DNA from: an uncultured Eubacteriales bacterium
GTDB taxonomy: Bacteria; Bacillota; Clostridia; Oscillospirales; CAG-272
Direction: 5' to 3'
NCBI GenBank assembly: GCA_900544985.1
Contig: UQXK01000001.1
Location: forward strand, 13,459-77,458
DNA: 64,000 nt
In this document: piece by piece, positions 1-64,000 of the stretch
How positions within the stretch are numbered: the first letter of the stretch is position 1
How the letters are laid out: each line of letters starts with the position of its first letter
Translations under genes and position numbers: made by a program
The notes under the pieces: generated by a model
The model's database searches: none
What the model was told of the DNA's origin: nothing
The model's input: the letters and a program-made list of their open reading frames with translations, nothing else

Positions 1-1565
1 ATGTCATTGGCTCTTGCGAGTAGAGCTGTAAGGTCTGTGTTATAATCGGACCAATAAGCAAGCTGTGTTTCGAGCGATGTGTTGATTTTGCCAATGTCGG
101 CTGGTATAACAATCGCCGCTGTGTCCCAAAGCTCATATTGCCCCTGAATGCTTTGTTCGGCGGAATTCTTGATTTCGTGATAGCTTTCTCCAAGTTCGCT
201 GATTTTATCGATCGTATCTTGAATTTTTCCGACAGTATCAATGGCCTCTACTGTTACCTCATAGATTTTTGCCGCTTTTGTCGCAGAATAATATCCTGAC
301 GCTACCGCGTTTATCGCTTTTGTTAGATTGTTTTTGAATTTTTCAATCTTATCAACAGATTTTTGCAATATTTCGGAATTGACGCCATAGCCTTTTGCCG
401 CAGCTTCAACCGTAAGATAACCGTTGCGAACTGCATCAAGAGCATTTCGGAACTCTTTTGTGCTTTCAATGGTTTCCTCGGTGTCTTTTTCGCTCTGTTG
501 CATTGATTTTGAGTAAAGCCCCATCGCTTCAAGCATTTCGTTTTCTTTTCGAACACTGTTGTCATATTGTTTTTGAAGCTCACTTTGATCAAGTTCTGCT
601 CTTTTGATTTCAGCACGAGCGCTGTTAAGGGATTCTAAAAATGCTCCGTATTTTGCGTTAATCCAGCGAACCTCTCCCGGAGTCATATTGGGATTTATCT
701 CTTCTTGCAACTTTTTATTTGTGGAACTATTTAGTAATTCGTTATATTTTTCTTGCGCAGCAGCAGTATTTGCTTTTGCGATAGCAAGTTCTTTTTCAAA
801 TTCGAGTTCTTGCTCTACTGCTTTATAATAGTCCTCATAATTTTGCTCGTATTTTTTGCGGGCAATTTCAGCTTCCACTACATTGCGAATTGCTTCGGAA
901 GTAGAATTCAAGGCACCGGTTACCTTATCGTAAGAAAGTCCCAGTGTCGGAAGTCGGTCATTTAATTGATTGACAAGCGCAAGCATTTGCTCTTTTTCGG
1001 CTTCTGTTTTACTCGTCTGTGATTCGAGCTTTTCAAGACGACCAACAAGCGCGAGAACGACATCTTCTTCATTATTGATCGCGTTAATGCTTGCCTCGTG
1101 ACTGGCAACAAAATCTTCGTAAGATGATATTGAATTTTCTACTTGTTTGTTGAAATCATCCATTGTCATTTTAGAGGCTTCGAAATCCTCTTCCAATAAC
1201 AGCAATTCACCATGTAGAGCTCTTGCTTCATCAGAACTCTCACCGTACAATCTGCACGTTTCCTCATATTCAGCATTAAGCTCTTGAATTTTATCATATT
1301 GCTTTTGTGAAGTGTTGGTCAGCTTATTGGTTTCATCGGACTGGGATTTTATGGCACCGGCAAGTGCGATAACGCTTACTGTTAGCGCGGCAACGCCTGC
1401 GGCGATAAGCCCCACGGGATTTGCCATCATCGTGGCATTTAATTCCGCTTGCGCTATGGTTTCTTTTTTTGTGAGCGCTTCGCTTATAACTTTTAAAGCG
1501 TTTGATGTCTTCTTTATTGCAACATAAGAACCATAAACGCCGACGAATGTTGCGGCTCCTGCCGA
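1..1565 (-). CDS. Tail tape measure protein, C-terminal continuation (partial; -1 frame relative to 1514..2824; runs off window start)
   Basis: From my own minus-strand translation, a stop-free frame runs from 1655 down to position 1. It is absent from the ORF track because it has no in-window stop. It reads ..SAGAATFVGVYGSYVAIKK..MMANPVGLIAAGVAALTVSVIALAGAIKSQ.., a hydrophobic TMP-type segment, followed by >400 aa of Q/E/K/L-rich coiled-coil-like sequence. Confidence 0.7.
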
Positions 1566-2824
1566 ACAATGGTTCGGTCTCCTGCCGTTATAGCGATCAA
1601 GGATTTTACGATGGCAGGATTTTCTTCGGCAAACTTCGTGACATCTGCGAGCATTTCATTCCAAATCTTTAAAAGATTTGTCATTTCGGGAGCATACGCA
1701 TTGCCGACGGTGTTTTTCAAGGCGGTTATATTGTTCTTTTGAATTTGCAGTTCATCGTCAAGAGCCATAGCACTTGACAACATCTTGTCATTCATAATAT
1801 AACCGGCTTTTTCTGCCATTTGAGTATACTCATTCATGACGCCGGAGCCAGCGGCGATCAAGGTATTGATTTGCTGTGCACTTCTGCCGAGAAGCTCCAT
1901 AGCGACCGCATCTCTTTCGCTCGCATTTTCCATATTGCCCAGAGCATCAATAACATTCCAATATACATCTTCGCTATCGCGGAGTGATCCATCGGCGTTG
2001 GTTACAGAAACTCCAAGTTTCTCATACGCTTCGACATAGCGCGCCGTTCCGTCTTGTGCATAAGACATAGCGCGGACGTTCCTCGCCATTGTTGACGTAA
2101 GCGTTTCTACACTGACATCAACAAGTTCGGCGGCATAATAATATGCTTGCAAATCTTTTGCTGCGATCCCGTATTGAACAGAAACCGTACCGATTTCATC
2201 GGCATAAGCCGCCGCCCCTACAACGCAATCAGCGTAAAGCCGATAAATTTCTTGTAATCCTTTTGCAATCCCTGCCGCCACCAATGCATTTCCGACAGCA
2301 GAAAATGCATTAGATCCCTCTGTTCCGAAGCGAGATGCTTCATCAGCTGCTTTCTCTTCTTTATCCTTTAATGATTCTATTTCTTCATTAAGCCTTTGGC
2401 TTTCCGAAGATAGATTTTCTACATCAACACCGGAGTCAGATAGAGCGTTGCGCATTCTGCTCAAAGCTTCCGTTTTTTGTTCGAGAGATCTTTTTGTATC
2501 TTCTATACGTTGTTGTAAATCCAACTCTTTATTTGAAAGAGACGAATTTAATCCAGTTGATTCGGATAATTCTTGCTGTACATTTTTCAGTTGTTGCTGA
2601 TATATATTAAGCTTATTGTTTATCGCATCAACCGATTGCTGCTGTTTTGCATAAGAAGATATATCTGCCTGTGTTTTGTTGAGTGATTGCAATTCTTTTT
2701 GCGTTGCGGCGAGCGTCTTTTTTGCGGAGGAAAATGTTCCGTCAAAATTTTGACCGAGCTGCGCACTCAACTTGAACAGCATTTCATATTCATTTCGCGA
2801 CGCCGTATAAATCACTCCATTCAA
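1514..2824 (-). CDS. Tail tape measure protein, N-terminal part (frame ends prematurely at 1514)
   Basis: 436-aa ORF directly downstream of the tail chaperone genes. It has long coiled-coil Q/L/E/K repeats (LNIYQQQLKNVQQELSES..) and a central TMP-like region (..AELVDVSVETLTSTMARNVRAMS..). The last ~25 aa (DRTIVRQEPQHSSAFMVLMLQ) look out of frame. It uses a TTG start at 2824. Confidence 0.8.
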   Translation of the reverse strand: MNGVIYTASRNEYEMLFKLSAQLGQNFDGTFSSAKKTLAATQKELQSLNKTQADISSYAKQQQSVDAINNKLNIYQQQLKNVQQELSESTGLNSSLSNKELDLQQRIEDTKRSLEQKTEALSRMRNALSDSGVDVENLSSESQRLNEEIESLKDKEEKAADEASRFGTEGSNAFSAVGNALVAAGIAKGLQEIYRLYADCVVGAAAYADEIGTVSVQYGIAAKDLQAYYYAAELVDVSVETLTSTMARNVRAMSYAQDGTARYVEAYEKLGVSVTNADGSLRDSEDVYWNVIDALGNMENASERDAVAMELLGRSAQQINTLIAAGSGVMNEYTQMAEKAGYIMNDKMLSSAMALDDELQIQKNNITALKNTVGNAYAPEMTNLLKIWNEMLADVTKFAEENPAIVKSLIAITAGDRTIVRQEPQHSSAFMVLMLQ

Positions 2825-3339
2825 TCATTTTTTGCGTTCTTGTTCTTCGATAAGTTCGTTGCTGTCTCTGATCCATGCGGAAAAATTTGAAATTTTTTCA
2901 CCAAGCCAGAAAGAGGCAGGGGTATGATAATTTTGAGAAAGAATCATACATTGACGCCTATACCACTTACCGCCGTCATTTACGACTACTCTTGCATAAT
3001 TAAAAAATTTCGCGCACGACTCTTTATTGTTTCATAATCTTTTAGAGAAATAAGATCAAATAAGTCAATGCCTATTACCTCTGTGCAAGCTCTTGCCGCC
3101 ATACGAACGATATAATCTCCCGACAATGCGGGGACCATAGTGGCTCTGCCGAGACGGGCGATTTCGTTTTCTATCGCTAAGGCATCACGTCCCGTGAGTT
3201 TGTCAAAATCAAAAGATAATTCTTCATATCTTTTTCCGTTGTATTCAATAGGTTTTCTCAATTTTACAAAAACCTGAGCGCTGTCGTTTTTTGCTTCTTC
3301 TATTGCGGTGTCAAATTCTTTTTCATCAATAGCATTCAT
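2825..3339 (-). CDS. Tail assembly chaperone -1 frameshift fusion product (gpE+E' / G-T type)
   Basis: The -1 frame is open for 58 codons from the slippery site at 3001..3007 to a TGA at 2825..2827 (..NFFNYARVVVNDGGKWYRRQCMILSQNYHTPASFWLGEKISNFSAWIRDSNELIEEQERKK). That TGA sits directly before the tape-measure start at 2824. Confidence 0.6.
2986..3339 (-). CDS. Tail assembly chaperone (P2 gpE / XkdN-like), frame-0 product
   Basis: Located between the tube and tape measure genes. The sequence KLRKPIEYNGKRYEELSFDFDKLTGRDALAIENE is typical of gpE/XkdN chaperones. The ATG at 3339 is preceded by AAAGGAG at 8 nt; the track start at 3357 is less likely. Confidence 0.75.
   Translation of the reverse strand: MNAIDEKEFDTAIEEAKNDSAQVFVKLRKPIEYNGKRYEELSFDFDKLTGRDALAIENEIARLGRATMVPALSGDYIVRMAARACTEVIGIDLFDLISLKDYETIKSRARNFLIMQE
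3001..3007 (-). promoter_or_regulatory. Candidate -1 programmed frameshift slippery heptamer T TTT TTA
   Basis: The minus strand reads cga aaT TTT TTA att atg caa gag tag. This is an X XXY YYZ heptamer in the correct phase, 5 codons before the frame-0 stop. P2 E/E' uses T TTT TTG at the equivalent place. Confidence 0.6.
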
Positions 3340-3401
3340 AATTAGGGCTCCTTTCAAATAGCAGAGAGAGCGTTATTATAACGCTCTCTCTTTTTTGTTT
3401 T

Positions 3402-3914
3402 TTATTTTCCGAGCGCAGAACGAACATCTGCAAGTTTATCGATCCCGGATGAATCGATGTCTATGTAATTTATCGGATCATAGTGACGAACGAGTTTTCC
3501 GTCTATATAGTCTTTTATAGACAAACAACTATATTCGCCCGAAGCGGCTTGTGCCGCCGACGGAGCGACTGTTCCATCTCCAAGACTTTTTGGAATTACT
3601 TCAAGTATATGCTTATATGCAACGACCTTTATTGTTCCCGTTGTGGAATCATAAGTTTCATGTGCCGCGCGAATATCCAGTGTGTGCTTGCGTTCTTCGG
3701 CGAGCGTGTAAGCTGCCTCGGGAGCGTCTATAAATTGTATAGTGACACTCATAGCATCTGCGTGTCCCTTGACGGGAATGTCAACATCGCCGGCAATGCC
3801 TGCTCCGTTAACTGTAAAAGTCTTTTTTGTGACCTGGGGCAAGTTTACGCTTGCTATTCCCATGTAATTGGTGCCGTTTTCGTAAACTTCAAAATTGATT
3901 ATTCCTGCATTCAT
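3402..3914 (-). CDS. Tail tube protein (P2 FII / XkdM-like)
   Basis: 170 aa. The N-terminus NFEVYENGTNYMGIASVNLPQVTKKTF..GAGIAGDVDIP and the C-terminus DPINYIDIDSSGIDKLADVRSALGK follow the P2 FII pattern. It lies immediately downstream of the sheath gene. Confidence 0.8.
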   Translation of the reverse strand: MNAGIINFEVYENGTNYMGIASVNLPQVTKKTFTVNGAGIAGDVDIPVKGHADAMSVTIQFIDAPEAAYTLAEERKHTLDIRAAHETYDSTTGTIKVVAYKHILEVIPKSLGDGTVAPSAAQAASGEYSCLSIKDYIDGKLVRHYDPINYIDIDSSGIDKLADVRSALGK

Positions 3915-3929
3915 AAATTTGGTCCTCCT

Positions 3930-5363
3930 TTATGCGCTAAAAGCAGACGTGAGAATTTCCATGTCAAATTCGGCATACATATCTATTTCTTGTGCCGGAA
4001 CAGGCGAGGCTATTTTTGTATCAAGTCTGAATTTACCTGCTATGAGATTATCAGTGGAATTGTTATCATTCACATATTCAATCTGTCCGCCGCAAAGTTT
4101 GCCGTCGTGTGTAAGCCCATCAAGCCATGAGTTAAAGCTGTTGACTATTGCATCGATCATCACTCTTGTAAGAGGACGGTCGATGTAAGACCAAAACATA
4201 TTGACGAATGTGTTGCAGACAAAATCCATCATGCGATTTGTACAAATAAAGTGTTTAGAGACATCTTTATTATCAGGCCAGCAAGCTGTGTAATTTCCCC
4301 ATGCCTTCCAACCATCAAAATTGATAGCAGTAACAACGCCAGCGGAATAACTGATAATATCTGCTTGGTGTGTGGAAAGATTTATTTCATTTCCGGCTTT
4401 ATCGCAAAGACCTGTGATAGGAATACTCTTGTTGGAAGGGGATTCATAAGGACAAGCACCGTTGCCGGAATCTACACTTGCGATCAAACCGCATAAGATA
4501 ACGGAATAGTCGAAAATGTAATCTCCGACCTTTGCAAGCGGCCAGCAAACTATCATGTTTTCGTCTATATATCCATTCTCGTTTTTGTAATCAAATACTT
4601 TCGAATAAATATCGGCGCCATTACTTGAATCTGTATCAAGATCGACAACAGGCTTGCCTTTAAACAATCCGTTTATACTCTGAGCTTTGACAGCCATGAC
4701 AGCTGCAACAGAAGGTGTCTGGCTCCAACCAGGACAGCATATGAGGTCGGGAACGATTCCGAACAATGTCTTGCATTCCTCGATTTTTTCAATGGCTGCC
4801 TCAATATCAGTAGCCGTTATAGAGCTAATATCAGCTTCATCGTAAGAAACTGTAATACTTGTTGCTTTGTACGCAGAGCCACTTTCAAGAAGTTCTACAA
4901 CACAAGAGTCATCATTGTAGTAGATTTCATAATCTTTATTTTTTTCAAGAGTGGTAGCTTCGTTTTTTACAATAAGATTGTCATTGTCGATTGCGTCGCC
5001 CGTAATGACTGCAATATGATCAACTATTGCTACATCTTTATCTGATATTGATGTCTTGTGCTTAGTGGGGTCGAATATGTTGTAAAATATTGCAGGACCC
5101 ATTTTGAATAGCTTAAAATGAGAATACATTGCCTGACAAAGATTCCATTTTGGATTTCCGTTCTCGTCGCGCCATTCTTTCGAATACCCGCCGATTTTTA
5201 CTGCTTCGCCGAAATTAGTAGCTATTTGTGGCTTGTTTACAAATCCGTCAACGGTATGGCAGGGCCATGCACCGACAAAGAACGGAATGCCGACAACAGC
5301 ATTTTGCACGGATGCAAAGTTTGTGTCGGATTTATAGGTGTTTATGCCATGATTAAGAGACAT
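3930..5363 (-). CDS. Contractile tail sheath protein
   Basis: 477 aa. The N-terminus MSLNHGINTYKSDTNFASVQNAVVGIPFFVGAWP is typical of sheath proteins, and the gene sits upstream of the tube gene. Confidence 0.9.
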   Translation of the reverse strand: MSLNHGINTYKSDTNFASVQNAVVGIPFFVGAWPCHTVDGFVNKPQIATNFGEAVKIGGYSKEWRDENGNPKWNLCQAMYSHFKLFKMGPAIFYNIFDPTKHKTSISDKDVAIVDHIAVITGDAIDNDNLIVKNEATTLEKNKDYEIYYNDDSCVVELLESGSAYKATSITVSYDEADISSITATDIEAAIEKIEECKTLFGIVPDLICCPGWSQTPSVAAVMAVKAQSINGLFKGKPVVDLDTDSSNGADIYSKVFDYKNENGYIDENMIVCWPLAKVGDYIFDYSVILCGLIASVDSGNGACPYESPSNKSIPITGLCDKAGNEINLSTHQADIISYSAGVVTAINFDGWKAWGNYTACWPDNKDVSKHFICTNRMMDFVCNTFVNMFWSYIDRPLTRVMIDAIVNSFNSWLDGLTHDGKLCGGQIEYVNDNNSTDNLIAGKFRLDTKIASPVPAQEIDMYAEFDMEILTSAFSA

Positions 5364-5366
5364 AGC

Positions 5367-5636
5367 TTATTCCTCCTTAGTTTTTATGTCGGAAATAACT
5401 CTGTAAGCGTTGCTCAAAGAGTTGCCGCCGACTTTGATTTTTTTCTTCGCGGAAATGATTTCAAAATCCGCAACAATCAGCTGCTCGATTTTTGGGTGTT
5501 TATCAATCGCAAAAGAAAGGGAAGCAATGACTTTTTCGCGCGAGCCGCGATATATACTTCCTTGCTGAATCACACCTTTTATCGACGGACCGATATAAAC
5601 AAAAACACCGTCTTTTACGGTGATTTTTTTAGCCAT
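5367..5636 (-). CDS. Hypothetical virion-module protein
   Basis: 89-aa ORF packed between the neck genes and the sheath gene, with an 8-nt overlap with the upstream gene. No family was recognised. Confidence 0.5.
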   Translation of the reverse strand: MAKKITVKDGVFVYIGPSIKGVIQQGSIYRGSREKVIASLSFAIDKHPKIEQLIVADFEIISAKKKIKVGGNSLSNAYRVISDIKTKEE

Positions 5637-6117
5637 AGAAAACCTCTCTTTCTGTTGGGGGCATTAGAACCGTACACATAATCTCGCCGGCATAATATGG
5701 CGCGGTATCATCCGGATAAACAAGGCTTTCCACTTCCGCATCGGTATCGACTTTAAAGCGCGGACTTATGAGGACGTTTTTCATTATAGCGATACGCACC
5801 GTTTCCATAAGATTTAACAACGAGAGCGCCCCCTCTTCCTCGTCATTTCCATATACAGCAAAAACCAGACGAATCACGGCGTGAGATTGGCTTTGTTGAG
5901 AGTGCTTTTGAAAATCTTTTCCCGTAAGATATTGAACAATGATATAAGGTGCTTTCTTTTTTGCATCTTCACTGTTTGGAAGTCGCATTTTATGTATTTC
6001 TGGTGCGCGAAATATTTGTTCAGTATCTCCGCGTTGTATTGCGGTAGGTAGAGAAAAATTCCTTGTGGCATTCTCAATAAACAACTTAAAATCGTCAAGC
6101 AGATCTATTTTTGTCAT
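5629..6117 (-). CDS. Putative neck/tail-completion protein
   Basis: The ATG at 6117 is preceded by GGGAGG and lies 2 nt after the upstream stop. Its position between head-completion genes and the sheath gene suggests the role. The family assignment is positional only. Confidence 0.45.
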   Translation of the reverse strand: MTKIDLLDDFKLFIENATRNFSLPTAIQRGDTEQIFRAPEIHKMRLPNSEDAKKKAPYIIVQYLTGKDFQKHSQQSQSHAVIRLVFAVYGNDEEEGALSLLNLMETVRIAIMKNVLISPRFKVDTDAEVESLVYPDDTAPYYAGEIMCTVLMPPTEREVFYG

Positions 6118-6119
6118 GC

Positions 6120-6731
6120 TTAGCCTCCCCAACCATTAAGCACACGTGTGATTTCGTGTTCTATACGTTTGTCAAATGTCTCTCTGATATGATTTGCTAT
6201 ATCCTCTGAAACGTCATCATTTGAGTCCATCATCTGTGTGGTTGCCGGTCCCCAAAATTGGCGAATAGGGAAGCGGTCATCACCGATTCTCTCGTAAATG
6301 CCAAGGCGATCTTTTTTTACAATAAAAGCATTTTCAAGAGTTTGTTTTGCAGAGCCTCTTTTTACTCTGACGGCTATTTTCCCGTCTTTACCGAAAGATG
6401 TGTCAAATCTTATCAACGGAATGTGGTAACCATGGAATTGAATACTGATTTCGGTAGCTCCCGATGCGTCGGTGACTATATGACGTATTTTTGATGTCGT
6501 ATATTCCTTGTAATCAGAAGCTTTTACAAGATATTCTTTGCGAACGGCTCTGGCAGCATAAGCTTCACCGCTTGACGAGGCTCTCTTCAAAGCAGAACCT
6601 ACTGCTTTTTTTACTCCTCCGGGAATTCCTGCAAGCAGTTTTTTTGCACGTTCAATAGTATCGCTTCCAACGTCATCTACCCGAAAATTGATTAACTCAT
6701 TATTTGCGCTAAGATAAATGTCATTCATCAT
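6120..6731 (-). CDS. Putative head-tail joining / minor structural protein
   Basis: ORF in the connector block. ATG ATG at 6731/6728 overlaps the stop of the upstream gene. No confident family call. Confidence 0.45.
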   Translation of the reverse strand: MMNDIYLSANNELINFRVDDVGSDTIERAKKLLAGIPGGVKKAVGSALKRASSSGEAYAARAVRKEYLVKASDYKEYTTSKIRHIVTDASGATEISIQFHGYHIPLIRFDTSFGKDGKIAVRVKRGSAKQTLENAFIVKKDRLGIYERIGDDRFPIRQFWGPATTQMMDSNDDVSEDIANHIRETFDKRIEHEITRVLNGWGG

Positions 6732-7095
6732 ATGCCTCCAATTCAAGGCTTACCATTCCGCTCGAACAAGTTGATGTTGCAATCTTATAACGGACAAAAA
6801 ATTTTTTGCCCAAAGCTTCGCCGTCGTCAATGGAAATTATTTGACCTTGTTCGGGTATTTTTCCGCCGATGTCCGATAATGCGATATGCAGTTTTGCCTG
6901 CACTCCGAAAATACCTTCGGCGTTTTGTATCGGCTTTTCAAGTTCTTTGACTTTAATATACAGGACGGGAATTCCGTCATGTTCTAAACCGTCATATGTT
7001 TCACCGTTATAAACGATTGTGTGTTTGTCCGCAAATTCTCCGTCGTTTAAAAAAACACCGAGAACATCGGATGTTAACATGTCTTTAAAACTCAT
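6721..7095 (-). CDS. Putative head-tail connector (head-closure) protein
   Basis: 124 aa with a 4-nt overlap with the upstream gene. Its position is equivalent to the lambda FII/head-closure genes. Confidence 0.45.
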   Translation of the reverse strand: MSFKDMLTSDVLGVFLNDGEFADKHTIVYNGETYDGLEHDGIPVLYIKVKELEKPIQNAEGIFGVQAKLHIALSDIGGKIPEQGQIISIDDGEALGKKFFVRYKIATSTCSSGMVSLELEAYDE

Positions 7096-7526
7096 ATTTT
7101 TACCGGATTTCCTGCCGACAGGATAAGAGAAAGTTCTATGGCGCCGAAATATTCATCAAGCGCGGCGATCATATCGGATTTTGACATTCCGACTTTAAAA
7201 GTTATGCCAACATCTTTTGCTATTGCTCGCAAATCTGAAACAGAAGACGTTGAATCATATTTGGGAATATCAATATCGTTGTTGTTAAAATCGTTCTTTG
7301 CAAGGATTTCTTTTTCGATAGTGCTATCACCGATTTTTTTATTTACTGTGTGATTTTCAAGCGTTGCAACCGTTGTCTTTTCGGCATATTTGGCAATTCC
7401 AAGTTCTATAATGCGATTTGCTTCTACATCGTCTAATTCAAATGCCACATCATCTATACCTTTGGCGCGAATGCCGTTGTTGGTTTTTAACCCGTAAAAT
7501 CCTTTTATTATTTTTACAAGTGCCAT
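7092..7526 (-). CDS. Hypothetical head-associated protein with C-terminal HeH/Rho_N-like motif
   Basis: 144 aa directly after the capsid gene. The C-terminal SDLRAIAKDVGITFKVGMSKSDMIAALDEYF resembles the Rho-N/SAP (HeH) motif. Confidence 0.45.
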   Translation of the reverse strand: MALVKIIKGFYGLKTNNGIRAKGIDDVAFELDDVEANRIIELGIAKYAEKTTVATLENHTVNKKIGDSTIEKEILAKNDFNNNDIDIPKYDSTSSVSDLRAIAKDVGITFKVGMSKSDMIAALDEYFGAIELSLILSAGNPVKI

Positions 7527-7553
7527 AGAGTCTCCTTTCTTTTATCTTTCGTT

Positions 7554-8624
7554 TTAGCCGACCACTTTTTGAGCGTAAATGTAAGGACAGTAATTTTTCG
7601 GAGCAGCGAGAGGTCTTGCGCCAAGACGCAGTTTGCGAATATCTCTATCCTGATCCAATACAAATTTCGGAACGCGTTTTGCTGCATATGTTGCAAAATT
7701 TTCAGAACCGTAATCGATCTGTGTGATCTGACCATACATCATATGACCACAGCCAGGAGCTGTAACCATAGCAGATGTCGCAGGGAAATACGGAGTATCT
7801 GCTCCATTCTCATTTTCATAGCTTTCAGAAACAGCCCAAAGCGTAAGCATAAAACCGCCGAAGTTAAGAACACCCATGCGAACAACGCCGGGGTAAGAGA
7901 TTGTCTGATTGATCTCTCCAACAATAATGCCAGAGTTTTTATCAAGCAAATCACGAACTTTCGATATTTCAAGAATTGCATCTGCGGCATCTATTCCAAG
8001 AACGAGATCGGCGGCAGGCAACCCGCGTCTTGCGAGTATATTGCACATCGCTCTGACATCTCCGAAGAAATCACTGTTAGCAGCATCCCATTTTGTGCCA
8101 ACTGTATATGTGTGTTCGGATGTCCCGTCATAGAATTGAACGAGATTTACATCTCCCTTTGTGTCAGCGTCTATATACTCTTCCATAGTGCAAGCGTTGT
8201 TGATCATTGTTTGAACCGCCATCCATTCTTCTCGGCGTTGAATGCGTCGGTCAAGATCTGTCAAATCGTCAAGCTGCAAACGAGCCGCGCGCTGTGCAGG
8301 AGTGCTTCCGGGATAAAATGCTTCTCCGAAACCGCGTTTTGTAAGATCATCTATCGTGAGAAGACGAGACGGGGCAATATATGCAGGCTGATATTCGTGA
8401 ATTTCATATCCTCTGCGTTCAACAGGAATATCACCGGCGCGCGGTGCTACAAAGCACGCCATTTTTCTATCACCTTTGCGATACTCTGTCAACACTTTAT
8501 CACAGGCGAAAATGTCATTTGCACCTGTCGGGAAATAACGATCGCGGAAGAACGTTGCTTGGGGGACAATTTCTTCCGTAATCGCCATAAGCATATAGTT
8601 ATCAAAAAAGTTAAGTTCGGGCAT
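7554..8624 (-). CDS. Major capsid protein (lambda gpE-like family)
   Basis: 356 aa. The N-terminus MPELNFFDNYMLMAITEEIVPQATFFRDRYFP..DKVLTEYRKGDRKMACFVAPRAGDIPVERRGY matches the gpE-family signature. It follows a gpD-like gene. Confidence 0.9.
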   Translation of the reverse strand: MPELNFFDNYMLMAITEEIVPQATFFRDRYFPTGANDIFACDKVLTEYRKGDRKMACFVAPRAGDIPVERRGYEIHEYQPAYIAPSRLLTIDDLTKRGFGEAFYPGSTPAQRAARLQLDDLTDLDRRIQRREEWMAVQTMINNACTMEEYIDADTKGDVNLVQFYDGTSEHTYTVGTKWDAANSDFFGDVRAMCNILARRGLPAADLVLGIDAADAILEISKVRDLLDKNSGIIVGEINQTISYPGVVRMGVLNFGGFMLTLWAVSESYENENGADTPYFPATSAMVTAPGCGHMMYGQITQIDYGSENFATYAAKRVPKFVLDQDRDIRKLRLGARPLAAPKNYCPYIYAQKVVG

Positions 8625-8640
8625 TATGTATATACCTCCT

Positions 8641-9039
8641 TTATTTAGATACGGCTTTGAAAACTATGCCGTATTTTCTGAGCGTGTCATAATCATTAGC
8701 TGTGAGCTCATATTCGCTCTTAACTACGATTTTGTCAGGATTGAAGCATCCAGCTGTGTAAACAGGAACATTTACATCATTTTCTGTGCCGACAGGCACA
8801 TCATCGCAGAGAATGCAGTCGGGTGTAAGCGTTTCATTGCTTTTTGCTGTTTCTCCAAGCACAACGAGTTTGCCATCTCCGGCTGTTCCTGAACTTATTG
8901 CAAGAACGGTTCCTTTAACAAGAACGCTCTCTTTATCGAGTTTTCGAATTGTCTTTCCGCGTACTTCGGTTTTCGGGGTGATATCTGTTATGAAACTATC
9001 AAAATCCATATTCCCGATTTTTTTAGAAAGATTTGCCAT
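8641..9039 (-). CDS. Head decoration protein (lambda gpD-like)
   Basis: 132 aa located between the protease/scaffold and capsid genes. The sequence ..GTVLAISSGTAGDGKLVVLGE..VPVYTAGCFNPDKIV is typical of the decoration protein D family. Confidence 0.8.
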   Translation of the reverse strand: MANLSKKIGNMDFDSFITDITPKTEVRGKTIRKLDKESVLVKGTVLAISSGTAGDGKLVVLGETAKSNETLTPDCILCDDVPVGTENDVNVPVYTAGCFNPDKIVVKSEYELTANDYDTLRKYGIVFKAVSK

Positions 9040-9041
9040 AA

Positions 9042-10271
9042 TTAGCCCTCCTTGTTCACGAGCAAAGCTTTAACAGATCCGCGAGCTTCGTTCATACGCT
9101 CTTCGGAAGTTTTCTCTTTGCCTTCTTCCAAAACGCCCGGATTTGCGGAAACATTGTTCGCACCAGACATTTTATTGTCTTTAAGCGCATTTGTCATAAA
9201 CGCGCTACCGCTTCTTGCTGCTTTGGTGGCAGCGCGAAAAGCCATTTCCTGAGCAGTACAGGGATGCTCTCCATATTTAGCTTCGCGTACAGTTTCATCA
9301 TCAAATAAATGTGCTATCTCATCAATTTCAGAAAGTCTGTTGCGCTCCGCTTCTGTCGCATTGTTGACAGCGGTGGTATTTTCGTCTGACAAAGCAGCTC
9401 TCACATCGCTTTCAACCTGTGTTGCGAGCTCCGGATTTTCTGTTCGGAGCTCTTCAAGATTTCTTGCCATAGGGGTTCCTCCTTCGTTGCTGTCGGTGTC
9501 AGCCGACGTATTATTTATAACTGCCGCTTGTGCGGTTGTTACTGTTGGTATAATATCGGGCGCGACTATGCCGTGCGCCAAGTGCATTTGACGACCTTTT
9601 ACAAATAAGGTTTTTCTATCTGCGCTTGCGGCGATAGATATTTCGTTTTCTTCCGAAAGCTCGTCCGCAAACCCCTTATCAACTGCTTCTTTGCCGGTCA
9701 TATATGTTGTTTCGGACATCATATGAGAAATAACGGTGTCTGAAAGTCCGCACTTTCGATTGTAAATACTGATTTGCGCCTGATCCCAAGCGTCGTTTTG
9801 TTTCGCCGCGGCTCTCAAATCATCGGCATTGTAGCCTCCGAAAATAAATGACCAGCATTTATGAATCATTACAAGGCTTGATGGATTTACAATTACATGA
9901 TCGCATGCGCACATTATGAGAGAGCCTCCGGACATTGCTACTCCGTCAACGATACAAGTCAATTCCACTCCGCTCTGTGCAAGTTCGCGAAGCCTGTTGT
10001 GGATTAGAATAGAAACGCCGGCATCGCCGCCGAGCGAGTTCATGCGAAGTTTTAGCTTCTTCGCTCCGGAAGATACTATTGTATTAAGGTCATTCAAAAA
10101 TTCATCTTGAATGATATATGAACCATCAATCGGCTCATCTGTCCACCAATCACGCGGCTGCGCTTCCACAATTTCGCCATACATAGTAATTTCCGCGCTA
10201 TCATTCTCGATACTTGCCATTGTGTAGCAAGGACGTTTTATGTTAATTGGTGTGAAGTTATTCTTCGCCAT
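9042..10271 (-). CDS. Prohead protease (ClpP/S49-like) fused to scaffold-like C-terminal region
   Basis: 409 aa. The N-terminal half has ClpP-type motifs (MNSLGGDAGVSILIHNRLR..VDGVAMSGGSLIMCACDHVIVNPSSLVMIHKCW). The C-terminal half is an acidic, helical scaffold-like sequence. Confidence 0.85.
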   Translation of the reverse strand: MAKNNFTPINIKRPCYTMASIENDSAEITMYGEIVEAQPRDWWTDEPIDGSYIIQDEFLNDLNTIVSSGAKKLKLRMNSLGGDAGVSILIHNRLRELAQSGVELTCIVDGVAMSGGSLIMCACDHVIVNPSSLVMIHKCWSFIFGGYNADDLRAAAKQNDAWDQAQISIYNRKCGLSDTVISHMMSETTYMTGKEAVDKGFADELSEENEISIAASADRKTLFVKGRQMHLAHGIVAPDIIPTVTTAQAAVINNTSADTDSNEGGTPMARNLEELRTENPELATQVESDVRAALSDENTTAVNNATEAERNRLSEIDEIAHLFDDETVREAKYGEHPCTAQEMAFRAATKAARSGSAFMTNALKDNKMSGANNVSANPGVLEEGKEKTSEERMNEARGSVKALLVNKEG

Positions 10272-11817
10272 TATTGATATCTCCTTCTTTTTGTGCCGTT
10301 TTCATTGACATTCCGAAACGGTCTGTTTCTTGGATTATTGTCTCGGCATTATTTTCCCAATCCCCACCGTAATACTCTCTTGTTATTTGCTCGTTTGTCT
10401 TCCAGCCATGAGCAACAAGCATTTCGTTCGCGGTTGCTTCTTTGACAGGATCAAGATGTGTTTGCGCCGGACCGTCCCATCGAGCGCAAGACCATGCGGC
10501 GCGTACAAGCGGATTATCAAAAAATCCAGGTGCTTTGATGCGCCCGATGGCAACCGCTTCCGCAAGCCAACATTCATATATAGGTTGACAGAAATCGTTT
10601 ATAAACCACGAGCGACGCATTTTGAATGCTTCCCATGCTTCTTCAAGGGCACCTTTGGCGGCGCTGTAAGATGAATTGAATTCTTTAATCAAAACATCAT
10701 AGGGAAGCTCTGATGACGCGCCGACCATCTTGCAAATTGTTTTTACAAAGTTTTCAAATCCCGCTGTTGGTATATTTGGATTGCCTAATGTTACACTTTC
10801 ACCGGGAGCAAGATGATTTATCACGCCCGGTCCCATTTCGTATTCATTGGCGCTTTCGCTTATATTATCAGGCTGATCTCCCGGTATGCCATCTATATCC
10901 CCGCTTCCAGTTTCGTTTAAAGGAAAATCGGTGTTGTCCGTTTCTGTCGTAATCCATGCCGTGAGAAATGATTGTACGAGCGCCGCCATGAGCTCGCTTT
11001 CAGTGTAACGTCTTAGTTGCAATAATGTTTCGATATTTGGAGCAAGATATGTAACTCCGCGATATTGGTCTGGGCGTTCCGCATCCATTACTTGCAGAAT
11101 ATTCGGAAGCCCTGTTAGTTTACCTCGCGCCTCAACTCGTTGCCAGGTTTTATCCTCCGAAGTTGTTTGCCCAGGATAAACGTTGCTTATATGATAAGCA
11201 ACGACCTTTCCGTCTTTATTAACTTCAACACCGTCGTAGATTTTGTTTCCGTTATCGGTGTTTTCGCCGTTGGTCAAGCTGGGGGCAAATCCCCTTAAAA
11301 ACTCTGTTGGCGTACTTATCCTATCAGCTTCAACAAGATGGATTCTTAAAGTGTAAGGATTGAGCTGTGTTTTATCGTATCGCTTCATTACGGCGAATAT
11401 ATCTCCGGACATTAACCATGACTTTATAGCAAGCTGTTGAAGCTCGTAAAAATTATTCATGCCAAGCGCGTCGCAGTTATCTTTTTGCTCAGCCCACATT
11501 TTCCACTCTGCTTCTGTTTTTCGTTGCCAATCTCTCGCGGCTTCATCTGATAGCCCTAAAATATCGCGATTGATCGCGCATTTCATGTGCAATCCCGGAC
11601 CTACTACCTTTGTGCGATTTGTATTTATGGCGGCGGAAGCAATCGGCGATGCCATATATAGCATTCTTCCGCGTTGACGTAAAGTTTTATTATTAAAATC
11701 AATATCCTCGTTGGGTGCTCCGCTTTGGGCAATGAATCCTTTTAGAGCTCGCTTTGTAAGGCTTGCCCCGGCATCGCTATATCCTTTAACTTTGGGAATA
11801 TTCTTTTTTTCTATCAT
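10258..11817 (-). CDS. Portal protein (lambda gpB family)
   Basis: Large ORF located between the gpW-like gene and the protease gene. The ATG at 11817 has GGAG 7 nt upstream. The track start at 11889 (GTG) would run into the hicA promoter and is less likely. Confidence 0.85.
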   Translation of the reverse strand: MIEKKNIPKVKGYSDAGASLTKRALKGFIAQSGAPNEDIDFNNKTLRQRGRMLYMASPIASAAINTNRTKVVGPGLHMKCAINRDILGLSDEAARDWQRKTEAEWKMWAEQKDNCDALGMNNFYELQQLAIKSWLMSGDIFAVMKRYDKTQLNPYTLRIHLVEADRISTPTEFLRGFAPSLTNGENTDNGNKIYDGVEVNKDGKVVAYHISNVYPGQTTSEDKTWQRVEARGKLTGLPNILQVMDAERPDQYRGVTYLAPNIETLLQLRRYTESELMAALVQSFLTAWITTETDNTDFPLNETGSGDIDGIPGDQPDNISESANEYEMGPGVINHLAPGESVTLGNPNIPTAGFENFVKTICKMVGASSELPYDVLIKEFNSSYSAAKGALEEAWEAFKMRRSWFINDFCQPIYECWLAEAVAIGRIKAPGFFDNPLVRAAWSCARWDGPAQTHLDPVKEATANEMLVAHGWKTNEQITREYYGGDWENNAETIIQETDRFGMSMKTAQKEGDINNGEE

Positions 11818-11882
11818 AAAAAATCTCCGAATACGTGTTTTTGCACGTAACAAATTGTTAACAAATAAATTTTGAAAAACCG

Positions 11883-11911
11883 TTGACACGTATAAAAATA
11901 CGTGTTATAAT
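11883..11911 (+). promoter_or_regulatory. hicAB promoter with embedded operator palindrome
   Basis: TTGACA (11883-11888), a 17-nt spacer, then TGT-TATAAT (11906-11911). The spacer is the perfect inverted repeat ACACGTAT-AAAA-ATACGTGT (11886-11905). A further ATACGTGT half-site within ACGTG-N6-CACGT lies at 11831-11848. Confidence 0.6.
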
Positions 11912-11934
11912 ATAAATGTAAGGAGGACGGGAAA

Positions 11935-12132
11935 ATGAAAAGCTATTCTTCGAAAGAAGTAATCAAAATCTTACAAGACGATGGTTGGTATGAAGTACAC
12001 TGCGTCGGAGATCATCACCAATTCAAGCATCCGGCAAAACCCGGAAGAGTGACCGTCACTCACCCAGTAAAGGATATTCCGATCAAAACACTAAAAAGCA
12101 TTGAAAAGCAAGCAGGGCTTAAAATTAAATAA
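11935..12132 (+). CDS. hicA: HicA mRNA-interferase toxin
   Basis: 65 aa. SSKEVIKILQDDGWYEVHCVGDHHQFKHPAKPGRVTVTHPVKDIPIKTLKSIEKQAGL matches the HicA/YcfA pattern. Confidence 0.9.
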   Translation: MKSYSSKEVIKILQDDGWYEVHCVGDHHQFKHPAKPGRVTVTHPVKDIPIKTLKSIEKQAGLKIK

Positions 12133-12169
12133 GCCCTGCTCTCAAAAAACATAAGAAAGGAACTGTTGT

Positions 12170-12571
12170 ATGAAAAATCGTTATTTATTTCCGGCTATTT
12201 TTACACCAGATGAAAAAGGTATCTCTATTGAATTTCCAGACCTTCCCGGTTGTCTTCCTTGCGCTGAAACAATGGAAGAGGGAATGAAAAATGCTCATGA
12301 AGCTCTCGGTCTTCATTTATACGGTATGGAAGAAGATCATGAATCTATTCCCGAACCCTCCAATATTTCTTCTATAAAAGTGCCGGCAGGAAGTACGCTT
12401 TGCATGATTGAAGTATTTATGCCGATTTTTCGCGAAAACATTCGTAGTTCATCCGTCAAAAAAACTCTTACTATTCCATACTGGTTGAACGCCGAAGCTG
12501 AAAAAATGGGAATCAATTTTTCGCAAGTTTTACAGGAAGCTTTAAAAAATCAAATCTATCATTCTATTTAA
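12170..12571 (+). CDS. hicB: HicB antitoxin
   Basis: 133 aa. YLFPAIFTPDEKGISIEFPDLPGCLPCAETMEEGMKNAHEALGLHL is the HicB N-terminal fold signature. The C-terminal SVKKTLTIPYWLNAEAEKMGINFSQVLQEALK is RHH-like. Confidence 0.85.
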   Translation: MKNRYLFPAIFTPDEKGISIEFPDLPGCLPCAETMEEGMKNAHEALGLHLYGMEEDHESIPEPSNISSIKVPAGSTLCMIEVFMPIFRENIRSSSVKKTLTIPYWLNAEAEKMGINFSQVLQEALKNQIYHSI

Positions 12572-12596
12572 AAAAAGAGCCGAAAGGCTCTTTTTT
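12571..12596. terminator. Bidirectional intrinsic terminator after hicB
   Basis: AAAAAA-GAGCC-gaaa-GGCTC-TTTTTT immediately after the hicB stop codon. Confidence 0.7.
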
Positions 12597-12677
12597 ATAG
12601 CAAAAAACGGATATGGGACAGTAAAAGGAGCGAATACTGTTCCATCTCCGTAGCACAGCCGAAAGGCTTGTACTCAA

Positions 12678-12935
12678 TTAAAAATCTCTCGGCACTACGC
12701 CGACAGACTTGCGCGGACTTCTGCCATTCATTATAGCTTCGTACTCCGCTTGCTTTCTTACAGCTTTATCAATTTCCGCTGTAAGAGTATCTATGTCAAA
12801 GCGCGTAAGGCTTCGACCGTCGATTGTATATGATTTAACACCGCCATCAAGCAGTTTCAGCTTTGCTTCGGTGAGTTTTTCAATAAGTTTGCAATAATAT
12901 TCATAAAGGGCTTTTGCCTGCGTTCTGCTTATCAT
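12678..12935 (-). CDS. Head-tail joining protein (lambda gpW-like)
   Basis: 85 aa directly downstream of the GpA-type terminase gene. KSYTIDGRSLTRFDIDTLTAEIDKAVRKQAEYE is typical of the gpW family. Confidence 0.8.
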   Translation of the reverse strand: MISRTQAKALYEYYCKLIEKLTEAKLKLLDGGVKSYTIDGRSLTRFDIDTLTAEIDKAVRKQAEYEAIMNGRSPRKSVGVVPRDF

Positions 12936-12942
12936 TATTTAC

Positions 12943-14862
12943 CTACCATTCGTCGTAATATTTTTTCGCGGACGGCTTTTTCTTCTGAATGGACTTTTTA
13001 GAAGCTATTTGAGGCGTTGCAACCGTTGTGTTTCCGCTCGCGGTTATTGATTTTAGTCTTCTTTCCAACGCGTCATAATTAGGCTGTAAGGCTTTTGCTG
13101 CTGCAAGCGCATAGTCTCGGCAATCAAGAGGCTCGTTTCGTTCATGCCCGGGAATTTTTTCCCATTGCCAAGGATTTCTTCGTCCTGATTTATACACGAG
13201 ATGTTCGGATAAAAGACCGCGAAAATATGGCGCATCGTAATCGTCCCTGCGCGGGAAATGACAATATTTAGGACCGGGCTTTTGTACACGCAAATTGTCC
13301 ATTATTAAAGATTTTCCGGCGTCAACTCCGATTTCAAAAACCCAGCATGTTCCCACCGCCCGACCGTTTATTACAATTTTTTGTTTTTTTGGCGGGGAAG
13401 TATAAGGTACACCATCGCCGCCACGACCTTTGATAGGGAACATCTTTTTACCTTGTCTTTCACGGCAGCGCATACGAACATCTTGCGTAAAGTGACCGCC
13501 TTCGTCGATAAATGTCATTGATATCGGCAATCCGATTCCGTTTTCAAATCGATAAATATGATTGACAACATCATCAAGAGCGTTCCAAGCTTCGTCTGTG
13601 TCAGGTCGTCCCATTATAATGCCTTTTTGAATTCCCCACGTTTCTCCGAAATGACCGTGTCCGACAACTTCATATTCAAATCTGTCGTCCTGTGTATCAA
13701 CACCGCAAGTCAAACAAAGAACGCCGTCTGGCAATTCCGCTTTGTATTCCTCGCGACGAGACATTACGCTATCTTCATCTTCGAGATCTCCGCGGTCCTC
13801 CCAAAGCAATCCGAAACGTGTGTTATAAACGACCTGCATTTTTTTCGAATTTCCGATTGCTTTCAGATAAAGAATGATAGTGGATTTCCATGACGCCCAC
13901 GGCGAGATCCACGACGACAGCCAAAACGAGCGTGTCCCGTGTTGTTCGTAAGCACTGGGATTTTCTGCAACCCATTTAGAGGGCTGTTTTTTCATATCGC
14001 TTTCAGATGATATTCCGCCGCATAAAGGGCAAACATAAAAAAGACTTGTTATTTTATATGTCTTTTCATTTCCGACAATGGTTTCTTCTTTCTCGAAACG
14101 GATGTTATCAAATGTTATCTCGCTGTATTCACCACAATGAGGGCATTGGGTCTTCCATCTCTCCATTGTGCCATTAGCGTATGCATCCTCAATTGCGGAA
14201 GCCCCTCTTATTGTAGGCGTTGATACTTCCACCGATTTTGCATTATAAAAAGTAATCTGCCTTGCCGTTGCAAGTTCCCACGGGTCGCCCTCGTTTCCCG
14301 CACTCGTTGCCCAGCGATCACGCTCATCGCCAAATATGTATCTAATAGGCTTTGATGCCAAAGCATGAGCTTCGGTCGAACCGCACATGGTCAGAATGCC
14401 GCCGGGATATGATTTTTGCAAAATAGTGTTTGCGCTGTCCCTGCTTTTCGGGTCAGCCACTTTTGCTTTTAATGATTTGCAATCGCGTATCATTGGAGCG
14501 ATTCGGAGTTTAGAATATTCCTTCGCGTCTATCGTTGTCGGATGAACGAAAAGTATTGACCCCGGATCTTGGTCTATGATATAGCCGAGCATGTTATTGA
14601 TTGTCTCAGATTTTCCGACCTGTGAGGAAGAAACAAGAACTATATGACGAACTTTTGGGTCATTAAACGCGTCCATCGGTTCTTTGAGATAGGGAGTGCG
14701 ACTGGTGCGCCATGGTCCGACTTCCGCTGAACTTTCAGGGGAAAGCCGACGTTTTTTATCTGCCCACTCGGAAACGGTCAGCTTCTCGGGCGGACGCATG
14801 GCGGCTATCGATTTTGATATGGCGGCATTCAGACGAATCTCATCATTCTTCTTCGTCATCAT
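12943..14862 (-). CDS. Terminase large subunit (lambda GpA family)
   Basis: 639 aa. LTVSEWADKKRRLSPESSAEVGPWRTSRTPYLKEPMDAF..LVSSSQVGKSE is the GpA N-terminal signature including the Walker A-like motif. Confidence 0.9.
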   Translation of the reverse strand: MMTKKNDEIRLNAAISKSIAAMRPPEKLTVSEWADKKRRLSPESSAEVGPWRTSRTPYLKEPMDAFNDPKVRHIVLVSSSQVGKSETINNMLGYIIDQDPGSILFVHPTTIDAKEYSKLRIAPMIRDCKSLKAKVADPKSRDSANTILQKSYPGGILTMCGSTEAHALASKPIRYIFGDERDRWATSAGNEGDPWELATARQITFYNAKSVEVSTPTIRGASAIEDAYANGTMERWKTQCPHCGEYSEITFDNIRFEKEETIVGNEKTYKITSLFYVCPLCGGISSESDMKKQPSKWVAENPSAYEQHGTRSFWLSSWISPWASWKSTIILYLKAIGNSKKMQVVYNTRFGLLWEDRGDLEDEDSVMSRREEYKAELPDGVLCLTCGVDTQDDRFEYEVVGHGHFGETWGIQKGIIMGRPDTDEAWNALDDVVNHIYRFENGIGLPISMTFIDEGGHFTQDVRMRCRERQGKKMFPIKGRGGDGVPYTSPPKKQKIVINGRAVGTCWVFEIGVDAGKSLIMDNLRVQKPGPKYCHFPRRDDYDAPYFRGLLSEHLVYKSGRRNPWQWEKIPGHERNEPLDCRDYALAAAKALQPNYDALERRLKSITASGNTTVATPQIASKKSIQKKKPSAKKYYDEW

Positions 14863-15466
14863 CTGTATGCTCGGTTGTTTCGAGCTTCAATCTTTCGCGT
14901 ACTTTTTCTTGATATTTTGCCGCATCGTATTTATAGTTAGACAATTCCTCCATCACCTTATAAACTTCGCACTCTATAATAGAAGACGCCTCTGCGGAAT
15001 CTTTTGCAGAAACAACATCAACGGCAAGTCTGCCGGGCAAAGCAAGCAAGGCACTACGAATAGCAAAAATTAAATCCTCTGTCATTGCTGCCACATCTTC
15101 GGAACGGTGCATTTTTCCGAGGCGCTCTTTTGCTTCGAGCGACGCAACCGTTGCTTTTGCCTGCTTAAATGTTGCCTCGGCTTTTCGTTTGATTGCTTCG
15201 ATCTCTTGCTCCTTATCATTCTTTTCTTCCGAGCGAGCATCAAGCATTTCAATATAGGAGCGAATTGTAGATGACAATTCGTACAAAGCACCATGTGGTG
15301 TTTGCTTCTTATAAAGAATACCTTGACTCGTCAGCTGTCCAATCCATTGATTGCTTTTTCCTGTTATCGCACAAATATCAGCTGTTTTTAAATATATAGG
15401 TGTGCCCGGTTGCAATACGTATATTGAATCGTCTTTAATGTCTGCAACCGATTTTGATTTCGCCAC
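14843..15466 (-). CDS. Terminase small subunit (Nu1-like)
   Basis: 207 aa overlapping the terL start by 20 nt. It has an N-terminal HTH-like LKTADICAITGKSNQWIGQLTSQGIL, comparable to the Nu1 winged HTH, followed by a coiled coil. GTG start with AAAGGAG 9 nt upstream. Confidence 0.7.
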   Translation of the reverse strand: MAKSKSVADIKDDSIYVLQPGTPIYLKTADICAITGKSNQWIGQLTSQGILYKKQTPHGALYELSSTIRSYIEMLDARSEEKNDKEQEIEAIKRKAEATFKQAKATVASLEAKERLGKMHRSEDVAAMTEDLIFAIRSALLALPGRLAVDVVSAKDSAEASSIIECEVYKVMEELSNYKYDAAKYQEKVRERLKLETTEHTDDDEEE

Positions 15467-15489
15467 AACAAATCGCTCCTTTCATTGTG

Positions 15490-15539
15490 AAAAAATAGCG
15501 GGCGGCTACCACCATTTTACGCTACTTATCAACCGCCCG
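15490..15539. other. GC-rich dyad CGGGCGG-N27-CCGCCCG upstream of terS (candidate cos region; alternatively a weak terminator)
   Basis: The plus strand reads aaaaaatagCGGGCGGCTACCAccattttacgctacttatcaaCCGCCCGg. GGGCGGCTACCA matches 10 of 12 positions of the lambda cohesive end GGGCGGCGACCT. It lies 25-70 nt upstream of a Nu1/GpA-type terminase operon. Confidence 0.4.
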
Positions 15540-15589
15540 GAGTTTTTCGCAACCCGCTTAAAATAGATGGCGGGATATTTATAAAGGTT

Positions 15590-15811
15590 TCAAGATTTAC
15601 TTTTACCGTATTTATCAACATGGAAAGTGTCTTCCCAATTACGGTATCTATCGCGCTCAACCACATCGGGAGTGCATTGTTTGTTACATCGTTTATTATT
15701 TCGCATGCAAATACATAAATTTTTTCCGTCTTTATTGTCAATAAAGACTTTTATGTATTCAATGCCAAGCTTCTCATTCAAAACCTCTCCTCCTGTGGTT
15801 GTATTTTTCAA
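15590..15811 (-). CDS. Hypothetical small protein
   Basis: 73-aa ORF with a 4-nt ATGA overlap with the upstream ORF 15808..15990. Cys-rich (CICMRNNKRCNKQC). No family recognised. Confidence 0.35.
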   Translation of the reverse strand: MKNTTTGGEVLNEKLGIEYIKVFIDNKDGKNLCICMRNNKRCNKQCTPDVVERDRYRNWEDTFHVDKYGKSKS

Positions 15812-15990
15812 TTAAAGTTCCCGATTTTTCCTTCGGTAACTGAGTGAAATTTGGGGTCGACGAGCCCGCAAGGTTTTCCAAGTCTTTCACAGTACCTTGA
15901 CAGGCAGAGCCGCCGATTGCAACGCGACGAATTGCCCCGAAGAGAGTTTTTGGAATTGTCCGAGAAGGATAACTCGATATAATTCTTCAT
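15808..15990 (-). CDS. Hypothetical small protein
   Basis: 60-aa ORF, 26 nt downstream of the IbrB-like gene, coupled to the next ORF. Confidence 0.3.
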   Translation of the reverse strand: MKNYIELSFSDNSKNSLRGNSSRCNRRLCLSRYCERLGKPCGLVDPKFHSVTEGKIGNFN

Positions 15991-16016
15991 ACGCTCTACG
16001 GGGCTATAAGTGTATC

Positions 16017-16535
16017 TTAAAGTTTGGTGAGCAATTCGGCATTGCTATGTTTTGTCATTCCTTTGCTCATCATGGCAAGGAAATCATCTTTTGAAAAGTC
16101 GGACAGTCGGAATACTTCTTCGGGTTTCATTCCGAGCTGCTTGCTGATCTCGTCTACCGATTTGTTTTCGTCCATCAATCTTTTAACGATGGCTTTCATT
16201 GGTTCGAGAAGATGAGTTCCGCGAGCGCGGTTATGCGTTACAGTTCCGTATATATCTTCCGACTTGTCTTTGTGATCTACGATTACCACGGGAACTTTAC
16301 CGTTTAACATAGAAAGAAGAGGTTCTTCTCCCGATACCGTCCATCTGTGGAATCCATCTATGATCGTATAATCAGGACGTACAACAATTGGTAGAGTCCA
16401 TCCATTTGTTAATATTGATTGAGCAAGCAGTTTGAGATTTTCTTTGCTAACCTTGTTTGGGTTGTAATCATTAGGGTGTAACAGATTTCTATCAACCCAT
16501 TGTAATGATCCTAAGGGCGCGAATATATCAGCCAT
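16017..16535 (-). CDS. ParB-N (sulfiredoxin-fold) domain protein, IbrB-like
   Basis: 172 aa. LLHPNDYNPNKVSKENLKLLAQSILTNGWTLPIVVRPDYTIIDGFHRW is a ParB/Srx N-terminal domain signature. It overlaps the IbrA-like gene by 8 nt. Confidence 0.8.
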   Translation of the reverse strand: MADIFAPLGSLQWVDRNLLHPNDYNPNKVSKENLKLLAQSILTNGWTLPIVVRPDYTIIDGFHRWTVSGEEPLLSMLNGKVPVVIVDHKDKSEDIYGTVTHNRARGTHLLEPMKAIVKRLMDENKSVDEISKQLGMKPEEVFRLSDFSKDDFLAMMSKGMTKHSNAELLTKL

Positions 16536-17682
16536 TTATCTCGCCTCCTTTCTGGAAGCGTTTGCTGTCTTCTACATAATGGCAGAAGACATCTTGAAAA
16601 ACGGCGCGCAATGTTCTTGTCTTGGGATCTCCCGCAAGCAGACCATCATAAAGTTTTCTATAATCACGTGGTCGTGCCATGCCCTCAATTTTTATAAGGG
16701 CTCTTCGATATTGTTCAGCAACATGCTTTTGATGATCCGTATGAAAATACTTACCGGGATTCTTGATGAGCATATCGATAAGCTCGGATTTGTAGTCTCT
16801 ATCGTCGCGCTTTTCCAATGACTGACGGTTGCGTGTGCTACGTCCGAACATTTCGCTATCCCAATATAAAGCGGCAAGGTAGGCGTTTGGCTCTCTCCTT
16901 ATTACGCGTTCCATAAGGTCAGGATAGTATTCGTTCATTCGTACAAGACACGCAGCCGTGTCAGAAGAAAAGAATTGTGACACACGGAGTTGTCCTTTTC
17001 CAATTCCTGCTTGCCACATATAAAGATAAATACTCGGTATCTCTATATGTTCTTCTTTGAGATATAACCATACATCGCTTGTCTTCCAGTCATAGATTGG
17101 ATAGATCTGTCTGTTCCCCGTGATGCCTTTGGCGCCCATATTTAAGGCCGCCATATATTGAAGACGCTGTATGGATTCAGCCGCTCTCACGCCTGTCATC
17201 ATTATCCCGCCTTTTGTAACTCTCGGCAGGAACGCTTGATAGTTATCTGCACGAGGTTTTAGAAGCGGGTGTGATCTCACAGCGAATGGCGGCGGTTGTC
17301 TTACCCAAACGTCGCTTTTGGTACTATCCCAACAGATAAATGATTCATCTGACGTCAGCTGGTTAAAGCAGTTGAAGTGTCGGACTTCAAGACAGTACCA
17401 ATCAAATTTTGTGCCGGCAAGAAGAAATTTCTTACGCCATGTTTTCACAGTTTCTTCGATGCAGGGAAATATAGCCTCTTCATCAATGAATAATACTGTG
17501 AGCTGAGAAGCGTTTATTTCGCCAGAGCACAGTAGGGAATAGACAAGCTGCGCAATGCACAAACTGTCTTTTCCTCCGGAGAATGACATATATACAGGCA
17601 AGCCGTTTGCAAATACATTTTTGATTCGCTTTTTTGCCGCTGTAACGACATCCATATCAGATTTAACGCGCTTTACAGCCAT
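16528..17682 (-). CDS. PAPS-reductase-family PP-loop protein, IbrA-like (long C-terminal extension)
   Basis: 384 aa with the PP-loop motif YMSFSGGKDSLCIAQLV. The architecture, with a ~150-aa helical C-terminal extension, resembles IbrA-type proteins. Confidence 0.85.
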   Translation of the reverse strand: MAVKRVKSDMDVVTAAKKRIKNVFANGLPVYMSFSGGKDSLCIAQLVYSLLCSGEINASQLTVLFIDEEAIFPCIEETVKTWRKKFLLAGTKFDWYCLEVRHFNCFNQLTSDESFICWDSTKSDVWVRQPPPFAVRSHPLLKPRADNYQAFLPRVTKGGIMMTGVRAAESIQRLQYMAALNMGAKGITGNRQIYPIYDWKTSDVWLYLKEEHIEIPSIYLYMWQAGIGKGQLRVSQFFSSDTAACLVRMNEYYPDLMERVIRREPNAYLAALYWDSEMFGRSTRNRQSLEKRDDRDYKSELIDMLIKNPGKYFHTDHQKHVAEQYRRALIKIEGMARPRDYRKLYDGLLAGDPKTRTLRAVFQDVFCHYVEDSKRFQKGGEING

Positions 17683-18320
17683 ATTTTTTCACCGCATTTC
17701 GGACAGACAACAAAACTTCTGCCGGAATTTTCCTCTCTGCGGTTGTTGTCAACATTACTATCGGCAATATACTGCGATGCTTGCGGTGTGTACTGTTGTT
17801 CGTAAATAGCTTGCTGTGTATGATTGTTAGGCGCTTCGTATTTCATGCTTGCGTTTCTAATATTTTCAGCTTCTTCCTCATCTATCTTGCCATATTCCGA
17901 AAGTACTTCGGTCATATCGCTGTTATCCATGAGAAGAGATTTAAGAAAATCGTCGTCATAACCAGGTATATCCAAGTCTTCGCTTAATTCTGCTAAAATT
18001 TCATCAAATGCTGATATATTGTCAACGCCAAGATTAAAGATTCGATTGTCAGCGATCATAAGTTTTTTCTTATCATTTTCGCTTAAATCTGTTATCTTGT
18101 TGCAAAACGCCTCGGTCCATCCCAAAGCCATCATTGCCATATACATACCATTACCGGTAAGGATGACATTGTTTTCATCTATGGTTAAAGGTTTTACCTG
18201 TTTGAATTTTTGTAAAGAACGCTTATATTCTTTGATTTGCGCTTCGGGGTGTGTGCGAACGTTCTTTTCTGATGGTTTTAGGTCTGCAAGTTTGAATTTT
18301 TCAATTTTCAATTTCGTCAC
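17673..18320 (-). CDS. ParB-N nuclease-like domain protein with C-terminal zinc ribbon
   Basis: 215 aa. FKLADLKPSEKNVRTHPEAQIKEYKRSLQKFKQVKPLTIDENNVILTGNGMYMA is a ParB-N signature. It has an acidic linker and ends in VVCPKCGEKIWL. Confidence 0.75.
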   Translation of the reverse strand: MTKLKIEKFKLADLKPSEKNVRTHPEAQIKEYKRSLQKFKQVKPLTIDENNVILTGNGMYMAMMALGWTEAFCNKITDLSENDKKKLMIADNRIFNLGVDNISAFDEILAELSEDLDIPGYDDDFLKSLLMDNSDMTEVLSEYGKIDEEEAENIRNASMKYEAPNNHTQQAIYEQQYTPQASQYIADSNVDNNRREENSGRSFVVCPKCGEKIWL

Positions 18321-19102
18321 CTCCTTTCTTCAAGGAAGCGGCGAGCGCTTTCTATTTTTATCGCGGCATTCTCAACGATAGACGGGTCAATATTATAGAC
18401 TTCGCTCCATCCGTTTTCTATACTTCCACACCATTGCCTTGCAGGCCACGGGTGCGTGCCGCATAAATATCCGTTCTTCCAATCATAAATAGGGGGAACA
18501 GGAATATTGTTGTAGTGAATATATGCAAGGATATGCTCGTGTTTCCAATCAGCAAGAGGGCTATATCGTAGAACACCCTTGCCGTCTGTATACTCATTAC
18601 CTTTCCCGGTGTAATTTCCGTCTGCGTGTCTACGACCAAGAATTAAAACATCAAGATTTTGTTTCTTATAGTAAATGCGCTGTGCGGTATGCTGTACTAT
18701 TGAAAACCACCTGGCAGCTTTGACGCTGTTTTTGGGAAATAGCATATCGAGATGACGGGAGAGCCAGTCAAGCCCAAGCTCAATGCGAACAATCTCGCAT
18801 TCTTTCGGCTTATTTAGTTCAATCCACGTCATAAACGCGGGATATTCGAAATCGCATACCCCGATCATACTTTGATGAATCCCTGCAATTTCGCAAAGTT
18901 TTCCAAGGACTATGCTGTCCTTGCCACCGCTCCAAGCGTACGCGGCGTTTTTGTCTTTAACAAAATTGGTTATTTGCGAAATTGTTTCAACAGCCAACTC
19001 ATCTATTTCGGATTTGCTGACAGTTTCCTCTATATGTTTGATTGCTTCGAGCCAGTCATCGTTTTTGATAGACTGTTTTCTTCCAAGCGGTTTTATTGGC
19101 AT
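18317..19102 (-). CDS. PAPS-reductase-family PP-loop protein (second paralog)
   Basis: 261 aa with the PP-loop AYAWSGGKDSIVLGKLCE. Its ATG lies inside the last codons of the transporter gene (10-nt overlap), with AAGGAGG 7 nt upstream. Confidence 0.8.
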   Translation of the reverse strand: MPIKPLGRKQSIKNDDWLEAIKHIEETVSKSEIDELAVETISQITNFVKDKNAAYAWSGGKDSIVLGKLCEIAGIHQSMIGVCDFEYPAFMTWIELNKPKECEIVRIELGLDWLSRHLDMLFPKNSVKAARWFSIVQHTAQRIYYKKQNLDVLILGRRHADGNYTGKGNEYTDGKGVLRYSPLADWKHEHILAYIHYNNIPVPPIYDWKNGYLCGTHPWPARQWCGSIENGWSEVYNIDPSIVENAAIKIESARRFLEERR

Positions 19103-20469
19103 TTCATCGCCTCCTTTTTAGAGACAATGAGTGCTACAATCCCGCTGATAAATACAGTTGCGAGACTTCCAATCGTTTTGTAAAGGGCAATTCCTAAAAT
19201 GTTGCCATATGCAAAAATCGGTAATCCGATAATTGCAGATGCCAAAATTCCGTAAAAAACACCGTTTGCCGATATTCTTTTCCCGAGAAGCGTCATAACG
19301 GTAGGGAGTAATGTTGTTGCTCTGATTGTGCAATAAAACAGAAACAGATGCGTAACCGTAAGACCTGGAATATTCGCTATGCCGATGCCGAACAATAACA
19401 AAATTAGCATACTTCCTTTTGCGACTTTGATGTTTCCTCCAAAATCACTTGTAAGAGAAGCTACTGCGCAAAGATTACTGTCAACAGTAGAAAGAAGTCC
19501 CGAAATAACCATGAACAGAAAGGGAAGCATCACCCATTTTGGAAACAGATTTGTAATCAATTCAAAATTAACCATTCCCGTGTCTGTTGCAACATATCCG
19601 GAACCTGCGGCAATGTAGCCGAGAATTCCCATAGAGAGCGGGGCGATAGCAAACATCAACGCGCCGAGCACAAATGCTTTTCCTATTTTATTTTTTTTGA
19701 TAGAGAAAGCACGTTGCCAAAAACATTGATCTCCAAAAGGACCTGCAATCAATCCAATGGCTGTTGGAATACCGAATGACAACAGAACGGAAATGCCGTT
19801 CCCGTCAAAAAGACTCTTAAATTCTCCACTAATACCGCCCAATCCGTTTATAAGATTTGAAACACCGCCATCTACCGATAATGCCCACGGTACGAATACC
19901 GCGCAGGCGGCAAGCATGAGAATCATTTGAAGCGCGTCCGTTATAACAGAGGCTTTTATCCCCGAAAATTGAGAGTAGGAAAAGGCAATGACCGCGAGAA
20001 TTATTGTCATTACCCAAAATGGAATGCCTGTAATTGATGAAAGAATCTTACCGCCAGCGAGCAGTTGTACGCCCGTCGATAAGATCGAGAGTAGGGAAAG
20101 CTGACCGAGATATGCGTATCTTACTTTTTCGGATTTGTATTGAGTTGCCATAAAGTTCGAAAGTGTAATGCCCTCGGGCATTCGCTCCCTTATCCTTTTG
20201 GCAAAAGGCACGAATAGGATTAGACACGCCACGTTCGGTATAAGGAACCAAAACAGTCCCGGAATACCGTTTGAATATGCCTTTTCCGCCGATGTGAATA
20301 GTGCCGGTGCCCAAATCCAAGTAGCCGCAATGCTCATAGCCGCCTGCCACATTCCAAGTTTTCTGTTAGCTACGTGAAAGTTATCGGCGTCTTTACTTTT
20401 TCGCGAAAATAAAAAAGTTGCGCCGAGCATTATCGCCGTATATACGACGAGTACAATGATACCATACAT
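19093..20469 (-). CDS. Sodium:solute symporter (SSF) family transporter
   Basis: 458 aa with a polytopic membrane profile throughout. The N-terminus LGATFLFSRKSKDADNFHVANRKLGMWQAAMSIAATWIWAPALF is typical of SSF transporters. AAAGGAGGAG lies 6 nt before the ATG. Confidence 0.85.
   Translation of the reverse strand: MYGIIVLVVYTAIMLGATFLFSRKSKDADNFHVANRKLGMWQAAMSIAATWIWAPALFTSAEKAYSNGIPGLFWFLIPNVACLILFVPFAKRIRERMPEGITLSNFMATQYKSEKVRYAYLGQLSLLSILSTGVQLLAGGKILSSITGIPFWVMTIILAVIAFSYSQFSGIKASVITDALQMILMLAACAVFVPWALSVDGGVSNLINGLGGISGEFKSLFDGNGISVLLSFGIPTAIGLIAGPFGDQCFWQRAFSIKKNKIGKAFVLGALMFAIAPLSMGILGYIAAGSGYVATDTGMVNFELITNLFPKWVMLPFLFMVISGLLSTVDSNLCAVASLTSDFGGNIKVAKGSMLILLLFGIGIANIPGLTVTHLFLFYCTIRATTLLPTVMTLLGKRISANGVFYGILASAIIGLPIFAYGNILGIALYKTIGSLATVFISGIVALIVSKKEAMKCQ
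20313..20333. repeat. 21-nt exact direct repeat, copy inside the transporter CDS
   Basis: AAATCCAAGTAGCCGCAATGC on the plus strand. The same 21-mer occurs at 20525-20545. Confidence 0.95.
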
Positions 20470-20524
20470 GGTATCTCCTCCTTTTATTGTGATTTGTTAG
20501 CTTTCTGTTGGCGTACAGATGGCT

Positions 20525-20545
20525 AAATCCAAGTAGCCGCAATGC
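20525..20545. repeat. 21-nt exact direct repeat, copy in the transporter 5' leader
   Basis: AAATCCAAGTAGCCGCAATGC, identical to 20313-20333. In the mRNA sense its 5' end forms the 3' arm of a leader hairpin GUCGCAAUG-N10-CAUUGCGGC. Confidence 0.95.
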
Positions 20546-20581
20546 AAGGAGCAACATTGCGACAAATACCTCCTCCCGCGC

Positions 20582-20612
20582 ATAAAAATACCGCCCGGCT
20601 ATTGCCGGACGG
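20582..20612 (-). terminator. Intrinsic terminator between the late-regulator gene and the transporter operon
   Basis: The minus strand reads CCGTCCGGC-aata-GCCGGGCGG followed by TATTTTTAT. This is a 9-bp stem with one G-U pair. Confidence 0.6.
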
Positions 20613-20673
20613 TTGCTTGATAGAATTTTACGATAGTATTATAACACATACAGTCGGGACATTTGGGACAACT

Positions 20674-21084
20674 TTATTTTTTACCTTTTTCTGAACGATT
20701 CAAAAAACGATAGCACGCTTTTTTTACACTGTCATCGGTATTTCCGCCTCCGATAGACAACGCAATTTGATTCCATGTCATTAAATCTATAAATCTGTAT
20801 GACAATATCAATCGCATTTGATAGTCATCCACTGAGCTTATGTAAGCGTCAATATTTTTGCGTTCTGATATGTATTTTATCTGCTCGTTCTTGATTCTAT
20901 CTTTGAGTTCTACAATTAAAGGAACAAGTTCTTCAATTATATTCTTTGACGAAGACCCGCGAGGCATGCCACTGATATTCATTCCACCTGGTTCTAATTT
21001 TGATTCAAGATCCGCCAGCCTTAAACTATCTCTTTCTATCAGCTTGTTTAAATAATACAGTTTACTGAGTTCGCGTAATGTCAT
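20674..21084 (-). CDS. Phage late-gene transcriptional regulator (sigma-70 region-4-like; DUF1492/ArpU/RinA-type)
   Basis: MTLRELSKLYYLNKLIERD...DYQMRLILSYRFIDLMTWNQIALSIGGGNTDDSVKKACYRFL is a pattern typical of small Firmicutes phage activators. Likely start is the ATG at 21084. Confidence 0.6.
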   Translation of the reverse strand: MTLRELSKLYYLNKLIERDSLRLADLESKLEPGGMNISGMPRGSSSKNIIEELVPLIVELKDRIKNEQIKYISERKNIDAYISSVDDYQMRLILSYRFIDLMTWNQIALSIGGGNTDDSVKKACYRFLNRSEKGKK

Positions 21085-21493
21085 TATTTTCCTCCTCATC
21101 TATATAGTTTCGACCAAATATGCAATGGAAGTCTGCAATGGTCAAGTTGTATTTTTTCATAGCTATTTTTTGTGTCTCTTTTTGCAGCTCTCTGCATATT
21201 TCAGCATTTTTATGTACGGCATTATCTCCGAAAATATGGCAACTGAAATGGTGAAGATATACCGTCAGACCATATTTTTCGGATTTCTGCCTGTATGGAC
21301 CGAAGAATATATGGTGCTTGTCCAAAGGATCTGTTCCTGTTCCGTATCTGCCGCAGATATAACATCTGCGGCTGTCTTTTTGAATAATACTTTTAGCCAT
21401 TAAAATCTCCAAAATTTTATTATTTATTTGTATTTTGTGTGGATAGATTTTTTTTGCACTCTCAAAATCAACTCGATTAAATCTCTTTTTCAT
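21062..21493 (-). CDS. Cys/His-rich phage protein (HNH-like/zinc-binding), function unknown
   Basis: Contains RRCYICGRYGTGTDPLDKHHIFFGPYRQKSEKYGLTVYLHHFSCHIFGDNAVHKN. The start was trimmed to the ATG at 21493 because the upstream part overlaps a better small gene. Confidence 0.45.
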   Translation of the reverse strand: MKKRFNRVDFESAKKIYPHKIQINNKILEILMAKSIIQKDSRRCYICGRYGTGTDPLDKHHIFFGPYRQKSEKYGLTVYLHHFSCHIFGDNAVHKNAEICRELQKETQKIAMKKYNLTIADFHCIFGRNYIDEEENNDITRTQ

Positions 21494-21653
21494 ACCGCGG
21501 AGTATATTTTTGGCAGTCTCTCGGCTCCCCTCCGCGCATTTTTCCCGTATCGAGTAAATAATGACATACATTTATGCCGAATTTGTCGCTCTTTCCTGCA
21601 TGGCGAAGTTTGCGCCAATAGCGACATCCTCGGCATGTTCCCGGTCGTTTCAT
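21477..21653 (-). CDS. Small Cys-rich phage protein (58 aa)
   Basis: MKRPGTCRGCRYWRKLRHAGKSDKFGINVCHYLLDTGKMRGGEPRDCQKYTPRYEKEI. The CxxCxYW..C.Y.LDTGK.RG..P..C..Y pattern recurs in Firmicutes prophages. It starts 8 nt after the MTase stop. Confidence 0.45.
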   Translation of the reverse strand: MKRPGTCRGCRYWRKLRHAGKSDKFGINVCHYLLDTGKMRGGEPRDCQKYTPRYEKEI

Positions 21654-21661
21654 TTTTATTG

Positions 21662-22729
21662 TCAACCTCCTATCTTCCAATCGTCTTTTCGTACCGAAAA
21701 CGCATCTCCGCACTGTATAATGTCGGGGGAATTGCTATTCGCAATTTTTATCGCAAACTTGTCGATTTCGTAAGCAAAATACTTAACATTTGTAAATCCC
21801 ATTTTGTCAAGGCAATAACGACCTGTGCCGATACCATCGTACATGGAAAGACATAGTATATCTTCGTCCCTCGGCACATTCTTAAATGCACCGTTCAGAA
21901 TATGTATGATAACCTCAGCAGTCCAGCCGTTGCCAAGTCCCTTATATCTTTGCATGTTGCTGACCGATGCCGTATATCCATCTGGCAATGTTTGCAGACG
22001 TTCACATTCAACTGGGGTCAGCTTTCTGATAATATAACATCCGTCGGGCAGATTGATAGAATATACACGCCCTTTCACCTCGATCAATCCGTTTTTGACC
22101 TCATAAACCCTTTTAATGCTTTCTTTGTCTTTCCCCGATCCTGTAAACGGCGTTGGATGTTCGTCTGTCTTTATAGCAACACCACTTGCGCCATATGTCG
22201 AATCATAACAACAAATATTCTGAACACTTGTGAAACTGTATTGCGCTTTCAATGTTTGCGATTTTCCATCGGATGTTGTGTTGATCGGAACATATACAAG
22301 TGTTCTGACATGCTTCGATAAGTTATGTTCTAATGTACTTCCTTTTTGTTCAGTAGCAGTCAAACAGTAAGACTTTGATTGACAGCATACACCGCTTTCA
22401 AGAATATCCGCAAGAAGTATTCCACGATCATGCGGTTGATCGACTTTCCAATTAAAGGCATAGAATCGTTGTCGGTTTTGAGCGGATACAAGCGCGGAAT
22501 TTATGTACATCAAATCAGCGCCAAGTTCTTTTGATATTTCATCTTTTATCGGTTGGGCAGCGCTCTTGTTGTTTTCATACAAGAAGAAGTCAGGTTTGAA
22601 TTTTTCTTTTGCAATTACATAATTGCGAAAAAGCTCCCAACCTATACCGCTCGGCTCCGTTTCACGGTTGTTCTTTTGTGCTATACTCCATTTTGTACAT
22701 GGCGAGCCGCCAATCAAAAGTTTTATCAT
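21662..22729 (-). CDS. DNA (cytosine-5) methyltransferase, circularly permuted motif order (IV-X then I-III)
   Basis: Starts MIKLLIGGSPCTKWS (motif IV). FFLYENNKSA is motif VI, INSALVSAQNRQRFY is motif VIII, LQTLPDGYT is in the TRD/IX region, and GLGNGWTAEVIIHIL is motif X. Only after these come ILCLSMYDGIGTGRYCL (motif I), FAYEIDKFAIKIA (motif II) and QCGDA (motif III), and then the stop. ATGA overlap with the upstream ASCH gene at 22726-22729. Confidence 0.8.
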   Translation of the reverse strand: MIKLLIGGSPCTKWSIAQKNNRETEPSGIGWELFRNYVIAKEKFKPDFFLYENNKSAAQPIKDEISKELGADLMYINSALVSAQNRQRFYAFNWKVDQPHDRGILLADILESGVCCQSKSYCLTATEQKGSTLEHNLSKHVRTLVYVPINTTSDGKSQTLKAQYSFTSVQNICCYDSTYGASGVAIKTDEHPTPFTGSGKDKESIKRVYEVKNGLIEVKGRVYSINLPDGCYIIRKLTPVECERLQTLPDGYTASVSNMQRYKGLGNGWTAEVIIHILNGAFKNVPRDEDILCLSMYDGIGTGRYCLDKMGFTNVKYFAYEIDKFAIKIANSNSPDIIQCGDAFSVRKDDWKIGG

Positions 22730-23385
22730 CTCAACTCCTCTACATAACACCAGCTTTGAGGCGGACGGGTAAGTGTTTTTCTTTTGTTGGCTCCGCACCT
22801 TGTATATCCATTTATTGGATCATCATCAAAACAAAGATAACGGCAGTTTTTGCATGTTTTGTCCGTTGCATAGCCCGTTCCTTTGCAGAATGTTGCAAAA
22901 TCCGAAAGTTCTCGCGGTTTATCATAGATTACAATGTCAGATATGTGCCAGCCGTAAATTGTTTTACCTTTTGCATAAATGTTAATATCTTCTCGTTCGA
23001 GCTGAGTTTCCAAAAGGCTGTCATCATCTATATCTGTTCCGTCACAGTAGTCGTATGGATATTCGATAATATTGTCACACACAAACTCGCCGATTACTTT
23101 GCCCTCTGCGAGATAAGCATTGTACCGATATGCAGGCAAGTGGGGGTTTACATCAACGACATCTTTTCCGCTTCGCCAGTTACCAGTAACACCAAACTCT
23201 TTTCGCCCATATCCGCTATTGACATAAAGGTGTAGAGCGTTTTTGCGATTATCATGTGTGCAGTAAATATAACACTTAAACGGCGTCTCTATCTTCGGTC
23301 TTGTTTTTCTGACTTCAATTGTCTTTTTGACCGAAGCTATCAGTTCGCACCATTTCGGTTGTATGCTTGTCAGTACAGAGTTCAT
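22726..23385 (-). CDS. ASCH (PUA-like) domain protein
   Basis: MNSVLTSIQPKWCELIASVKKTIEVRKTRPK and the C-terminal LTRPPQSWCYV are characteristic of phage ASCH proteins. ATGA overlap at 23382-23385. Confidence 0.75.
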   Translation of the reverse strand: MNSVLTSIQPKWCELIASVKKTIEVRKTRPKIETPFKCYIYCTHDNRKNALHLYVNSGYGRKEFGVTGNWRSGKDVVDVNPHLPAYRYNAYLAEGKVIGEFVCDNIIEYPYDYCDGTDIDDDSLLETQLEREDINIYAKGKTIYGWHISDIVIYDKPRELSDFATFCKGTGYATDKTCKNCRYLCFDDDPINGYTRCGANKRKTLTRPPQSWCYVEELR

Positions 23386-23630
23386 TTCAAATACCCACAT
23401 TTCTTCATTTCTTGGCATCTTATCTGCACATCATTCCAGTCTTTTAAGGCGAGATACGCAGATTTGAATTGCTCCATACCGCCTCTACCGCAGACAGGGC
23501 AATACGCTTCAAAATAAGTGTTAGGCTTTCCTCCGCATACTTTAAGTTGCGGCATTCCGTAATACACGCTGTCGCCGCTGTTCGGCTCATGGTCGCAACA
23601 CACACAAGGTAGAATTTTATCAACTTTCAT
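23382..23630 (-). CDS. Lar-like restriction-alleviation family protein (putative)
   Basis: 82 aa with the pattern CVCCDHEP....YCPVCGRGG....AYLALKDWNDV (two Cys pairs followed by WN). ATGA overlap with the YopX gene. Confidence 0.5.
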   Translation of the reverse strand: MKVDKILPCVCCDHEPNSGDSVYYGMPQLKVCGGKPNTYFEAYCPVCGRGGMEQFKSAYLALKDWNDVQIRCQEMKKCGYLK

Positions 23631-24136
23631 TTGCAACAATCTCCTTTCAGCAATTCGGGGGTGTCGTAAATATTGCCGATGACTTCTGCCACTTCAAGAG
23701 GTTCATCATCTTGATGATAATTCCACCACAATTCCCAAATAGAGATGAAATTATCATTAAAGCAGAAATAAGCGTTGTTCTGGAACGGTATTTTGCTATC
23801 AAGTAAATCGTAATCTATCTGCTGCGTTGTTGCGATTCCAAACGCTCCGCACTCTTGAACGATTTTTCCACGCATATCGAAAAGCTCTACTATATCCCCC
23901 TCGAAAATCTTCTTACCGTTCTTGTCGGTCAAGCCTGTGTACTGACTGATTGTTTTATAATCAATTTCTATACTCTTGATGCCATTTGTGTTAGTCATTT
24001 CAGTAGGTAAATTTTCAAAGCGTTCATCGTATAACCGTGTTACTAATCCGTACACCCAATCGCCATTTTTATAGTTTGTTATGTAAAATCCCTTGTCGCG
24101 ATTTATTGCTTTTCCTCTGAACAAAATTTCTCTCAT
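23627..24136 (-). CDS. YopX family protein
   Basis: MREILFRGKAI...DKNGKKIFEGDIVE...VIGNIYDTPELLK is the YopX signature. ATGA overlap with the upstream gene. Confidence 0.8.
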   Translation of the reverse strand: MREILFRGKAINRDKGFYITNYKNGDWVYGLVTRLYDERFENLPTEMTNTNGIKSIEIDYKTISQYTGLTDKNGKKIFEGDIVELFDMRGKIVQECGAFGIATTQQIDYDLLDSKIPFQNNAYFCFNDNFISIWELWWNYHQDDEPLEVAEVIGNIYDTPELLKGDCCK

Positions 24137-25076
24137 TGTTTCTCCTCCATTAACATCTTCCACCTGAATTTTCGATTTGTTGGCACTTTACTCTCATCTT
24201 CGGCTCGAAAGCGGATGTCAAAGTCATGAACAGTATGCCCGTCCGGATGAAATGTCACGGGACTGTCATTGTCCCACTTTAAGAGCAAAGCCCACAACTC
24301 GGGATAGTTTCTGCGGAGTAGTCGGAGCCGGTCGATTCCTTGATTATGACAAAACCAACACCCGCCACGGGCTGATGTGGTGTAAATCGGGCTGAGAAGG
24401 TTATTCTCTTCGCACCATTTGCGACAATACGCTTCATCCCAACCGATCATCACAAGAGGGAGCATTTTGCCGGGAACAGAATGTCGTTTGATTCGTTCCG
24501 GCTCATCTGCGGCGATACCGAGATATTGAACAGTATTTATCTTTGCCCCCTGTTCAATGGGGCAAGAGGAAAACTCTCTTTTTGAGTTGTGTGTTGCACC
24601 AAATGCCGCGAATGATTGGAAATCCGTATATATTGGTCGAGGGCACTCGCTTTGAGCCTGCTTTGGCAGAACGGCATTGTCCTTCTCGGAAAACCGTATC
24701 GAATCCAATATCGCTCTCTGTTTGAGTTTTGAGTTGCAATGTGGGTGCCACATTGTTGGGAATCCTTCGATTGCTCTCTCTCTCTCCGTTTGGGCACATG
24801 GTAAAAAATTTTTTCGTATGTAAGTTTTTCGCCGTTTTTCATGGCACAAATATGTTCAACCTCAACACCATATCTCTCCTTGATGATCTTGTCGGCTTTC
24901 TTTTTGAACTCTACCATGGGCGGTAAATCTGCCGGAATACTATCGGTCGCCCACACCTCGGCGTGTACGATACGGTCGAGAGGCAGTCCGAGAAGCCGGA
25001 TAGCTTCAAGGCAAGCGAGGCTATCTTTGCCGTATGATAAAGATAGTACATATTGTGTGTTTGAATCACTTGTCAT
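24133..25076 (-). pseudogene. PAPS-reductase-family PP-loop protein (third paralog), split by a frameshift inside a (GA)6 tract
   Basis: The N-terminal part is ORF 24537..25076, with the PP-loop LSLSYGKDSLACLEAI up to ..YHVPKRRER. The C-terminal part is ORF 24133..24849, in the -1 frame, from ..RERAIEGFPTMWHPHCNSKLK to the end. The two frames meet at GGAGAGAGAGAGAGC. Removing one GA unit joins them into one ~313-aa protein. Confidence 0.75.
24774..24786. repeat. Dinucleotide tract (CT)6C on the plus strand, (GA)6G in the gene sense
   Basis: Plus strand 24773-24788 reads gCTCTCTCTCTCTCcg. It sits exactly at the frame change of the PAPS-reductase gene. Confidence 0.95.
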
Positions 25077-25695
25077 TTTCTTCTCCCTTAAACTCTTTGT
25101 AGTCTACTTCATTCGGTGTGTCAATGTTGATGATTATAGCCTTTGAGAATGCTCTTTCTGCCACTTCATTGAGATAACTTTCTAACGTAGCTTCGCTCTT
25201 CTTGTTGGCGTTATACTGCTCGATTGTTATTTTGCCTTGTTCAAGCGCGACTTCATTGAAGCGCGGGTCATATCCAAACTTCTCACAGAGCGCCTCATCG
25301 TTATGGTCGTAGTAATCTTCCTTAAATTCCTCACATTCGTCATAATAGCGTTCGTTGTAGCACGCATATTCTCCGACGCTGACACTTCCAATCGACGCAA
25401 GCCATCTTCCATAGTCCTCGTACACAACATCGCTATCTACCATAGCCACAATTGGCAATGTCGGATTTTCTGCGACTATCCTCAAAAGAGTTTCGGTGTT
25501 TCTTTCAGTATTAAGTTCCATTTCAGTTTCCTCCTGTGATTCAAATTTTTTTCCGCCACAATGGTAAAATGCGTCATCTGGTTGCCAGTCTTCTATAACG
25601 ATGTCGTTGGTGAGGTCGCACATATATCCACCTTCTCCCAAGTACACGCAATGCTCGCATTCATAGCAATCTTTTCTTTCGGGCGGCATCTTCAT
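25066..25695 (-). CDS. Hypothetical protein (N-terminal Cys cluster, acidic)
   Basis: 209 aa with CYECEHCVYLGEGGYMCD at the N-terminus. It is coupled to its neighbours by overlaps at both ends. Confidence 0.5.
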   Translation of the reverse strand: MKMPPERKDCYECEHCVYLGEGGYMCDLTNDIVIEDWQPDDAFYHCGGKKFESQEETEMELNTERNTETLLRIVAENPTLPIVAMVDSDVVYEDYGRWLASIGSVSVGEYACYNERYYDECEEFKEDYYDHNDEALCEKFGYDPRFNEVALEQGKITIEQYNANKKSEATLESYLNEVAERAFSKAIIINIDTPNEVDYKEFKGEENDK

Positions 25696-25868
25696 TTTTC
25701 TTCCTCCCCATCTCGATAATAAATTCCCTCAATTCTGTCAACCAAAAGAGTAAGTTCCACTCCATCAGGCATCAATGCTCTGAAAATACCGTTTTCGGCG
25801 TTTTGCAGATGAATTACTCCGGATATGAATACCATATCGCCGTGTCTGTTTTGGTAATGCACCGTCAT
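25692..25868 (-). CDS. Hypothetical small protein (58 aa, below the ORF-track cutoff)
   Basis: My own translation gives MTVHYQNRHGDMVFISGVIHLQNAENGIFRALMPDGVELTLLVDRIEGIYYRDGEEEK. The stop forms an ATGA overlap with the start at 25695. Confidence 0.35.
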   Translation of the reverse strand: MTVHYQNRHGDMVFISGVIHLQNAENGIFRALMPDGVELTLLVDRIEGIYYRDGEEEK

Positions 25869-25874
25869 CTTTGT

Positions 25875-26072
25875 TCACCCTCCATTCTTGCTACGAATGT
25901 ATTTTTCTCCCTCCACTCGTTCTTTTATTTTGTTGATGTCAATTTCAATTCGCGCCATTGATTCGGGATAATATACAGACAAAAGGATCTTTTGCGGCTC
26001 ATGTTTGTCCGAGAGAAGAAAAGCCGCAAGCTCTCTTGATATTTGCTCCTTTATAATCTCATTTTGCGTCAT
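25875..26072 (-). CDS. Hypothetical small protein
   Basis: 65-aa ORF with a 4-nt overlap with the upstream ORF. Confidence 0.4.
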   Translation of the reverse strand: MTQNEIIKEQISRELAAFLLSDKHEPQKILLSVYYPESMARIEIDINKIKERVEGEKYIRSKNGG

Positions 26073-26308
26073 TTTCTTTCCCCCGCTTCCTTGGAAGCCG
26101 TTATATTCGTTCCATTCGTGCGGTAGGTTGCTATGTAGTAATTTCGCTTATCTTCTGAAAGATTTATAAGGCGTTGGTCCGCCCGCTCTCTGCCCGCGAC
26201 AAGCTCTTTGGGCGTTTTATAAAAAGAGCATTTTTCACACTCTTTTTCCCGAAGCGCGCCGCATATCGCTTCACCCTTGTCAAATGCACATTTTGCGTTT
26301 TTGCTCAT
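26069..26308 (-). CDS. Hypothetical small Cys-containing protein
   Basis: 79 aa containing CAFDKGEAICGALREKECEKCSFYK. 4-nt overlaps on both sides. Confidence 0.4.
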   Translation of the reverse strand: MSKNAKCAFDKGEAICGALREKECEKCSFYKTPKELVAGRERADQRLINLSEDKRNYYIATYRTNGTNITASKEAGERK

Positions 26309-26505
26309 AGTCTTGTCCTTGAAGAAAAAGAAAAGCTCTTCTTTTTCTCTTCCTCTTTCCAGATCTCGTATCTTTGACGGACATCTGGGTGCTCGTCGAA
26401 AAACTTATAGTGTTTCGAAAGAGACTTGTCCACCATATCGAAAAGCTCTGCAAGCTGTTCGTTTTTTCTCTTCTCTTCGAGATATGCTTCATATAGTACG
26501 TTCAT
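26305..26505 (-). CDS. Hypothetical small protein
   Basis: 66-aa ORF in the same coupled chain. Confidence 0.4.
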   Translation of the reverse strand: MNVLYEAYLEEKRKNEQLAELFDMVDKSLSKHYKFFDEHPDVRQRYEIWKEEEKKKSFSFSSRTRL

Positions 26506-26543
26506 CTTTTACTCCTTTTATGATAGATAGTTTTTATTTTCAT

Positions 26544-27431
26544 TTATGTTTCTTGTCCTTTATCTGCCAAATCAAGGTTTGCCGCAGCTTGTTCGAAATA
26601 ACTCTTTTTAAGTTCAATTCCAATGTGTCTGCGATTCATTTTAAGTGCCTGATACCCAGTCGATCCGATACCGTCAAATGGATCAAGTACGATTTCGCCC
26701 TCTCGGCTCCACAATTCAATACATCGTTCAATCACCGGTAACTGCAATGGGCAGATATGGCGTTCATCTTTTTCGCTTCGGGCACTTTTTCTCTGTAATG
26801 TTGCACTTTGATTTATGTCCCACCATACTGGCGTTGCATATTCATCCCACACAGGGGAGGCTATCTGTTGCCAATGTGATACAGGGTATTCTTCGGGTTC
26901 ATGACAAAGCGGCTCCGGATTTGTCCCGGGTTTTCTAAAAGTACAGATAAAATCCGGTATGCCTTGTCTGCTCATAGCAGAGTCTTTTTTTAGTTGTTTC
27001 CACAAAAGACCGAGAGCTTTTGTGCGCTGCATTGCTGTTACGGGATTTTTCCAAATACATACCTCAGAATGATAGATGAATCCGAGCGACTGCATCCAGC
27101 GAATTACATCGCCGCGGAAGTCTCTTATTCCTATTACGCCATCTTTTTCTTTTGATGTAGGCAAGTTCATACAATGGATCGAGACAAGACGTCCCGGCAT
27201 CATGACACGGAACCATTCAGTACCGAGAAATTTATAGTGTTCCGCGAATTCGTCATATGTTCTGCTATTTCCCATATCCCTATCGCTATTTGAATATGTA
27301 TAAAGTGATGCGAAAGGAATAGAAGTAATGCAGTAGTGAATACTGTTAGATGGAATTCCCGCAAGTACCTCACAAGAATCGCCATTATATAACACATAAT
27401 TATTTCCTCTGACTTGATCTAAAACTTTCAT
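26544..27431 (-). CDS. DNA methyltransferase, beta-class (N6-adenine or N4-cytosine)
   Basis: 295 aa. The catalytic-type motif CITSIPFASLY is near the N-terminus and the AdoMet motif VLDPFDGIGSTGYQALKMNRRHIGIEL is near the C-terminus. ATGA overlap with the SNF2 gene. Confidence 0.85.
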   Translation of the reverse strand: MKVLDQVRGNNYVLYNGDSCEVLAGIPSNSIHYCITSIPFASLYTYSNSDRDMGNSRTYDEFAEHYKFLGTEWFRVMMPGRLVSIHCMNLPTSKEKDGVIGIRDFRGDVIRWMQSLGFIYHSEVCIWKNPVTAMQRTKALGLLWKQLKKDSAMSRQGIPDFICTFRKPGTNPEPLCHEPEEYPVSHWQQIASPVWDEYATPVWWDINQSATLQRKSARSEKDERHICPLQLPVIERCIELWSREGEIVLDPFDGIGSTGYQALKMNRRHIGIELKKSYFEQAAANLDLADKGQET

Positions 27432-28801
27432 ACAGCATATCCTCCTTCAATTACCCATTCCGGAATGAACATATCAATTCTCGGTTCGTATGCTTCCGTC
27501 ATGCGGACGGTTGCCCTAATTTCATTTGATAATATATCTTTAGTGTGTTTCACCATTTCGGCAATCATCTGCTTGCATTGCTCGTTCTTGCGTTCGATGT
27601 TGTCCCGTACGGCACCCTCTGCTGTGGATATTATGATATACACGTTTACAGTATGCTTTTGTCCAAAACGCCAGCAACGTCGGATTGCCTGATAGAGCAA
27701 TTCATAGCTATCTGATAGTCCTACAAATACCATGTTATAACAGCCTTGCCAGTTAAGTCCGAATCCCGCGATACTTGGCTTGGTAATAAGCCTTTGGAAT
27801 AGACGTTCGGAAAATGCCGCAAGTCGTATTTCTTTACGTTCCGAAGTATCGGATCCTCTAACCTCTCGTGCTCCCGGAATCACTCTTCTGAGTTCTTCTG
27901 CTTCGTCGTTAAGGTCACACCATATCAGCCATTGTGCATCAGGATCAGTATCTGTGATTCTTTTGGCTGCCTTGCATCTTGCTAATAGGCTTAAACGTCT
28001 GGCATCGTGTCTTTCCGAAAGAGTGGAAGCAATCGGCGCATTACTCTTTACCTCTATATACTTGATATTGAGCTTAGGTAAATCGTATCCGGTGCTGTCA
28101 TATCCGAGATCAGCGGGAGTGGTCAAGACGACTGCCCAACTTGTGAGCCATTTCCAAAAGTCTTTTTCAGCATGACCTTTAAGTCTCCATTTGCTTGTGT
28201 CCCCGCCGTCATGCACAAAAAATTCGGCAAGCATTTCGGTGCGTTTCATTACTCCAAGAAATTCAGCTTGGTTGCCAAGCTCCATATAGTCATTCGGTGC
28301 CGGCGTTGCAGTACAAGAGAGTTTATATGGAATATCAGCACAACTTTCTATGATCTGCGTGCGGAGTTTTCCGCTGTATTGTTTCAGTATTGAACTTTCA
28401 TCCAATGCCACGCCACCGAATATAGTCAAATCAAAGTGATCGAGCATTTCATAGTTTGTGATGTTGATACCTTGAACAACGTCTTTCTGTGATCGGCAGA
28501 TATTCACATCGTATCCGAATTTGAAACCCTCTCGCCTTGTCTGCTTTGATACAGCAAGCGGCGCAATGATGATCGTCGGTCTTTCGGTATGATTGGAAAT
28601 AAGCTTGCACCATTCTAGTTGCTGTATCGTCTTTCCAAGTCCACAATCTTCAAATAGTGCCGCCTTGCCTTTTTTTAGCGCCCATGCGACAATATCCTTT
28701 TGCCATTCGAACATTTTTGAATTCATATCAGCTTTTTCAAAAGAGAATCCGCAACACGGAATCGCTACTGCTTTTTTCTGTAAAAATTCATCGTAATTCA
28801 T
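27428..28801 (-). CDS. SNF2-family helicase/ATPase
   Basis: Contains EDCGLGKTIQQLEW (motif I) and VALDESSILK (motif II), with C-terminal helicase motifs ..VGLSDSYELLYQAIRRCWRFGQ. The start was set to the ATG at 28801, which has AAAGGAG 5 nt upstream. Confidence 0.85.
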   Translation of the reverse strand: MNYDEFLQKKAVAIPCCGFSFEKADMNSKMFEWQKDIVAWALKKGKAALFEDCGLGKTIQQLEWCKLISNHTERPTIIIAPLAVSKQTRREGFKFGYDVNICRSQKDVVQGINITNYEMLDHFDLTIFGGVALDESSILKQYSGKLRTQIIESCADIPYKLSCTATPAPNDYMELGNQAEFLGVMKRTEMLAEFFVHDGGDTSKWRLKGHAEKDFWKWLTSWAVVLTTPADLGYDSTGYDLPKLNIKYIEVKSNAPIASTLSERHDARRLSLLARCKAAKRITDTDPDAQWLIWCDLNDEAEELRRVIPGAREVRGSDTSERKEIRLAAFSERLFQRLITKPSIAGFGLNWQGCYNMVFVGLSDSYELLYQAIRRCWRFGQKHTVNVYIIISTAEGAVRDNIERKNEQCKQMIAEMVKHTKDILSNEIRATVRMTEAYEPRIDMFIPEWVIEGGYAV

Positions 28802-28853
28802 CGTTTCTCCTTTTGTCCGTGCGGGTGGATATCCCCCCCGCCGAGCAGATTTG

Positions 28854-30368
28854 TTATTTACCCAAGACTTCACCCAATTTCTTTTTAAGAAGCGCATCGA
28901 AATCATCTTCGGTTTCTTCGATGACTTCCTCAATTTCGTCGGTCTCGGTGTCTATTGCCTCATCCCCGGACTTTTTGTAAAGCGGGTGTGTCCCGTTTAA
29001 CATATGTTTTTCCTCATCGGACATTTCATATCCGAGAACACAAAGCCCTTGATACAGGCTTTTAAGTTTGGGATTTTCACGGTAATTGCCGCTCCAATCG
29101 ACACAGTTGTTATTGAAGCTATCGCACCATTGCGCATATACGTTCATCAGAAGAGCTTTTTCCGGGTGTTTATCTATGAATTCCGCAACCTTAGCCCAAT
29201 CATCATTATTTTTGATATCAAACAGTTCCTTGAACCTATCTATGCTTGCTTGTACGGTGGAGTATCCAGAAAACAGTCCCTGGCTCATCATCGATACAAT
29301 CTCGCGCAAACACATCCAGTCAGAAATTTTCTCGATATTTTTCTTACTGTCTCTATGTGAGTAATTTTTAATGAAGTTAAATCTTAACCAGAATGCACTT
29401 TTGGAAAGTTCGGAAAGTTGCTCTCTTCTTGTGCGTTCTTCATCGCGCCTTTTCTGCTCCTCGCGCTCTGATCCTTCGGTTTCTTCGGTCATTACTTTAT
29501 CGGCGCGAATGTATGGTATATCGTTGTAGCCCCATGCAAAGTAGAGCTTATCGTGGCTTTTTGCATATTCTGCAATCTTTTCATTGCTTGGCTCACCGTC
29601 AAGATAACCGAGAGATTTATACTGCTCATTCCAGATATCGTTGTATGAGATTTCCTCCATACCAAATGTTTCAAATATCTTTTGCCATTCTAATTTTCTC
29701 TTTTTCCCGTTTTGCGCGTTGAGTGCTTTTTGAAACTCTCGGTTGAAGTTGTTGGTTCCAATTTCGCAGAGGACTTTGTTTCTTGTATCAATATCCTCAA
29801 TTTGAGAGAGCATATCATAATCCATTAGCGAGGCCTGTCGTCCGGATACATTTTTCAGTGTTTCTCCGTCCAATTCTGCTATTTTCAATCGGCGGCGAAT
29901 AGTGGATTTTGAAAATCCTGTTTTTTCGGCAACAGCATCAATACTATCGCCAAAATCCATCATCATTTGGAATCCCTGTGCTTGCTCATAAATTGTTAGG
30001 TCTTCTCGTTGCATATTTTCCAAAAGCATGGTTTGAACCTGTTCGGCAGGAGTCATCTTGGCAATGACGCAGGGAAGCGTTTTTAGTCCTGCCGCCTTTG
30101 CTGCTTCAAGACGTCTATTTCCTATTACAACAAGATATCCAATTTCAGCTTGCTGTTTCGGATCGTCGCATCCCACCCCAGTCGTTTGAAACCAAAAAGG
30201 AACGACTGTTAGATTTTGCAAAACACCTTTTGCCTTTATGCTTTCCGTGAGTTCTGTCAAGTCTCCTAAACTCTTACGCGGATTGTCGTGATGATGGTGT
30301 AGCAGACTAACGGGTATATTGACTATTTCTCCCGTGACTTCTTCTGTGTATACAAACTTATTTTCCAT
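28854..30368 (-). CDS. ParB-N domain protein with long C-terminal extension
   Basis: 504 aa. IPVSLLHHHHDNPRKSLGDLTELTESIKAKGVLQNLTVVP...VVIGNRRLEAAKAAGLKTLPCVI is a ParB/Spo0J N-terminal signature, followed by HTH-like FSKSTIRRRLKIAEL. Confidence 0.8.
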   Translation of the reverse strand: MENKFVYTEEVTGEIVNIPVSLLHHHHDNPRKSLGDLTELTESIKAKGVLQNLTVVPFWFQTTGVGCDDPKQQAEIGYLVVIGNRRLEAAKAAGLKTLPCVIAKMTPAEQVQTMLLENMQREDLTIYEQAQGFQMMMDFGDSIDAVAEKTGFSKSTIRRRLKIAELDGETLKNVSGRQASLMDYDMLSQIEDIDTRNKVLCEIGTNNFNREFQKALNAQNGKKRKLEWQKIFETFGMEEISYNDIWNEQYKSLGYLDGEPSNEKIAEYAKSHDKLYFAWGYNDIPYIRADKVMTEETEGSEREEQKRRDEERTRREQLSELSKSAFWLRFNFIKNYSHRDSKKNIEKISDWMCLREIVSMMSQGLFSGYSTVQASIDRFKELFDIKNNDDWAKVAEFIDKHPEKALLMNVYAQWCDSFNNNCVDWSGNYRENPKLKSLYQGLCVLGYEMSDEEKHMLNGTHPLYKKSGDEAIDTETDEIEEVIEETEDDFDALLKKKLGEVLGK

Positions 30369-30420
30369 GTTTTGCTCCTTTTTTATGTGACCGTATTATC
30401 CAGCGCGGTCCCGCTTTATT

Positions 30421-30837
30421 TTAGATTGTTGCAATTTGCAAGATGATCTCCGTGTGGGGATTATCTGAATAAAATTTTCTAACTTGTGCATCAACGATAC
30501 ACTTGTCGTCGTCGTAGGCAACGCCGTTGAGTGCATCTGCTATCAGTTTGCCTATATTGTCAAAGTCTGGTTTGACTATCGGTCGTATTTCACCGTTCTG
30601 CATTTTCTGCTGAACGGTTTTAGATTTGCTTTTGGGAATAGGGAAGTATGCCAAAACACGCATATCCACATATGTACCTTTGGGAAAACGGTATGCTCCA
30701 CAGGCTTCTTTGTACGCCCACGCGACTAATGCTTCTTGTGTTCGTGTCTGTTCTTGGGTGTACTTTGCTCCTGTTTTTCGATTATAGCCTGTGCGCTGCC
30801 ATCCTTTTGGATCGCCGGGAACGGTGAAGCGTATCAT
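30421..30837 (-). CDS. rusA: RusA-family Holliday junction resolvase
   Basis: 138 aa. MIRFTVPGDPKGWQRTG...KPDFDNIGKLIADALNGVAYDDDKCIVDAQVRKFY is the RusA signature. Confidence 0.85.
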   Translation of the reverse strand: MIRFTVPGDPKGWQRTGYNRKTGAKYTQEQTRTQEALVAWAYKEACGAYRFPKGTYVDMRVLAYFPIPKSKSKTVQQKMQNGEIRPIVKPDFDNIGKLIADALNGVAYDDDKCIVDAQVRKFYSDNPHTEIILQIATI

Positions 30838-31487
30838 TTCTTATCCTCCAAAAGATTTGCTTTTTTAGGTGTATCAAGCTCTTTATATGCCTGCCCTGAG
30901 ATAAGTTCCCATTTTTTATCTTCTTTCCTGCGGATATTTTGCACTTCCAATAGGAAAGAGTCTGTTTCTGGGTAGAGTTGGCGGACTTTTCTTATCGAAG
31001 AAGACAGCGCCGCGGGGAGCGCCGCTGTTTGCATCTCTCTCTCATATGTGGGTTTGTAAAGGTCCATAAACGCCACTTTATCCATGCCGTCTTTATTGCC
31101 TGCATAACTGCCTCGGTGGAGTTCCCAAAGGGTATGCCATCCGATAGTTTCCACGACACGTTCGATAAGTGGAGGAAAAGTCGGGCGTCCCCAAGAGGAT
31201 TCTCCCGTTGCATGCATAACATCCATTACTGCCATCCATGCAATATCGGGCGGTATCAGTTCGGGATGGAGTATTTCAGCCATGGATTCTCTGATTTCCG
31301 CTATGCTTGGTGGCCATTTGTTGCTCGCTATGTGCTTTGTAACCGCAAGCTCAACAGCGCTTTTGTCATCGTCTTTGAAGAATGCGTACCAAGCTGTTAC
31401 CATTCCTGGTATGCTTTCCTCTTTGAAGCGATCGGGATATGACATCACAATAACCGTTACAATGTCGAGCAATTCATTCTTTGTCAT
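30834..31487 (-). CDS. Putative replicative-helicase loader (G40P-loader-like)
   Basis: MTKNELLDIVTVIVMSYPDRFKEE..MVTAWYAFFKDDDKSAVELAVTKHIASNKWPPSIAEIRE resembles the loader/inhibitor of G40P family. It lies next to the replisome organizer gene. Confidence 0.55.
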   Translation of the reverse strand: MTKNELLDIVTVIVMSYPDRFKEESIPGMVTAWYAFFKDDDKSAVELAVTKHIASNKWPPSIAEIRESMAEILHPELIPPDIAWMAVMDVMHATGESSWGRPTFPPLIERVVETIGWHTLWELHRGSYAGNKDGMDKVAFMDLYKPTYEREMQTAALPAALSSSIRKVRQLYPETDSFLLEVQNIRRKEDKKWELISGQAYKELDTPKKANLLEDKK

Positions 31488-32628
31488 CTCCACACTCCTC
31501 TCGCATTTTCGCAAGAACTCCGAGCGCCCCTGTCAAGGGAAGTTCCTTTGAATCTGTCGAAGTTCGGTTGTCATACTTGTGTTCGAGAATTTTTGAGAAA
31601 TTCGAGGGCTTCATCATCCAGTCGAAATCAGCCACCCAATTCCTGTCATTTTGACCTTTAAGAAAAGATGACGCTTGCGCGATTTGGAATAATTCCTTAA
31701 AAGTACCAAGTGAGTTGTATGTTCGCCATCGTGCTGCTACTGCCTTTCGTCTGTTTCCGTCGATAGCTTTGATTTTTGGATAAGAGACGCAGATTTCGTG
31801 ATATAAATCTCTGATTTTTGAAAACGGGCATTGCAACTCTGACTGCGAAGCAGATAGAGTAGTAATATCTTCCTCTTCATCTCTAATATCTATATCTCTA
31901 TTATCTTTATATCTATTATCTGGGTGGAAATTTTCCACCTCTATTTCCACCTTATTTCCACTTGTTTGAGTAGAATGATTGTGAATTTGTTCCAGCAGTC
32001 CGCTGTGTACTTTTGCATGACAGCTACGACATAAAATATATAGGTCATCTACGTCATTGCTGTAACCATTTCCATGATGAATACAAAGATTTTCTTGACT
32101 GCCACAATTTTCACAAACGCCTTGCGCAAGATCAAAAGCTTTCATACCATTGCCACCATATCGTTTTTCATCGACATATTGTATCTCACCAGATGGGAGT
32201 AACAGCGTTTCGCGATTGAGACGTTTGCAAGTGCCGAGTTTAGGAGCTCGTATTTGCTGCTGATTTCGCTTTTGAATTGCCCAATTTGTTTCGCTCCCAA
32301 CAAGAGTTTGATGATCTGTGAGGACAAGGACACCATCCTTATCCTCGTAAATAAGACCAAAAGATTTGTAGAGATTAAGAGCAATTCGGATAGTGTCCGT
32401 CGAAAACCATTTGCAGTCTCGTTGTATTTTTTCTACGTCGTACGGGATTATTATTTCTCCTATTTGGCGAGAAAGTTTTCCATCGGTGTTTATGGTTTTC
32501 AAGCAAAGCATTTGATACAATACAACATAATTCGCGCCATTGGGTTGACTCATGAAGTAGTCGATTGTATCAGAAGTCATAAATGACTCTTTTAGCTTCA
32601 TCCAGTAATATCTTTTTCCTGTTGCCAT
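31474..32628 (-). CDS. Phage replisome organizer with internal HNH motif
   Basis: The N-terminus YYWMKLKESFMTSDTIDYFMSQPNGANYVVLYQMLCLKTINTDGKL is the replisome-organizer N-domain pattern. The central CENCGSQENLCIHHGNGYSNDVDDLYILCRSCHAKVH is an HNH motif. The C-terminal part is DnaD-like. Confidence 0.7.
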   Translation of the reverse strand: MATGKRYYWMKLKESFMTSDTIDYFMSQPNGANYVVLYQMLCLKTINTDGKLSRQIGEIIIPYDVEKIQRDCKWFSTDTIRIALNLYKSFGLIYEDKDGVLVLTDHQTLVGSETNWAIQKRNQQQIRAPKLGTCKRLNRETLLLPSGEIQYVDEKRYGGNGMKAFDLAQGVCENCGSQENLCIHHGNGYSNDVDDLYILCRSCHAKVHSGLLEQIHNHSTQTSGNKVEIEVENFHPDNRYKDNRDIDIRDEEEDITTLSASQSELQCPFSKIRDLYHEICVSYPKIKAIDGNRRKAVAARWRTYNSLGTFKELFQIAQASSFLKGQNDRNWVADFDWMMKPSNFSKILEHKYDNRTSTDSKELPLTGALGVLAKMREECGDDKE

Positions 32629-32650
32629 TCATTATCTCTCCTTTATCCAT

Positions 32651-33070
32651 TCAAAAGGGAAGATCTTCATCAGGTGGTATTTCTTCAAAATTCGGTATTG
32701 TTTGAGATGTTACATTTGGCATTAAGCCGCTTTGTTCAGAGCTTGATTTGCTTTCAACAAAACTTGCTTCATCTGCGACAACCTCGGTTGCATATCGTTT
32801 ATTGCCATGTTGATCTTCCCAGGAACGTGTTTGAATCGTTCCGACTATACAGATTGGAGATCCTTTGCGGAAGTAGTTAGTTATAAAATCCGCGGTGTGG
32901 CGCCAAGCCACAACGTTTATAAAATCTGTCTTTTTTTCTGCTTCTTTGGAGGTTTTACGGTCAACAGCCAAAGAGAACGAAGTAACAGTTATTTGATTTG
33001 TCGTCATTTTTAATTCAGGGTCAGCTGTCAAACGCCCTGCAAGAATGACTTTGTTCAGATTAAGACTCAT
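32651..33070 (-). CDS. ssb: Single-stranded DNA-binding protein
   Basis: MSLNLNKVILAGRLTADPELK..FINVVAWRHTADFITNYFRKGSPICIVGTIQTRSWED with the acidic tail ending DEDLPF. Confidence 0.9.
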   Translation of the reverse strand: MSLNLNKVILAGRLTADPELKMTTNQITVTSFSLAVDRKTSKEAEKKTDFINVVAWRHTADFITNYFRKGSPICIVGTIQTRSWEDQHGNKRYATEVVADEASFVESKSSSEQSGLMPNVTSQTIPNFEEIPPDEDLPF

Positions 33071-33110
33071 TTGTTAATTATCCTTTCTGTGGTATTCGTA
33101 TCATGCTGTA

Positions 33111-33635
33111 TTATTTTTGTTTACAGCATCTTCTGTTTTGGTTTTGCTCTATAATTGTTGCCCATCGACAATTTGAGGGGGTATAATTTCCATTTACATC
33201 AATTCGGTCTATGGTCAATTTATCGTTGTAGCCATTTTCCATTGACCAGTGGTAGAATGACATAAAATCAGTTTTCCATTCATTGCAAACTGTAATTCCA
33301 CGACCTCCATATAATGGGTATTTTTCTCCCTTAACATAGTCACATCTTCTCTTCATTCCTAACCATATTCGATATAACCGACTATGTGTCAGTCCATGAG
33401 TTGTTTGAAATCTTGATTTTTTGCTATTTTCCAAAAAATGCTTACGTCCAAGACATCCACAGCTTGTAGTGTGACCGCTTTTCAGATGAGATAATGTTGT
33501 TAAAGTTGTTTTCCCGCAATTACATTTGCATAGCCACAATGAGTTCTTTTTTGATTTATCGGAACCTTGTCTTTCAATCACAGTCAGAATTCCGAAATGT
33601 TTCCCGATAATGTCATTTCTTGTTTTCCCATTCAT
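33111..33635 (-). CDS. Conserved phage protein with N-terminal Cys cluster and C-terminal DNA-binding-like region (AP2/HNH-associated type)
   Basis: Contains WLCKCNCGKTTLTTLSHLKSGHTTSCGC and YRIWLGMKRRC...YGGRGITVCNEW...IDRIDVNGNYTPSNCRW. The family name is uncertain. Confidence 0.4.
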   Translation of the reverse strand: MNGKTRNDIIGKHFGILTVIERQGSDKSKKNSLWLCKCNCGKTTLTTLSHLKSGHTTSCGCLGRKHFLENSKKSRFQTTHGLTHSRLYRIWLGMKRRCDYVKGEKYPLYGGRGITVCNEWKTDFMSFYHWSMENGYNDKLTIDRIDVNGNYTPSNCRWATIIEQNQNRRCCKQK

Positions 33636-34140
33636 GTATCAGCAAGCTCCTTTCTTGTTCTGATAGTACGACAATTCCTACGGATTCTGCATCTTGCAAG
33701 ACATTATCAAGCAGCCTACTCATTTCCTTTGTGTTGTAGGTAGAACTACCATGATATGCAAAGACCAATTTATATCCTTCCAATTTGCTATCATCAACAA
33801 TTTCCGTAAACCAGCCAATACCATGAGATGACCATATTCTGTCAAATTCTTCAACGGCATCACATTTTATTGGGAGCGGTGTGTATTTTCCAATTTGGCG
33901 AATTTCATCTCGATAAACATCTTCTTTCGTTGAGTTGATTTTATTTGCGATTTTTTCGCAAAACGCCCACATCATAGCATTAGCATCCTTTGATCTTCGC
34001 GCTCTGTGCTTTTTGATTTCAATATCGACATCGCAATCTTTCAACGAGTCAAATTCTTCCGTGTAATCACTCTTTGTAGAAAAGCTTATAATCTGCTCGC
34101 CTGAACGTGTAAAAGTAATGTCTTTTAACTTACCTATCAT
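33613..34140 (-). CDS. NinB/Orf-like recombination mediator (putative)
   Basis: RSKDANAMMWAFCEKIA and SSTYNTKEMSRLLDNVLQDAESVGI parallel the lambda NinB segments RSLDQNRKLWACLGDVS and STSRMRVGEFAELLELIQAFG, recalled from memory. Confidence 0.4.
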   Translation of the reverse strand: MIGKLKDITFTRSGEQIISFSTKSDYTEEFDSLKDCDVDIEIKKHRARRSKDANAMMWAFCEKIANKINSTKEDVYRDEIRQIGKYTPLPIKCDAVEEFDRIWSSHGIGWFTEIVDDSKLEGYKLVFAYHGSSTYNTKEMSRLLDNVLQDAESVGIVVLSEQERSLLIHEWENKK

Positions 34141-34751
34141 TTTGCCACCCACTTTGATTTATAGATATCAAGCAATTTCATCGCTTCAAGCGATTCGAGA
34201 AATTCCTTTGCGATATCTTCAAATGGCCTACTGTTTTTTCTCGTGTAGCATTCCGTATACAGATCCTCGCCATCGGAAACGAGATATTTGAATTCCTGCG
34301 CTTCCGGTACTATGAAAAAGTATGTCGGGTGTTGCGGAGAGTCGAGATATTTCCCAGCAAGTTCAGCAGAGCCGAATCCCTTATTGCTGAATTTTACATC
34401 AAAAATCGTGCCTGCTTTCAACGCGTCCAAAACGCCGTAAACAAGCAAATTCATCGAGCCAATAGTCAACTCGCGTTGTGCGGTTACTTGCACGGGCGCG
34501 CCTTTTATAAGTGTTGCAACAGCATTTATGCCGTTCTCCCATTTGTGATGAGCGGAGCGGGGAATACCCGCCGCCGCTTTATAAACCTCATTTTCAAAAT
34601 CTATGCCGTTCTGCATTTCGGGTGTTGTATCTTTGGGAATACGGTTTAATGTATTCAAAAAGTCGTTATATGCACTTTCCTGACTTTCTTCACGGCATTG
34701 GTGCAAATAGTTCCACGAGCTGATTAACGATTGTGTCATAAGATAGCTCAT
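34137..34751 (-). CDS. Putative PD-(D/E)XK-type nuclease
   Basis: 204 aa. VYGVLDALKAGTIFDVKFS is a D..(D/E)xK-like core. It sits between the Sak4-like ATPase and the NinB-like gene, in the recombination module. Confidence 0.4.
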   Translation of the reverse strand: MSYLMTQSLISSWNYLHQCREESQESAYNDFLNTLNRIPKDTTPEMQNGIDFENEVYKAAAGIPRSAHHKWENGINAVATLIKGAPVQVTAQRELTIGSMNLLVYGVLDALKAGTIFDVKFSNKGFGSAELAGKYLDSPQHPTYFFIVPEAQEFKYLVSDGEDLYTECYTRKNSRPFEDIAKEFLESLEAMKLLDIYKSKWVAK

Positions 34752-34752
34752 A

Positions 34753-35700
34753 TCACTTTGTCTCCTTTACTTTGTACTCCTTGCTTTCCTTGTCCCATAT
34801 AAAACCAAGTTCCTTGACTTTTGCAGAAAGCAAAGCACTCGCTTCTTTCTTTGATGTAAGGGCGTGTTTAAGAGAAGGAAGAGAGGTGACCGCAGAATTT
34901 GCGTCTTCAACAGTTTTGATATCATTAACAATTTTTGCGACTTCTGACATTGTTTTGTCATACTGTTCCTTCATAGGCGTAAATGCTTTAACATCCGCGG
35001 CAATGTTATCACGTGCCTTTTCAAATAATTTGGTGAGAAAGTCGTTATTGTCTGTCGGACCGATAGCGGGAACATTAAACTGTCCTTCGATTCCATAACA
35101 GCCTTTTGCAAAAAACTCCTGTGTGGGCGTGAATGTCACGACGCGACTGTTTCCTATCATTTGAACATATCCGCCAAAGTCACAAGGTTGCCATACGATA
35201 TTTCTTGCCGCTCCCTCGCATAAAAGCCTTTGCTGAGGATTTCCGTCTTTGTCCTTTTGTTCGTCGGAATGGAATACATAAATGACATTTTTGTTAAGCA
35301 CGTCGCGGACGTGATTTGTAAAGCGTTGGAATTCTTGTTTGACGGCGCCGAATCCTTTCAAGGAAAGCGCACCGTTCTTTTGGCGGTTTGTGGCGGGGTT
35401 GTCTCTCATTGCCCAGTCTTGCAAATAACTTACAAAGCTACCGCCCGTGTCGATGATAATTGTTTCGCAATCTCTGACTTCGGGAGATTCGATATCGGAG
35501 AGTACTTCTTCGTATGTAGTGCAAACTATCGTCGGCTTTCTGTGATACGCTTTAACACGCGATACGCCGCGGTCGAAGTCAATAAGAATTGGATTGGGCG
35601 CGGACAAGGCGAGCGTGGTTTTGCCGACACCAGGCGCTCCATAGATAATCATTGAGAATTTTTTATCGGAAAATATAAGTTCATTAGGTTGTTTAATCAT
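34753..35700 (-). CDS. AAA/RecA-like ATPase (Sak4-type recombination protein)
   Basis: 315 aa. Walker A in FSMIIYGAPGVGKTTLALSAPNPILIDFDRG and Walker B in IIIDTGG, matching the AAA_24-like pattern. Confidence 0.75.
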   Translation of the reverse strand: MIKQPNELIFSDKKFSMIIYGAPGVGKTTLALSAPNPILIDFDRGVSRVKAYHRKPTIVCTTYEEVLSDIESPEVRDCETIIIDTGGSFVSYLQDWAMRDNPATNRQKNGALSLKGFGAVKQEFQRFTNHVRDVLNKNVIYVFHSDEQKDKDGNPQQRLLCEGAARNIVWQPCDFGGYVQMIGNSRVVTFTPTQEFFAKGCYGIEGQFNVPAIGPTDNNDFLTKLFEKARDNIAADVKAFTPMKEQYDKTMSEVAKIVNDIKTVEDANSAVTSLPSLKHALTSKKEASALLSAKVKELGFIWDKESKEYKVKETK

Positions 35701-35736
35701 TTTGTTTTGCTCCTTTTTATTAGCATTTTTGTATTT

Positions 35737-36150
35737 TTATCCCTCAATCATAAGCTGTTGCTTTTGATAGAGTTGATATATTGTTTGACCTTGACTGTTC
35801 ATCATATATGGTAGGAATATTTCGTCCATTTGCACCATTGCGCTTTCGAGGATCGCCATCTGAGATTCAACCCAGTCTTTGACAATGCGCCAAGCAACTT
35901 TTTCCGCGTGTTCTCTGTCGCATTTTACTTTTTGCTTTGATAAAACGCATTGCACGCCTTCGACGTTGGAAGGAAGCCGTATTCCTCTTTGACCGTTCGG
36001 AGTATCAATGAGAAAGCATACGGCGGTTATGCGTCCCTTGTCATCGTAATCTGTAACAATTTTTTTTGCACCGTGTTTAACAAGCGAGCTTTGAATAGAA
36101 GCTATTGTCGTAAAGACATCTACATTTGTGGTGTAATTTTTTATCGGCAT
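35737..36150 (-). CDS. Hypothetical protein
   Basis: 137-aa ORF in the early operon. No family recognised. Confidence 0.45.
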   Translation of the reverse strand: MPIKNYTTNVDVFTTIASIQSSLVKHGAKKIVTDYDDKGRITAVCFLIDTPNGQRGIRLPSNVEGVQCVLSKQKVKCDREHAEKVAWRIVKDWVESQMAILESAMVQMDEIFLPYMMNSQGQTIYQLYQKQQLMIEG

Positions 36151-36165
36151 TTTCCTTACTCCTTA

Positions 36166-36396
36166 TTACTCTACAAAAGAGAAGTAGCAATGAGGGCAGC
36201 CTGTGATAAGAGTTTTTCCTGCTTGTTCAACCGTGATTCCCGAAACGCTACCGTCTTTGTGTTCAATTCGTTCGTAGATATTGCTACCACACCGATAGCA
36301 TTTTCCGTCAAGAGTAGGCGAGAAATTCGGTAACTCATTATTTGCACAATATCGAGACTGCGCTTCAATCGCTAACTTCGTGTTGTATTCATCCAT
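36166..36396 (-). CDS. Hypothetical small zinc-ribbon protein
   Basis: 76 aa with CYRCGSNIY...GCPHCYFSF. Confidence 0.4.
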   Translation of the reverse strand: MDEYNTKLAIEAQSRYCANNELPNFSPTLDGKCYRCGSNIYERIEHKDGSVSGITVEQAGKTLITGCPHCYFSFVE

Positions 36397-36913
36397 TCTT
36401 TTGCGATCCTTTCTTCAAATAGTTTCTTATAATCCAAGTGAGCCAGGCTTGCATGGTGTCAAACCCGTCTTCCTTGATACGTTTAACAAGAGCCGCATAT
36501 TCGTCGTCTTCGAGTCGGCACATTACTTTACATTTGAGTCGGTGGCATCCATCTCGACGATGTTTTTCTTTGGCAAGCAACTCAGGTGCGTATTTTTCAA
36601 GCAGAGCATCCATTGCTTTTAGCTTGATATCAATGCCGTATTCATCGCCATGCTCGCATTTGCTTTGTAACATTTTGTCGTATTTCGGAAACAGGGCGCG
36701 AACAGTGAGAACCATTTCTTTTGCCGGGATATTTTTAGATATGCGAAGATCTCTTAACTGATTGATATTGCTTTTTTCGGATTTTTGAGATATACTAATA
36801 GGGGATTTAGATTTCGTGTCTTTCCCTGGATCGTTCTGATTGGTGTCGGGCGATCCTTTTTCTTTTTTATCTCCTGGGTCTACCCCCGAACCAAATATTT
36901 TGTTTTTTTTCAT
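36389..36913 (-). CDS. Putative DNA-binding early protein
   Basis: The start was trimmed to the ATG at 36913, which has AAAGGAG 7 nt upstream. It has a low-complexity basic N-terminus, an HTH-like middle part and a C-terminal RLEDDEYAALVKRIKEDGFDTMQAWLTWII. Confidence 0.4.
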   Translation of the reverse strand: MKKNKIFGSGVDPGDKKEKGSPDTNQNDPGKDTKSKSPISISQKSEKSNINQLRDLRISKNIPAKEMVLTVRALFPKYDKMLQSKCEHGDEYGIDIKLKAMDALLEKYAPELLAKEKHRRDGCHRLKCKVMCRLEDDEYAALVKRIKEDGFDTMQAWLTWIIRNYLKKGSQKNG

Positions 36914-36938
36914 ATTTTTGCTCCTTTCGATTTGTTTT

Positions 36939-37169
36939 TTATTCGGATGCTTGTAAAAGCGATTCGATAACTTCGTCAAGTGTGTCGGATGCATCGTTGA
37001 GATTGCTAAGAGCCTCATCTGCTCGCTCATAGCGTTCGGAATTTTGAAGATTTTCGGGTATGTTATCTATGTATTCCTGTTCTTCCTCTGCAATTATCTC
37101 CAATTCTTCTTTGAGCTCGGAGAGCTTGTCAGAGAGATTTATGATTCTTTTTCTTCTTACATTGTTCAT
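36939..37169 (-). CDS. Hypothetical small acidic coiled-coil protein
   Basis: 76-aa ORF in the early operon. Confidence 0.35.
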   Translation of the reverse strand: MNNVRRKRIINLSDKLSELKEELEIIAEEEQEYIDNIPENLQNSERYERADEALSNLNDASDTLDEVIESLLQASE

Positions 37170-37181
37170 TTTTTGCTCCTT

Positions 37182-37451
37182 TCAGTCGTCTACATTATCA
37201 CATGGAATCATTGATTCGAAGTACGCGGCGGTTTTGAGTTCGTAGCGATCATCTTCTGGATAATGCTTCGTGCTTTTACTCCAATCTTCAAAACACTTGG
37301 CACACATATAATGATTGAGCACCGGCACGAGATATCCTTTTGATTCAAAATCTCCACAATCGTCGCAAATTCCCAAGCCGCCAAGTAAGCAGGTTTCTGA
37401 TGCGGTCGCTTCATAATAGATCAAGCCGTTTGAGAGTCTTCCTTTTTTCAT
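37182..37451 (-). CDS. Hypothetical small Cys-rich protein
   Basis: 89 aa with CDDCGDF...MCAKCFEDW. Confidence 0.4.
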   Translation of the reverse strand: MKKGRLSNGLIYYEATASETCLLGGLGICDDCGDFESKGYLVPVLNHYMCAKCFEDWSKSTKHYPEDDRYELKTAAYFESMIPCDNVDD

Positions 37452-37461
37452 TTTTTATTCC

Positions 37462-37674
37462 TCATTTCGCGTGTTCTGCGTCAAATTTTAATCGTTCCTC
37501 TTTGGTTAACAGAGAGGCACGCTTTCCCTCTGGTGTTTTTCTCCATTCTTCAAGTTTTTTTCTGTTTTCTGGATCTTGATAGAATTTTCGTATACTTTTG
37601 GAGATGATTCGACATCCCGCTTCAATAATTCCGTCGGGAATATCATTGAAATTGATTTTTAGTTTTGTTTCCAT
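37462..37674 (-). CDS. Hypothetical small protein
   Basis: 70 aa. Shares a FYQDPENRKKLEEWR-type segment with the next ORF (FIEDPENEKMIEKRAEE). Confidence 0.35.
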   Translation of the reverse strand: METKLKINFNDIPDGIIEAGCRIISKSIRKFYQDPENRKKLEEWRKTPEGKRASLLTKEERLKFDAEHAK

Positions 37675-37721
37675 TTTGTGCTCCTTTAAATACCGTTATT
37701 TGAATCGATTTATAAAACCGT

Positions 37722-37910
37722 TCAAGATTCTGGTGATGTCGATTCCTTTCTTTCCTTATTGCGTATTTCTTCCGCGCGTTTCTCAATCATCTTCTCGTTT
37801 TCGGGATCCTCAATGAATTTCATATAGGCGTTATAGAACGCTCTGCCGATTGCTCGTCCGCGGTATAATGAAATTTTTGATGTGTCAATTGTAATTTCTT
37901 TACTTGACAT
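37722..37910 (-). CDS. Hypothetical small protein (weak paralog of 37462..37674)
   Basis: 62 aa. AFYNAYMKFIEDPENEKMIEKRAEEIR compares with SIRKFYQDPENRKKLEEWRK in the neighbouring ORF. Confidence 0.35.
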   Translation of the reverse strand: MSSKEITIDTSKISLYRGRAIGRAFYNAYMKFIEDPENEKMIEKRAEEIRNKERKESTSPES

Positions 37911-37937
37911 TCGTTTACTCCTTTTAGTTGCATTAGT

Positions 37938-38165
37938 TTAATCTTCGTCTGGCAACTCTGCTTCAATTTCTTCAACCATTTTCCTACCTTTGTTTCTAAG
38001 CCAACGGTATTGATAAAGTCTTTTTTTGTCTGGATCGATGGGTCTCCGAAGACTTTTCGTTGCCAATTTGACATATGGATCTTTTTTTAAACTTTCAAGT
38101 TCTGCTTTTTCTGACGGTGTTAGCATGGATTCCCCCTTTTCTCTTAGTTCAATCATTTTGAACAA
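37938..38165 (-). CDS. Hypothetical small early protein
   Basis: 75-aa ORF overlapping the Cro-like gene end by 13 nt. Confidence 0.35.
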   Translation of the reverse strand: MFKMIELREKGESMLTPSEKAELESLKKDPYVKLATKSLRRPIDPDKKRLYQYRWLRNKGRKMVEEIEAELPDED

Positions 38166-38371
38166 ATGTCGTAAAAAAATTTTACAATATCGTTTCCTGA
38201 TATATCAAGTATTTTGCATGCTTTTAAAATATCATCTTGACTCCAACAAGCTTTGTTATTTAGTTTTAGCGAAATTGTTCTCCCTGAAATGCCCATTTTC
38301 TTCGCAAACATACCTAATGTACCACACTTCTCGATTATTTTTCCGCGTAATTTTGAATAATCAAATGCCAT
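38153..38371 (-). CDS. Cro-like HTH protein (first gene of the early leftward operon)
   Basis: 72 aa. GTLGMFAKKMGISGRTISLKLNN is an HTH. It is transcribed divergently from the CI-like repressor. Confidence 0.65.
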   Translation of the reverse strand: MAFDYSKLRGKIIEKCGTLGMFAKKMGISGRTISLKLNNKACWSQDDILKACKILDISGNDIVKFFYDICSK

Positions 38372-38391
38372 TTTATTTCCTCCATCTTTAT

Positions 38392-38518
38392 TATTTGTTC
38401 AAATCAATTGAACAAATATATAATACTACACATTTTATCTCCTGTCAACCCTTTCAAGAAAAAAAGTTCAATTTTTTTGAGCAAAACTGTTGATTTTCTG
38501 ATGTATATGACATATAAT
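38392..38518. promoter_or_regulatory. Immunity switch region: face-to-face promoters and two operator-like dyads
   Basis: - O1: ATTTGTTCAA-atcaa-TTGAACAAAT (38392-38416).
- O2: GTTCAA-ttttt-TTGAGC (38466-38482).
- Minus-strand promoter: TTGACA (38447-38442), 17-nt spacer, TATTAT (38424-38419).
- Plus-strand promoter 1: TTGTTC (38394), 18-nt spacer, TATAAT (38418).
- Plus-strand promoter 2: TTGATT (38490), 17-nt spacer, TATAAT (38513). Confidence 0.6.
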
Positions 38519-38526
38519 AAAAAGGG

Positions 38527-39105
38527 GTGATTAATGTGAAAGTTTCAAGCACATCAGAAAGATTACGGCTTATTATGGATGCTCACGAGTTGCGTCAGGT
38601 AGATATTTTGGATGCATGTGCTCCATACTGCAAGATGTATAATGTGAAAATTGGTAGAAATGACCTTTCTCAATATGTATCGGGAAAGGTCGAACCAAAA
38701 CAAGATAAGCTCGCTATCATTTCGATGGCTTTAAATGTGTCTGAAGCGTGGCTCATGGGATATGATGTTCCCATGGCAAGAGACATAAAAAGTGACACAT
38801 GGTCAGATGATTTTAGAAAATCACTCAAGCATGAAATTGATAATGGAGTTTGGGATACAACGGAACCAGAAAGCAATGTTGCTTTCGAAGAGGCTGAGCG
38901 TCTTTTAGAAAGTAACTCGCCTATTTCTTTATCAGAAGCTTGCAGTATGGCTGATTCTTTTGGTTTTTCCTTAGATGACGCTGTTGGGCTTGATCGACAC
39001 ACATTACCTCCCAAAACAAAGGAATTTGTGGAGTTATTTTCAGAATTAACAGAGGAACAGCAAAAAATGCTAGTATTGCAAATGAAAGGATTGCTTGCAA
39101 AATAA
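38527..39105 (+). CDS. XRE-family CI-like repressor (paralog 1)
   Basis: N-terminal HTH (SERLRLIMDAHELRQVDILDA..DLSQYVSGKVEPKQDKLAIISMALNVSEAWLMG). The C-terminal tail is KEFVELFSELTEEQQKMLVLQMKGLLAK. The true start may be the GTG at 38536. Confidence 0.75.
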   Translation: MINVKVSSTSERLRLIMDAHELRQVDILDACAPYCKMYNVKIGRNDLSQYVSGKVEPKQDKLAIISMALNVSEAWLMGYDVPMARDIKSDTWSDDFRKSLKHEIDNGVWDTTEPESNVAFEEAERLLESNSPISLSEACSMADSFGFSLDDAVGLDRHTLPPKTKEFVELFSELTEEQQKMLVLQMKGLLAK

Positions 39106-39129
39106 TAAAAATACAATAAATCGAGAGAA

Positions 39130-39573
39130 GTGGCTGTCATGACGATATATGAAAGAATAAAAAATCTTCGTTTGACTCTGGGCATGAGTCAGACAGAGCT
39201 TGCTAAGAGAGTTGGATATGAAGGAAGATCTGCTATATCAAAAGTTGAAAATGGAGAACGCGATATAAGCCAGTCTATGATTGAAAAGTATGCAAAAGCT
39301 TTAAATGTATCACCTACTTATTTGCTCTATGGTAATAATTACAAAGATTTTAATGATGAATGGTTATCATCGTCGTCAAGCGGAGAAGTACACATTTCTC
39401 TTTTTGAAGCGTGTAATATAGCAGATGCAATCGGCACATCGCTTGATTATATGGTCGGGCTTAAACAGATTGATAGTAAAACTCTCGAATTTATTAATCT
39501 TTTCGCCCAGCTCACGATGGAACAACAATCTCTTGTGATTTCCCAGATAAAAGGAATATTATCAAATCAATAA
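39130..39573 (+). CDS. XRE-family repressor (paralog 2)
   Basis: HTH IYERIKNLRLTLGMSQTELAKRVGYEGRSAISKVENGERDISQSMIEKYAKALNVSPTYLLYG. The C-terminal half is collinear with paralog 1 (SLFEACNIADAIGTSLDYMVGL...LEFINLFAQLTMEQQSLVISQIKGIL). Confidence 0.75.
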   Translation: MAVMTIYERIKNLRLTLGMSQTELAKRVGYEGRSAISKVENGERDISQSMIEKYAKALNVSPTYLLYGNNYKDFNDEWLSSSSSGEVHISLFEACNIADAIGTSLDYMVGLKQIDSKTLEFINLFAQLTMEQQSLVISQIKGILSNQ

Positions 39574-39603
39574 GTACAATTTTCACAAGAAAGAAAGCCG
39601 TAT

Positions 39604-40227
39604 ATGGAGTGTGTATGTTATGATAGAAAAAAGGAATATGGAAGATGTCGCTTTCTGCGAGATTGGAATGATTGGCAGAAATCTACACATGAGCGTGAAG
39701 ATCAAATTTTAAGACAAGGTAGAGCCATGACATATCCGTTTGCATTCGAAATAAATCACAAAAAAGAAAAGGGGGTTTTTTCAAGCACAACGGATCTACC
39801 ATATTATGAAACCACATTAACAAACTGTACTTGCTATGATTTCCAAGAAAGACATTTGCCTTGCAAACATATATATAGACTTGCGGTAGAATTGGGTTTA
39901 ATCGAGATTTTTAATAGACCGTCACACAATAAAAAATTATTAGCGGAAGTTAAGGCATCATCGGATATTGATAAACATCCAGAGCAACTTAAAAGAATCG
40001 AAAGTTCTAAAAACGTAAAATGCACCCCCATATCGATAGACTACGAAAATCAAAGTGCTATTTTTTCGGGTTCGGGGAAAAGTCCATATCTAACGACCAT
40101 AGACACTTGCACTTGTAGAGATTATTTTATTCGACATCTCCCATGTAAACATATATATCGTTTGAGAGATGAACTTAAAAAAACTAATAATACAGGTCTT
40201 AAACTGAAAGAGTCGGAAAAGTATTGA
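39604..40227 (+). CDS. Double SWIM zinc-finger protein
   Basis: Two internal repeats each end in a SWIM CxCx(n)CxH motif: TTLTNCTCYDFQERHLPCKHIYRLAVELG and TTIDTCTCRDYFIRHLPCKHIYRLRDEL. The true start may be the internal M at about 39727. Confidence 0.7.
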   Translation: MECVCYDRKKEYGRCRFLRDWNDWQKSTHEREDQILRQGRAMTYPFAFEINHKKEKGVFSSTTDLPYYETTLTNCTCYDFQERHLPCKHIYRLAVELGLIEIFNRPSHNKKLLAEVKASSDIDKHPEQLKRIESSKNVKCTPISIDYENQSAIFSGSGKSPYLTTIDTCTCRDYFIRHLPCKHIYRLRDELKKTNNTGLKLKESEKY

Positions 40228-40328
40228 ACAAAAATTATCACAGAAAAAGATTTTTTAGAAATAATAAAAAATACCCAAAGACAATCAATAAAAATCATCT
40301 CCGGGCATCTTTTGCTTATTTTTTATAA

Positions 40329-40481
40329 TTATTTATCTGATAATAGGCTTTTCACTAAAACTATTATCATATCTTGTGCTTGGGGCGGAATTCTCATAAA
40401 AAGCTCAGTGGCTTCGATTAACCTTTTGTTTTTTTGTTCATCTGTCGTTTTGTTCGGATATGCAGTTTTTGCTTCTTTCAT
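40329..40481 (-). CDS. Small protein (50 aa) homologous to the C-terminal tail of the two XRE repressors
   Basis: My own translation gives MKEAKTAYPNKTTDEQKNKRLIEATELFMRIPPQAQDMIIVLVKSLLSDK. AAAGGAA lies 8 nt upstream and TATAAT further upstream on the minus strand. It aligns with KEFVELFSELTEEQQKMLVLQMKGLLAK and LEFINLFAQLTMEQQSLVISQIKGILS. Confidence 0.4.
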   Translation of the reverse strand: MKEAKTAYPNKTTDEQKNKRLIEATELFMRIPPQAQDMIIVLVKSLLSDK

Positions 40482-40603
40482 ATTGCCTTGTTCCTTTCGT
40501 CAGAATTTCTAATTTCGCTACAACCATTATAATACAATTAAATAGAACTACTTCAATTTTGTTATTTTATAACAAATATATGAATAAGCAAGGAGGCGAG
40601 CTC

Positions 40604-42271
40604 ATGGCACGCAAACGAATAAACACACCAGAAGCGACAGGTGTCATATACGCTCGTTTTTCTTCGCACAATCAGCGTGAGGAGAGCATAGAACAACAAG
40701 TTGCCGAATGCAATACTTTTGCTTTGGCTTCCGGAATTAAAATAGTGGGTGTTTATTCTGATAGTGCAAAGACTGGAAGAACCGACCGTAGACCTCAATT
40801 TCAGAAGTTGCAACGCGAGGCACAGAAGGGTGAGTTCGATTATATTATTGCATACAAATCGAACCGTATAGCGCGAAATATCCTCAATGCGCTTATGTTT
40901 GAAAACGAGATGGAAAAACTCGGAATCAAGGTCGTATATGCAAAGGAAGAGTTCGGCAACAATGCCGCAGGACGCTTTGCACTACGCACTATGATGAATG
41001 TAAACCAATTCTTCTCGGAAAATATGGCAGAAGATATCAAGCGCAACCAAGCCGACAATGCCTTGAATTGCCGTGCAAATGGTCCCGCTCCATATGGATA
41101 TAAAACAGGAGCAGATGGTAAGTTTGTCATAGATGAAATGAGAGCACCTATTGTGCAGGAAATCTTTAATCGCACAGCGAATGCCGAGAAGTTTGTAGAA
41201 ATCAGCGAAGATCTAAATAGACGTGGTATCAAGACCAAGAACGGCAACGAATGGGGGAAAAGCAGTTTCTTCACGATTCTCCATAACGAACGGTACACAG
41301 GCGTTTATATATTTAACGATGTGCGAATTGAAGGCGGAATGCCTGTAATCATAGAAAGGAGCCTATTTGATAGGGTGCAAAAAATTATGAAAACAAAGAA
41401 AAATCCACAGGGACGCAAAAGAGCCGACGACGGCATCTACCTATTGACAGGCAAGCTGTTCTGCGGAAAGTGCAAATCCCATATGATAGGAATGTCAGGG
41501 ACGAGCAAGAATGGCGATAGCCACTATTACTATATCTGCAACGAAAAACGCACAAACGGAACATGCGACAAAAAAGCTGTTCGCCGAAACTTTTTGGAGA
41601 ATGAGATAGCAAAGGCTATCCGTCGTTATATTCTCCAACCGAATGTGATGGAGTGGATCGTGCAGCAGGTTCTTAGCTTCCAAAAGGGAGATGTTAGGCA
41701 AGTTGAGATAGCGAATATGCAAGAGAGACACAAAGAGGTAAAAAAGGCGATAGCGAATGTCATGATCGCCATCGACCAAGGCATCATCACCGCCTCCACG
41801 AAAGAGCACTTGCAAGATCTTGAATCCGAACGCGCGCAGCTCGACGCTCGTATATTGGTTGCACAGTCAGAGGCAGGGAAGGCAGTTACAAGAGAATCAT
41901 TGCTTGCCTACTTAGAGCATTTCAGAGCCGCAAACGTGGAGGATAAGGAATGCCAAAAGGAATTGTTTGACACCTTCGTAAAAGCTGTGTATCTTTATGA
42001 CGACCACATCACGCTTATCTTCGATATTAACGATGGAACTACTGAGGATGTTGAAATCAGCATGGATGAAGTAGAACAGAGTTTATGCGAAAATGTTCGC
42101 TTAAACTCTGTTGTGGGTCACCAAATTGAACAAGACGAACACGTTTTTATGTGTTTGTCTTATTTTTTTTGTCTTTTGCAAGGACATTCCAAACTATTGA
42201 TAACTACTTTTAGTTATGATATAATACTATCGGAAGTTCTAAGTGTTTATATTGATAATGAGTATTTATGA
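40604..42271 (+). CDS. Large serine recombinase (integrase)
   Basis: ATG at 40604 after AAGGAGG. The N-terminal resolvase domain is GVIYARFSSHNQREESIEQQ...RTDRRPQFQKLQ. It has a recombinase domain, a zinc ribbon CGKCKSHM...YYICNEKRTNGTCDKK and a coiled coil. The last ~40 aa look non-native (see findings). Confidence 0.9.
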   Translation: MARKRINTPEATGVIYARFSSHNQREESIEQQVAECNTFALASGIKIVGVYSDSAKTGRTDRRPQFQKLQREAQKGEFDYIIAYKSNRIARNILNALMFENEMEKLGIKVVYAKEEFGNNAAGRFALRTMMNVNQFFSENMAEDIKRNQADNALNCRANGPAPYGYKTGADGKFVIDEMRAPIVQEIFNRTANAEKFVEISEDLNRRGIKTKNGNEWGKSSFFTILHNERYTGVYIFNDVRIEGGMPVIIERSLFDRVQKIMKTKKNPQGRKRADDGIYLLTGKLFCGKCKSHMIGMSGTSKNGDSHYYYICNEKRTNGTCDKKAVRRNFLENEIAKAIRRYILQPNVMEWIVQQVLSFQKGDVRQVEIANMQERHKEVKKAIANVMIAIDQGIITASTKEHLQDLESERAQLDARILVAQSEAGKAVTRESLLAYLEHFRAANVEDKECQKELFDTFVKAVYLYDDHITLIFDINDGTTEDVEISMDEVEQSLCENVRLNSVVGHQIEQDEHVFMCLSYFFCLLQGHSKLLITTFSYDIILSEVLSVYIDNEYL

Positions 42272-42323
42272 AAAGAGAAAAGATATCATATAATGGAGAT
42301 ACTTTGTTACAAAGGGCAACATT

Positions 42324-43001
42324 ATGAAATATAACGGGGGATTATTTCAAAACAGAAAGTTTATAGAGCAAAAATTGCTCTTGTATGGTTTTTCTTTTGA
42401 AAAAGAGCGATATGTCTATTCTGTCGGTCTTATGCACAGTGATTTCAGAATGGATATATCAATCGACAAAGAAGAAAATATTGAAATAATTGTATCCGAA
42501 TCGGAAAGTGGAGAAGAATATACACTCATATACGCCAAAAATGCCGTGGGAAGCTTCCTCGGAGAAATTCGCAAACAGTATGAGGATATTTTATCGGACA
42601 TATGCGAAAAATGCACCGAAAAGCAAGTTTTCAAGAGCGATCATGCAAAAAATATAATACGCTATATAAAGCAAAAATATGGGACAGAGCCAGAATATTT
42701 GTGGGATAAATTTCCGAATAACGTTGTTTTCAGAAACGGAAAGAGCGCAAAATGGTATGCCGCGATATTGACGACGGAAAAGAAAAATCTCGGTCTTTAT
42801 GAAGAGGGAACAGAAGAGATCTTGAATCTTAAAGCGCGCCCGGAGCGAGTTTGCGATTTTTTGAATGATAAAAACTGTTTTCCCGCTTATCATATGAACA
42901 AAAAACATTGGTATACCGTGCGTCTGAACGGAGAAATGCCGATAGAGAATATATATTCTCTTATAGATGAAAGCTATGAAACGGTCGGAAGAGCAAAATA
43001 A
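42324..43001 (+). CDS. MmcQ/YjbR family DNA-binding protein
   Basis: 225 aa. PEYLWDKFPNNVVFRNGKSAKWYAAIL...HMNKKHWYTVRLNGEMP is the MmcQ/YjbR signature. Confidence 0.8.
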   Translation: MKYNGGLFQNRKFIEQKLLLYGFSFEKERYVYSVGLMHSDFRMDISIDKEENIEIIVSESESGEEYTLIYAKNAVGSFLGEIRKQYEDILSDICEKCTEKQVFKSDHAKNIIRYIKQKYGTEPEYLWDKFPNNVVFRNGKSAKWYAAILTTEKKNLGLYEEGTEEILNLKARPERVCDFLNDKNCFPAYHMNKKHWYTVRLNGEMPIENIYSLIDESYETVGRAK

Positions 43002-43003
43002 AA

Positions 43004-43028
43004 AGAGTGGAAAAACCACTCTTTTTTT
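43004..43028 (+). terminator. Intrinsic terminator
   Basis: AGAGTGG-aaaaa-CCACTCT followed by TTTTTT. Confidence 0.7.
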
Positions 43029-43132
43029 ATAAGTAATCTTTTATATTTTACGGCAAGTTAAAAGGCAACGGGAAGAGAACAAACGACGGCAATTTTCTCT
43101 TCTGTTTGCTATGGTAAAAATGCGATCCTTTT

Positions 43133-43624
43133 TTATATTATCTGCAAAATCAACGATATAAATATGAAGAGGAATATCGTTGCCAAAATGATGACAGAAA
43201 TGATATGTGCCGTGCTTCCTTTTTCTTCTGTCCTTTTATATTTTGGTTTTGTCAGAATTGCAAATATAATATAACCCGCAACGCATATGACGCTTCCTAT
43301 CATAAGAAAGGGAAGTTTTATGACGACGGATAGTATCGCGAAAATTACCGACAGTACAAGAAACATCACGGCGATAAAATACATTTTTTCGCTCCTCTTT
43401 TTGTCAAGCAATTTTTTGTTTTCTATATCATCGTCGGAGAGAAGTTCATCTATTTTCATCTGAAACAAGTCCGCGATGAGTTTTAAGCTTTCGAGCGACG
43501 GATAGCCGTTTCCTGTTTCCCATTTTGACACCGCCGTTCTTGTTACGAATATTTTTTCCGCAAATTCCTCTTGCGTAAGGTTATTGTCTTTGCGTAATTT
43601 TTTTAATTTATCACAAAAATCCAT
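43133..43624 (-). CDS. XRE-family HTH regulator with C-terminal transmembrane segments
   Basis: LKKLRKDNNLTQEEFAEKIFVTRTAVSKWETGNGYPSLESLKLIADLF, followed by three hydrophobic helices. Confidence 0.75.
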   Translation of the reverse strand: MDFCDKLKKLRKDNNLTQEEFAEKIFVTRTAVSKWETGNGYPSLESLKLIADLFQMKIDELLSDDDIENKKLLDKKRSEKMYFIAVMFLVLSVIFAILSVVIKLPFLMIGSVICVAGYIIFAILTKPKYKRTEEKGSTAHIISVIILATIFLFIFISLILQII

Positions 43625-43885
43625 TTGTCTTTCCTCCTTTACGCTTATATTTTATCATTAAAGTGAGAAAAAGTCACGACACTGTCTCTCACATATGCAT
43701 ATTTGAAACAATAAAATGATTTATATTTCAAATGATAGAAAATTTATTGCTTTTTTCTATGTATCAAAATTTGCTTTACGCTGGACTTTTTATAACATAA
43801 ATGATATATTATAAGATAGTAACGGACGTTTTTTAACATTGAATTTTAAACACAAAAGTGTTTATATAAATAAAAGGAGCTTTTT

Positions 43886-44617
43886 ATGAAAAAAATTTTG
43901 GCGATAGGAAACAGCTTTTCGCAGGACGCTACAAGATATTTACAGGAAATTGCCGCTTCCGCGGGAGAGGAACTTTTTGTAAGAAATCTGTACATAGGCG
44001 GTTGCAGTCTTGCTCTTCACGCGGAGAATGTACGCACGAATGCGACAGCTTATCAATATGAAGAGGATACGAGAAAGCTTTGCATGATATCCATTCCCGA
44101 CGCGCTCAAAGCGGAGGACTGGGATTTTGTCACGATTCAGCAGGCGAGCCACGATTCCGGAATGCCGGAAACATATGATCCGCACATGAGCTTTTTGATA
44201 GATACGATAAAAGAGGCTTTGCCGAACGCTAAAATTGCTTTTCACCGCACATGGGCGTATGAGATAAACTCCGGACACAACTGTTTTGTAAGATACAACA
44301 AGAGCCAGCTTGAAATGTACGGCGCTATTGTCGCCGCGTCCACTTATTTTGCGGCAAAACACGGCATACCCGTAATAAGAACGGGAGATTTTATTCAGGT
44401 GCTCCGCGGAATTTCTCCGTTTGATTTCAAAAACGGAGGGACATCTCTTTGCCGTGACGGGTTCCATTTGTCTTTGGATTACGGCAGATTTGCCGCGGCT
44501 GTATGCTGGTTTAAATTTTTCATGGGAAGAAGCGCGGAGGATATTATCTTTGCTCCCGAAGGAACAGAGAAGGACTATATCGACGTAATAAAGAAAACAG
44601 CAGACATGATGCTTTAA
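43886..44617 (+). CDS. DUF4886-like (SGNH-hydrolase-fold) protein
   Basis: MKKILAIGNSFSQDATRYLQEIA..LYIGGCSL pattern. Confidence 0.65.
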   Translation: MKKILAIGNSFSQDATRYLQEIAASAGEELFVRNLYIGGCSLALHAENVRTNATAYQYEEDTRKLCMISIPDALKAEDWDFVTIQQASHDSGMPETYDPHMSFLIDTIKEALPNAKIAFHRTWAYEINSGHNCFVRYNKSQLEMYGAIVAASTYFAAKHGIPVIRTGDFIQVLRGISPFDFKNGGTSLCRDGFHLSLDYGRFAAAVCWFKFFMGRSAEDIIFAPEGTEKDYIDVIKKTADMML

Positions 44618-44736
44618 ATGCTGTTTTGAGTAAAATCTACAAGCGGATATGGATTTTTTTGTCTAAAAACAACGTTTATAAATGTGTTGTTGTATGATAT
44701 AATATATACACAGCAGAATTGTTTTTGGAGGTACAT

Positions 44737-45201
44737 ATGAAAAAATTGCGCATTATTTCGCTTGTGCTTGTTGTTTTGATGACAATGTGCCTGTTTTCCT
44801 GCGGGAAAAATAAAACAGAGGATTTTTATCCTGAATATAACGGGGATTTCGACGAGATGTTTATCAGTATCGAGTCTTCCGACGGTCGTCTTGATAAGAT
44901 AGTTAACGACAAAGGCGATATAGAAAGAGTTGTCAATTATTTGAACAATACTAAATTTAAAGCTGATGATGTGTACAATATCCGTTCCGATTCAATGGAA
45001 AAAACTTCTGTAACTGTTATTTTTTTTAGGGATGGCGCAGCTAAATGTTGGATGTATTATTATCCCAGTGGCAGTGTGGATTTTGGATATAGAAGGGGAC
45101 TGAGCGCCGACGAAAATTTTGAAAAAGGCTTGTTTGAATTATATAAGTCAATAGATGCACCGGAAGGTAAAAATCTGATAAAACATTTTGTTTTGACTTA
45201 A
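44737..45201 (+). CDS. Lipoprotein (tandem paralog 1)
   Basis: The signal peptide with lipobox is MKKLRIISLVLVVLMTMCLFSCGK. The RBS/start context TTGGAGGTACATATGAAAAA is shared with the next gene. Confidence 0.7.
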   Translation: MKKLRIISLVLVVLMTMCLFSCGKNKTEDFYPEYNGDFDEMFISIESSDGRLDKIVNDKGDIERVVNYLNNTKFKADDVYNIRSDSMEKTSVTVIFFRDGAAKCWMYYYPSGSVDFGYRRGLSADENFEKGLFELYKSIDAPEGKNLIKHFVLT

Positions 45202-45257
45202 ATGTGTTTTGCGCAAAAAATAATTTATATACACAAAAAACATCTTTGGAGGTACAT

Positions 45258-45713
45258 ATGAAAAAGATACGAATTATTTCTCTTGCAATCGTTATTTTGA
45301 TGACAATGTGCTTATTTTCCTGCGGAAAGAAAGACGAGGTCGATTTTTCCAAGCCTGTATATGGTGAATGCGAGAAGATAGAGTTTATCGTCAGCAAAAC
45401 CGATTCTCAAACAGCTGATGTTGTGAAAAAGGTGATAACAGACAAAGACGACATCGCAAAAATTGTAAACTACATGAATAACGCGGAGCTTACTCCTGCA
45501 AAAGAGCTTTACACCGGAAATCCGGTAGGCGGATATTCGGTATCGGTTTCTTTCTCCGGAAAAGACGGGGAATACCGTTCCTTTAAAATTTCGGGAGAGA
45601 AAACGATATACACCAACGACAATGTTCCGTTTTACACGAGCGAGACTTTTGAAAAAGATATGTTGGATCTGTACAATTCGATAGACGCGGAAGAACAAGT
45701 TGTAAATAAGTGA
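45258..45713 (+). CDS. Lipoprotein (tandem paralog 2)
   Basis: MKKIRIISLAIVILMTMCLFSCGKK. It also shares internal segments (DKDDIAKIVNYMNN vs DKGDIERVVNYLNN) and the C-terminal FEKDMLDLYNSIDA vs FEKGLFELYKSIDA. Confidence 0.7.
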   Translation: MKKIRIISLAIVILMTMCLFSCGKKDEVDFSKPVYGECEKIEFIVSKTDSQTADVVKKVITDKDDIAKIVNYMNNAELTPAKELYTGNPVGGYSVSVSFSGKDGEYRSFKISGEKTIYTNDNVPFYTSETFEKDMLDLYNSIDAEEQVVNK

Positions 45714-45733
45714 AAATAAAGATATGAAAAATA

Positions 45734-45914
45734 AAAAAGCACGGCATTGCCGTGCTTTTTTGTATATGCATTAGATGTTGGGGCTATCCGCCCCAAACCC
45801 GGACACAAGGGACTTTTCGAGAAAAGTTTCTTGGAACTTCAAAAGCTTCGCCAAAGTAAATTGGTGTGCTCGGTGTGAAGTTCTTTGGCTTACCTTTCTT
45901 TCAAGAAAGGTAAG
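45734..45914 (-). repeat. REP/MITE-like composite element, copy A (inverted orientation), includes terminator hairpin
   Basis: Contains the terminator AAAAAAGCACGGCATTGCCGTGCTTTTTT (45734-45762). Also has the reverse complement of the core GAAGCTTTTGA.GTTCCAAG.AACTTTTCTCGAAAAGTCCCTTGTGTCCGGGTTTGGGGCGG, and the end hairpin CTTACCTTTCTT-tca-AAGAAAGGTAAG (45888-45914). Confidence 0.85.
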
Positions 45915-48900
45915 TTAGTCTTCGTACATCTTTGCAAGTTTTGTAAGGCGTTCGTATTTAGCCTTTGCCTGTTCTTCTGCTTCCGTGAAGAGAACCTGTG
46001 CTCTTTCCGGGAATGCCTGTTCAAGGCGACTGTAACGAGTTTCGCTCTTAATGAAGTCGATGTAGCTTGCTACCGGAGGCTTGCTGTCTATTGTGAGCGG
46101 ATTCTTGCCCTCTGCTTTGAGTTCGGGGTTGAATCTGAACATCTGCCAGTAACCTGCTTCAACAGCTCTCTTCATTTCGCTCTGGCAGTTACCCATACCG
46201 CCCTTTACACCGTGCATTTCGCAGGGAGCGTAGCCGATGATAAGGGAAGGACCGTGGTAAGCTTCTGCTTCTGCCATAGCCTTTATTGTTTGGTTCATAT
46301 CAGCGCCCATAGCAACCTGTGCAACGTAGATATAACCGTAAGACATAGCGATATTTGCGAGGTCTTTCTTCTTTGTAGCTTTTCCGGCAGCTGCAAACTG
46401 TGCAACCTGACCGATCTGAGAAGCCTTGGAAGCCTGACCGCCTGTGTTGGAGTAAACTTCTGTGTCGAATACCATGATGTTTACATCAGCGCCGGAAGCG
46501 AGTACGTGATCGAGACCGCCGAAGCCTATATCATAAGCCCAACCGTCGCCGCCGAATATCCATACGGACTTCTTTGCGAGGTAATCTTTTTCAGCGAGTA
46601 TCTTGTCTTTGAGTTCGTTCTGGCAATCGCAAGCGGAGAGCATATCAACAAGAGCGTTTGCCGCAGGTGTGTTTGCTTTTCCGTCTTCAACAGTGTTGAG
46701 ATAGTTATCTATAACAGCTGCCTTTGCGTCGTCTGTAACTGTTTCGCGAAGAGCTTTTACATATCCGATGAGTTTTTCACGGATCGTCTTCTGACCGAGG
46801 TATATACCGAGACCGTGCTCTGCGTTATCCTCGAAGAGGGAGTTAGCCCAAGCCGGACCCTTGCCGCTGTCTTTGTTGACAGTGTAAGGAGTAGCGGGAG
46901 CGGAACCGCCCCAAATGGAGGAACAACCGGTAGCGTTGGAGATATACATTCTTTCACCGAAGAGCTGTGTTATAAGGCGCGCATAAGATGTTTCTGCGCA
47001 GCCTGCACAAGAACCGGAGAATTGGAGGAGCGGCTGGTTGAACTGGCTGCCCTTAACTGTTGTTTCTGCGAAAGGAAGATCCTTCTTCGATACGTTTTCA
47101 ACAGCATAATCGAATACAGCCTGCTGATCCTGCTGTGTAGCCTGAGGAACCATTTCGAGCGCTCTCTTTTCGGGCTTTGTGGGACATACTTTTACGCAGA
47201 GTCCGCATCCCATACAATCGAGAGGAGAAATAGCGATAGAGAATTTATAGTCTTCGCAGCCTTTGCCTGTCATCTTTGCCGTGAACTTTGTAGCAGCGGG
47301 AGCGTTTGCGGCTTCGTCTGCGTTCATAGCGTAAGGACGGATCGTAGCATGAGGGCATACGTAAGAACACTGGTTACACTGGATACAGTTTTCGGGATGC
47401 CATACGGGAACGTCAACGGCAACACCGCGTTTTTCATAAGCGGAAGCGCCCTGGGGCATTGTGCCGTCTGCACGGGAACCTGCAAATGTGGAAACGGGAA
47501 GAGAATCGCCCTGCATTTTTGCAACGGGGAGAACGATATCGTTTACGAATTTTACAAGATCGTCTCTCTTGCCTGTTGCGGCGTCGTTTTTAACTTCGGC
47601 AACAGCGTTCTTCCAATCTGCGGGAACATCTACTTTTACAAGTGCGTCAACGCCGGCATCGATAGCTTTGTAGTTCATCTCTACGACAGCTTCGCCTTTT
47701 TTGAGGTAGGACTTCTTTGCCATGTACTTCATGTAGTCAACAGCTTCTGCGATGGGCATGATCTTTGCAAGAGCGAAGAATCCGGATTGGAGGATAGTGT
47801 TTGTTCTCTTGCCCATACCGATTTCGCGGGCTTTGTCGATAGCGTCGACTATATAGAAGTTGATATTGTTGTCAGCGATATATTTCTTTACGGAAGCGGG
47901 AAGATTTTCGGAAAGTTCTTCGGGTTTCCACTGGCAGTTGAGAAGGAATGTGCCGCCCGGTTTAACGTCCTCTACTATCTTGTAGCCTTTGAGCATATAG
48001 GAGGGGTTATGGCAAGCAACAAAGTCTGCCTTTGTTATATAATAAGAAGATTTTATCGGTTTGTCGCCGAAACGGAGGTGGGATATTGTAACGCCGCCTG
48101 TCTTCTTGGAGTCATACTGGAAGTATGCCTGAATGTATTTGTCCGTATGGTCGCCGATGATTTTGATAGAGTTCTTGTTTGCACCGACTGTACCGTCGCC
48201 GCCAAGACCCCAGAATTTGCAGGATATCGTGCCTTCGGGAGCTGTATCGGGAGCGGCGGTCTCTTCGAGAGAACGATGAGTTACGTCGTCTACGATACCG
48301 ATAGTAAAGCCGTTCTTAGGCTCGTCCTTGCTGAGGTTTTCGTATACTGCGAAAACAGAAGCAGGTGTTGTATCTTTGGAGCCGAGACCGTATCTGCCGC
48401 CTACAACTTTAACACCGTTTACGCCGTTTTCGGCAAGAGCCGTAACAACGTCGAGGTAAAGAGGTTCGCCGAGAGAGCCGGGCTCTTTTGTACGGTCGAG
48501 AACAGCGATCTTTTTAGCTGTTGCGGGGATAGCTTCGATGAGCTTGTCCGCACGGAAAGGACGGTAAAGACGAACTTTTACAAGACCGACTTTTTCGCCT
48601 TTTGCCATCATATAATCGATAACTTCTTCTGCTACGTCGCAGATGGATCCCATTGCTACGATAACGCGTTCTGCGTCGGGAGCACCGTAGTAGTTGAAGA
48701 GTTTGTAGTTTGTTCCGATCTTTGCGTTGACCTTGTCCATGTATTCTTCAACGATTTCGGGAAGTGCATCGTAATATTCGTTGCATGCTTCTCTGTGCTG
48801 GAAGAATATATCTCCGTTTTCGGCAGAGCCGCGAAGAACAGGATGGTTCGGGTTGAGAGCGCGTGCGCGGAATGCCGCGATAGCGTCTTTGTCGACCATT

Positions 48901-49478
48901 TCTTCAAGATCTTTGTAATCCCATACTTCGATCTTCTGGATCTCGTGAGATGTACGGAAGCCGTCGAAGAAGTTGATGAACGGAACGCGTCCCTTTATTG
49001 TGGAAAGGTGAGCGACAGCGCCGAGATCCATAACTTCCTGAGGGTTGGATTCGCAGAGCATAGCAAATCCTGTCTGACGGCAGGCATATACGTCGGAATG
49101 ATCTCCGAAAATATTGAGCGCGTGAGAAGCTACGCAGCGCGCGGAAACGTGAATTACGCAGGGAAGAAGTTCGCCTGCAATTTTATACATATTGGGGATC
49201 ATAAGGAGAAGTCCCTGAGATGCCGTATATGTCGTTGTGAGAGCGCCGGCTGCAAGAGAACCGTGAACTGTTCCCGCAGCGCCTGCTTCGGACTGCATCT
49301 CCATTACTTTAACATTCTCGCCGAATATGTTTTTGAGTCCTGTGGCAGACCAGGAGTCTGTGAGTTCCGCCATTACACTTGACGGAGTGATGGGGTAGAT
49401 AGCAGCTACTTCCGTAAACGCATATGAGACATGCGCGGCGGCGGTGTTGCCATCCATGGAAATTTTATTTCTTGCCAT
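45915..49478 (-). CDS. nifJ: Pyruvate:ferredoxin (flavodoxin) oxidoreductase
   Basis: ~1187 aa from the ATG at 49478 (MARNKISMDGNTAAAHVSYAFTEVAAIYPITPSS). It has two 4Fe-4S ferredoxin motifs (CIQCNQCSYVCPHA and CMGCGLCVKVCP) and a TPP-binding GDGWAYDIGFGGLDHV. Confidence 0.95.
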   Translation of the reverse strand: MARNKISMDGNTAAAHVSYAFTEVAAIYPITPSSVMAELTDSWSATGLKNIFGENVKVMEMQSEAGAAGTVHGSLAAGALTTTYTASQGLLLMIPNMYKIAGELLPCVIHVSARCVASHALNIFGDHSDVYACRQTGFAMLCESNPQEVMDLGAVAHLSTIKGRVPFINFFDGFRTSHEIQKIEVWDYKDLEEMVDKDAIAAFRARALNPNHPVLRGSAENGDIFFQHREACNEYYDALPEIVEEYMDKVNAKIGTNYKLFNYYGAPDAERVIVAMGSICDVAEEVIDYMMAKGEKVGLVKVRLYRPFRADKLIEAIPATAKKIAVLDRTKEPGSLGEPLYLDVVTALAENGVNGVKVVGGRYGLGSKDTTPASVFAVYENLSKDEPKNGFTIGIVDDVTHRSLEETAAPDTAPEGTISCKFWGLGGDGTVGANKNSIKIIGDHTDKYIQAYFQYDSKKTGGVTISHLRFGDKPIKSSYYITKADFVACHNPSYMLKGYKIVEDVKPGGTFLLNCQWKPEELSENLPASVKKYIADNNINFYIVDAIDKAREIGMGKRTNTILQSGFFALAKIMPIAEAVDYMKYMAKKSYLKKGEAVVEMNYKAIDAGVDALVKVDVPADWKNAVAEVKNDAATGKRDDLVKFVNDIVLPVAKMQGDSLPVSTFAGSRADGTMPQGASAYEKRGVAVDVPVWHPENCIQCNQCSYVCPHATIRPYAMNADEAANAPAATKFTAKMTGKGCEDYKFSIAISPLDCMGCGLCVKVCPTKPEKRALEMVPQATQQDQQAVFDYAVENVSKKDLPFAETTVKGSQFNQPLLQFSGSCAGCAETSYARLITQLFGERMYISNATGCSSIWGGSAPATPYTVNKDSGKGPAWANSLFEDNAEHGLGIYLGQKTIREKLIGYVKALRETVTDDAKAAVIDNYLNTVEDGKANTPAANALVDMLSACDCQNELKDKILAEKDYLAKKSVWIFGGDGWAYDIGFGGLDHVLASGADVNIMVFDTEVYSNTGGQASKASQIGQVAQFAAAGKATKKKDLANIAMSYGYIYVAQVAMGADMNQTIKAMAEAEAYHGPSLIIGYAPCEMHGVKGGMGNCQSEMKRAVEAGYWQMFRFNPELKAEGKNPLTIDSKPPVASYIDFIKSETRYSRLEQAFPERAQVLFTEAEEQAKAKYERLTKLAKMYED

Positions 49479-49613
49479 GTGTAAGAACCTCCGTAAAAAA
49501 TTTTGTGTTATATTATAATAAATAACATTAACCATAGATTATAATATCACTTAAAAGGTGAAAAGTAAATACAATAAGCGCAAAAAAACGTATTAAAAAT
49601 AAAAAAGCGAAGA

Positions 49614-49797
49614 ACACACCTTTCTTTCGGAGAAAGGTGACAGGAGAACTTTGCTCAAACACCCCACTTAATTTTTGCGAAGCTTTTGAGGTTCCAAGGG
49701 ACTTTTCCCGAAAAGTCCCTTGTGTCGGGGTTTGGGGCGACGCCCCGACTGATAATGCGCACGAAAAAACGCGGAGAAATCCGCGTTTTTTATTTTG
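49614..49797 (+). repeat. REP/MITE-like composite element, copy B
   Basis: End hairpin CACCTTTCT-ttcgg-AGAAAGGTG and core GAAGCTTTTGAGGTTCCAAGGGACTTTTCCCGAAAAGTCCCTTGTGTCGGGGTTTGGGGCGACGCCCC (49679-49750). Terminator AAAAAACGCGGAGAAATCCGCGTTTTTT (49764-49795). Confidence 0.85.
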
Positions 49798-50019
49798 TCA
49801 GGATATGTTGGAACTGCGTGAGGGGGCCTTGCTTCAAGAGGCTTTTTGTAAAAAGCCCCTTGAAAATCCGCAAAAACTTTCCTCGGCTACACCACTTCAT
49901 TTTAATGAAGCTTTTGAGATTCCAAAGGACTTTTCTCGAAAAGTCCCTTGTGTCAGGGTTTGGGGCAGACGCCCCAACTGTTAACGCACACAAAAAGCAC
50001 GGCATTGCCGTGCTTTTTA
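49798..50019 (+). repeat. REP/MITE-like element, linker module plus copy C
   Basis: Linker GTTGGAACTGCGT..GGCTTTTTGTAAAAAGCC..AAAACTTTCC, and core GAAGCTTTTGAGATTCCAAAGGACTTTTCTCGAAAAGTCCCTTGTGTCAGGGTTTGGGGCAGACGCCCC (49908-49980). The same terminator as copy A, GCACGGCATTGCCGTGC (49992-50019), abuts the stop of the gene at 50022. Confidence 0.85.
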
Positions 50020-50021
50020 TA

Positions 50022-50816
50022 TCAGTTTATTTTTGATAATTCTTTTTCTTCCTGTATTTTTATCGGTTTTGCCGCTTTTTTGTCTCTTATGTACCAGGGC
50101 AGATATGAAAGGAAAAACATAAGTGTTATAATCGATACGATGACAAGAAGACGAAGCGCAAAATTAGGCGGTAAAATATCGAGTATTGACGGTGTGCTTT
50201 CGGGTCTTGCGAGGAAGAGGTAGTTTGCGCCCGGTCCGATTATTATGTTTGCGCTGTATGCGACAACGGCAAGAACAAAAAGGGATACATATGACTTTAT
50301 TGCCGATTTTATCGTGGGACGCATTTTATGTACAAATATCATATAGAAAACAGAGATATATCCGAAAGTGTGTTCTATCCAAAACTGATAATATCTGAAC
50401 CTTGTGGGACCTGTGTATGTTATTACCGTCGGCGTAATAAGGGCGAATATCGTTCCCGCAAACAGCCAGAAATATGATATATCAAAAAGAGTCTGTGATT
50501 TTGCAACGACCATATAGCTGCAAAAAATCGCTACCCAGCCGCAAACGGTTATCGGCAAATGATCCACGGGATTTGGATTAAGTGAAGGAATGCTGATAAG
50601 GCGCCAGTAATAAGACATTTCCGAAATTATCATCGTGAAAGCAAGAATCCAACGTATTGTTTGCTCGTGCTTCCAAGTGCGTATTTTTTCGCGGTATCTG
50701 AATATTATGAATATTAAAGCAAGCGTTAAGATTATCGGCGCAAAATGAGCGAGTGTGAAATTGGTAAATTCAACTCTCTCTCCTTTGCCGAGAAAATATG
50801 AAAAGAATTTTTTCAT
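50022..50816 (-). CDS. Integral membrane protein, YwaF/TIGR02206-like
   Basis: 264 aa with ~7 TM helices. HLPITVCGWVAIFCSYMVV...YYQFWIEHTFGYISVFYMIFVHKMRPT resembles the YwaF family. Confidence 0.65.
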   Translation of the reverse strand: MKKFFSYFLGKGERVEFTNFTLAHFAPIILTLALIFIIFRYREKIRTWKHEQTIRWILAFTMIISEMSYYWRLISIPSLNPNPVDHLPITVCGWVAIFCSYMVVAKSQTLFDISYFWLFAGTIFALITPTVITYTGPTRFRYYQFWIEHTFGYISVFYMIFVHKMRPTIKSAIKSYVSLFVLAVVAYSANIIIGPGANYLFLARPESTPSILDILPPNFALRLLVIVSIITLMFFLSYLPWYIRDKKAAKPIKIQEEKELSKIN

Positions 50817-50892
50817 AATAACTCCAAAGTAGCTTCAAAGTATTAGTATTTTTTTATTGTATCACCTTGCATAGTCAAAATCAAGTGTTCGG

Positions 50893-51058
50893 AGAAGATG
50901 GACATAAGAACTTTGCTCAAACACAAAACTTTATTTTGCGAAGCTTTTGAGGTTCCAAAGGACTTTTCTCGAAAAGTCCCTTGTGCCGGGGTTTGGGGCG
51001 GAAGACCCAACTGACAACGCACACGAAAAAACGCGGAGAAATCCGCGTTTTTTATTTG
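50893..51058 (+). repeat. REP/MITE-like composite element, copy D
   Basis: AAGAACTTTGCTCAAACAC, followed by the core GAAGCTTTTGAGGTTCCAAAGGACTTTTCTCGAAAAGTCCCTTGTGCCGGGGTTTGGGGCGG (50939-51012). The terminator is identical to copy B (51025-51056). Confidence 0.85.
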
Positions 51059-51175
51059 TCAAAAAATGTTGGAACTGCGTTCCAAACCTTGCTTTAAGGG
51101 ACTTTTGAAAAAGTCCCTTAAAAATCCTCAAAACTTTCCCACCGAATATACCACTTTATTTTGGCAAAAATTTTA
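51059..51175 (+). repeat. REP/MITE-like element, linker module only (truncated next unit)
   Basis: GTTGGAACTGCGT..GGGACTTTTGAAAAAGTCCC..AAAACTTTCCC..CCACTTTATTTTGGC parallels 49806-49915 but stops where a core would start. Confidence 0.75.
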
Positions 51176-51324
51176 TATTTTATTGAGATAATTTTATATC
51201 TGCTACGACAAAAATATGAAAGCATACAGGAAAAAGCGCGAAAAGCTGCACGCGCTTTTTACGGGGGGGGGAGATGAGGTTCGAACATTTTCCCCGAGAA
51301 ATGCTTTCATGAATATTCATAAAC

Positions 51325-51355
51325 AAAAAGAACGTCAATAAAAGGCGTTCTTTTT
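51325..51355. terminator. Bidirectional intrinsic terminator
   Basis: AAAAA-GAACG-N11-CGTTC-TTTTT directly after the stop of the minus-strand ORF at 51362. Confidence 0.5.
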
Positions 51356-51361
51356 GCGGAT

Positions 51362-51826
51362 TTATCTGTAATATACGTAGTATGCTATGATTGTCCTGAT
51401 TTTTCCGTCGTGCATAAGGTCGGGTGCGGTCAGTATCGCCCCTTCCAGACTCATAAGCTCGGACGCTTGAAGTTCGGATATTTTCGCTTTGAATATGTGC
51501 TCTCCGCCGGCGCTTACCGTCATTATGCCGTCGCGGATTATAAAATCGCCGTCGCGCCCGATTATTATATCGGTGTCTCCTATCCTTTCGCTTACATATC
51601 TTATTCTGTGTTTCGATATTTTTTCCGCCATTTTTATGCGGAAGGAAACTTTGTCTTCCAATTTTTTCTTTTTAAAAAGTCCCAAATCAAAGCTCCTTTT
51701 TGCGGTATTTTTTTTGGCGCGGATATTTTTTATCGCGCCTTTATGTATATAATATAACAGATTTAAAAGTGAAAATCTATATATTCCGGTAAATATGTGT
51801 GCTTTTTTGAGCGTTTGCTCTTCCAA
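51362..51826 (-). CDS. Hypothetical protein (start uncertain; possibly 51631)
   Basis: 154-aa ORF. The C-terminal ~90 aa (MAEKISKHRIRYVSERIGDTDIIIGRDGDFIIRDGIMTVSAGGEHIFKAKISELQ..) look like a small beta-rich domain. No family recognised. Confidence 0.35.
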   Translation of the reverse strand: MEEQTLKKAHIFTGIYRFSLLNLLYYIHKGAIKNIRAKKNTAKRSFDLGLFKKKKLEDKVSFRIKMAEKISKHRIRYVSERIGDTDIIIGRDGDFIIRDGIMTVSAGGEHIFKAKISELQASELMSLEGAILTAPDLMHDGKIRTIIAYYVYYR

Positions 51827-51843
51827 TTATTATGTTAGTATGG

Positions 51844-51937
51844 TATAATAATCCCACAAATGCGAAGCGTTTGTGTTTTGCCATACAAAAAACAAGTACA
51901 AGCTTCAAAGGGATATAGCCTATCTGAAAATTTATGA
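51844..51937 (+). repeat. Tandem ~94-bp unit 1: extended -10 promoter plus hairpin/U-tract mini-module
   Basis: TGgTATAAT (51841-51849), then AATCCCACAAATGCGAAGCGTTTGTGTTTTGC. The 38-nt segment 51844-51881 is identical to 51938-51975. Confidence 0.85.
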
Positions 51938-52032
51938 TATAATAATCCCACAAATGCGAAGCGTTTGTGTTTTGCTTTATGAAAACCTGACGCAAAACCG
52001 AAAATGGATATAGATTTTATCAAGTTTTATGA
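51938..52032 (+). repeat. Tandem ~94-bp unit 2: extended -10 promoter plus hairpin/U-tract mini-module
   Basis: TGaTATAAT (51935-51943) followed by the identical CACAAA-tgcgaagcg-TTTGTG hairpin and TTTT. A third TGaTATAAT at 52030-52038 lacks the hairpin and leads into yfhO. Confidence 0.85.
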
Positions 52033-52111
52033 TATAATAAAAAAGTCTTAACGCACTTTTATAGTGCAGTATAAAAACAACGAAGTTAAATTTTTAATTT
52101 GGAGGAAACCG

Positions 52112-55100
52112 ATGAACAAGGATAGTATTATTCTTTCTCCTCTCGAAAAGGAAGAGAATACCGTTTTAAAACGCATAAAGCGCTTTTTCGGAAGAATAAA
52201 AACGAGCGAATATCTCTACCTTATCGCGGCATTTTTGCTGCCGTTTACGATAATGCTCGGAATATATGCGTGCATGGGCGTACACCCGTTCGGAAACAAT
52301 ACCGTGCTGATGCTCGATTTGCAGGCGCAGTACATCTATTATTATGAAGAAATACGCTCGCTTTTGACAGAGGGCGGCAGCTTCCTTTATTCATGGAAAC
52401 GCACGCTGGGCGGCGAGTTTATGGGTATTATTGCATATTACGGCGCAAGCCTCTTTAATCTTCTTTTCGTTGTTTTTCCGAAGAGCATGATAGCCGACGC
52501 GATGATGTTCATAAACCTTATGAAGATAGGTTCTATGGGACTTACTTTCGGTATTTATATCCATAAAACGCGTCATCCGGGAGAGATGAAAACGCTTGCC
52601 GTATCGGTAATGTATGCGCTTTGTGCGTATTCGGTCGTTCAGTCGATGAACCCGATGTGGCTGGATGCGCTCGTGTTCCTGCCGCTTCTTATGCTCGGTC
52701 TGGAACGTCTTATAAAAGAGAAAAAGATGATTCTTTACACGGTCATGCTTACTCTTATATTTATAGCAAACTACTATATCGGATATATGACGGGAATCTT
52801 CACGTTTATATATTTCCTCTATTACTATTTTTCAAACCGTTCCGAACTTATAGAGATGTATCCTCCAAAGGCAAAAGGGAATATATTCTCCCGTTTCTTC
52901 TCGATGCACGGCACGAGAACGTTTGCAAGATTTGCATTCGGAACGCTCGTAGCGCTTATGATAGCGTCGTTTATGCTTATTGCGGCGCTTTATTCGCTCT
53001 CATTCGGAAAGAATAATTTCCAACAGACAAACTGGACTTTTGCACTCCGTTTTGACTTTTTGGAGATAATATATAAGATGTTCATCGGCTCGTACGACAC
53101 GGTAAAACCGAACGGACTGCCTATGATTTACAGCGGAATGCTGGCGCTTATATGTCTTCCCGTATTCTACATGGCGCCGGGCGTAAAGCCTGCCAAAAAG
53201 ATCGGAGCGACTCTCGTTCTTCTCGCGCTCGTACTCAGCTTTATGATAAATCCCGTCGACCTTGTATGGCACGGTTTCAATCTTCCCAACTGGCTTAATT
53301 ACAGATATTCTTTCTTCTTCTCGTTTATGGCGGTGTCTATGACCGCGGACGCGCTCTGCGACATAAAAAAGATAAAGACGACGAGTATTCTCGGCGTGGG
53401 CGGAGTCCTTCTTGTTATCACCGCGATAATACAGAGAATGAAATTCCCGATAAACCCCGAAACGACGGGAGCGGAATATGCGAAGGCGAGCACAAAGACG
53501 CTCACTTTTGCGCTTGTAGCCGTACTTCTCATAGTTGCGTATATGATAATAATCTATCTTGTCTCTCATGAGAAAACGGAGAATGTCGGAGCTTTCGTGC
53601 TTGCCGCCGTCGTCTGCGTGGAGATGTTCGCCGGAGGGCTTATGAATCTGAGCGACGCGACGATGACAGACTCCGGTTCGGTACAATACGGCAGTTTTGT
53701 AGACAGCAAAGGACGTGAGGATTATACGGGATATAATTCCTCTATAAACAGAATAAAAGATGTTGTAAACGAAGTCCTTGAAAACGATAAATCATTTTAT
53801 CGCATGGAGAGCAAGGTATACCGCCGTGCGGGAGGCGAAAACGAGTGCATGGCTTTCGGTTTTAACGGAATATCCCATTCCACATCGACGCTCAATGCTT
53901 CGGTAATAAAACTGATGAACAATCTCGGATATACTTCGATATCGCATTATACTCAATACCGCGGAGGCACACCCGTTTCCGATGCCCTCCTCGGAATAAA
54001 GTATGTGATAACAAAAGACGAGCTTCTCGATCCCAATTTCTATACGTTGTATGCAAAACAGCAGGAGCATTACGATTTTGTGGCATCTTCGAGTACGATA
54101 TATGCCATGCAGAATATGAAAGCGCTCCCGATCGCTTACGGCGTAAGCAAAAATGCGATAACGCTTTTGGAAGATAAAGCACAGCCGCTTTTCCCGACGG
54201 GACTTGATACGCAGAACGAAATGATAGAGGCTTTCCTCTCCGAGACAGCTTACAACGGAACTATATTTAAGAAGATAGCCTGCTATCCTCATGCGACGGA
54301 TGTTACGACAGGCGCGTTCAGCCAGCCCTGCTACTATTTTGACGAGAACGGAGAACGTCAGACGCACTATGTTCCTTATACGAGCTATGTTGCAAAAGGC
54401 GATGATCCCAAGATAACATTCTCTTTCCACGCAAAGTCTGATTCTGCAATATATGCGCGTTTTGCGACGGACAACTTCGGCAAGGGCTGCGACGTATTCG
54501 TAAACGGCGTTCTCCTTTGCGAGAACTACGGAACGGGCGGCGGCAACGGCATACTTAATATAGGAACTTTCCATACGGGAGATTCCGTAGAGGTCGTTCT
54601 CGAACTTAACGACGCGTTCTATATTTCCCAGGAATCGGGTTCCAACGTTCATTTCTACTATATAGATTATGAAGCTGCAAACGAGGCTTTCTCATATCTT
54701 TCAAATGCCGCAATGAATGTTGAAGAGCATACGAATACAAAGATAAAAGGCAATATAACTCTCCCGAAAGGACAGGAGCTTATATTTACGACGATACCGT
54801 ACGACGAAGGCTGGAAGTGCTATATCGACGGAAAGAAAGTCGACGCTGTTAAAGTCATGGGCTCTCTTGTCGGCGTTCCCGCAACGGAAGGGTATCATGA
54901 AGTGGAATTCAGATATATGCCCACATGTTACGTTGTAGGATTTATAGTTTCCGCTCTCGGTGCTCTTATCCTCATTGCCATGATAGTAATACCGATAGTA
55001 AAGAAAAAACGCGCGCCGAAGCTCGCTACGGCAAATCCGTCGGATTCTGATGATGTTGCAAATAACGCTTCGGGCGATGAAATTGTTGATACCGAGATGT

Positions 55101-55315
55101 TCAGGGCATTTGGAATAGGCTATGGAAATAACAGCGCGGAAAATACCGCAAGCACCGAAAATATGGAAGATCTTATTCCGCCCGACGGAGGGGACATAAA
55201 CCAAGGCTCAAAGGGAGATATAGCCGAGGCTTTCAAAGAATCGGCGGTTGATGAAAACGGTGTCTCCAACACGGGAGATTCCGAAAACGGAAAAGATGGC
55301 GCTTCGGAAAAATAA
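52112..55315 (+). CDS. yfhO: YfhO-family polytopic membrane glycosyltransferase-like protein
   Basis: The ATG at 52112 follows GGAGGAAACC. It has many TM helices, the N-terminus YLYLIAAFLLPFTIMLGIYACMGVHPFGNNTVLMLDLQAQYIYYY typical of YfhO, and an acidic low-complexity C-terminal tail. Confidence 0.85.
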   Translation: MNKDSIILSPLEKEENTVLKRIKRFFGRIKTSEYLYLIAAFLLPFTIMLGIYACMGVHPFGNNTVLMLDLQAQYIYYYEEIRSLLTEGGSFLYSWKRTLGGEFMGIIAYYGASLFNLLFVVFPKSMIADAMMFINLMKIGSMGLTFGIYIHKTRHPGEMKTLAVSVMYALCAYSVVQSMNPMWLDALVFLPLLMLGLERLIKEKKMILYTVMLTLIFIANYYIGYMTGIFTFIYFLYYYFSNRSELIEMYPPKAKGNIFSRFFSMHGTRTFARFAFGTLVALMIASFMLIAALYSLSFGKNNFQQTNWTFALRFDFLEIIYKMFIGSYDTVKPNGLPMIYSGMLALICLPVFYMAPGVKPAKKIGATLVLLALVLSFMINPVDLVWHGFNLPNWLNYRYSFFFSFMAVSMTADALCDIKKIKTTSILGVGGVLLVITAIIQRMKFPINPETTGAEYAKASTKTLTFALVAVLLIVAYMIIIYLVSHEKTENVGAFVLAAVVCVEMFAGGLMNLSDATMTDSGSVQYGSFVDSKGREDYTGYNSSINRIKDVVNEVLENDKSFYRMESKVYRRAGGENECMAFGFNGISHSTSTLNASVIKLMNNLGYTSISHYTQYRGGTPVSDALLGIKYVITKDELLDPNFYTLYAKQQEHYDFVASSSTIYAMQNMKALPIAYGVSKNAITLLEDKAQPLFPTGLDTQNEMIEAFLSETAYNGTIFKKIACYPHATDVTTGAFSQPCYYFDENGERQTHYVPYTSYVAKGDDPKITFSFHAKSDSAIYARFATDNFGKGCDVFVNGVLLCENYGTGGGNGILNIGTFHTGDSVEVVLELNDAFYISQESGSNVHFYYIDYEAANEAFSYLSNAAMNVEEHTNTKIKGNITLPKGQELIFTTIPYDEGWKCYIDGKKVDAVKVMGSLVGVPATEGYHEVEFRYMPTCYVVGFIVSALGALILIAMIVIPIVKKKRAPKLATANPSDSDDVANNASGDEIVDTEMFRAFGIGYGNNSAENTASTENMEDLIPPDGGDINQGSKGDIAEAFKESAVDENGVSNTGDSENGKDGASEK

Positions 55316-55326
55316 TAAATACAAAA

Positions 55327-55351
55327 ATGCTGTGCATTGCACGGCATTTTT
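55327..55351 (+). terminator. Intrinsic terminator after yfhO
   Basis: ATGCTGTGC-att-GCACGGCAT followed by a T-run. Confidence 0.7.
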
Positions 55352-55625
55352 GACTTATACACGGCGGCGGGAAAATAAAAGACTTCCGGTGCCGGTTGTA
55401 AAATGCCGAAAGCTTTCCCGAGAAAATCCGCCTGCGCTTTAAAACGTCGGAATATGATAAAGCGCGTAGATTTGATTTTATGGCAACTTTATTTTTGTGA
55501 TTAAAAGCTTGCGGTATCAACAGAAAAAATCTGTTTTGATATCACGATAAACTTTGTTTGTCTTAAACACAATATATTGCGGTTTTAGACGATTTGATTT
55601 TTGATTTGCGGAGGATATATAAAAT

Positions 55626-57359
55626 ATGGCGTTTGACGCGGGATTTACGCGCGCTATGTGCGCTGAGCTCGAAGCGGAGCTTTCGGGCGCAAAGGTAGAA
55701 AGGGTTACCGAGCCGTCGCGCGACGAGATAGTTATACAATTTTACAAGGCGGGGAAAACAAAAAGGCTGTTTTTTTCCGCAAACCCGTCAAGGGCAAGAG
55801 TCTGCATAACGGAGCTGACATTTGAAAATCCCAAAGTTTCCCCCATGTTTTGTATGCTCTTGCGCAAACATCTTGCGGGGGCTTCTGTCAGTTCCGTGCG
55901 CCAAAACGGATTTGAACGCGCGATAGAGATAGACTTTGCCGCCTTTGACGATATGGGATTTTCAGTTACTCGAACGCTCGTTGCGGAGATAATGGGGAAG
56001 TGCAGTAACATCATGTTGCTCGACGATAAGAGGCGCATTATGGGCGTTTTGCGCTCTGTGGACTTCACTACAAGCGCCAAAAGGCAGGTCTTGCCCGGAA
56101 TGACGTATGAAGCGCCACCCGCGCAGGACAAAATATTGCCCGAAAATGAAAATTTCGAAGATTTTTCATCGCGTGCGAAAGCTTTTGATGAAAGCAAGAG
56201 CGCGGAGAGCTTTTTGCTTTCGACATATATAGGCTTGTCTCCGCTCGTTTCAAGGGAGATCGCGTTTCGCGCAGGCGCTCTCGGAGTCGAAATGAGAAAT
56301 GCCTATATCGGAAAATTATACGATTCGTTCGCGGTATATATATCTTCTTTGAAGCCGCCGTATGTTCCCACGCTTATTTCGGACGGAAAAAATCCCGTCG
56401 AATATTGCTTTTCCGATATTTTTCAGTACGGGGAATCATTAAACAAAACGCATTTCCCGTCGCTGTCCTCTTTGCTAGACGCTTTCTACGGAGAGCGGGA
56501 TAAGATAGCCATAATAAAGGCGAAAACGCACGATGTTTCCCAAATAGTGCAGAATGCAAAATCAAGATTATCCAAAAAGATAGTTTATATAAAACGCGAT
56601 CTTGCCGAATGCGAGGAGGCGGAAAAATATAAATTATGGGGCGATCTTATAACGTCGTCTCTGTATATGCTGTCGGGAAAAAGCTCTTATTGCGAGGTCA
56701 CGAATTTTTACAGCGACGACATGGAAAAGGTGAAAATACCGCTCGATGTAAAGCTTACGGCGTCCCAGAACGCGGCGAAATATTTTAAAAAGTATACAAA
56801 GTTAAAAAAGGCGAAGGAAATTCTTTCGGGACAGCTTTTATCCGCTTCTTCCGAGATAATGTATCTTGAAACGGTAGAGACGGCGATATCCCTTTCGGAA
56901 AACGAAAACGATATTACGCAGATAAAATCGGAGCTTCAAACGGCGGGATATATTTCGCACACAGTTCAGCAGAATACGAAAAAGCCGCAGAAAAAGCAGG
57001 ATATAGTGCCTCTTAAATTTACAAGTCCGGGAGGGCATACTGTTTTTTGCGGAAAAAACAATATCCAAAACGATTTTATTACGACAAAGCTCGGAAAAAA
57101 ATCCGATTGGTGGTTCCATGTGAAAAACAAGCCGGGTTCTCACGTTTTGCTCGTTTGCGATGACGGAGAAGACCCCAACGCCGGGGAATTTACATTTGCG
57201 GCAAGCACCGCGGCGTACTATTCGAGTCTTCGCGACGGAGAAAACGTGGCGGTTGATTACACGCTTTTGAAAAATGTGAAAAAACCGTCGGGTTCCTCTC
57301 CCGGTCACGTTGTATATTACACAAATTATACGGCTTTTGTAGATCCCAAAAAGCCCTAA
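55626..57359 (+). CDS. rqcH: NFACT-family ribosome quality-control protein (RqcH / FbpA)
   Basis: 577 aa. The N-terminus MAFDAGFTRAMCAELEAELSGAKVERVTEPSRDEIVIQF, a coiled-coil middle region and the C-terminal WWFHVKNKPGSHVLL match the NFACT-N, coiled-coil and NFACT-R architecture. Confidence 0.9.
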   Translation: MAFDAGFTRAMCAELEAELSGAKVERVTEPSRDEIVIQFYKAGKTKRLFFSANPSRARVCITELTFENPKVSPMFCMLLRKHLAGASVSSVRQNGFERAIEIDFAAFDDMGFSVTRTLVAEIMGKCSNIMLLDDKRRIMGVLRSVDFTTSAKRQVLPGMTYEAPPAQDKILPENENFEDFSSRAKAFDESKSAESFLLSTYIGLSPLVSREIAFRAGALGVEMRNAYIGKLYDSFAVYISSLKPPYVPTLISDGKNPVEYCFSDIFQYGESLNKTHFPSLSSLLDAFYGERDKIAIIKAKTHDVSQIVQNAKSRLSKKIVYIKRDLAECEEAEKYKLWGDLITSSLYMLSGKSSYCEVTNFYSDDMEKVKIPLDVKLTASQNAAKYFKKYTKLKKAKEILSGQLLSASSEIMYLETVETAISLSENENDITQIKSELQTAGYISHTVQQNTKKPQKKQDIVPLKFTSPGGHTVFCGKNNIQNDFITTKLGKKSDWWFHVKNKPGSHVLLVCDDGEDPNAGEFTFAASTAAYYSSLRDGENVAVDYTLLKNVKKPSGSSPGHVVYYTNYTAFVDPKKP

Positions 57360-57366
57360 TAAATGA

Positions 57367-57399
57367 AAACCTCCGATGTGATATCACATCGGAGGTTTT
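57367..57399. terminator. Bidirectional terminator between convergent genes
   Basis: Perfect palindrome AAAACCTCCGATGTGAT-ATCACATCGGAGGTTTT. Confidence 0.8.
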
Positions 57400-57408
57400 A
57401 TAATTTTG

Positions 57409-58176
57409 TTATTTGTTTTCGTCGTCGCTTTCTTTTTCTTTCTTTGTCTTTTTTCTGCGCGCCTCGAACGCGAGGGTCATTTCATGAAGATATTCGGAAA
57501 GCGGGCGCTCCGAACGGAACGAAAAGAAGAAATGATGTTTTTGTTTTCTTGCGTCCTGTCTTTGACGTATATTTGCTTTGAGCGTTTCGTATTTTACTAT
57601 GATATCGTTTTCGTCTGCGTATTTTTTGAGCCTTGAAATGATTTGCGCGGAATGGGCGATATCTATTATAAATACGCCGAAGAACATTCCCACAACGAAA
57701 GAGAAGGCGAGATTTCTCGACAGCCATTCGAGCGCATTCAATATGTAGGGATGTATGAGAAAATAATAGAGTGCGCCGAGTAATGCCCAGGCAAGAGAAA
57801 ATTTAGGGCAGATTATTCCCTGGATATTTCCCCATGCGCCGCTGTAATCCCAGAGCCTGACTTTGAATATTTTCAGAGAGATTATACCCGCGATATATTC
57901 TATTGCCGTCATGGATATCGCCATTATGACGAACAGCACAGCCTTGCGGAGCACATCGTTTTCTATTGTCAGGTTTCTTTCTATCGACGCTATGAGGTAT
58001 AGCGCGCAAAGCCCCAGACCGTAAAGCGGTATATACGGTCCTGTGCAGAATCCGGGATTTATCCATTTTCGCTCCGGATTCGCCGATGAAAAGAATCTTC
58101 GGAATATCACTTCGATTATCCAGCCGAGCATAGAGCCTATAAAAAATAAAAAAGCGAGAATCAAAAATAAATTCAT
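57409..58176 (-). CDS. Membrane protein, DUF1113 / putative ABC-transporter type IV (CmpB-like) family
   Basis: MNLFLILAFLFFIGSMLGWIIEVIFRRFF..WINPGFCTGPYIPLYGLG is the signature of this family. It has a basic C-terminal tail. Confidence 0.75.
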   Translation of the reverse strand: MNLFLILAFLFFIGSMLGWIIEVIFRRFFSSANPERKWINPGFCTGPYIPLYGLGLCALYLIASIERNLTIENDVLRKAVLFVIMAISMTAIEYIAGIISLKIFKVRLWDYSGAWGNIQGIICPKFSLAWALLGALYYFLIHPYILNALEWLSRNLAFSFVVGMFFGVFIIDIAHSAQIISRLKKYADENDIIVKYETLKANIRQRQDARKQKHHFFFSFRSERPLSEYLHEMTLAFEARRKKTKKEKESDDENK

Positions 58177-58434
58177 AAAAAATCACCCGTAAATATATTT
58201 TTTATAATTGTTTTTTGTATTTTACCGAAAAATCAGATATGAGAACAAAAACGGGAAACACTGTCGCGTTACAATTATACTGTGAAAAGAAAGCACGTGA
58301 TTGTTATTTGCAAGATGTTTCTTATTAAAATTCTGTTTTTCTATATAATACCACAAGAAAAGGCAAAAATAAAGTCTTTTTCTTTAAAATGCGCACGATA
58401 AAACAGTAAAATAGAACAAATGTTCGAAAAATAG

Positions 58435-58463
58435 TTGACAAAAGAACAATGCTGTGGTATAAT
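58435..58463 (+). promoter_or_regulatory. Consensus sigma-A-type promoter
   Basis: TTGACA (58435-58440), a 17-nt spacer, then TGgTATAAT (58455-58463). Every consensus position is matched. Confidence 0.75.
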
Positions 58464-58469
58464 ATGCTC

Positions 58470-58576
58470 AGGCAAGCGGGGAGGATATGATTATCCCACC
58501 GCTTGTCGTGGTATACTGTTAAACCGCATCGGAATCTGAAACGGGTGCTTCGACGTATAAAAAGCGAAGCTTTTTT
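58470..58576 (+). ncRNA. Candidate ~105-nt terminated leader/small RNA
   Basis: The predicted TSS is about 58470. Hairpin 58473-58505 is CAAGCGG..GGATA-tgat-TATCC..CCGCTTG. The terminator is GCTTCG-N12-CGAAGC followed by TTTTTT (58547-58576). No credible ORF is present. Confidence 0.35.
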
Positions 58577-58667
58577 CTGCGGTATCTGCGGAAAAGTTGC
58601 AATATTGAGCGGCTGTATTTTCCCGTTTGTATTATGAATGTTTCGGATGATAAAGAGAAATCTATAT

Positions 58668-58692
58668 ACCGGCTGTGCCGGTGCGATTTTTT
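58668..58692 (+). terminator. Second intrinsic terminator upstream of cluster 2
   Basis: ACCGGC-tgt-GCCGGT, then gcga, then TTTTTT. Confidence 0.5.
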
Positions 58693-58868
58693 CGGGAGCT
58701 TATATGTTTTTACTTTTTGCAAAGCGGCGGGGCTTTTTCGATAAGACGGTGAAAATCCGCTGTATAACTTGATTTTCAGACAATTTTACGGTAAAAAACG
58801 CTTATTTGATGCGGTATGAATTTGTTATCAAAAATAAAATATAAATTACAAAAAATTTTAAAGGAGGG

Positions 58869-59111
58869 ATTTATACGAATATATATATTTCGGCGACGGA
58901 GGACGATTTTTCCTCCGACGATGTTTGTTATGAAAGGAATGCTCGACGCATATTCTGCCATTGTGAGCACTGCGGCTCTGCAATATATTCTCCGAAGGAC
59001 GCGCTTATAGTCGATGGAAGCGGAGATGTGATACATTTGGAATGTTGGCGCGAATACGCGGAAGAACATATGTTTGATTTTGCACAAAAGGCAACGGAAG
59101 CCGTCGGTTGA
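58869..59111 (+). CDS. Small zinc-ribbon protein ORF lacking a canonical start codon
   Basis: The open frame reads ..NIYISATEDDFSSDDVCYERNARRIFCHCEHCGSAIYSPKDALIVDGSGDVIHLECWREYAEEHMFDFAQKATEAVG. AAAGGAGGG lies at 58861-58868, but only ATT/ATA codons are in frame before the first Cys. Confidence 0.3.
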   Translation: MYTNIYISATEDDFSSDDVCYERNARRIFCHCEHCGSAIYSPKDALIVDGSGDVIHLECWREYAEEHMFDFAQKATEAVG

Positions 59112-59137
59112 AATTTATTGCTTCGTATTTTTGAAAT

Positions 59138-59572
59138 TTGAGAAAAGACAAAAAAATATTTCCGGATGCCGAAGATTTTGCAGAGCGTGCAAAGCGTTAT
59201 TTTAAAGATTGCGACAGCTCGGTAATGTTCTCTCCCTCCTGCGAAAAATGCGCGGAGAAAGAGCGCGGCGCGTGCCTTGACTGCCGAAAAAAGAAAACAA
59301 GACCGTATACGCTTTCGGGTCTTTGCCTTTATCTGGGAATAAGCAAAAGAAAATTCAATCTGCTTAAAAACGACAAAACTTTTTGCGACGCGGTGGAGAT
59401 GGCGATGCTGAAAATAGAAACATATATAGAGGAAAACTGTATGTGCGGAAATTTCAACGGCACGTTCGCTCTTGCGATGCTTAAAGAATATTTCGGATTC
59501 GGAAAGGACAGCGACGAAGAGCATGATATAAATATCACGCTTTTGGGTGAAGTGAAGAAGCTTTCAAAATGA
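59138..59572 (+). CDS. Terminase small subunit
   Basis: 144 aa. PDAEDFAERAKRYFKDCD...RPYTLSGLCLYLGISKRKFNLL...AMLKIETYIEE is a typical TerS (Terminase_4-like) pattern. TTG start; 4-nt overlap with terL. Confidence 0.7.
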   Translation: MRKDKKIFPDAEDFAERAKRYFKDCDSSVMFSPSCEKCAEKERGACLDCRKKKTRPYTLSGLCLYLGISKRKFNLLKNDKTFCDAVEMAMLKIETYIEENCMCGNFNGTFALAMLKEYFGFGKDSDEEHDINITLLGEVKKLSK

Positions 59573-60894
59573 AAAAAATTTCTTTTGATATAGAGCCTTC
59601 GGAAAAGCAGATGGAGTTTTTTATGTCGGAAGCCAGATTTACGGCTTACGGCGGAGCGCGCGGAGGCGGCAAGAGCTGGGCTTTGAGGTATAAGCTGCTT
59701 CTTCTCTGCCTGAATTATCCGGGGATAAGGACGATAATAATACGACGCAGTTACCCCGAACTTTACGAAAACCACGTATTGCCGCTTCTGAAAATATTGG
59801 AGGGAACTTCTCTTGCTTCTTACAGTGAGGAGCATAAGGAATTTAAATTCGTGAACGGTTCGACAATAAAGCTCGGCTATCTTTCAAACGAAAAGGATCT
59901 TCTCAGATATCAGGGGCAGGAGTTCGATATAATAGCGATAGACGAGGCGACGCAGATAGTGGAAAATGCTTTCCGCATTCTTTGCGCGTCTTTGCGAGGA
60001 ACCAACGATTTTCCGAAGCGCGTCTATCTTACATGCAATCCCGGCGGGGTGGGGCACGGTTTTGTAAAGCGGCTTTTTATAGACAGAGCGTACAGAAAAG
60101 GAGAGCGCGCTGAGGACTACCGTTTTATACGCGCTCTCGCATACGACAACAAAGCGCTTCTCGGAAGCGACCCGGGGTATATAGACCGTCTGGAAGCTCT
60201 TCCCGAAAAATTGAGAAAGGCGTGGCTCTACGGGGAGTGGGACGTTTTCGAGGGGCAATTCTTTCCCGAATTCGATGTTTCGGTGCATACTTCGTTCAAC
60301 ATTGAAGTTCCGGAAAATTCGGTAAGATACTGTTCTATGGACTACGGGCTCGATATGCTGGCGTGTCTTTTTATTGCGGTCGATGAAAAAGGTCACGCAT
60401 ATGTGTATGATGAAATATATAAAAGCGACCTTGTCGTGAGCGAGGCGGCAAGGCTGATCAAAGACAAGGCAACGGGAGACATGATATTCATAGCGCCCGC
60501 GGACCTGTGGTCAAGGCAAAAGGACAGCGGAAAGAGCATAGCGGAGCTTTTTTCCGAAAACGGGGTATATCTTACAAAGCTTTTTCCGAACAGGGTATTC
60601 GGCTGGGCGGCGCTGAAAGAGTGGCTGAAAATAGAAAATGACAGCGGAAAACCGCGCATGATAATAGACAGAAAATGCGAAAATATAATACGCACGCTTC
60701 CGCTTCTTATGCATGACAGGAATGTGTGCGACGATGTCGCCGTAAATCCGCACGAGATAACCCATGCGCCCGACGCATTACGATATTTTGCGTCGTACCG
60801 CGCTTCTTTTGCAAAAGAGAGCACACCGCAATATCTTTTCCGAAATGCGGATGCCAAAAAGAAAAATATTCTGACAGGAGGTAATCTTTATTAG
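59569..60894 (+). CDS. Terminase large subunit (PBSX/Terminase_3-type)
   Basis: 441 aa. Walker A in FTAYGGARGGGKSWALRYKLL and Walker B in FDIIAIDEATQ, with a C-terminal nuclease region. Confidence 0.9.
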   Translation: MKKISFDIEPSEKQMEFFMSEARFTAYGGARGGGKSWALRYKLLLLCLNYPGIRTIIIRRSYPELYENHVLPLLKILEGTSLASYSEEHKEFKFVNGSTIKLGYLSNEKDLLRYQGQEFDIIAIDEATQIVENAFRILCASLRGTNDFPKRVYLTCNPGGVGHGFVKRLFIDRAYRKGERAEDYRFIRALAYDNKALLGSDPGYIDRLEALPEKLRKAWLYGEWDVFEGQFFPEFDVSVHTSFNIEVPENSVRYCSMDYGLDMLACLFIAVDEKGHAYVYDEIYKSDLVVSEAARLIKDKATGDMIFIAPADLWSRQKDSGKSIAELFSENGVYLTKLFPNRVFGWAALKEWLKIENDSGKPRMIIDRKCENIIRTLPLLMHDRNVCDDVAVNPHEITHAPDALRYFASYRASFAKESTPQYLFRNADAKKKNILTGGNLY

Positions 60895-60896
60895 AT

Positions 60897-62537
60897 ATGA
60901 ATTTTAAATTTTCCGAAAAGAGAAAAAATATAGACGAACATTTGTTCGATACAATAAAAAGCCGCGAGGATAATATAAAGGAACTTTTTGAAAAATCGGT
61001 TTCTTACAGGAGCGGCGCCGACAAATATTGGCGGAAAATGCGCTCGTATTACGACGGCACGCACGATACCGCAAGGAGAACGGGCGATTTTCTTGCCTTT
61101 GTCAATATTCCGTGGAAGCCCGCGGAGCTTCCCGACGGGTATATGCACGTGGAAAGCCAGGTCTCCCCGAAACTGCCCGATTTTGAATTTTCAGGCAGGA
61201 ACAGCGGAGACACCGACTATGCGAGAGCGCGCGAAAAGATCACAAGGTACATTTTCGATATAAACGATATGGAACGGAAAAATGCGACAAACGAACGCAG
61301 ACTCGGAATTTACGGGAGTGCGGTGTGGAAGCTTTCCGCATATGAGGACGTTTACGGACGCCCGGAGATAATGGTGGAAAATCCGTCTCCCGAAAGTATA
61401 TTTCCCGACCCGTGCGCCTCGAATATAGACGAATGCGAATATATAGGTCACGTTTACAGAATGAGCATTTTCCGTGCGGAGAGGATTTTTGCGGAAGATA
61501 TGAAAAGAAAGGGGATTACCTTCCGTGAGCTTTTGCGCGACGAAAAAGGCAAGAGCCTTTCCGGAGAAGAGGACACCGTAGAAGTGCTCGAATGGTGGTT
61601 CAGACAGCGTTCCGACGGAGAATATATAAACGCAAACGGGGAAAAGGCGTATTATTCGAGAGGAGACATAGCGCTTTCCGTTCTTATATGCGGAAAGGAA
61701 GTAAGATATATCCCAAAATTTTTTACAAAGACGAATTACAATTCTTTTCCGTTTGCGATATATTCGCGCATACCGAAAGACGGCAGTATATGGGGAAAGA
61801 GCGAGCTGGAAGAGATAATTCCTCTTATAGACGCGGCGGACAGACAGCTCGCTTTTGCGCAGTTGAATACGGCGTTTTCCGCAAACGATATAGTCGTATA
61901 TGAGGAGAATGCTTTCTCTCCCGACAGCTACCCCGACAACAGACCCGGTGCTGTGTGGAAGCTCCGTCCGGGAATGATGGACAAGGTTTCACGTCTCGGA
62001 GGGCTTGCGGGCGAGAGTCTTTCTCATTATGAAATCGTCGAAAAGTACAGGACGATGATAAAAGATGTGCTCGGAAACTATGATTATATGCAGGGGGACT
62101 ATTCTACCCGCGTAACTACCGCGACGGGGCTTGCGCTTCTTTCCGATCTTGCGGCAAGCCGTGCGAGCGTAAAGAACGTCTGCAAAAAAGCGGGATTTGC
62201 TTCTTTGTGCCACCTTTGCGATATATTCGCGCTCGAATTTTATACCGATGAGAAGATAGCGCTTATTTTCGACGGGGACGAAAAAGCGGCGGAATATCTT
62301 TCGAAGGTAAGGTCTGCGGATTATATTCCCGAGATAGACGTGAGGGTGAACATAGGCGAAGGCGTCGAAAATTCACGTTCGTTTACCATATCGGCGCTCA
62401 CGTCTCTGATAGACAAAGACGTGAACGAAGAGAACTATCCTCTTGTAAGGGCGTATATAAACGCTGTCGATATCCCCGAAAAAGCGGAGATAATTTCACA
62501 GCTCGATAAAAAATTCGGAGCTTGTGCGGTCCTATAA
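60897..62537 (+). CDS. Portal protein
   Basis: 546 aa located immediately after terL. Size and position are typical of portal proteins, and the conserved central region is portal-like. Confidence 0.8.
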   Translation: MNFKFSEKRKNIDEHLFDTIKSREDNIKELFEKSVSYRSGADKYWRKMRSYYDGTHDTARRTGDFLAFVNIPWKPAELPDGYMHVESQVSPKLPDFEFSGRNSGDTDYARAREKITRYIFDINDMERKNATNERRLGIYGSAVWKLSAYEDVYGRPEIMVENPSPESIFPDPCASNIDECEYIGHVYRMSIFRAERIFAEDMKRKGITFRELLRDEKGKSLSGEEDTVEVLEWWFRQRSDGEYINANGEKAYYSRGDIALSVLICGKEVRYIPKFFTKTNYNSFPFAIYSRIPKDGSIWGKSELEEIIPLIDAADRQLAFAQLNTAFSANDIVVYEENAFSPDSYPDNRPGAVWKLRPGMMDKVSRLGGLAGESLSHYEIVEKYRTMIKDVLGNYDYMQGDYSTRVTTATGLALLSDLAASRASVKNVCKKAGFASLCHLCDIFALEFYTDEKIALIFDGDEKAAEYLSKVRSADYIPEIDVRVNIGEGVENSRSFTISALTSLIDKDVNEENYPLVRAYINAVDIPEKAEIISQLDKKFGACAVL

Positions 62538-62554
62538 CACAGGAGAAAAAATCT

Positions 62555-63301
62555 ATGAACGAGAATAATGAAAAAAATACGGATCTTAAATCCGATGAAA
62601 TAAAAGAACAAAAAACGGAAGAGCTTTTCTTTGATAATTCACATTGCGAAGAGGCTCGCGTTTCCGAAAATGAAGCGGAGCTTACGCATGATGAATCGGA
62701 AATTTCTCAGAGCGGCGAAGAGGTGTCGGCGGAGGAAAAAAATATTTTATCCGTCGAAGATAAAGAAACGTACGGCGCGGCGGCTGACGGAAATGCAAAT
62801 GCGGAATCAGACGAGAACTTGGAAAATTCGTCTTTATCGGAAGAGAAGGATTTTACAGAAGAATTCGAAAACGGTGAATCGGAATCGACTAGTTTGGAAG
62901 AAGAAATCGGAAATGATAAATCGGAAGAAAAGCTTTCCGATACCGAAACGGTTCCCGAATACGAAAACGAAACGCTGTCCGATATTTCAGACGATGAAGA
63001 AGATTTTCGCATTTCCGACGAGGAATTTTCGAGAGCGCTCAAAAATCCGATGTTTCCGATGTTTTCAAGAGGAAGAAACGAGAGCGTGGAGCAGAGCGTC
63101 AGAAATTTTTGCAAGATGATCGCCGCGGGAAAAAATTCTGTTTCCGAAGAGGACAGAATACGTATGACGCCGTATTCCGGTTACGGTGTCGTTTCCGATA
63201 TAGCTCTTTCGGAAAGGCAGAAAAAAATAGCGAGGGAAGCGGGAATGTCGTACAGGGAATACTACGAGATAATAAAGTCGCTTCCCCAAAAATCAAAATA
63301 A
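62555..63301 (+). CDS. Scaffolding protein (highly acidic)
   Basis: ATG at 62555 after AGGAG. It has a long E/D/S-rich region followed by a conserved C-terminus, and lies between the portal and capsid genes. Confidence 0.6.
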   Translation: MNENNEKNTDLKSDEIKEQKTEELFFDNSHCEEARVSENEAELTHDESEISQSGEEVSAEEKNILSVEDKETYGAAADGNANAESDENLENSSLSEEKDFTEEFENGESESTSLEEEIGNDKSEEKLSDTETVPEYENETLSDISDDEEDFRISDEEFSRALKNPMFPMFSRGRNESVEQSVRNFCKMIAAGKNSVSEEDRIRMTPYSGYGVVSDIALSERQKKIAREAGMSYREYYEIIKSLPQKSK

Positions 63302-63318
63302 AAATGGAGGATTTTTAA

Positions 63319-64000
63319 ATGAATGATGTATATACATGGTCGGACGATATGTATCCGATCGTTAAAAAAAGTTTCGAGGAGAGATATTCTTCCCGTATAA
63401 ACGCCATAAGCCGAGTTGCGGGCGTTGTTAAACAGAATGAGCTTACTTATGATATAGAGGGGCTCGGCGGTTACGGTGCGCTTCCCGAATACAGCGCAAA
63501 AAATCTTTCCCGTGCGGACGGCACGAAAGGTTTTATAACAACGGTAACGCCGACAGAGAAGGCGTTAGCTTTCCCCGTATCTTATAAAAATGCCAAAAAC
63601 GATATCGTGGGCGAGGCGGAAAAAACGGGAATCCGTCTTGCGGATTCCGCGTATATGACTGTCCTTTGCGGATTTTATAAAATGTTTGAAAACGCATTTA
63701 CGGCAAAAGGCGCCGACGGTGTTTCATGGGCGTCCGAGGCTCACCCCGTAAATAACGAAAGTACGTCTACTACTTTTTCCAATGTAATAAAAAAGGCGCT
63801 TTCTCTTGACTCTGTTCTTGCGGCGCAAAAGCAGGCGAGCTCCTTTGTCACGAGCGACGGACTTCCTTTCGTTGCGGATTTCGATCTTCTTCTCGTAAGC
63901 CCCGAGCTTGAAGGCAAGGCGCGCGAGATATGCGGTAAAGACGCTTCGCTTTCTCCTGTATCAAACCCCGAAACGGGAATAGGCGCAAATCCCGTTTACG
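63319..64000 (+). CDS. Major capsid protein (partial, runs off window end)
   Basis: My own translation from the ATG at 63319, which follows GGAGG, gives MNDVYTWSDDMYPIVKKSFEERYSSRINAISRVAGVVKQNELTYDIEGLGGYGALPEY... It is stop-free to the window end. The position after the scaffold gene supports the call. Confidence 0.65.
   Translation, partial: MNDVYTWSDDMYPIVKKSFEERYSSRINAISRVAGVVKQNELTYDIEGLGGYGALPEYSAKNLSRADGTKGFITTVTPTEKALAFPVSYKNAKNDIVGEAEKTGIRLADSAYMTVLCGFYKMFENAFTAKGADGVSWASEAHPVNNESTSTTFSNVIKKALSLDSVLAAQKQASSFVTSDGLPFVADFDLLLVSPELEGKAREICGKDASLSPVSNPETGIGANPVY

Follow-up and report, generated by a model that had tools for sequence, protein, structure and literature searches.

The IbrA/IbrB-type pairs of prophages consist of a PP-loop protein of the PAPS-reductase superfamily directly followed by a small ParB-N protein. 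A related pairing is that of DndB and DndC in Dnd phosphorothioation (also seen with SspD and with BrxP of BREX type 4), where a PAPS-reductase-superfamily PP-loop ATP pyrophosphatase stands beside a ParB-superfamily protein of the DGxHR type; a comparative reappraisal of Dnd neighbourhoods mentions no transporter. In 7-deazaguanine DNA modification by DpdA/DpdB, the ParB-like ATPase DpdB aids an enzyme that puts into DNA a modification derived from a small molecule (PMC12839542), and the chemistry needs a small precursor. Fusions of a ParB-N domain with a DNA methyltransferase (phrog_498) also bring a ParB domain beside a DNA-modifying enzyme, and they occupy the same phage region as the genes described here, just upstream of the terminase genes. 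Finally, the characterised SSF transporters (PutP, PanF, SiaT, vSGLT/SGLT, CHT1, DUR3 and NIS) have a fold and family signature in common with the phage transporter discussed below.

The window analysed here, which is the whole 64,000-nucleotide stretch of DNA, carries a five-gene module in the following setting:

20674..21099 (21099->20674), minus strand: late transcriptional regulator gene, directly upstream of the module (phrog_36, E 4e-14; weak DUF1492 match)
20469->19093, minus strand: SSF transporter gene, 458 aa
19102->18317, minus strand: PP-loop enzyme 1 gene, PAPS-reductase superfamily, 261 aa
18320->17673, minus strand: ParB-like 1 gene, 215 aa with a GTG start, 212 aa with the likelier TTG at 18311
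17682->16528, minus strand: PP-loop enzyme 2 gene (IbrA/DndC-like), 384 aa
16535->16017, minus strand: ParB-like 2 gene (IbrB-like), 172 aa
15590..15811, minus strand: small cysteine-rich ORF with a TTG start, 73 aa, between ParB-like 2 and terS
15466->14843, minus strand: terS, downstream of the module (phrog_57, E 3e-26)
14862->12943, minus strand: terL, GpA-type, downstream of the module (GpA_ATPase and GpA_nuclease domains in homologues)
38527-39105: HTH repressor-like gene of the lysogeny module
40460-42271: large serine recombinase gene of the lysogeny module

Unlike an IbrA/IbrB-type pair, the module has a second, distinct PP-loop/ParB pair and a dedicated membrane transporter ahead, and its place at the start of the late operon is fixed. 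PP-loop enzyme 2 resembles DndC and BrxP in its partial HMM matches to both (E ~1e-10) and in its invariant cysteines, but it scores only 25.7 bits against the DndC equivalog cut-off of 290. Moreover, the module lacks DndA, DndD and DndE partners as well as a restriction component, and it is phage-borne, predicted to be expressed late and equipped with a transporter, whereas Dnd systems have none. It differs from DpdA/DpdB in that no TGT/DpdA-type base-exchange enzyme was found among the genes examined, its enzymes being PP-loop proteins and its transporter being of the SSF type. ParB-like 1 aligns with the ParB N-domain of the methyltransferase fusions (PADLOC MTase_II, E 3e-14), but it is a separate protein with a zinc-ribbon end, and it stands next to a PP-loop protein, not a SAM methyltransferase.

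Gene chain, phage setting and leader

Reading the open reading frames from the sequence gave five minus-strand genes, all at the coordinates reported in a first-pass annotation of this DNA. They are translationally chained, with successive overlaps of 10, 4, 10 and 8 nt if the GTG start of ParB-like 1 is assumed. Public gene calls begin this protein at the TTG at 18311 (MKIEKF..., 212 aa), 8 nt past a GGAGG, and this start is more plausible because no spacer separates the GTG at 18320 from the Shine-Dalgarno sequence. Its use turns the 4-nt overlap into a 5-nt gap and preserves the tight chaining; thus, the first-pass annotation was right about the five genes and their close packing, but its overlaps of 4–10 nt throughout probably give way to a gap at this one junction. 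It had also placed the Shine-Dalgarno sequence (AAGGAGG) and ATG of PP-loop enzyme 1 inside the end of the transporter gene, and direct reading locates both within the final codons. Median dN/dS values of 0.05–0.09 across the five genes (0.09 for the transporter, 0.08 for ParB-like 1 and 0.06 for ParB-like 2) indicate purifying selection.

The lysogeny module bears out the original description of the DNA as prophage, and the element is a temperate phage from Clostridia of the gut or rumen. The unit does lie, as had been proposed, between a late regulator (phrog_36) and the terminase genes terS and terL; the gene at the equivalent position to the regulator in phage Taranis is annotated as RinA-like, and in the loci compared the module always stands directly ahead of terS. 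It is conceivable, and only a little short of an even call, that the module forms the head of the phage's late operon, with its five genes predicted to be expressed together as one functional module.

The unit had further been said to possess its own leader, and a conserved one was found with promoter-like, terminator-like and structured RNA parts:

20638..20646, minus strand: promoter-like extended -10 element TG-T-TATAAT, read from sequence
20621-20632, minus strand: conserved -10-like CGTAAAATTCTA after the extended -10 element, read from sequence
20590..20613, minus strand: G+C-rich hairpin with a U-run, terminator-like, between the promoter-like element and the module (consensus scan)
20505..20577, minus strand: conserved structured leader RNA of three elements (covariation, shuffles and motif scan)
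20569-20577, minus strand: Shine-Dalgarno-like GGGAGGAGG in the leader RNA
20536-20563, minus strand: leader hairpin with the loop UUGCUCCUU, complementary to AGGAG-type Shine-Dalgarno sequences
20505-20518, minus strand: small leader hairpin with the loop ACGCCA

Many related loci have the arrangement TGnTAyrmT plus GTAAAATyCTAA ahead of the module too. The terminator-like hairpin has 10 pairs in the consensus scan, 8 of them G-C, and related leaders contain its equivalent. Of 34 non-identical leaders, 32 have arms around CTCCTT whose pairing is better than that of shuffled sequences (z < -1.5; 30 distinct arm sequences), and RNAalifold gave 6 pairs across the leaders, with compensatory changes in 5. 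A scan seeded with the leader motif returned 35 viral loci, and in 35/35 the motif was directly upstream of the module. The conserved structured RNA that precedes the module matched no Rfam family and is thus absent from that collection.

Products of the five genes

Each of the five genes encodes a bona fide superfamily member: an SSF transporter of the LeuT fold, two PP-loop enzymes of the ATP-pyrophosphatase type and two ParB/Srx-fold proteins. The transporter matches PF00474 (83.5 bits against a cut-off of 22.8) and phrog_20720, labelled 'unknown function' (E 1.5e-182), and in profile searches it falls under all equivalog cut-offs, lying far under those of PanF, PutP and ActP. Its AF2 model (pLDDT 87.5) gave TM-scores of 0.72–0.83 to CHT1, SiaT, SGLT2, DUR3 and NIS, although these solved members are only 15–20% identical to it. 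The conserved residues S327-T328, in 'GLLSTVDSN', presumably sit on the Na2-site helix of solved SSF proteins. The structure and profile searches suggested at first pass as a route to a substrate class placed the protein at superfamily level only, with no class assignable.

Fold and profile searches place both PP-loop enzymes in the PP-loop/PAPS-reductase superfamily only, far under the DndC and CysH equivalog cut-offs. The motifs picked out initially, AWSGGKDS in enzyme 1, SFSGGKDS in enzyme 2 and CPKCG in ParB-like 1, were all read directly. PP-loop enzyme 1 matches PF01507 (40.7 bits against 22.5), phrog_424 and, weakly, yeast PAPS reductase 2oq2 (E 1.5e-5); SGGKDS, GRR..DGN and T216-H217 are invariant, and Cys214 is nearly so. 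Two loci carry an inserted class-II glutamine amidotransferase gene directly after it, a pairing typical of PP-loop amidotransferases. PP-loop enzyme 2 matches PF01507 (43.9 bits against 22.5) and phrog_2302 (E 1e-89), has invariant SxxKDS, Cys97, Cys105 and Cys117, and bears a helical C-terminal extension. The best folds for its AF2 model (pLDDT 76) were the [4Fe-4S] tRNA thiolases NcsA/TtuA, the PAPS domain of FAD synthase, TilS and LarE. The label 'IbrA-like' holds for this enzyme only at a distance, given its identity of 44.5% to the RAST-annotated IbrA of Taranis and ~28% to Streptococcus phage IbrA, and PHROG 2302 also includes DUF3440-carrying proteins (as in locus L249), but profile searches detected no DUF3440 signature in the window's own protein.

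ParB-like 1 has no Pfam match and belongs to phrog_620, 'ParB-like' (E 3e-41); it carries TGNGM in place of the GERR of ParB proteins, and the CPKCG at its C-terminus is a CPxCG zinc ribbon. ParB-like 2 matches PF02195 (32.5 bits against 26.3) and phrog_2159 (E 1e-69), conserves THNRARGTHLLEPMK and IIDGFHRW, with its DGxHR-type motif, and is the best conserved of the five proteins (its median identity across loci is 77%).

Recurrence of the transporter linkage

Adjacency of the SSF and PAPS-reductase genes, which was to be looked for in related prophages, proved decisively not to be unique to this genome, with the arrangement recurring in >140 independent loci. All four partner genes were present in 125 of 146 SSF-seeded loci, and a further 17 lacked only PP-loop enzyme 1, which is an optional member; conversely, the SSF gene lay upstream in 55/58 loci seeded with PP-loop enzyme 2. 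The linked genes come in three or more orders and on three or more terminase backbones (GpA-type, Terminase_3-type and others). The association holds down to 39% SSF identity, and in the 39–44% range the orders ParB-SSF-IbrA (L249) and SSF-X-PAPS-ParB-ParB-PAPS-terS (L252/L253) occur. Hosts include Oscillospiraceae, Lachnospiraceae, Anaerovorax and one C. difficile genome. The SSF clade itself is small, with 250 clusters at E <= 1e-30 in a set of 1.84 billion representatives, and the members sampled, at 39–88% identity, were all phage-borne and were module-linked wherever flanking DNA sufficed, the flank of L244 (40% identity) being too short to judge. One member, 33% identical, is a cellular gene that stands on its own.

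A 331-aa multipass membrane family, unrelated-looking to SSF, fills the transporter's slot in 8 of the 35 RNA-seeded loci, in L232/L234 and in the cultured Faecalibacterium phage Taranis, whose gp35 is annotated 'transporter membrane protein'. The first-pass description of the transporter as hard-wired into the operon is thus upheld across backbones, host families and gene orders and through a second membrane-protein family; the transporter belongs to the unit, and its linkage is not chance. Transporter-less IbrA/IbrB modules exist in Streptococcus phage CHPC1230 and in 5/35 RNA-seeded loci, so the core chemistry does not always depend on an imported molecule, and one transporter-less variant holds an NPPY DNA methyltransferase inside the module. 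At the level of the protein itself, PP-loop enzyme 2 also has matches in many cultured phages of other hosts. That so many related phages, well above one hundred, share the linkage points to a reaction of the phage, with DNA as its probable target, for which a molecule from outside is required.

Possible functions of the module

We tentatively favor, at slightly less than even chances, a late-expressed phage system for DNA or nucleotide modification that depends on an imported donor. PP-loop enzyme 2, which is DndC/IbrA-like with three invariant cysteines, and the accessory PP-loop enzyme 1 would adenylate, shortly ahead of packaging, a site in either the phage's replicated DNA or a nucleotide precursor, and a sulfur- or nitrogen-containing group would then be moved onto that position. 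By analogy with DndB-DndC, DpdB-DpdA and the ParB domains of fused methyltransferases, the two ParB-fold partners may bind DNA and target or gate the PP-loop enzymes, while the Na+-coupled importer, or elsewhere the 331-aa membrane protein, would bring in a small-molecule donor or precursor undersupplied by the host cell. Such a system is consistent with the linkage, the membrane-protein displacement, the purifying selection and the conserved PP-loop motifs, and also with the DndC/BrxP matches, invariant cysteines and Fe-S tRNA thiolase folds of PP-loop enzyme 2. DNA as the target is suggested by the likeness of ParB-like 1 to methyltransferase-fusion ParB domains, the DGxHR-type motif, the pre-terS position and the NPPY methyltransferase variant, and the amidotransferase insertion hints at the chemistry. 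Arguing against it, the module contains no base-exchange enzyme, cysteine desulfurase or DndD/E-type partner, the enzymes fall far under the DndC/CysH equivalog cut-offs, no substrate is assignable to the transporter, some modules have no transporter, and a 13-helix importer made only late would have little time to act. The experimental IbrA/IbrB literature, too, concerns activation of prophage gene expression only, not DNA chemistry. No characterised phage system was named at first pass that pairs an importer with these enzymes, and a search of the accessible literature likewise found none linking a transporter to PP-loop/ParB enzymes.

An unlikely alternative is that the pairs are IbrA/IbrB-type regulators, acting as co-activators or as DNA-bound clamps for late expression or packaging-site recognition, with the transporter supplying a tuning ligand or signal. 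Some ParB-family proteins are DNA-sliding transcription regulators, the Taranis and Streptococcus phage homologues are publicly annotated as 'co-activator of prophage gene expression IbrA/IbrB' (a SEED label), and the module adjoins the late regulator behind a conserved promoter, terminator and structured leader. However, the catalytic motifs conserved in both enzymes favor catalysis over scaffolding, the rare amidotransferase insertion points to small-molecule chemistry, and genes lying downstream of a late promoter-like element would be products of the late switch, not its trigger. An improbable reading of similar standing is anti-defence or nucleotide-pool manipulation, in which ParB/Srx proteins of the NTPase or nuclease type and PP-loop enzymes use up or modify a nucleotide, cofactor or immune signalling molecule of the host, and the transporter moves a related metabolite in or out. 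PP-loop enzymes consume ATP, the module resembles an accessory cassette in passing from one phage backbone to another, unrelated one, and ParB/Srx proteins of conflict systems have been proposed to be NTPases or nucleases that limit nucleotides (PMC10853773, PMC12839542). Nonetheless, no component matches a known defence or anti-defence family beyond superfamily level, a place at the head of the late operon is unusual for anti-defence genes, most of which are early, and the nearly obligate five-gene layout of the module suggests a pathway more than it does a lone inhibitor.

Less probable still are auxiliary metabolic genes, that is, CysH-like sulfur-assimilation enzymes and a nutrient importer that boost the host in infection or lysogeny and do not act on DNA directly. 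In PHROGs, the two enzymes fall into the category 'moron, auxiliary metabolic gene and host takeover: phosphoadenosine phosphosulfate reductase', gut-virome papers class phage PAPS reductases with sulfur metabolism, and the yeast PAPS reductase match of PP-loop enzyme 1 points the same way. Both enzymes, however, reach only 17-22 bits against CysH equivalog cut-offs of 154-254 bits, each is paired with a ParB-fold, DNA-associated protein, and the more CysH-like of them is the dispensable one. CysH has a C-terminal ECGLH motif with the catalytic cysteine, and ECGLH is absent from PP-loop enzyme 1 as read from the sequence; the SSF is not known to transport sulfate or sulfonucleotides. Least credible of all is a chance neighbourhood, with the transporter a moron inserted beside an IbrAB-like cassette. 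Its own Shine-Dalgarno sequence, the uniform composition and rare deletion variants (L003, L020, L083 and L226) would fit, but the comparative data refute it, with conservation across >140 loci, several backbones and several gene orders, displacement by a second transporter family, overlapping reading frames and purifying selection.

The 73-aa cysteine-rich ORF matched no family in Pfam and PHROG profile searches; tblastn found same-position homologues in 15 loci (42-73% identity), and it is possibly an accessory gene of the module.

The transporter–enzyme module and its recurrence among phages

The prophage in the window carries an SSF transporter gene chained to two pairs of PP-loop and ParB-like genes, and the five minus-strand ORFs proposed in the first-pass annotation were all found in place. 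Together with the features at the two ends of the region, they are as follows.

20469->19093, minus strand: SSF transporter (ORF read from sequence; PF00474)
19102->18317, minus strand: PP-loop 1 (ORF read from sequence; PF01507)
18320->17673, minus strand: ParB-like 1, with a CPKCG C-terminus (ORF; PHROG 620 and the ParB domain of a methyltransferase fusion)
17682->16528, minus strand: PP-loop 2, longer than PP-loop 1 (ORF read from sequence; PF01507)
16535->16017, minus strand: ParB-like 2 (ORF read from sequence; PF02195)
15590-15811, minus strand: small Cys-rich ORF, 73 aa, TTG start, between ParB-like 2 and terS
15501-15513: terminator-like hairpin after the 73-aa Cys-rich ORF
39604-40227, plus strand: SWIM zinc-finger protein, lysogeny end of the prophage
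40460-42271, plus strand: large serine recombinase, lysogeny end of the prophage

At the annotated coordinates, successive module genes overlap by 10, 4, 10 and 8 nt, in agreement with the 4-10 nt overlaps originally described; the 4-nt overlap, however, gives way to a 5-nt gap when ParB-like 1 is started at the TTG at 18311, as it is in public gene calls for near-identical proteins. This TTG is the likelier start, since it lies 8 nt past a GGAGG sequence, whereas the GTG at 18320 abuts the Shine-Dalgarno sequence. Two further claims could be read directly: the AAGGAGG and ATG of PP-loop 1 do sit within the final codons of the SSF gene, and the unit does lie between a late regulator and the packaging genes, with a phrog_36 transcriptional regulator upstream and terS and a GpA-type terL downstream. 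The 73-aa Cys-rich ORF matched no known family and has same-position homologues in 15 loci at 42-73% identity. A repressor-like HTH gene and the large serine recombinase occur at 38.5-42.3 kb, and these lysogeny genes mark it as a temperate phage.

A search with the SSF protein against one-genome-per-species bacterial contigs and IMG/VR returned 160 loci, some of them duplicates between the two collections, with SSF identities of 59-88%. Eight more from neighbourhood look-ups brought the set to 168, of which 146 had at least 3.6 kb of downstream DNA. In 125 of these 146, the SSF gene is followed by PP-loop 1, ParB-like 1, PP-loop 2 and ParB-like 2, in that order; another 17 possess only ParB-like 1, PP-loop 2 and ParB-like 2 after the SSF gene, and the remaining four are evident deletion derivatives. 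When PP-loop 2 was used as the seed instead, the SSF gene was present in 55 of the 58 loci with sufficient upstream DNA. About a third of the SSF-seeded loci have a GpA-type terminase like that of the window, and the remainder have other packaging modules, such as a Terminase_3-like one (L026, one of the retrieved loci) or the distinct terminase and portal of Anaerovorax. Recorded hosts include Ruminococcus, Anaerotruncus, Flavonifractor, Agathobaculum, Dysosmobacter, Acetatifactor, Agathobacter, Hungatella and Anaerovorax, as well as one Clostridioides difficile chromosome. The adjacency is thus clearly not peculiar to this genome; had it been so, this would have counted against the proposal by the first-pass annotation's own standard. 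Median dN/dS values are 0.05-0.09 for all five module genes, and there is little doubt that the module exists as a conserved unit whose genes are coupled in function.

More distant SSF relatives (39-44% identity, representatives of a 50%-identity library) are still found in the module, with altered gene orders. One locus (L249) has the order ParB, SSF, and an IbrA-like gene with DUF3440. Two others show the most divergent form, in which SSF is followed by a 200-aa protein, PP-loop, ParB, ParB, PP-loop and terS:

L252:5751-6350 and L253:1841-2461: protein of 199-206 aa without a family match, between the SSF gene (39% identical) and a PP-loop gene

An in-frame fusion was also encountered, on a single low-coverage metagenomic contig of 3 kb:

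L290:651-2657: SSF-ParB-like 1 fusion with PP-loop 1 deleted (protein P0399, 668 aa)

Either a true Rosetta-stone fusion or an artefact of assembly or deletion could explain it. Some members of the SSF cluster, 212 aa long, were considered as truncated SSF pseudogenes, a reading that was rejected; they are ParB-like 1 proteins, and fell into the cluster because one SSF-ParB fusion sequence pulled them in.

Identity of the transporter and its partner proteins

The transporter matches PF00474 (TC 2.A.21) at 83.5 bits (cut-off 22.8), with residues 31-408 covering profile positions 1-403 of 406. Its AF2 model is confident (pLDDT 87.5, pTM 0.87), and superposition of this model on solved SSF transporters shows a LeuT-type fold, with Foldseek TM-scores of 0.72-0.83 to CHT1, SiaT, SGLT2, DUR3 and NIS at 15-20% identity each. 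Profile and structure searches had been proposed as a way to a substrate class, but none could be assigned. The protein falls far under the cut-offs of all substrate-specific NCBIfam models, including PanF, PutP and ActP (74.1, 66.9 and 31 bits, cut-offs 328, 515.5 and 1099), and its structural neighbours, all equally similar, carry choline, sialic acid, glucose and other sugars, urea or iodide, which are unrelated chemistries. Sequence matches in the PDB are weak and mixed, and PHROG 20720, to which the transporter belongs, is annotated 'unknown function'. On Na+-coupled solute uptake, the alignments offer only a conserved S327-T328 motif. The genomic context of cellular relatives was also tried as a route to the substrate; the one sampled (L246, 33% identity) stands alone, and the genes around it give no clue.

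A second membrane protein can occupy the transporter slot. In two loci (L232 and L234) the gene before PP-loop 1 encodes a 331-aa multipass protein that matched no Pfam, NCBIfam or PHROG family, and whose similarity to SSF is faint and confined to the first helices. It shares 42% identity with a protein annotated 'transporter membrane protein', gp35 of FP_Taranis, a cultured Faecalibacterium phage. The word 'transporter' is absent from the original Taranis paper. Gene order in Taranis is RinA-like activator, gp35, ParB, PAPS reductase (IbrA), ParB (IbrB), terS and terL.

L232:4578-5573 and L254:4326-5327 (Taranis gp35): 331-333-aa multipass family, present in 8 of 35 leader-motif loci

That two different membrane proteins alternate in one fixed slot is a strong argument for a transport requirement of the module.

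No protein of the module qualifies as CysH, DndC or a partition ParB. Both PP-loop proteins match PF01507 only in part (PP-loop 1 at 40.7 bits and PP-loop 2 at 43.9, cut-off 22.5). Among the CysH/PAPS reductase equivalogs, NF002537 gave 22.4 and 17.4 bits (cut-off 154) and TIGR02057 gave 19.2 bits (cut-off 254). The C-terminal catalytic cysteine motif of CysH, ECG[LI]H, is absent from both translations. PP-loop 1, the dispensable member of the module, bears a weak resemblance to true PAPS reductases and has a single nearly invariant cysteine (in at least 90% of sequences), residue 214, in 'CGTHPWP'.

PP-loop 2 possesses the PP-loop motif, invariant C97, C105 and C117, and a helical C-terminal extension. 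Its fold search gave no specific functional match, the neighbours being generic PP-loop enzymes, [4Fe-4S] tRNA thiolases first, at TM-scores of ~0.3. PADLOC DndC models match it partially (E 3e-10), as do BrxP models, and the DndC equivalog TIGR03183 scores 25.7 bits (cut-off 290.4). Unlike DndC, whose operon partners are DndA (or IscS), DndD and DndE, this protein is encoded among SSF, PP-loop, ParB, PP-loop, ParB and a small ORF, and profile searches detected no DndA/IscS-type desulfurase, SMC-like ATPase (DndD) or DndE in the module. The IbrA architecture is PAPS_reduct plus DUF3440 (PF11922); DUF3440 is not reported in PP-loop 2 of the window at E <= 0.01, and is found at E 1e-12 in the 369-aa L249 homologue, which shares a PHROG with PP-loop 2. 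The homologue in Taranis, with 44.5% identity, carries the annotation IbrA. Like IbrB, ParB-like 2 is encoded directly downstream of its partner (8-nt overlap) in a prophage, here one whose lysogeny module lies in the window. At family distance, and judging from sequence, 'IbrA/IbrB-like' is a fair label for the pair.

ParB-like 2, which is better conserved than any other module protein, matches PF02195 at 32.5 bits (cut-off 26.3) and phrog_2159 at E 1e-69. ParB-like 1 has no Pfam match but hits phrog_620 (E 3e-41) and, at E 3e-14, the ParB domain of MTase_II. CTP-binding partition ParB proteins carry an arginine patch, GERRxRA. This patch is missing from both proteins, so that neither looks like a partition ParB: ParB-like 2 has IIDGFHRW where partition ParB has GERR, resembling the DGQHR motif of DndB, and ParB-like 1 has ILTGNGMY, without arginine, and a C-terminal zinc ribbon. 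Genes for DNA modification and for ParB proteins are unusually numerous in the phage genome of the window; they are listed here with a PAPS-reductase-like fragment, all on the minus strand:

21662-22798: C5-type DNA methyltransferase
26544-27431: N6/N4-type DNA methyltransferase
28854-30368: 504-aa ParB with HTH, with homologues in 72 of the loci compared
24133-24849: ORF whose residues 105-220 resemble the C-terminal part of PHROG 424 'PAPS reductase' (E 2e-19)

The last of these overlaps another ORF (24537-25076), lacks a PP-loop and any Pfam match, and has no homologue among the other loci compared; a remnant and a protein made of a separate domain are both conceivable.

A conserved leader RNA

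The module is preceded by a conserved leader:

20505-20650, minus strand (also L254:4130-4325 and L232:4400-4575): leader with promoter-like TGnTATAAT, terminator-like hairpin and covarying hairpin

In order, it comprises a promoter-like element of the extended -10 type, the sequence GTAAAATyCTAA, itself -10-like, a G+C-rich hairpin followed by a U-run, the Shine-Dalgarno-like GGAAAGGAGG, a hairpin with loop UUNCUCCUU, a small hairpin with loop (A/U)CGCCA(A/G), and the true Shine-Dalgarno sequence. Among 34 leaders, the CUCCUU hairpin has arms that vary in sequence in 30 and nevertheless pair in 32, and RNAalifold finds compensatory changes in five of its six pairs. The loop UUNCUCCUU, in our view a mimic of the 16S rRNA 3' end, is complementary to Shine-Dalgarno sequences of the AGGAG type. 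At gathering thresholds no Rfam family matched anywhere in the window, a search of 15300-21200 at E <= 5 added no relevant match, and no description of this RNA was found in the literature searched.

A scan of IMG/VR with the leader motif found 35 loci, in which the next gene encodes SSF (22), the 331-aa protein (8) or a distant IbrA-like protein (5). Since it precedes all three alike, the leader goes with the module or late operon and not with the transporter, and a riboswitch for the transporter's ligand, which the conserved structure had brought to mind, was rejected, although the RNA may still sense a ligand in some other way. Its promoter and terminator layout appears to resemble that of lambda-type late antitermination. 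The leader may serve as an antitermination or translational control element of the late operon, and such a cis-regulatory element may be new among phage late operons.

Possible chemistry and significance

Some hints of chemistry come from variant loci:

L026:10173-10766 and L034:10193-10777: stand-alone class-II glutamine amidotransferase (GATase_6/7) with N-terminal MCGIFG, between PP-loop 1 and ParB-like 1
L270, about 4454-8372, minus strand: transporter-less module, in which the leader RNA is followed by a distant IbrA-like gene, then an NPPY DNA methyltransferase gene, small ORFs, an IbrB-like gene, a gene for a ParB with a zinc ribbon, and lastly terS and terL

The amidotransferase insertion is limited to these two Lachnospiraceae-type loci; the use of glutamine-derived ammonia by PP-loop enzymes is a classical pairing. 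This enzyme, the methyltransferase genes, the 504-aa ParB, the PHROG 424-like fragment, the position before the terminase genes, and the ParB-domain parallels of DndB/DndC, DpdB/DpdA and ParB-methyltransferase fusions would together make DNA the most economical target. An importer that is almost always present, or else replaced by a second transporter family, and the occasional amidotransferase suggest that the chemistry uses a small molecule, possibly a limiting one.

Our best mechanistic reading, which we put slightly short of an even chance, is that of a pathway expressed late and modifying nucleic acid: the importer would deliver a limiting donor, the PP-loop enzymes would activate the target via adenylation, and the ParB-fold partners would give access to DNA or control it. 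A more ambitious proposal, possible but rather doubtful, is that of a hitherto unrecognised hypermodification pathway dependent on an exogenous metabolite. Here the phage importer, SSF or the 331-aa protein, would bring in a compound that the gut or rumen environment offers, Fe-S/PP-loop enzymes would join it, or its S- or N-part, to adenylated positions of phage DNA, and ParB/Srx partners would guide them. Regulation of late genes in the manner of IbrAB, which would fit the neighbouring late regulator, seems improbable. Manipulation of nucleotide pools or of host defences is given an equally low probability. Gut-virome studies class such genes as sulfur-metabolism 'auxiliary metabolic genes', a label that, on the present data, is probably wrong for this gene class, and sulfur assimilation is very unlikely as the role of the module. 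Chance adjacency is scarcely credible given its recurrence across loci.

The component families are already known and annotated singly in public records, and the module is kin to PP-loop/ParB pairs of the IbrAB/DndBC type, the transporter link being the addition. The first-pass annotation could name no characterised phage system linking an importer to these enzymes, and none was found in the literature searched, where no paper connects a transporter with IbrA/IbrB or PAPS-reductase/ParB pairs. Such pairs are common in phage genomes (222 phage-collection records match PP-loop 2), and the literature and records searched hold only annotation labels for them and no biochemistry; the interest of the module lies in the experimental handle that it provides on these proteins. 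A long-standing question becomes testable. The hints of a small molecule narrow the search space and point to experiments such as nucleoside mass spectrometry and screens for uptake. Tractable carriers include phage Taranis of Faecalibacterium prausnitzii, the prophage of Anaerotruncus colihominis DSM 17241 (L014) and the C. difficile prophage. If true, hypermodification would supply the first biochemical function for IbrA/IbrB-type proteins, and the chemistry of virion DNA would be set by environmental supply.

One further observation concerns DNA outside the prophage, where two very long ORFs overlap on opposite strands:

45885-49382, plus strand: 1165-aa ORF, without a Pfam match
45915-49535, minus strand: 1206-aa ORF

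Across this pair, G+C rises to 0.49.

What the first reader, a model, noticed from the sequence alone, without database searches (positions are those of the whole stretch)
21662..30368. Second modification block (ParB-N, SNF2, beta-MTase, third PAPS reductase, YopX, Lar-like, ASCH, C5-MTase): an unusually redundant anti-restriction/modification arsenal
**Seen in sequence:**
- One coupled leftward operon, with many ATGA overlaps, encodes the following:
  - a 504-aa ParB-N protein;
  - an SNF2 ATPase;
  - a beta-class MTase;
  - a third PP-loop (SYGKDS) enzyme;
  - YopX;
  - a Lar-like protein;
  - an ASCH protein;
  - a C5-MTase.
- Together with the 16-20 kb operon, the phage carries 3 PP-loop paralogs, 3 ParB-N proteins and 2 MTases.

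**Established:** ParB/SNF2/methylase/PAPS-reductase combinations are recurrent mobile gene neighbourhoods whose chemistry is not experimentally settled.

**Inference:** The paralogs may act on different sequence contexts or at different steps. Alternatively, one set may be a counter-defence and the other a superinfection-exclusion function.
Basis: partly seen in the sequence, partly recalled or inferred. Interest (0 to 1): 0.6.

Follow-up and report, generated by a model that had tools for sequence, protein, structure and literature searches.

The report
Prophage enzyme gene with three-frame motif cassettes
The flagged prophage block is largely as described, but its "third PAPS reductase" is split by a slippery (GA)6 repeat and encodes the same cysteine motif three times, once per reading frame, each copy evolving as coding sequence in its own frame, which looks like a new kind of hypermutable switch in a phage enzyme gene.

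Summary
The gene list is mostly right. ParB-N/HTH, SNF2, a beta-class N6/N4 MTase, YopX and a C5-MTase pass family thresholds. ASCH is sub-threshold and Lar has no match.

Main corrections:
- The three PP-loop and three ParB-N proteins show no meaningful pairwise similarity, so they are not recent duplicates.
- The two sets lie in different transcription units.
- The C5-MTase is circularly permuted. It is a 1.07-kb indel absent from a 95-98% identical relative.
- The third PP-loop gene is not one ORF here.

In that gene a (GA)6 tract puts the N-terminal half out of frame with the C-terminal half. Three exact 70-nt units follow, each encoding GFPx6Cx3LK in a different frame.

Across 184 unique homologs:
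- 41 carry such repeat-associated arrays (37 with cassettes in at least two frames).
- Off-frame stops are depleted six-fold in the arrays, and repeat tracts are enriched 35-fold.
- Off-frame cassettes vary mostly at their own third codon position (9/8/30 on unconstrained codons).
- 58 of 58 are open back to the tract.
- 32% of these genes are frame-broken, against 3% of the others.

Best reading: a phage contingency locus whose alternative motif cassettes have been used in turn. A T2 agt contingency locus is the nearest precedent. The enzyme's chemistry is unknown.

The parts
28854..30368 (-). ParB_N + HTH_ParB protein, 504 aa (C-terminal ~280 aa unassigned)
   Evidence: Pfam PF02195 50.5 bits and PF17762 27.9 bits. 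TIGR00180 81 bits. 97% identical homolog in L162.
27428..28801 (-). SNF2-family ATPase, 457 aa from the ATG at 28801 (the mechanical ORF extends to a TTG at 28933)
   Evidence: PF00176 26.0 bits and PF00271 23.7 bits, both just above their cut-offs. Weak ZorD/DpdE/DrmD-type helicase hits. The start has an AAAGGAG ribosome-binding site and matches the 457-aa L162 gene.
26544..27431 (-). Beta-class amino (N6-A or N4-C) DNA methyltransferase, 295 aa
   Evidence: PF01555 79 bits. PADLOC MTase_II E 1e-34. Motif IV 'SIPF' lies N-terminal to motif I 'FDGIGS'.
25066..26505 (-). Five small or unknown ORFs (66, 79, 65, 58 and 209 aa), translationally coupled
   Evidence: ATGA overlaps. No family hit except PHROG 23660, of unknown function. 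Conserved in L162.
24537..25076 (-). PP-loop gene, N-terminal reading frame ('frame A', 179 aa). It has the SYGKDS PP-loop, reads cassette C1 off-frame and C2 in frame, and stops just after the array.
24774..24785 (-). (GA)6 simple-sequence repeat at the frame junction. One GA unit fewer, or two more, would join the N-terminal half to C1 and the C-terminal half.
   Evidence: The same state occurs in L163 and L164. Relatives L162, L167 and L168 carry (AG)9-11 and are intact.
24721..24765 (-). Cassette C1, GFPTMWHPHCNSKLK, in frame B (in frame with the C-terminal half)
24651..24695 (-). Cassette C2, GFPRRTMPFCQSRLK, in frame A (in frame with the N-terminal half), exactly 70 nt after C1
   Evidence: Variation across relatives peaks at its own third codon position (15 sites, against 6 and 4).
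24581..24625 (-). Cassette C3, GFPIIRGIWCNTQLK, in frame C, exactly 70 nt after C2. This is the most canonical copy (G.WC). Its own frame stops at a TGA at 24554-24556.
   Evidence: Variation peaks at its own third codon position (16 sites, against 6 and 9).
24133..24849 (-). PP-loop gene, C-terminal reading frame ('frame B'). It reads C1, then C2 and C3 off-frame as a linker, then the conserved YLGIAADE...CRKWC...GCWFCHNQ domain.
   Evidence: In the AF2 model of the intact relative P0001 the linker is disordered (pLDDT below 50 for residues 134-183).
23627..24136 (-). YopX-family protein
   Evidence: PF09643 58.5 bits. ATG at 24136 with a GGAGGAG ribosome-binding site and an ATGA overlap with the PP-loop gene's stop.
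23382..23630 (-).
   Evidence: No hit in Pfam (E<=5), NCBIfam or PHROGs. 100% identical homolog in L162.
22726..23385 (-). 219-aa protein (230-aa mechanical ORF), possibly ASCH-like
   Evidence: PF04266 E 0.046, below the cut-off. PHROG 3136, unknown function, E 1e-26.
21662..22729 (-). Circularly permuted C5-cytosine DNA methyltransferase, 355 aa. Order is motifs IV-X, then I-III.
   Evidence: PF00145 aligns residues 25-302 to profile positions 62-320. The C-terminal 60 aa align to profile positions 3-56, and a re-permuted sequence aligns to 3-320. The homolog in L163 has the same order with a different middle region. The gene is absent from L162.
20590..20613 (-). Terminator-like hairpin that separates this operon from the late SSF/PP-loop/ParB/terminase operon
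   Evidence: 10-bp stem with 8 GC pairs plus a T-run. It follows a PHROG 36 regulator gene at 20674-21099.

Best explanation
**Setting.** The block is the distal part of the early/replication operon of an integrated temperate phage of a gut Clostridia (Oscillospirales-type) host.

**Ordinary functions (inferred from family).** The two orphan methyltransferases presumably methylate phage DNA against host restriction. The C5 enzyme is a swappable accessory insert.

**The unusual element.** The PP-loop gene at 24133-25076 belongs to the TtuA/SspD/DndC-like ATP-pyrophosphatase superfamily. It has an invariant Cys-containing loop-helix motif, G-F-P-x6-C-x3-L-K.

**Shown:**
- In this gene, and in about a fifth of its family, a hypermutable repeat ((GA)n or G7-11) lies just upstream of two to four diverged copies of that motif.
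- The copies are spaced at 3n+1 nt, so successive copies lie in frames 0, +1 and +2.
- All three frames stay open from the repeat through the array.
- Only one frame continues into the C-terminal domain.

**Shown by comparison:** changes in repeat length move the N-terminal half from one cassette's frame to another. Each cassette type is found in frame in some genomes and out of frame in others.

**Inferred mechanism.**
- Slipped-strand mutation at the repeat switches the enzyme between a full-length ON form and truncated OFF forms. This would be bet-hedging on a DNA- or nucleic-acid-modifying activity, as reported for phage T2 agt.
- Together with a second compensating slip or indel downstream of the array, it brings a different cassette into the full-length protein.
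- Over evolutionary time the cassettes 'time-share' the coding role. That would explain why each shows purifying selection in its own frame.

**State in this prophage.** The gene is in a non-full-length phase: N-terminal half + C2, 179 aa.

**Unknown.** The chemistry, the substrate and any anti-restriction role.
For: **Anatomy in the window**
- GFP codons start at 24765, 24695 and 24625, exactly 70 nt apart and in three frames. The units share only 28-38 of 70 nt.
- The (GA)6 tract at 24774-24785 is the longest dinucleotide repeat in the 64-kb window.

**Family survey (184 unique genes)**
- 132 short forms have one in-frame motif and no off-frame copy.
- 41 are repeat-associated long forms. 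Of these, 37 have cassettes in at least two frames and 22 in all three.

**Coding constraint in each cassette's own frame**
- Clade G, variable sites by phase p0/p1/p2: C2 14/4/2 and C3 2/17/5. For comparison, the N-terminal part gives 42/35/135 and the C-terminal part 21/11/91.
- Clade W (with the window): C2 15/6/4 and C3 6/16/9.
- Intact genes only, by own codon position: f1 cassettes 3/2/12 (p=0.005); f2 cassettes 7/6/31 (p=1e-6).
- Codons not fixed by the search pattern: 9/8/30 (p=5e-5).

**Open frames and repeats**
- Off-frame stop density is 0.87% in arrays, against 5.5% and 4.5% in the flanking coding parts (Fisher p=8e-37).
- Repeat tracts occur at 3.05 per kb in arrays, against 0.087 per kb outside the gene.
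- 58 of 58 off-frame cassettes with an upstream tract are open back to that tract.

**Repeat lengths change first**
- L010 and L064 have 0 mismatches in 808 nt and differ by one AG unit.
- L002 and L042 have 0 mismatches and differ only as G8 versus G7.
- The window, L163 and L164 share the (GA)6 state in three separate assemblies.

**Frequent OFF states:** 13 of 41 repeat-type genes are frame-broken, against 4 of 143 others (odds ratio 16, p=7e-7).

**Cassette time-sharing**
- The same cassette types occupy different frames in different genomes.
- P0006/L166 uses a C3-type copy in a full-length ORF.
- L165 reads half of C2 in frame and regains the C-terminal frame through a G5-to-G7 change after the array.

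**Structure:** the frame-0 reading of C2 and C3 is a disordered loop in the AF2 model.

**Superfamily**
- SYGKDS PP-loop.
- PHROG 424, E 1e-26.
- SspD, E 1e-5.
- Best structural matches are TtuA, NcsA, MnmA and PAPS reductase.

**Precedent:** T2 agt, a DNA-glucosylation gene, acts as a reversible repeat-driven contingency locus trading TgvAB against McrBC sensitivity (PMC12633550).
Against: - In the alternative frames the product stops 12-114 nt after the array and lacks the conserved C-terminal domain (65 of 69 cassettes). A single slip therefore gives a truncated protein, not a new full-length isoform. Cassette exchange needs a second compensating event.
- A clear downstream repeat exists only in some clades (G5-G7 in the window's clade; only G4 in clade G).
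- No reads were available, so switching within a population has not been shown.
- Metagenome assemblies can mis-call long homopolymers.
- Sequences within clades are related, so the p-values are not from independent samples.
- Enzyme function is inferred only from remote homology: no Pfam PAPS_reduct hit, and Foldseek E of only about 4e-3.
- No cysteine desulfurase or other partner gene was identified.
Confidence: 0.55

Rival explanations
1. Programmed recoding. Off-frame cassettes are decoded from a single genotype by transcriptional slippage on the long G or GA tracts, or by ribosomal +1/-1 frameshifting at the array borders. This would give several isoforms at once, including full-length proteins that use C2 or C3, or proteins with several motif copies.
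For: - Purifying selection acts in each cassette's own frame.
- The ~30 nt after C3 are nearly invariant at all codon positions in the window's clade.
- A TGA in C3's own frame is conserved there. In L162 it reads CTT TGA G, like the prfB +1 site, and the window has CCC C upstream.
- Two diverged genes, L014 and L238, share the same discontinuity, CGG GGG TAA G.
- Family members with two in-frame motif copies exist, so multi-copy proteins are tolerated.
Against: - No slippery site is conserved across clades. CAT TGA and CTC TGA are not shift-prone, and clade G has no stop at that position.
- There is no X_XXY_YYZ heptamer in phase at the window's junction (my reading of the sequence).
- The array RNA folds no better than shuffles (z = -1.68).
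- There is no Rfam match.
- Most genes are intact in frame 0 without any recoding.
Confidence: 0.2
2. Decaying gene. The array is the relic of tandem duplications in a dispensable accessory gene, the frameshift in the window is simple pseudogenisation, and the off-frame motifs have no function.
For: - The window's gene is frame-broken, and 32% of repeat-type genes are.
- The frame-0 reading of C2 and C3 is a disordered linker.
- C1 and C2 in the window's clade lack the otherwise conserved Trp.
- A few copies are degenerate: GVP in L011 and AFP in L005.
Against: - Neutral relics would not show variation peaking at their own third codon position in two clades and on unconstrained codons.
- They would not show a six-fold depletion of off-frame stops, or 58 of 58 frames open back to the repeat.
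- The copies are only 40-54% identical within a genome yet orthologous across genomes, so they are old and maintained.
- The flanking N- and C-terminal parts remain under strong purifying selection.
Confidence: 0.1
3. One reading: a redundant anti-restriction or DNA-hypermodification arsenal. The PP-loop/ParB sets would install a non-methyl DNA modification (for example sulfur-based), and the sets would differ in sequence context or timing.
For: - Two MTases are present.
- The PP-loop proteins hit DndC, BrxP or SspD models weakly.
- The two sets lie in early and late operons.
- The block is conserved in relative L162.
- A phage DNA-modification gene under repeat control has a precedent.
Against: - No desulfurase, DndD/E-like or glycosyl/aminoacyl-transfer partner was found.
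- The hits to Dnd/Ssp models are far below the family cut-offs (for example DndC 25.7 bits against 290).
- Lar and ASCH are not confirmed.
- The ParB+PAPS-reductase-like pair also exists as chromosomal ybdNM, of unknown role.
- One of the three PP-loop genes is OFF here.
Confidence: 0.3
4. Artefact. The frame differences reflect assembly or sequencing errors in repeats.
For: Homopolymers of 8-11 G are error-prone. Most of the data are metagenome assemblies.
Against: - The cassettes themselves are complex sequence in fixed 3n+1 register. They recur in dozens of independent assemblies.
- The (GA)6 state is identical in three assemblies from different sources.
- GA repeats of 6-17 units are not a known Illumina error mode (my own knowledge).
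Confidence: 0.03

Closest known systems
Repeat-driven contingency loci (phase variation), including the phage cases: T2 agt and T4 rIIA poly-A tracts (PMC12633550) and Fletchervirus poly-G tracts in receptor-binding genes (cited there)
   Same: - A hypermutable mono- or dinucleotide tract lies inside an ORF.
- Tract length is the first thing to differ between otherwise identical genes.
- Length changes shift the reading frame.
- A sizeable fraction of natural alleles are out of frame.
- In T2 the target is also a DNA-modification enzyme, and the logic is bet-hedging against opposing host defences.
   Different: - Known loci toggle ON/OFF, or change expression level.
- Here the tract is followed by two to four diverged copies of the same catalytic-loop motif, one per reading frame.
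- All frames are kept open, and each copy is under purifying selection in its own frame. I found no description of such an arrangement.
- Switching rates have not been measured here.
PP-loop sulfur or modification enzymes of the PAPS-reductase-like clade: DndC, SspD, BrxP, and the [4Fe-4S] thiolases TtuA/NcsA
   Same: - N-terminal PP-loop (S-x-G-K-D-S).
- Conserved cysteines: the motif Cys, CxxxC and CxxC.
- Weak profile hit to SspD.
- Best structural matches are TtuA, NcsA and PAPS reductase.
- Genomic company of DNA methyltransferases and ParB/Srx-fold proteins, as with DndB in Dnd systems.
   Different: - Scores are far below the family cut-offs, and there is no Pfam PF01507 hit.
- No DndA/SspA desulfurase or DndD/E partner is present.
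- The gene is phage-borne.
- The substrate is unknown.
E. coli ybdN-ybdM operon (PAPS reductase/DUF3440-like plus ParB-like). Its paralogs ibrA/ibrB are from my own knowledge.
   Same: An adjacent, translationally coupled PP-loop gene and small ParB-like gene: PP1 with ParB1, and PP2 with ParB2, at 16-19 kb.
   Different: Not tested for orthology. No DUF3440 hit was found. The window's third PP-loop gene has no adjacent small ParB gene.
Circularly permuted C5-MTases (M.BssHII; plant DRM enzymes) - from my own knowledge
   Same: All ten C5 motifs are present but in a rotated order within one polypeptide.
   Different: - The break point here is inside or just before motif IV. The protein starts MIKLLIGGSPC and ends ...KIGG after motifs I-III.
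- It forms a very large phage or metagenome family with exchangeable target-recognition regions.
Cassette-type diversification systems (shufflons, Type I hsdS inversion, DGRs) and the prfB-type +1 frameshift
   Same: Alternative versions of one protein segment are stored at the locus. A stop codon in one frame lies next to an open +1 frame.
   Different: - There is no recombinase, inverted repeat or reverse transcriptase at the locus.
- Selection among versions would be by reading frame, not by DNA rearrangement.
- No conserved shift site was found.

Membership tests
Repeat-driven contingency locus | Hypermutable simple-sequence repeat within the ORF | tested here: met
   The (GA)6 tract at 24774-24785 lies inside the gene. 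Homologs carry (GA)6-17 or G7-G11 at the same places. Density is 3.05 per kb in arrays against 0.087 per kb outside the gene.
Repeat-driven contingency locus | Tract length differs between otherwise identical alleles and changes the reading frame | tested here: met
   L010/L064 and L002/L042 have 0 mismatches and differ only at the tract, with a frame change. The window has (GA)6 and is out of frame; L162 has (AG)9.5 and is intact.
Repeat-driven contingency locus | High-frequency reversible switching within a population | not testable with these tools
   Needs read-level data or a fluctuation assay. The only indirect support is that 13 of 41 natural alleles are out of frame, against 4 of 143 for forms without a tract.
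PAPS reductase / PP-loop ATP pyrophosphatase superfamily (third PP-loop gene) | PP-loop motif SGGxDS near the N-terminus | tested here: met
   SYGKDS at residues 14-19, invariant in 59-67 homologs.
PAPS reductase / PP-loop ATP pyrophosphatase superfamily (third PP-loop gene) | Match to Pfam PF01507 or an NCBIfam PAPS/APS reductase model above its cut-off | tested here: not met
   No Pfam hit at E<=0.01 for either half, and none is precomputed for the homologs. The only NCBIfam hit is 16 bits against a 456 cut-off. PHROG 424 'PAPS reductase' does match, at E 1e-26.
PAPS reductase / PP-loop ATP pyrophosphatase superfamily (third PP-loop gene) | Adenine-nucleotide alpha-hydrolase fold | tested here: inconclusive
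   The AF2 model has mean pLDDT 73. Best Foldseek hits are TtuA, NcsA, MnmA and yeast PAPS reductase, at E 4e-3 to 3e-2 and TM 0.34-0.50.
DndC / SspD DNA phosphorothioation enzymes | Score above the family model cut-off and the presence of partner genes (desulfurase, DndD/E or SspB/C) | tested here: not met
   SspD E 1e-5 for P0001. DndC/BrxP E about 1e-10 for PP1, with 25.7 bits against a 290 cut-off. No partner genes were seen in the window.
C5-cytosine DNA methyltransferase | Motifs I (FxGxG), IV (PC), VI (ENV), VIII (QxRxR) and X (GNG), with PF00145 above its cut-off | tested here: met
   PF00145 scores 84 bits. GGSPC, YENN, QNRQR, GNGW and DGIGTG are all present, but in the order IV...X, I-III.
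Beta-class amino-MTase | PF01555 hit, with motif IV preceding motif I | tested here: met
   79 bits. SIPF at about residue 37 and FDGIGS at about residue 250. N6-A versus N4-C specificity was not determined.
SNF2 ATPase | SNF2-related N-lobe plus Helicase_C above their cut-offs | tested here: met
   26.0 bits against 24.9, and 23.7 against 23.5. Both are marginal.
ParB/Srx N-terminal domain (three proteins) | PF02195 above its cut-off | tested here: met
   The 504-aa protein scores 50.5 bits and the 172-aa protein 32.5 bits, against a 26.3 cut-off. The 215-aa protein has no Pfam hit, only PHROG 620 at E 3e-41.
Lar restriction-alleviation family | Match to the Lar family model | tested here: not met
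   No Pfam hit at E<=5, and no NCBIfam or PHROG hit. Only a CxxC...CxxC pattern is visible.
ASCH domain | PF04266 above its cut-off | tested here: inconclusive
   14.9 bits against a 21.2 cut-off, E 0.046, covering residues 18-55 only.
Programmed +1 frameshift of the prfB type | Conserved shift-prone codon followed by a stop, with an upstream stimulator | tested here: not met
   CTT TGA occurs only in L162. The others have CAT, CTC or AAT before the TGA. Clade G has no stop there. No significant RNA structure was found.

The most novel reading that the evidence does not exclude
A 'frame-indexed cassette switch'. A phage stores three alternative versions of the catalytic Cys loop of a nucleic-acid-modifying PP-loop enzyme, one in each reading frame. 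It uses slipped-strand mutation at flanking repeats, possibly helped by transcriptional or ribosomal slippage, to choose which version is built into the enzyme. This would give heritable, reversible variation in enzyme activity or specificity as well as ON/OFF switching. It would be a diversification mechanism distinct from shufflons, DGRs and ordinary phase variation.
Probability: 0.3. Interest if true: 0.88.

Novelty: new variant of a known kind. Interest (0 to 1): 0.72.

Why it matters
**Generally:** contingency loci have only just been reported in phages, in T2 and T4 (a 2025 preprint). This locus extends the idea to temperate phages of gut Clostridia. It adds an arrangement I could not find described: one functional motif encoded once per reading frame behind a slippery tract, with each copy under coding constraint in its own frame.

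**If the cassettes are truly alternative functional versions:**
- This would be a new, very compact way to encode protein variants using reading frame as the selector.
- It would be a natural example of sequence kept open and meaningful in all three frames.

**Practical consequences:**
- Gene callers will keep reporting these genes as split, as pseudogenes, or as carrying a 'linker'.
- 'PAPS reductase auxiliary metabolic gene' annotations in gut viromes are probably wrong for this family.
- The modification status of such phages may be heterogeneous within a population, which matters for host-range and defence studies.

Tried and rejected
- **Megablast of the block against 50,697 phage records:** no match.
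- **Tandem Repeats Finder:** does not see the 70-nt array because the copies are only 40-54% identical.
- **Rfam and tRNA scans of the whole window:** nothing.
- **RNA folding of the array:** not better than shuffles (z = -1.68).
- **-1 slippery heptamer at the junction:** CCCAAAC is present but out of phase, so rejected. This rests on my reading of the sequence.
- **CCC_C or CTT_TGA +1 slip after C3:** considered but not conserved across clades.
- **Deletion or unequal recombination between cassettes as the switch:** rejected. Removing 3n+1 or 3n+2 nt always leaves the C-terminal domain out of frame (arithmetic).
- **Ascertainment bias in the codon-position test:** the motif search pattern fixes six codons. 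I repeated the test on the other codons only and the signal held.
- **Literature search for IbrA/IbrB:** returned only unrelated 'iBRB' papers.
- **First structure job:** I redid it with permitted ids.
- **Not attempted:**
  - Structure prediction for the ASCH-like and Lar-like proteins.
  - Host identification beyond the hosts of relatives.
  - Large codon-model analysis.

Full report
**1. Context**

The window holds an integrated prophage running from position 1 to about 42.3 kb.
- Lambda-type portal, and gpA-type large terminase at 12943-14862.
- Replication module with AAA_24, SSB, replisome organiser, G39P and RusA.
- Large serine recombinase at 40460-42271.

Host genes follow (PFOR, YfhO, RqcH), and then a second terminase/portal pair. 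Relatives of the key gene lie in phages and MAGs of Oscillospirales and other Clostridia. A metagenomic contig, L162, is collinear with the window and 95-98% identical in DNA across the whole 12.9-35.8 kb region.

**2. Checking the gene list**

*Passing curated thresholds:*
- ParB_N + HTH_ParB, 504 aa.
- SNF2-rel_dom and Helicase_C, both marginal.
- N6_N4_Mtase.
- YopX.
- C5 DNA_methylase.

*Other checks that hold:*
- The amino-MTase has motif IV (SIPF) before motif I (FDGIGS), so 'beta class' is correct.
- Gene starts have good ribosome-binding sites, and several junctions are ATGA or GTGA overlaps.

*Not confirmed:*
- The 'ASCH' protein reaches only 14.9 bits against a 21.2 cut-off.
- The 'Lar-like' protein matches nothing.

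*The counts.* '3 PP-loop, 3 ParB-N, 2 MTases' is right at superfamily level, but the third ParB (215 aa) is seen only by PHROG 620. The members are not paralogs in any recent sense. BLASTP finds nothing better than E 0.002 over 32 residues among the PP-loop proteins, and nothing better than E 0.26 among the ParB proteins.

*Transcription units.* A PHROG 36 regulator gene (20674-21099) and a strong terminator-like hairpin (20613-20590) separate the flagged block from the other set. That set (SSF transporter, PP2, ParB2, PP1, ParB1) heads the late operon just upstream of the small and large terminase genes. The timing is my inference from this layout.

**3. The C5-MTase**

- Its real start is the ATG at 22729, with a GAGGAG ribosome-binding site and an ATGA overlap with the upstream gene.
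- The protein begins with motif IV (MIKLLIGGSPC). It ends with motifs I-III (LSMYDGIGTG...YEID...GDAF).
- The Pfam profile aligns residues 25-302 to positions 62-320. The C-terminal 60 residues align to positions 3-56. A re-permuted sequence aligns to 3-320.
- Thousands of database homologs share this order, with very different middle regions.
- The gene is a clean 1.07-kb indel absent from L162. It is present in L163 with a different target-recognition region.

It is therefore a swappable accessory MTase of a widespread permuted family.

**4. The third PP-loop gene is split**

- Frame A (25076 to 24537) encodes the SYGKDS N-terminal half.
- Frame B (24849 to 24133) encodes the conserved C-terminal half: YLGIAADE, CRKWC, GCWFCHNQ.
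- The frames meet at GGAGAGAGAGAGAGC, the (GA)6 tract at 24774-24785.
- Immediately downstream, GFP codons start at 24765, 24695 and 24625. They are exactly 70 nt apart and so lie in three different frames:
  - C1: GFPTMWHPHCNSKLK
  - C2: GFPRRTMPFCQSRLK
  - C3: GFPIIRGIWCNTQLK
- The units share only 28-38 of 70 nt, so they are not recent duplicates.
- All three frames are open across the array.

**5. The arrangement is a family trait**

The family is large: 6,981 proteins at E<=1e-5 among the candidates scored, with lengths from 259 to 413 aa. I collected DNA for 184 unique genes from IMG/VR, metagenomes, GTDB genomes and look-ups of close relatives.

| Form | Number | Features |
|---|---|---|
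| Short | 132 | One in-frame G[FW]Px6WCx3LK motif, no off-frame copy |
| Long, in-frame duplication | 11 | No repeat tract (for example phage nd4) |
| Long, repeat-associated | 41 | 37 have cassettes in at least two frames, 22 in all three |

In the repeat-associated forms the cassettes are spaced at 3n+1 nt: 61 and 58 nt in L002, 70 and 70 nt in the window. They follow (GA)6-17 or G7-G11 tracts.

**6. Evidence that the off-frame copies are constrained as coding sequence**

Variable sites by phase (p0/p1/p2) in orthologous alignments. The third codon position is p2 for frame 0, p0 for C2's own frame and p1 for C3's own frame.

| Segment | Clade G | Clade W (includes the window) |
|---|---|---|
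| N-terminal part | 42/35/135 | 22/16/91 |
| C2 (own third position = p0) | 14/4/2 | 15/6/4 |
| C3 (own third position = p1) | 2/17/5 | 6/16/9 |
| C-terminal part | 21/11/91 | 22/12/59 |

- The flanks show the expected excess at the frame-0 third position. In C2 and C3 the excess moves to the cassette's own third position, in both clades.
- Restricting to genes that are intact in frame 0 gives 3/2/12 for f1 cassettes and 7/6/31 for f2 cassettes, counted by own codon position.
- Restricting to codons not fixed by my search pattern gives 9/8/30 (p=5e-5).
- Off-frame stop codons are six-fold depleted in arrays: 0.87% against 5.5% and 4.5% in the flanking coding parts.
- All 58 off-frame cassettes with an upstream tract are open back to that tract.
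- The frame-0 translation of C2 and C3 is a disordered loop in an AF2 model of the intact relative, with pLDDT below 50 for residues 134-183.

**7. Evidence that the tracts are the mutable element**

- Two pairs of genes with zero mismatches over about 700-800 nt differ only by one AG unit, or by one G, and each difference changes the frame.
- Tract density is 35-fold higher in arrays than in the surrounding 288 kb of phage DNA.
- Among repeat-type genes, 13 of 41 are frame-broken, against 4 of 143 for the other forms.
- The window's (GA)6 state recurs in two independent assemblies, L163 and L164. L163 differs from the window downstream of the gene.

**8. How it most likely works**

*A single slip.* It moves translation from the N-terminal half into another cassette's frame. 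That frame stops 12-114 nt after the array. The immediate effect is therefore ON/OFF switching.

*Exchanging cassettes.* A full-length protein with a different cassette needs a second, compensating change. Relatives document such outcomes:
- L166 (P0006) is full-length with a C3-type cassette in frame.
- L165 reads half of C2 in frame. It regains the C-terminal frame through a G5-to-G7 change right after the array.
- Each cassette type is found in frame 0 in some genomes and out of frame in others.

*My conclusion.* This is a contingency locus in which the cassettes take turns being the expressed copy over evolutionary time. That accounts for the own-frame constraint.

*The main rival* is recoding from a single genotype. 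It has hints in its favour: a conserved TGA after C3, near-invariant sequence there, and a discontinuity shared by L014 and L238. It has no conserved shift site and no RNA structure.

**9. What the enzyme is**

- It has a PP-loop and five conserved cysteines.
- It matches PHROG 424 (E 1e-26) and, weakly, SspD.
- Its model is closest to the [4Fe-4S] thiolases TtuA and NcsA, and to MnmA and PAPS reductase, but only at E about 4e-3.
- It fails the Pfam and NCBIfam PAPS-reductase models.

I therefore place it in the superfamily but not in any named family. The substrate is unknown. The motif Cys may be an Fe-S ligand or a persulfide-carrying residue; that is inference only.

**10. Comparison with known systems**

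- The nearest precedent is the T2 agt contingency locus. There a poly-A tract reversibly switches DNA glucosylation, trading sensitivity to TgvAB against McrBC (PMC12633550).
- The same bet-hedging logic would suit a modification enzyme in this prophage.
- The new feature is the set of frame-specific alternative cassettes.
- The PP-loop+ParB pairs resemble the E. coli ybdNM operon, of unknown function.

**11. Verdict**

The embedded three-frame cassette array behind a slippery repeat is real, widespread, statistically well supported and, as far as I could find, undescribed. Its mechanism is only partly resolved.

Noticed in passing
window 19093-20469 (minus): A 458-aa sodium:solute symporter family membrane protein (PF00474 E 2e-23; PHROG 20720, 609 bits, unknown function) is the first gene of the phage late operon. 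It is translationally coupled to a PP-loop gene and lies just upstream of the terminase genes. A transporter in that position is odd.
   Followed up: partly
window 21662-22729 (minus): The C5-MTase is circularly permuted (motifs IV-X, then I-III). It belongs to a very large metagenomic family with exchangeable target-recognition regions. The gene is a 1.07-kb indel relative to the 95-98% identical relative L162.
   Followed up: yes
L001 (phage nd4, OR777945) 8986-9960: The nd4 homolog has two in-frame motif copies and an in-frame TGA exactly where all relatives have Trp (GC*FC against GCWFC). The record annotates it as two hypothetical proteins.
   Followed up: no
L002, L006, L011, L012, L075 and others, about 680 nt after the PP-loop codons: A second G7-G9 tract sits at the codons for R-G-G-C, just before the invariant GCWFC. 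G7 (L042) or G9 (L075) breaks the frame while the rest of the gene is identical or near-identical.
   Followed up: partly
L014 and L238, just after the codons for EHICAVRG: Two clearly diverged genes share the same +1 discontinuity at CGG GGG TAA G. This is either a recurrent slip at a G5 run or a conserved recoding site.
   Followed up: no
window 28833-28839: A G7 run (on the minus strand) lies in the short spacer between the ParB gene's stop and the SNF2 gene's start.
   Followed up: no
window 31034-31043 and 51263-51271: A (GA)5 tract (on the minus strand) lies inside the G39P-like replication gene. A G9 tract lies in a host intergenic region.
   Followed up: no
window 59569-62537 (plus): A second phage-like terminase (Terminase_6N) and a P22-like portal lie beyond the host genes. 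This points to another prophage or satellite at the window's end.
   Followed up: no
window 22700-25100 compared with L162 and L163: Between otherwise 95-98% identical phages, the stretch from the PP-loop array through YopX, the ASCH-like gene and the MTase is the mosaic hot spot. Protein identities there are PP3 87%, YopX 70% and ASCH-like 58%, and the MTase is present or absent.
   Followed up: partly
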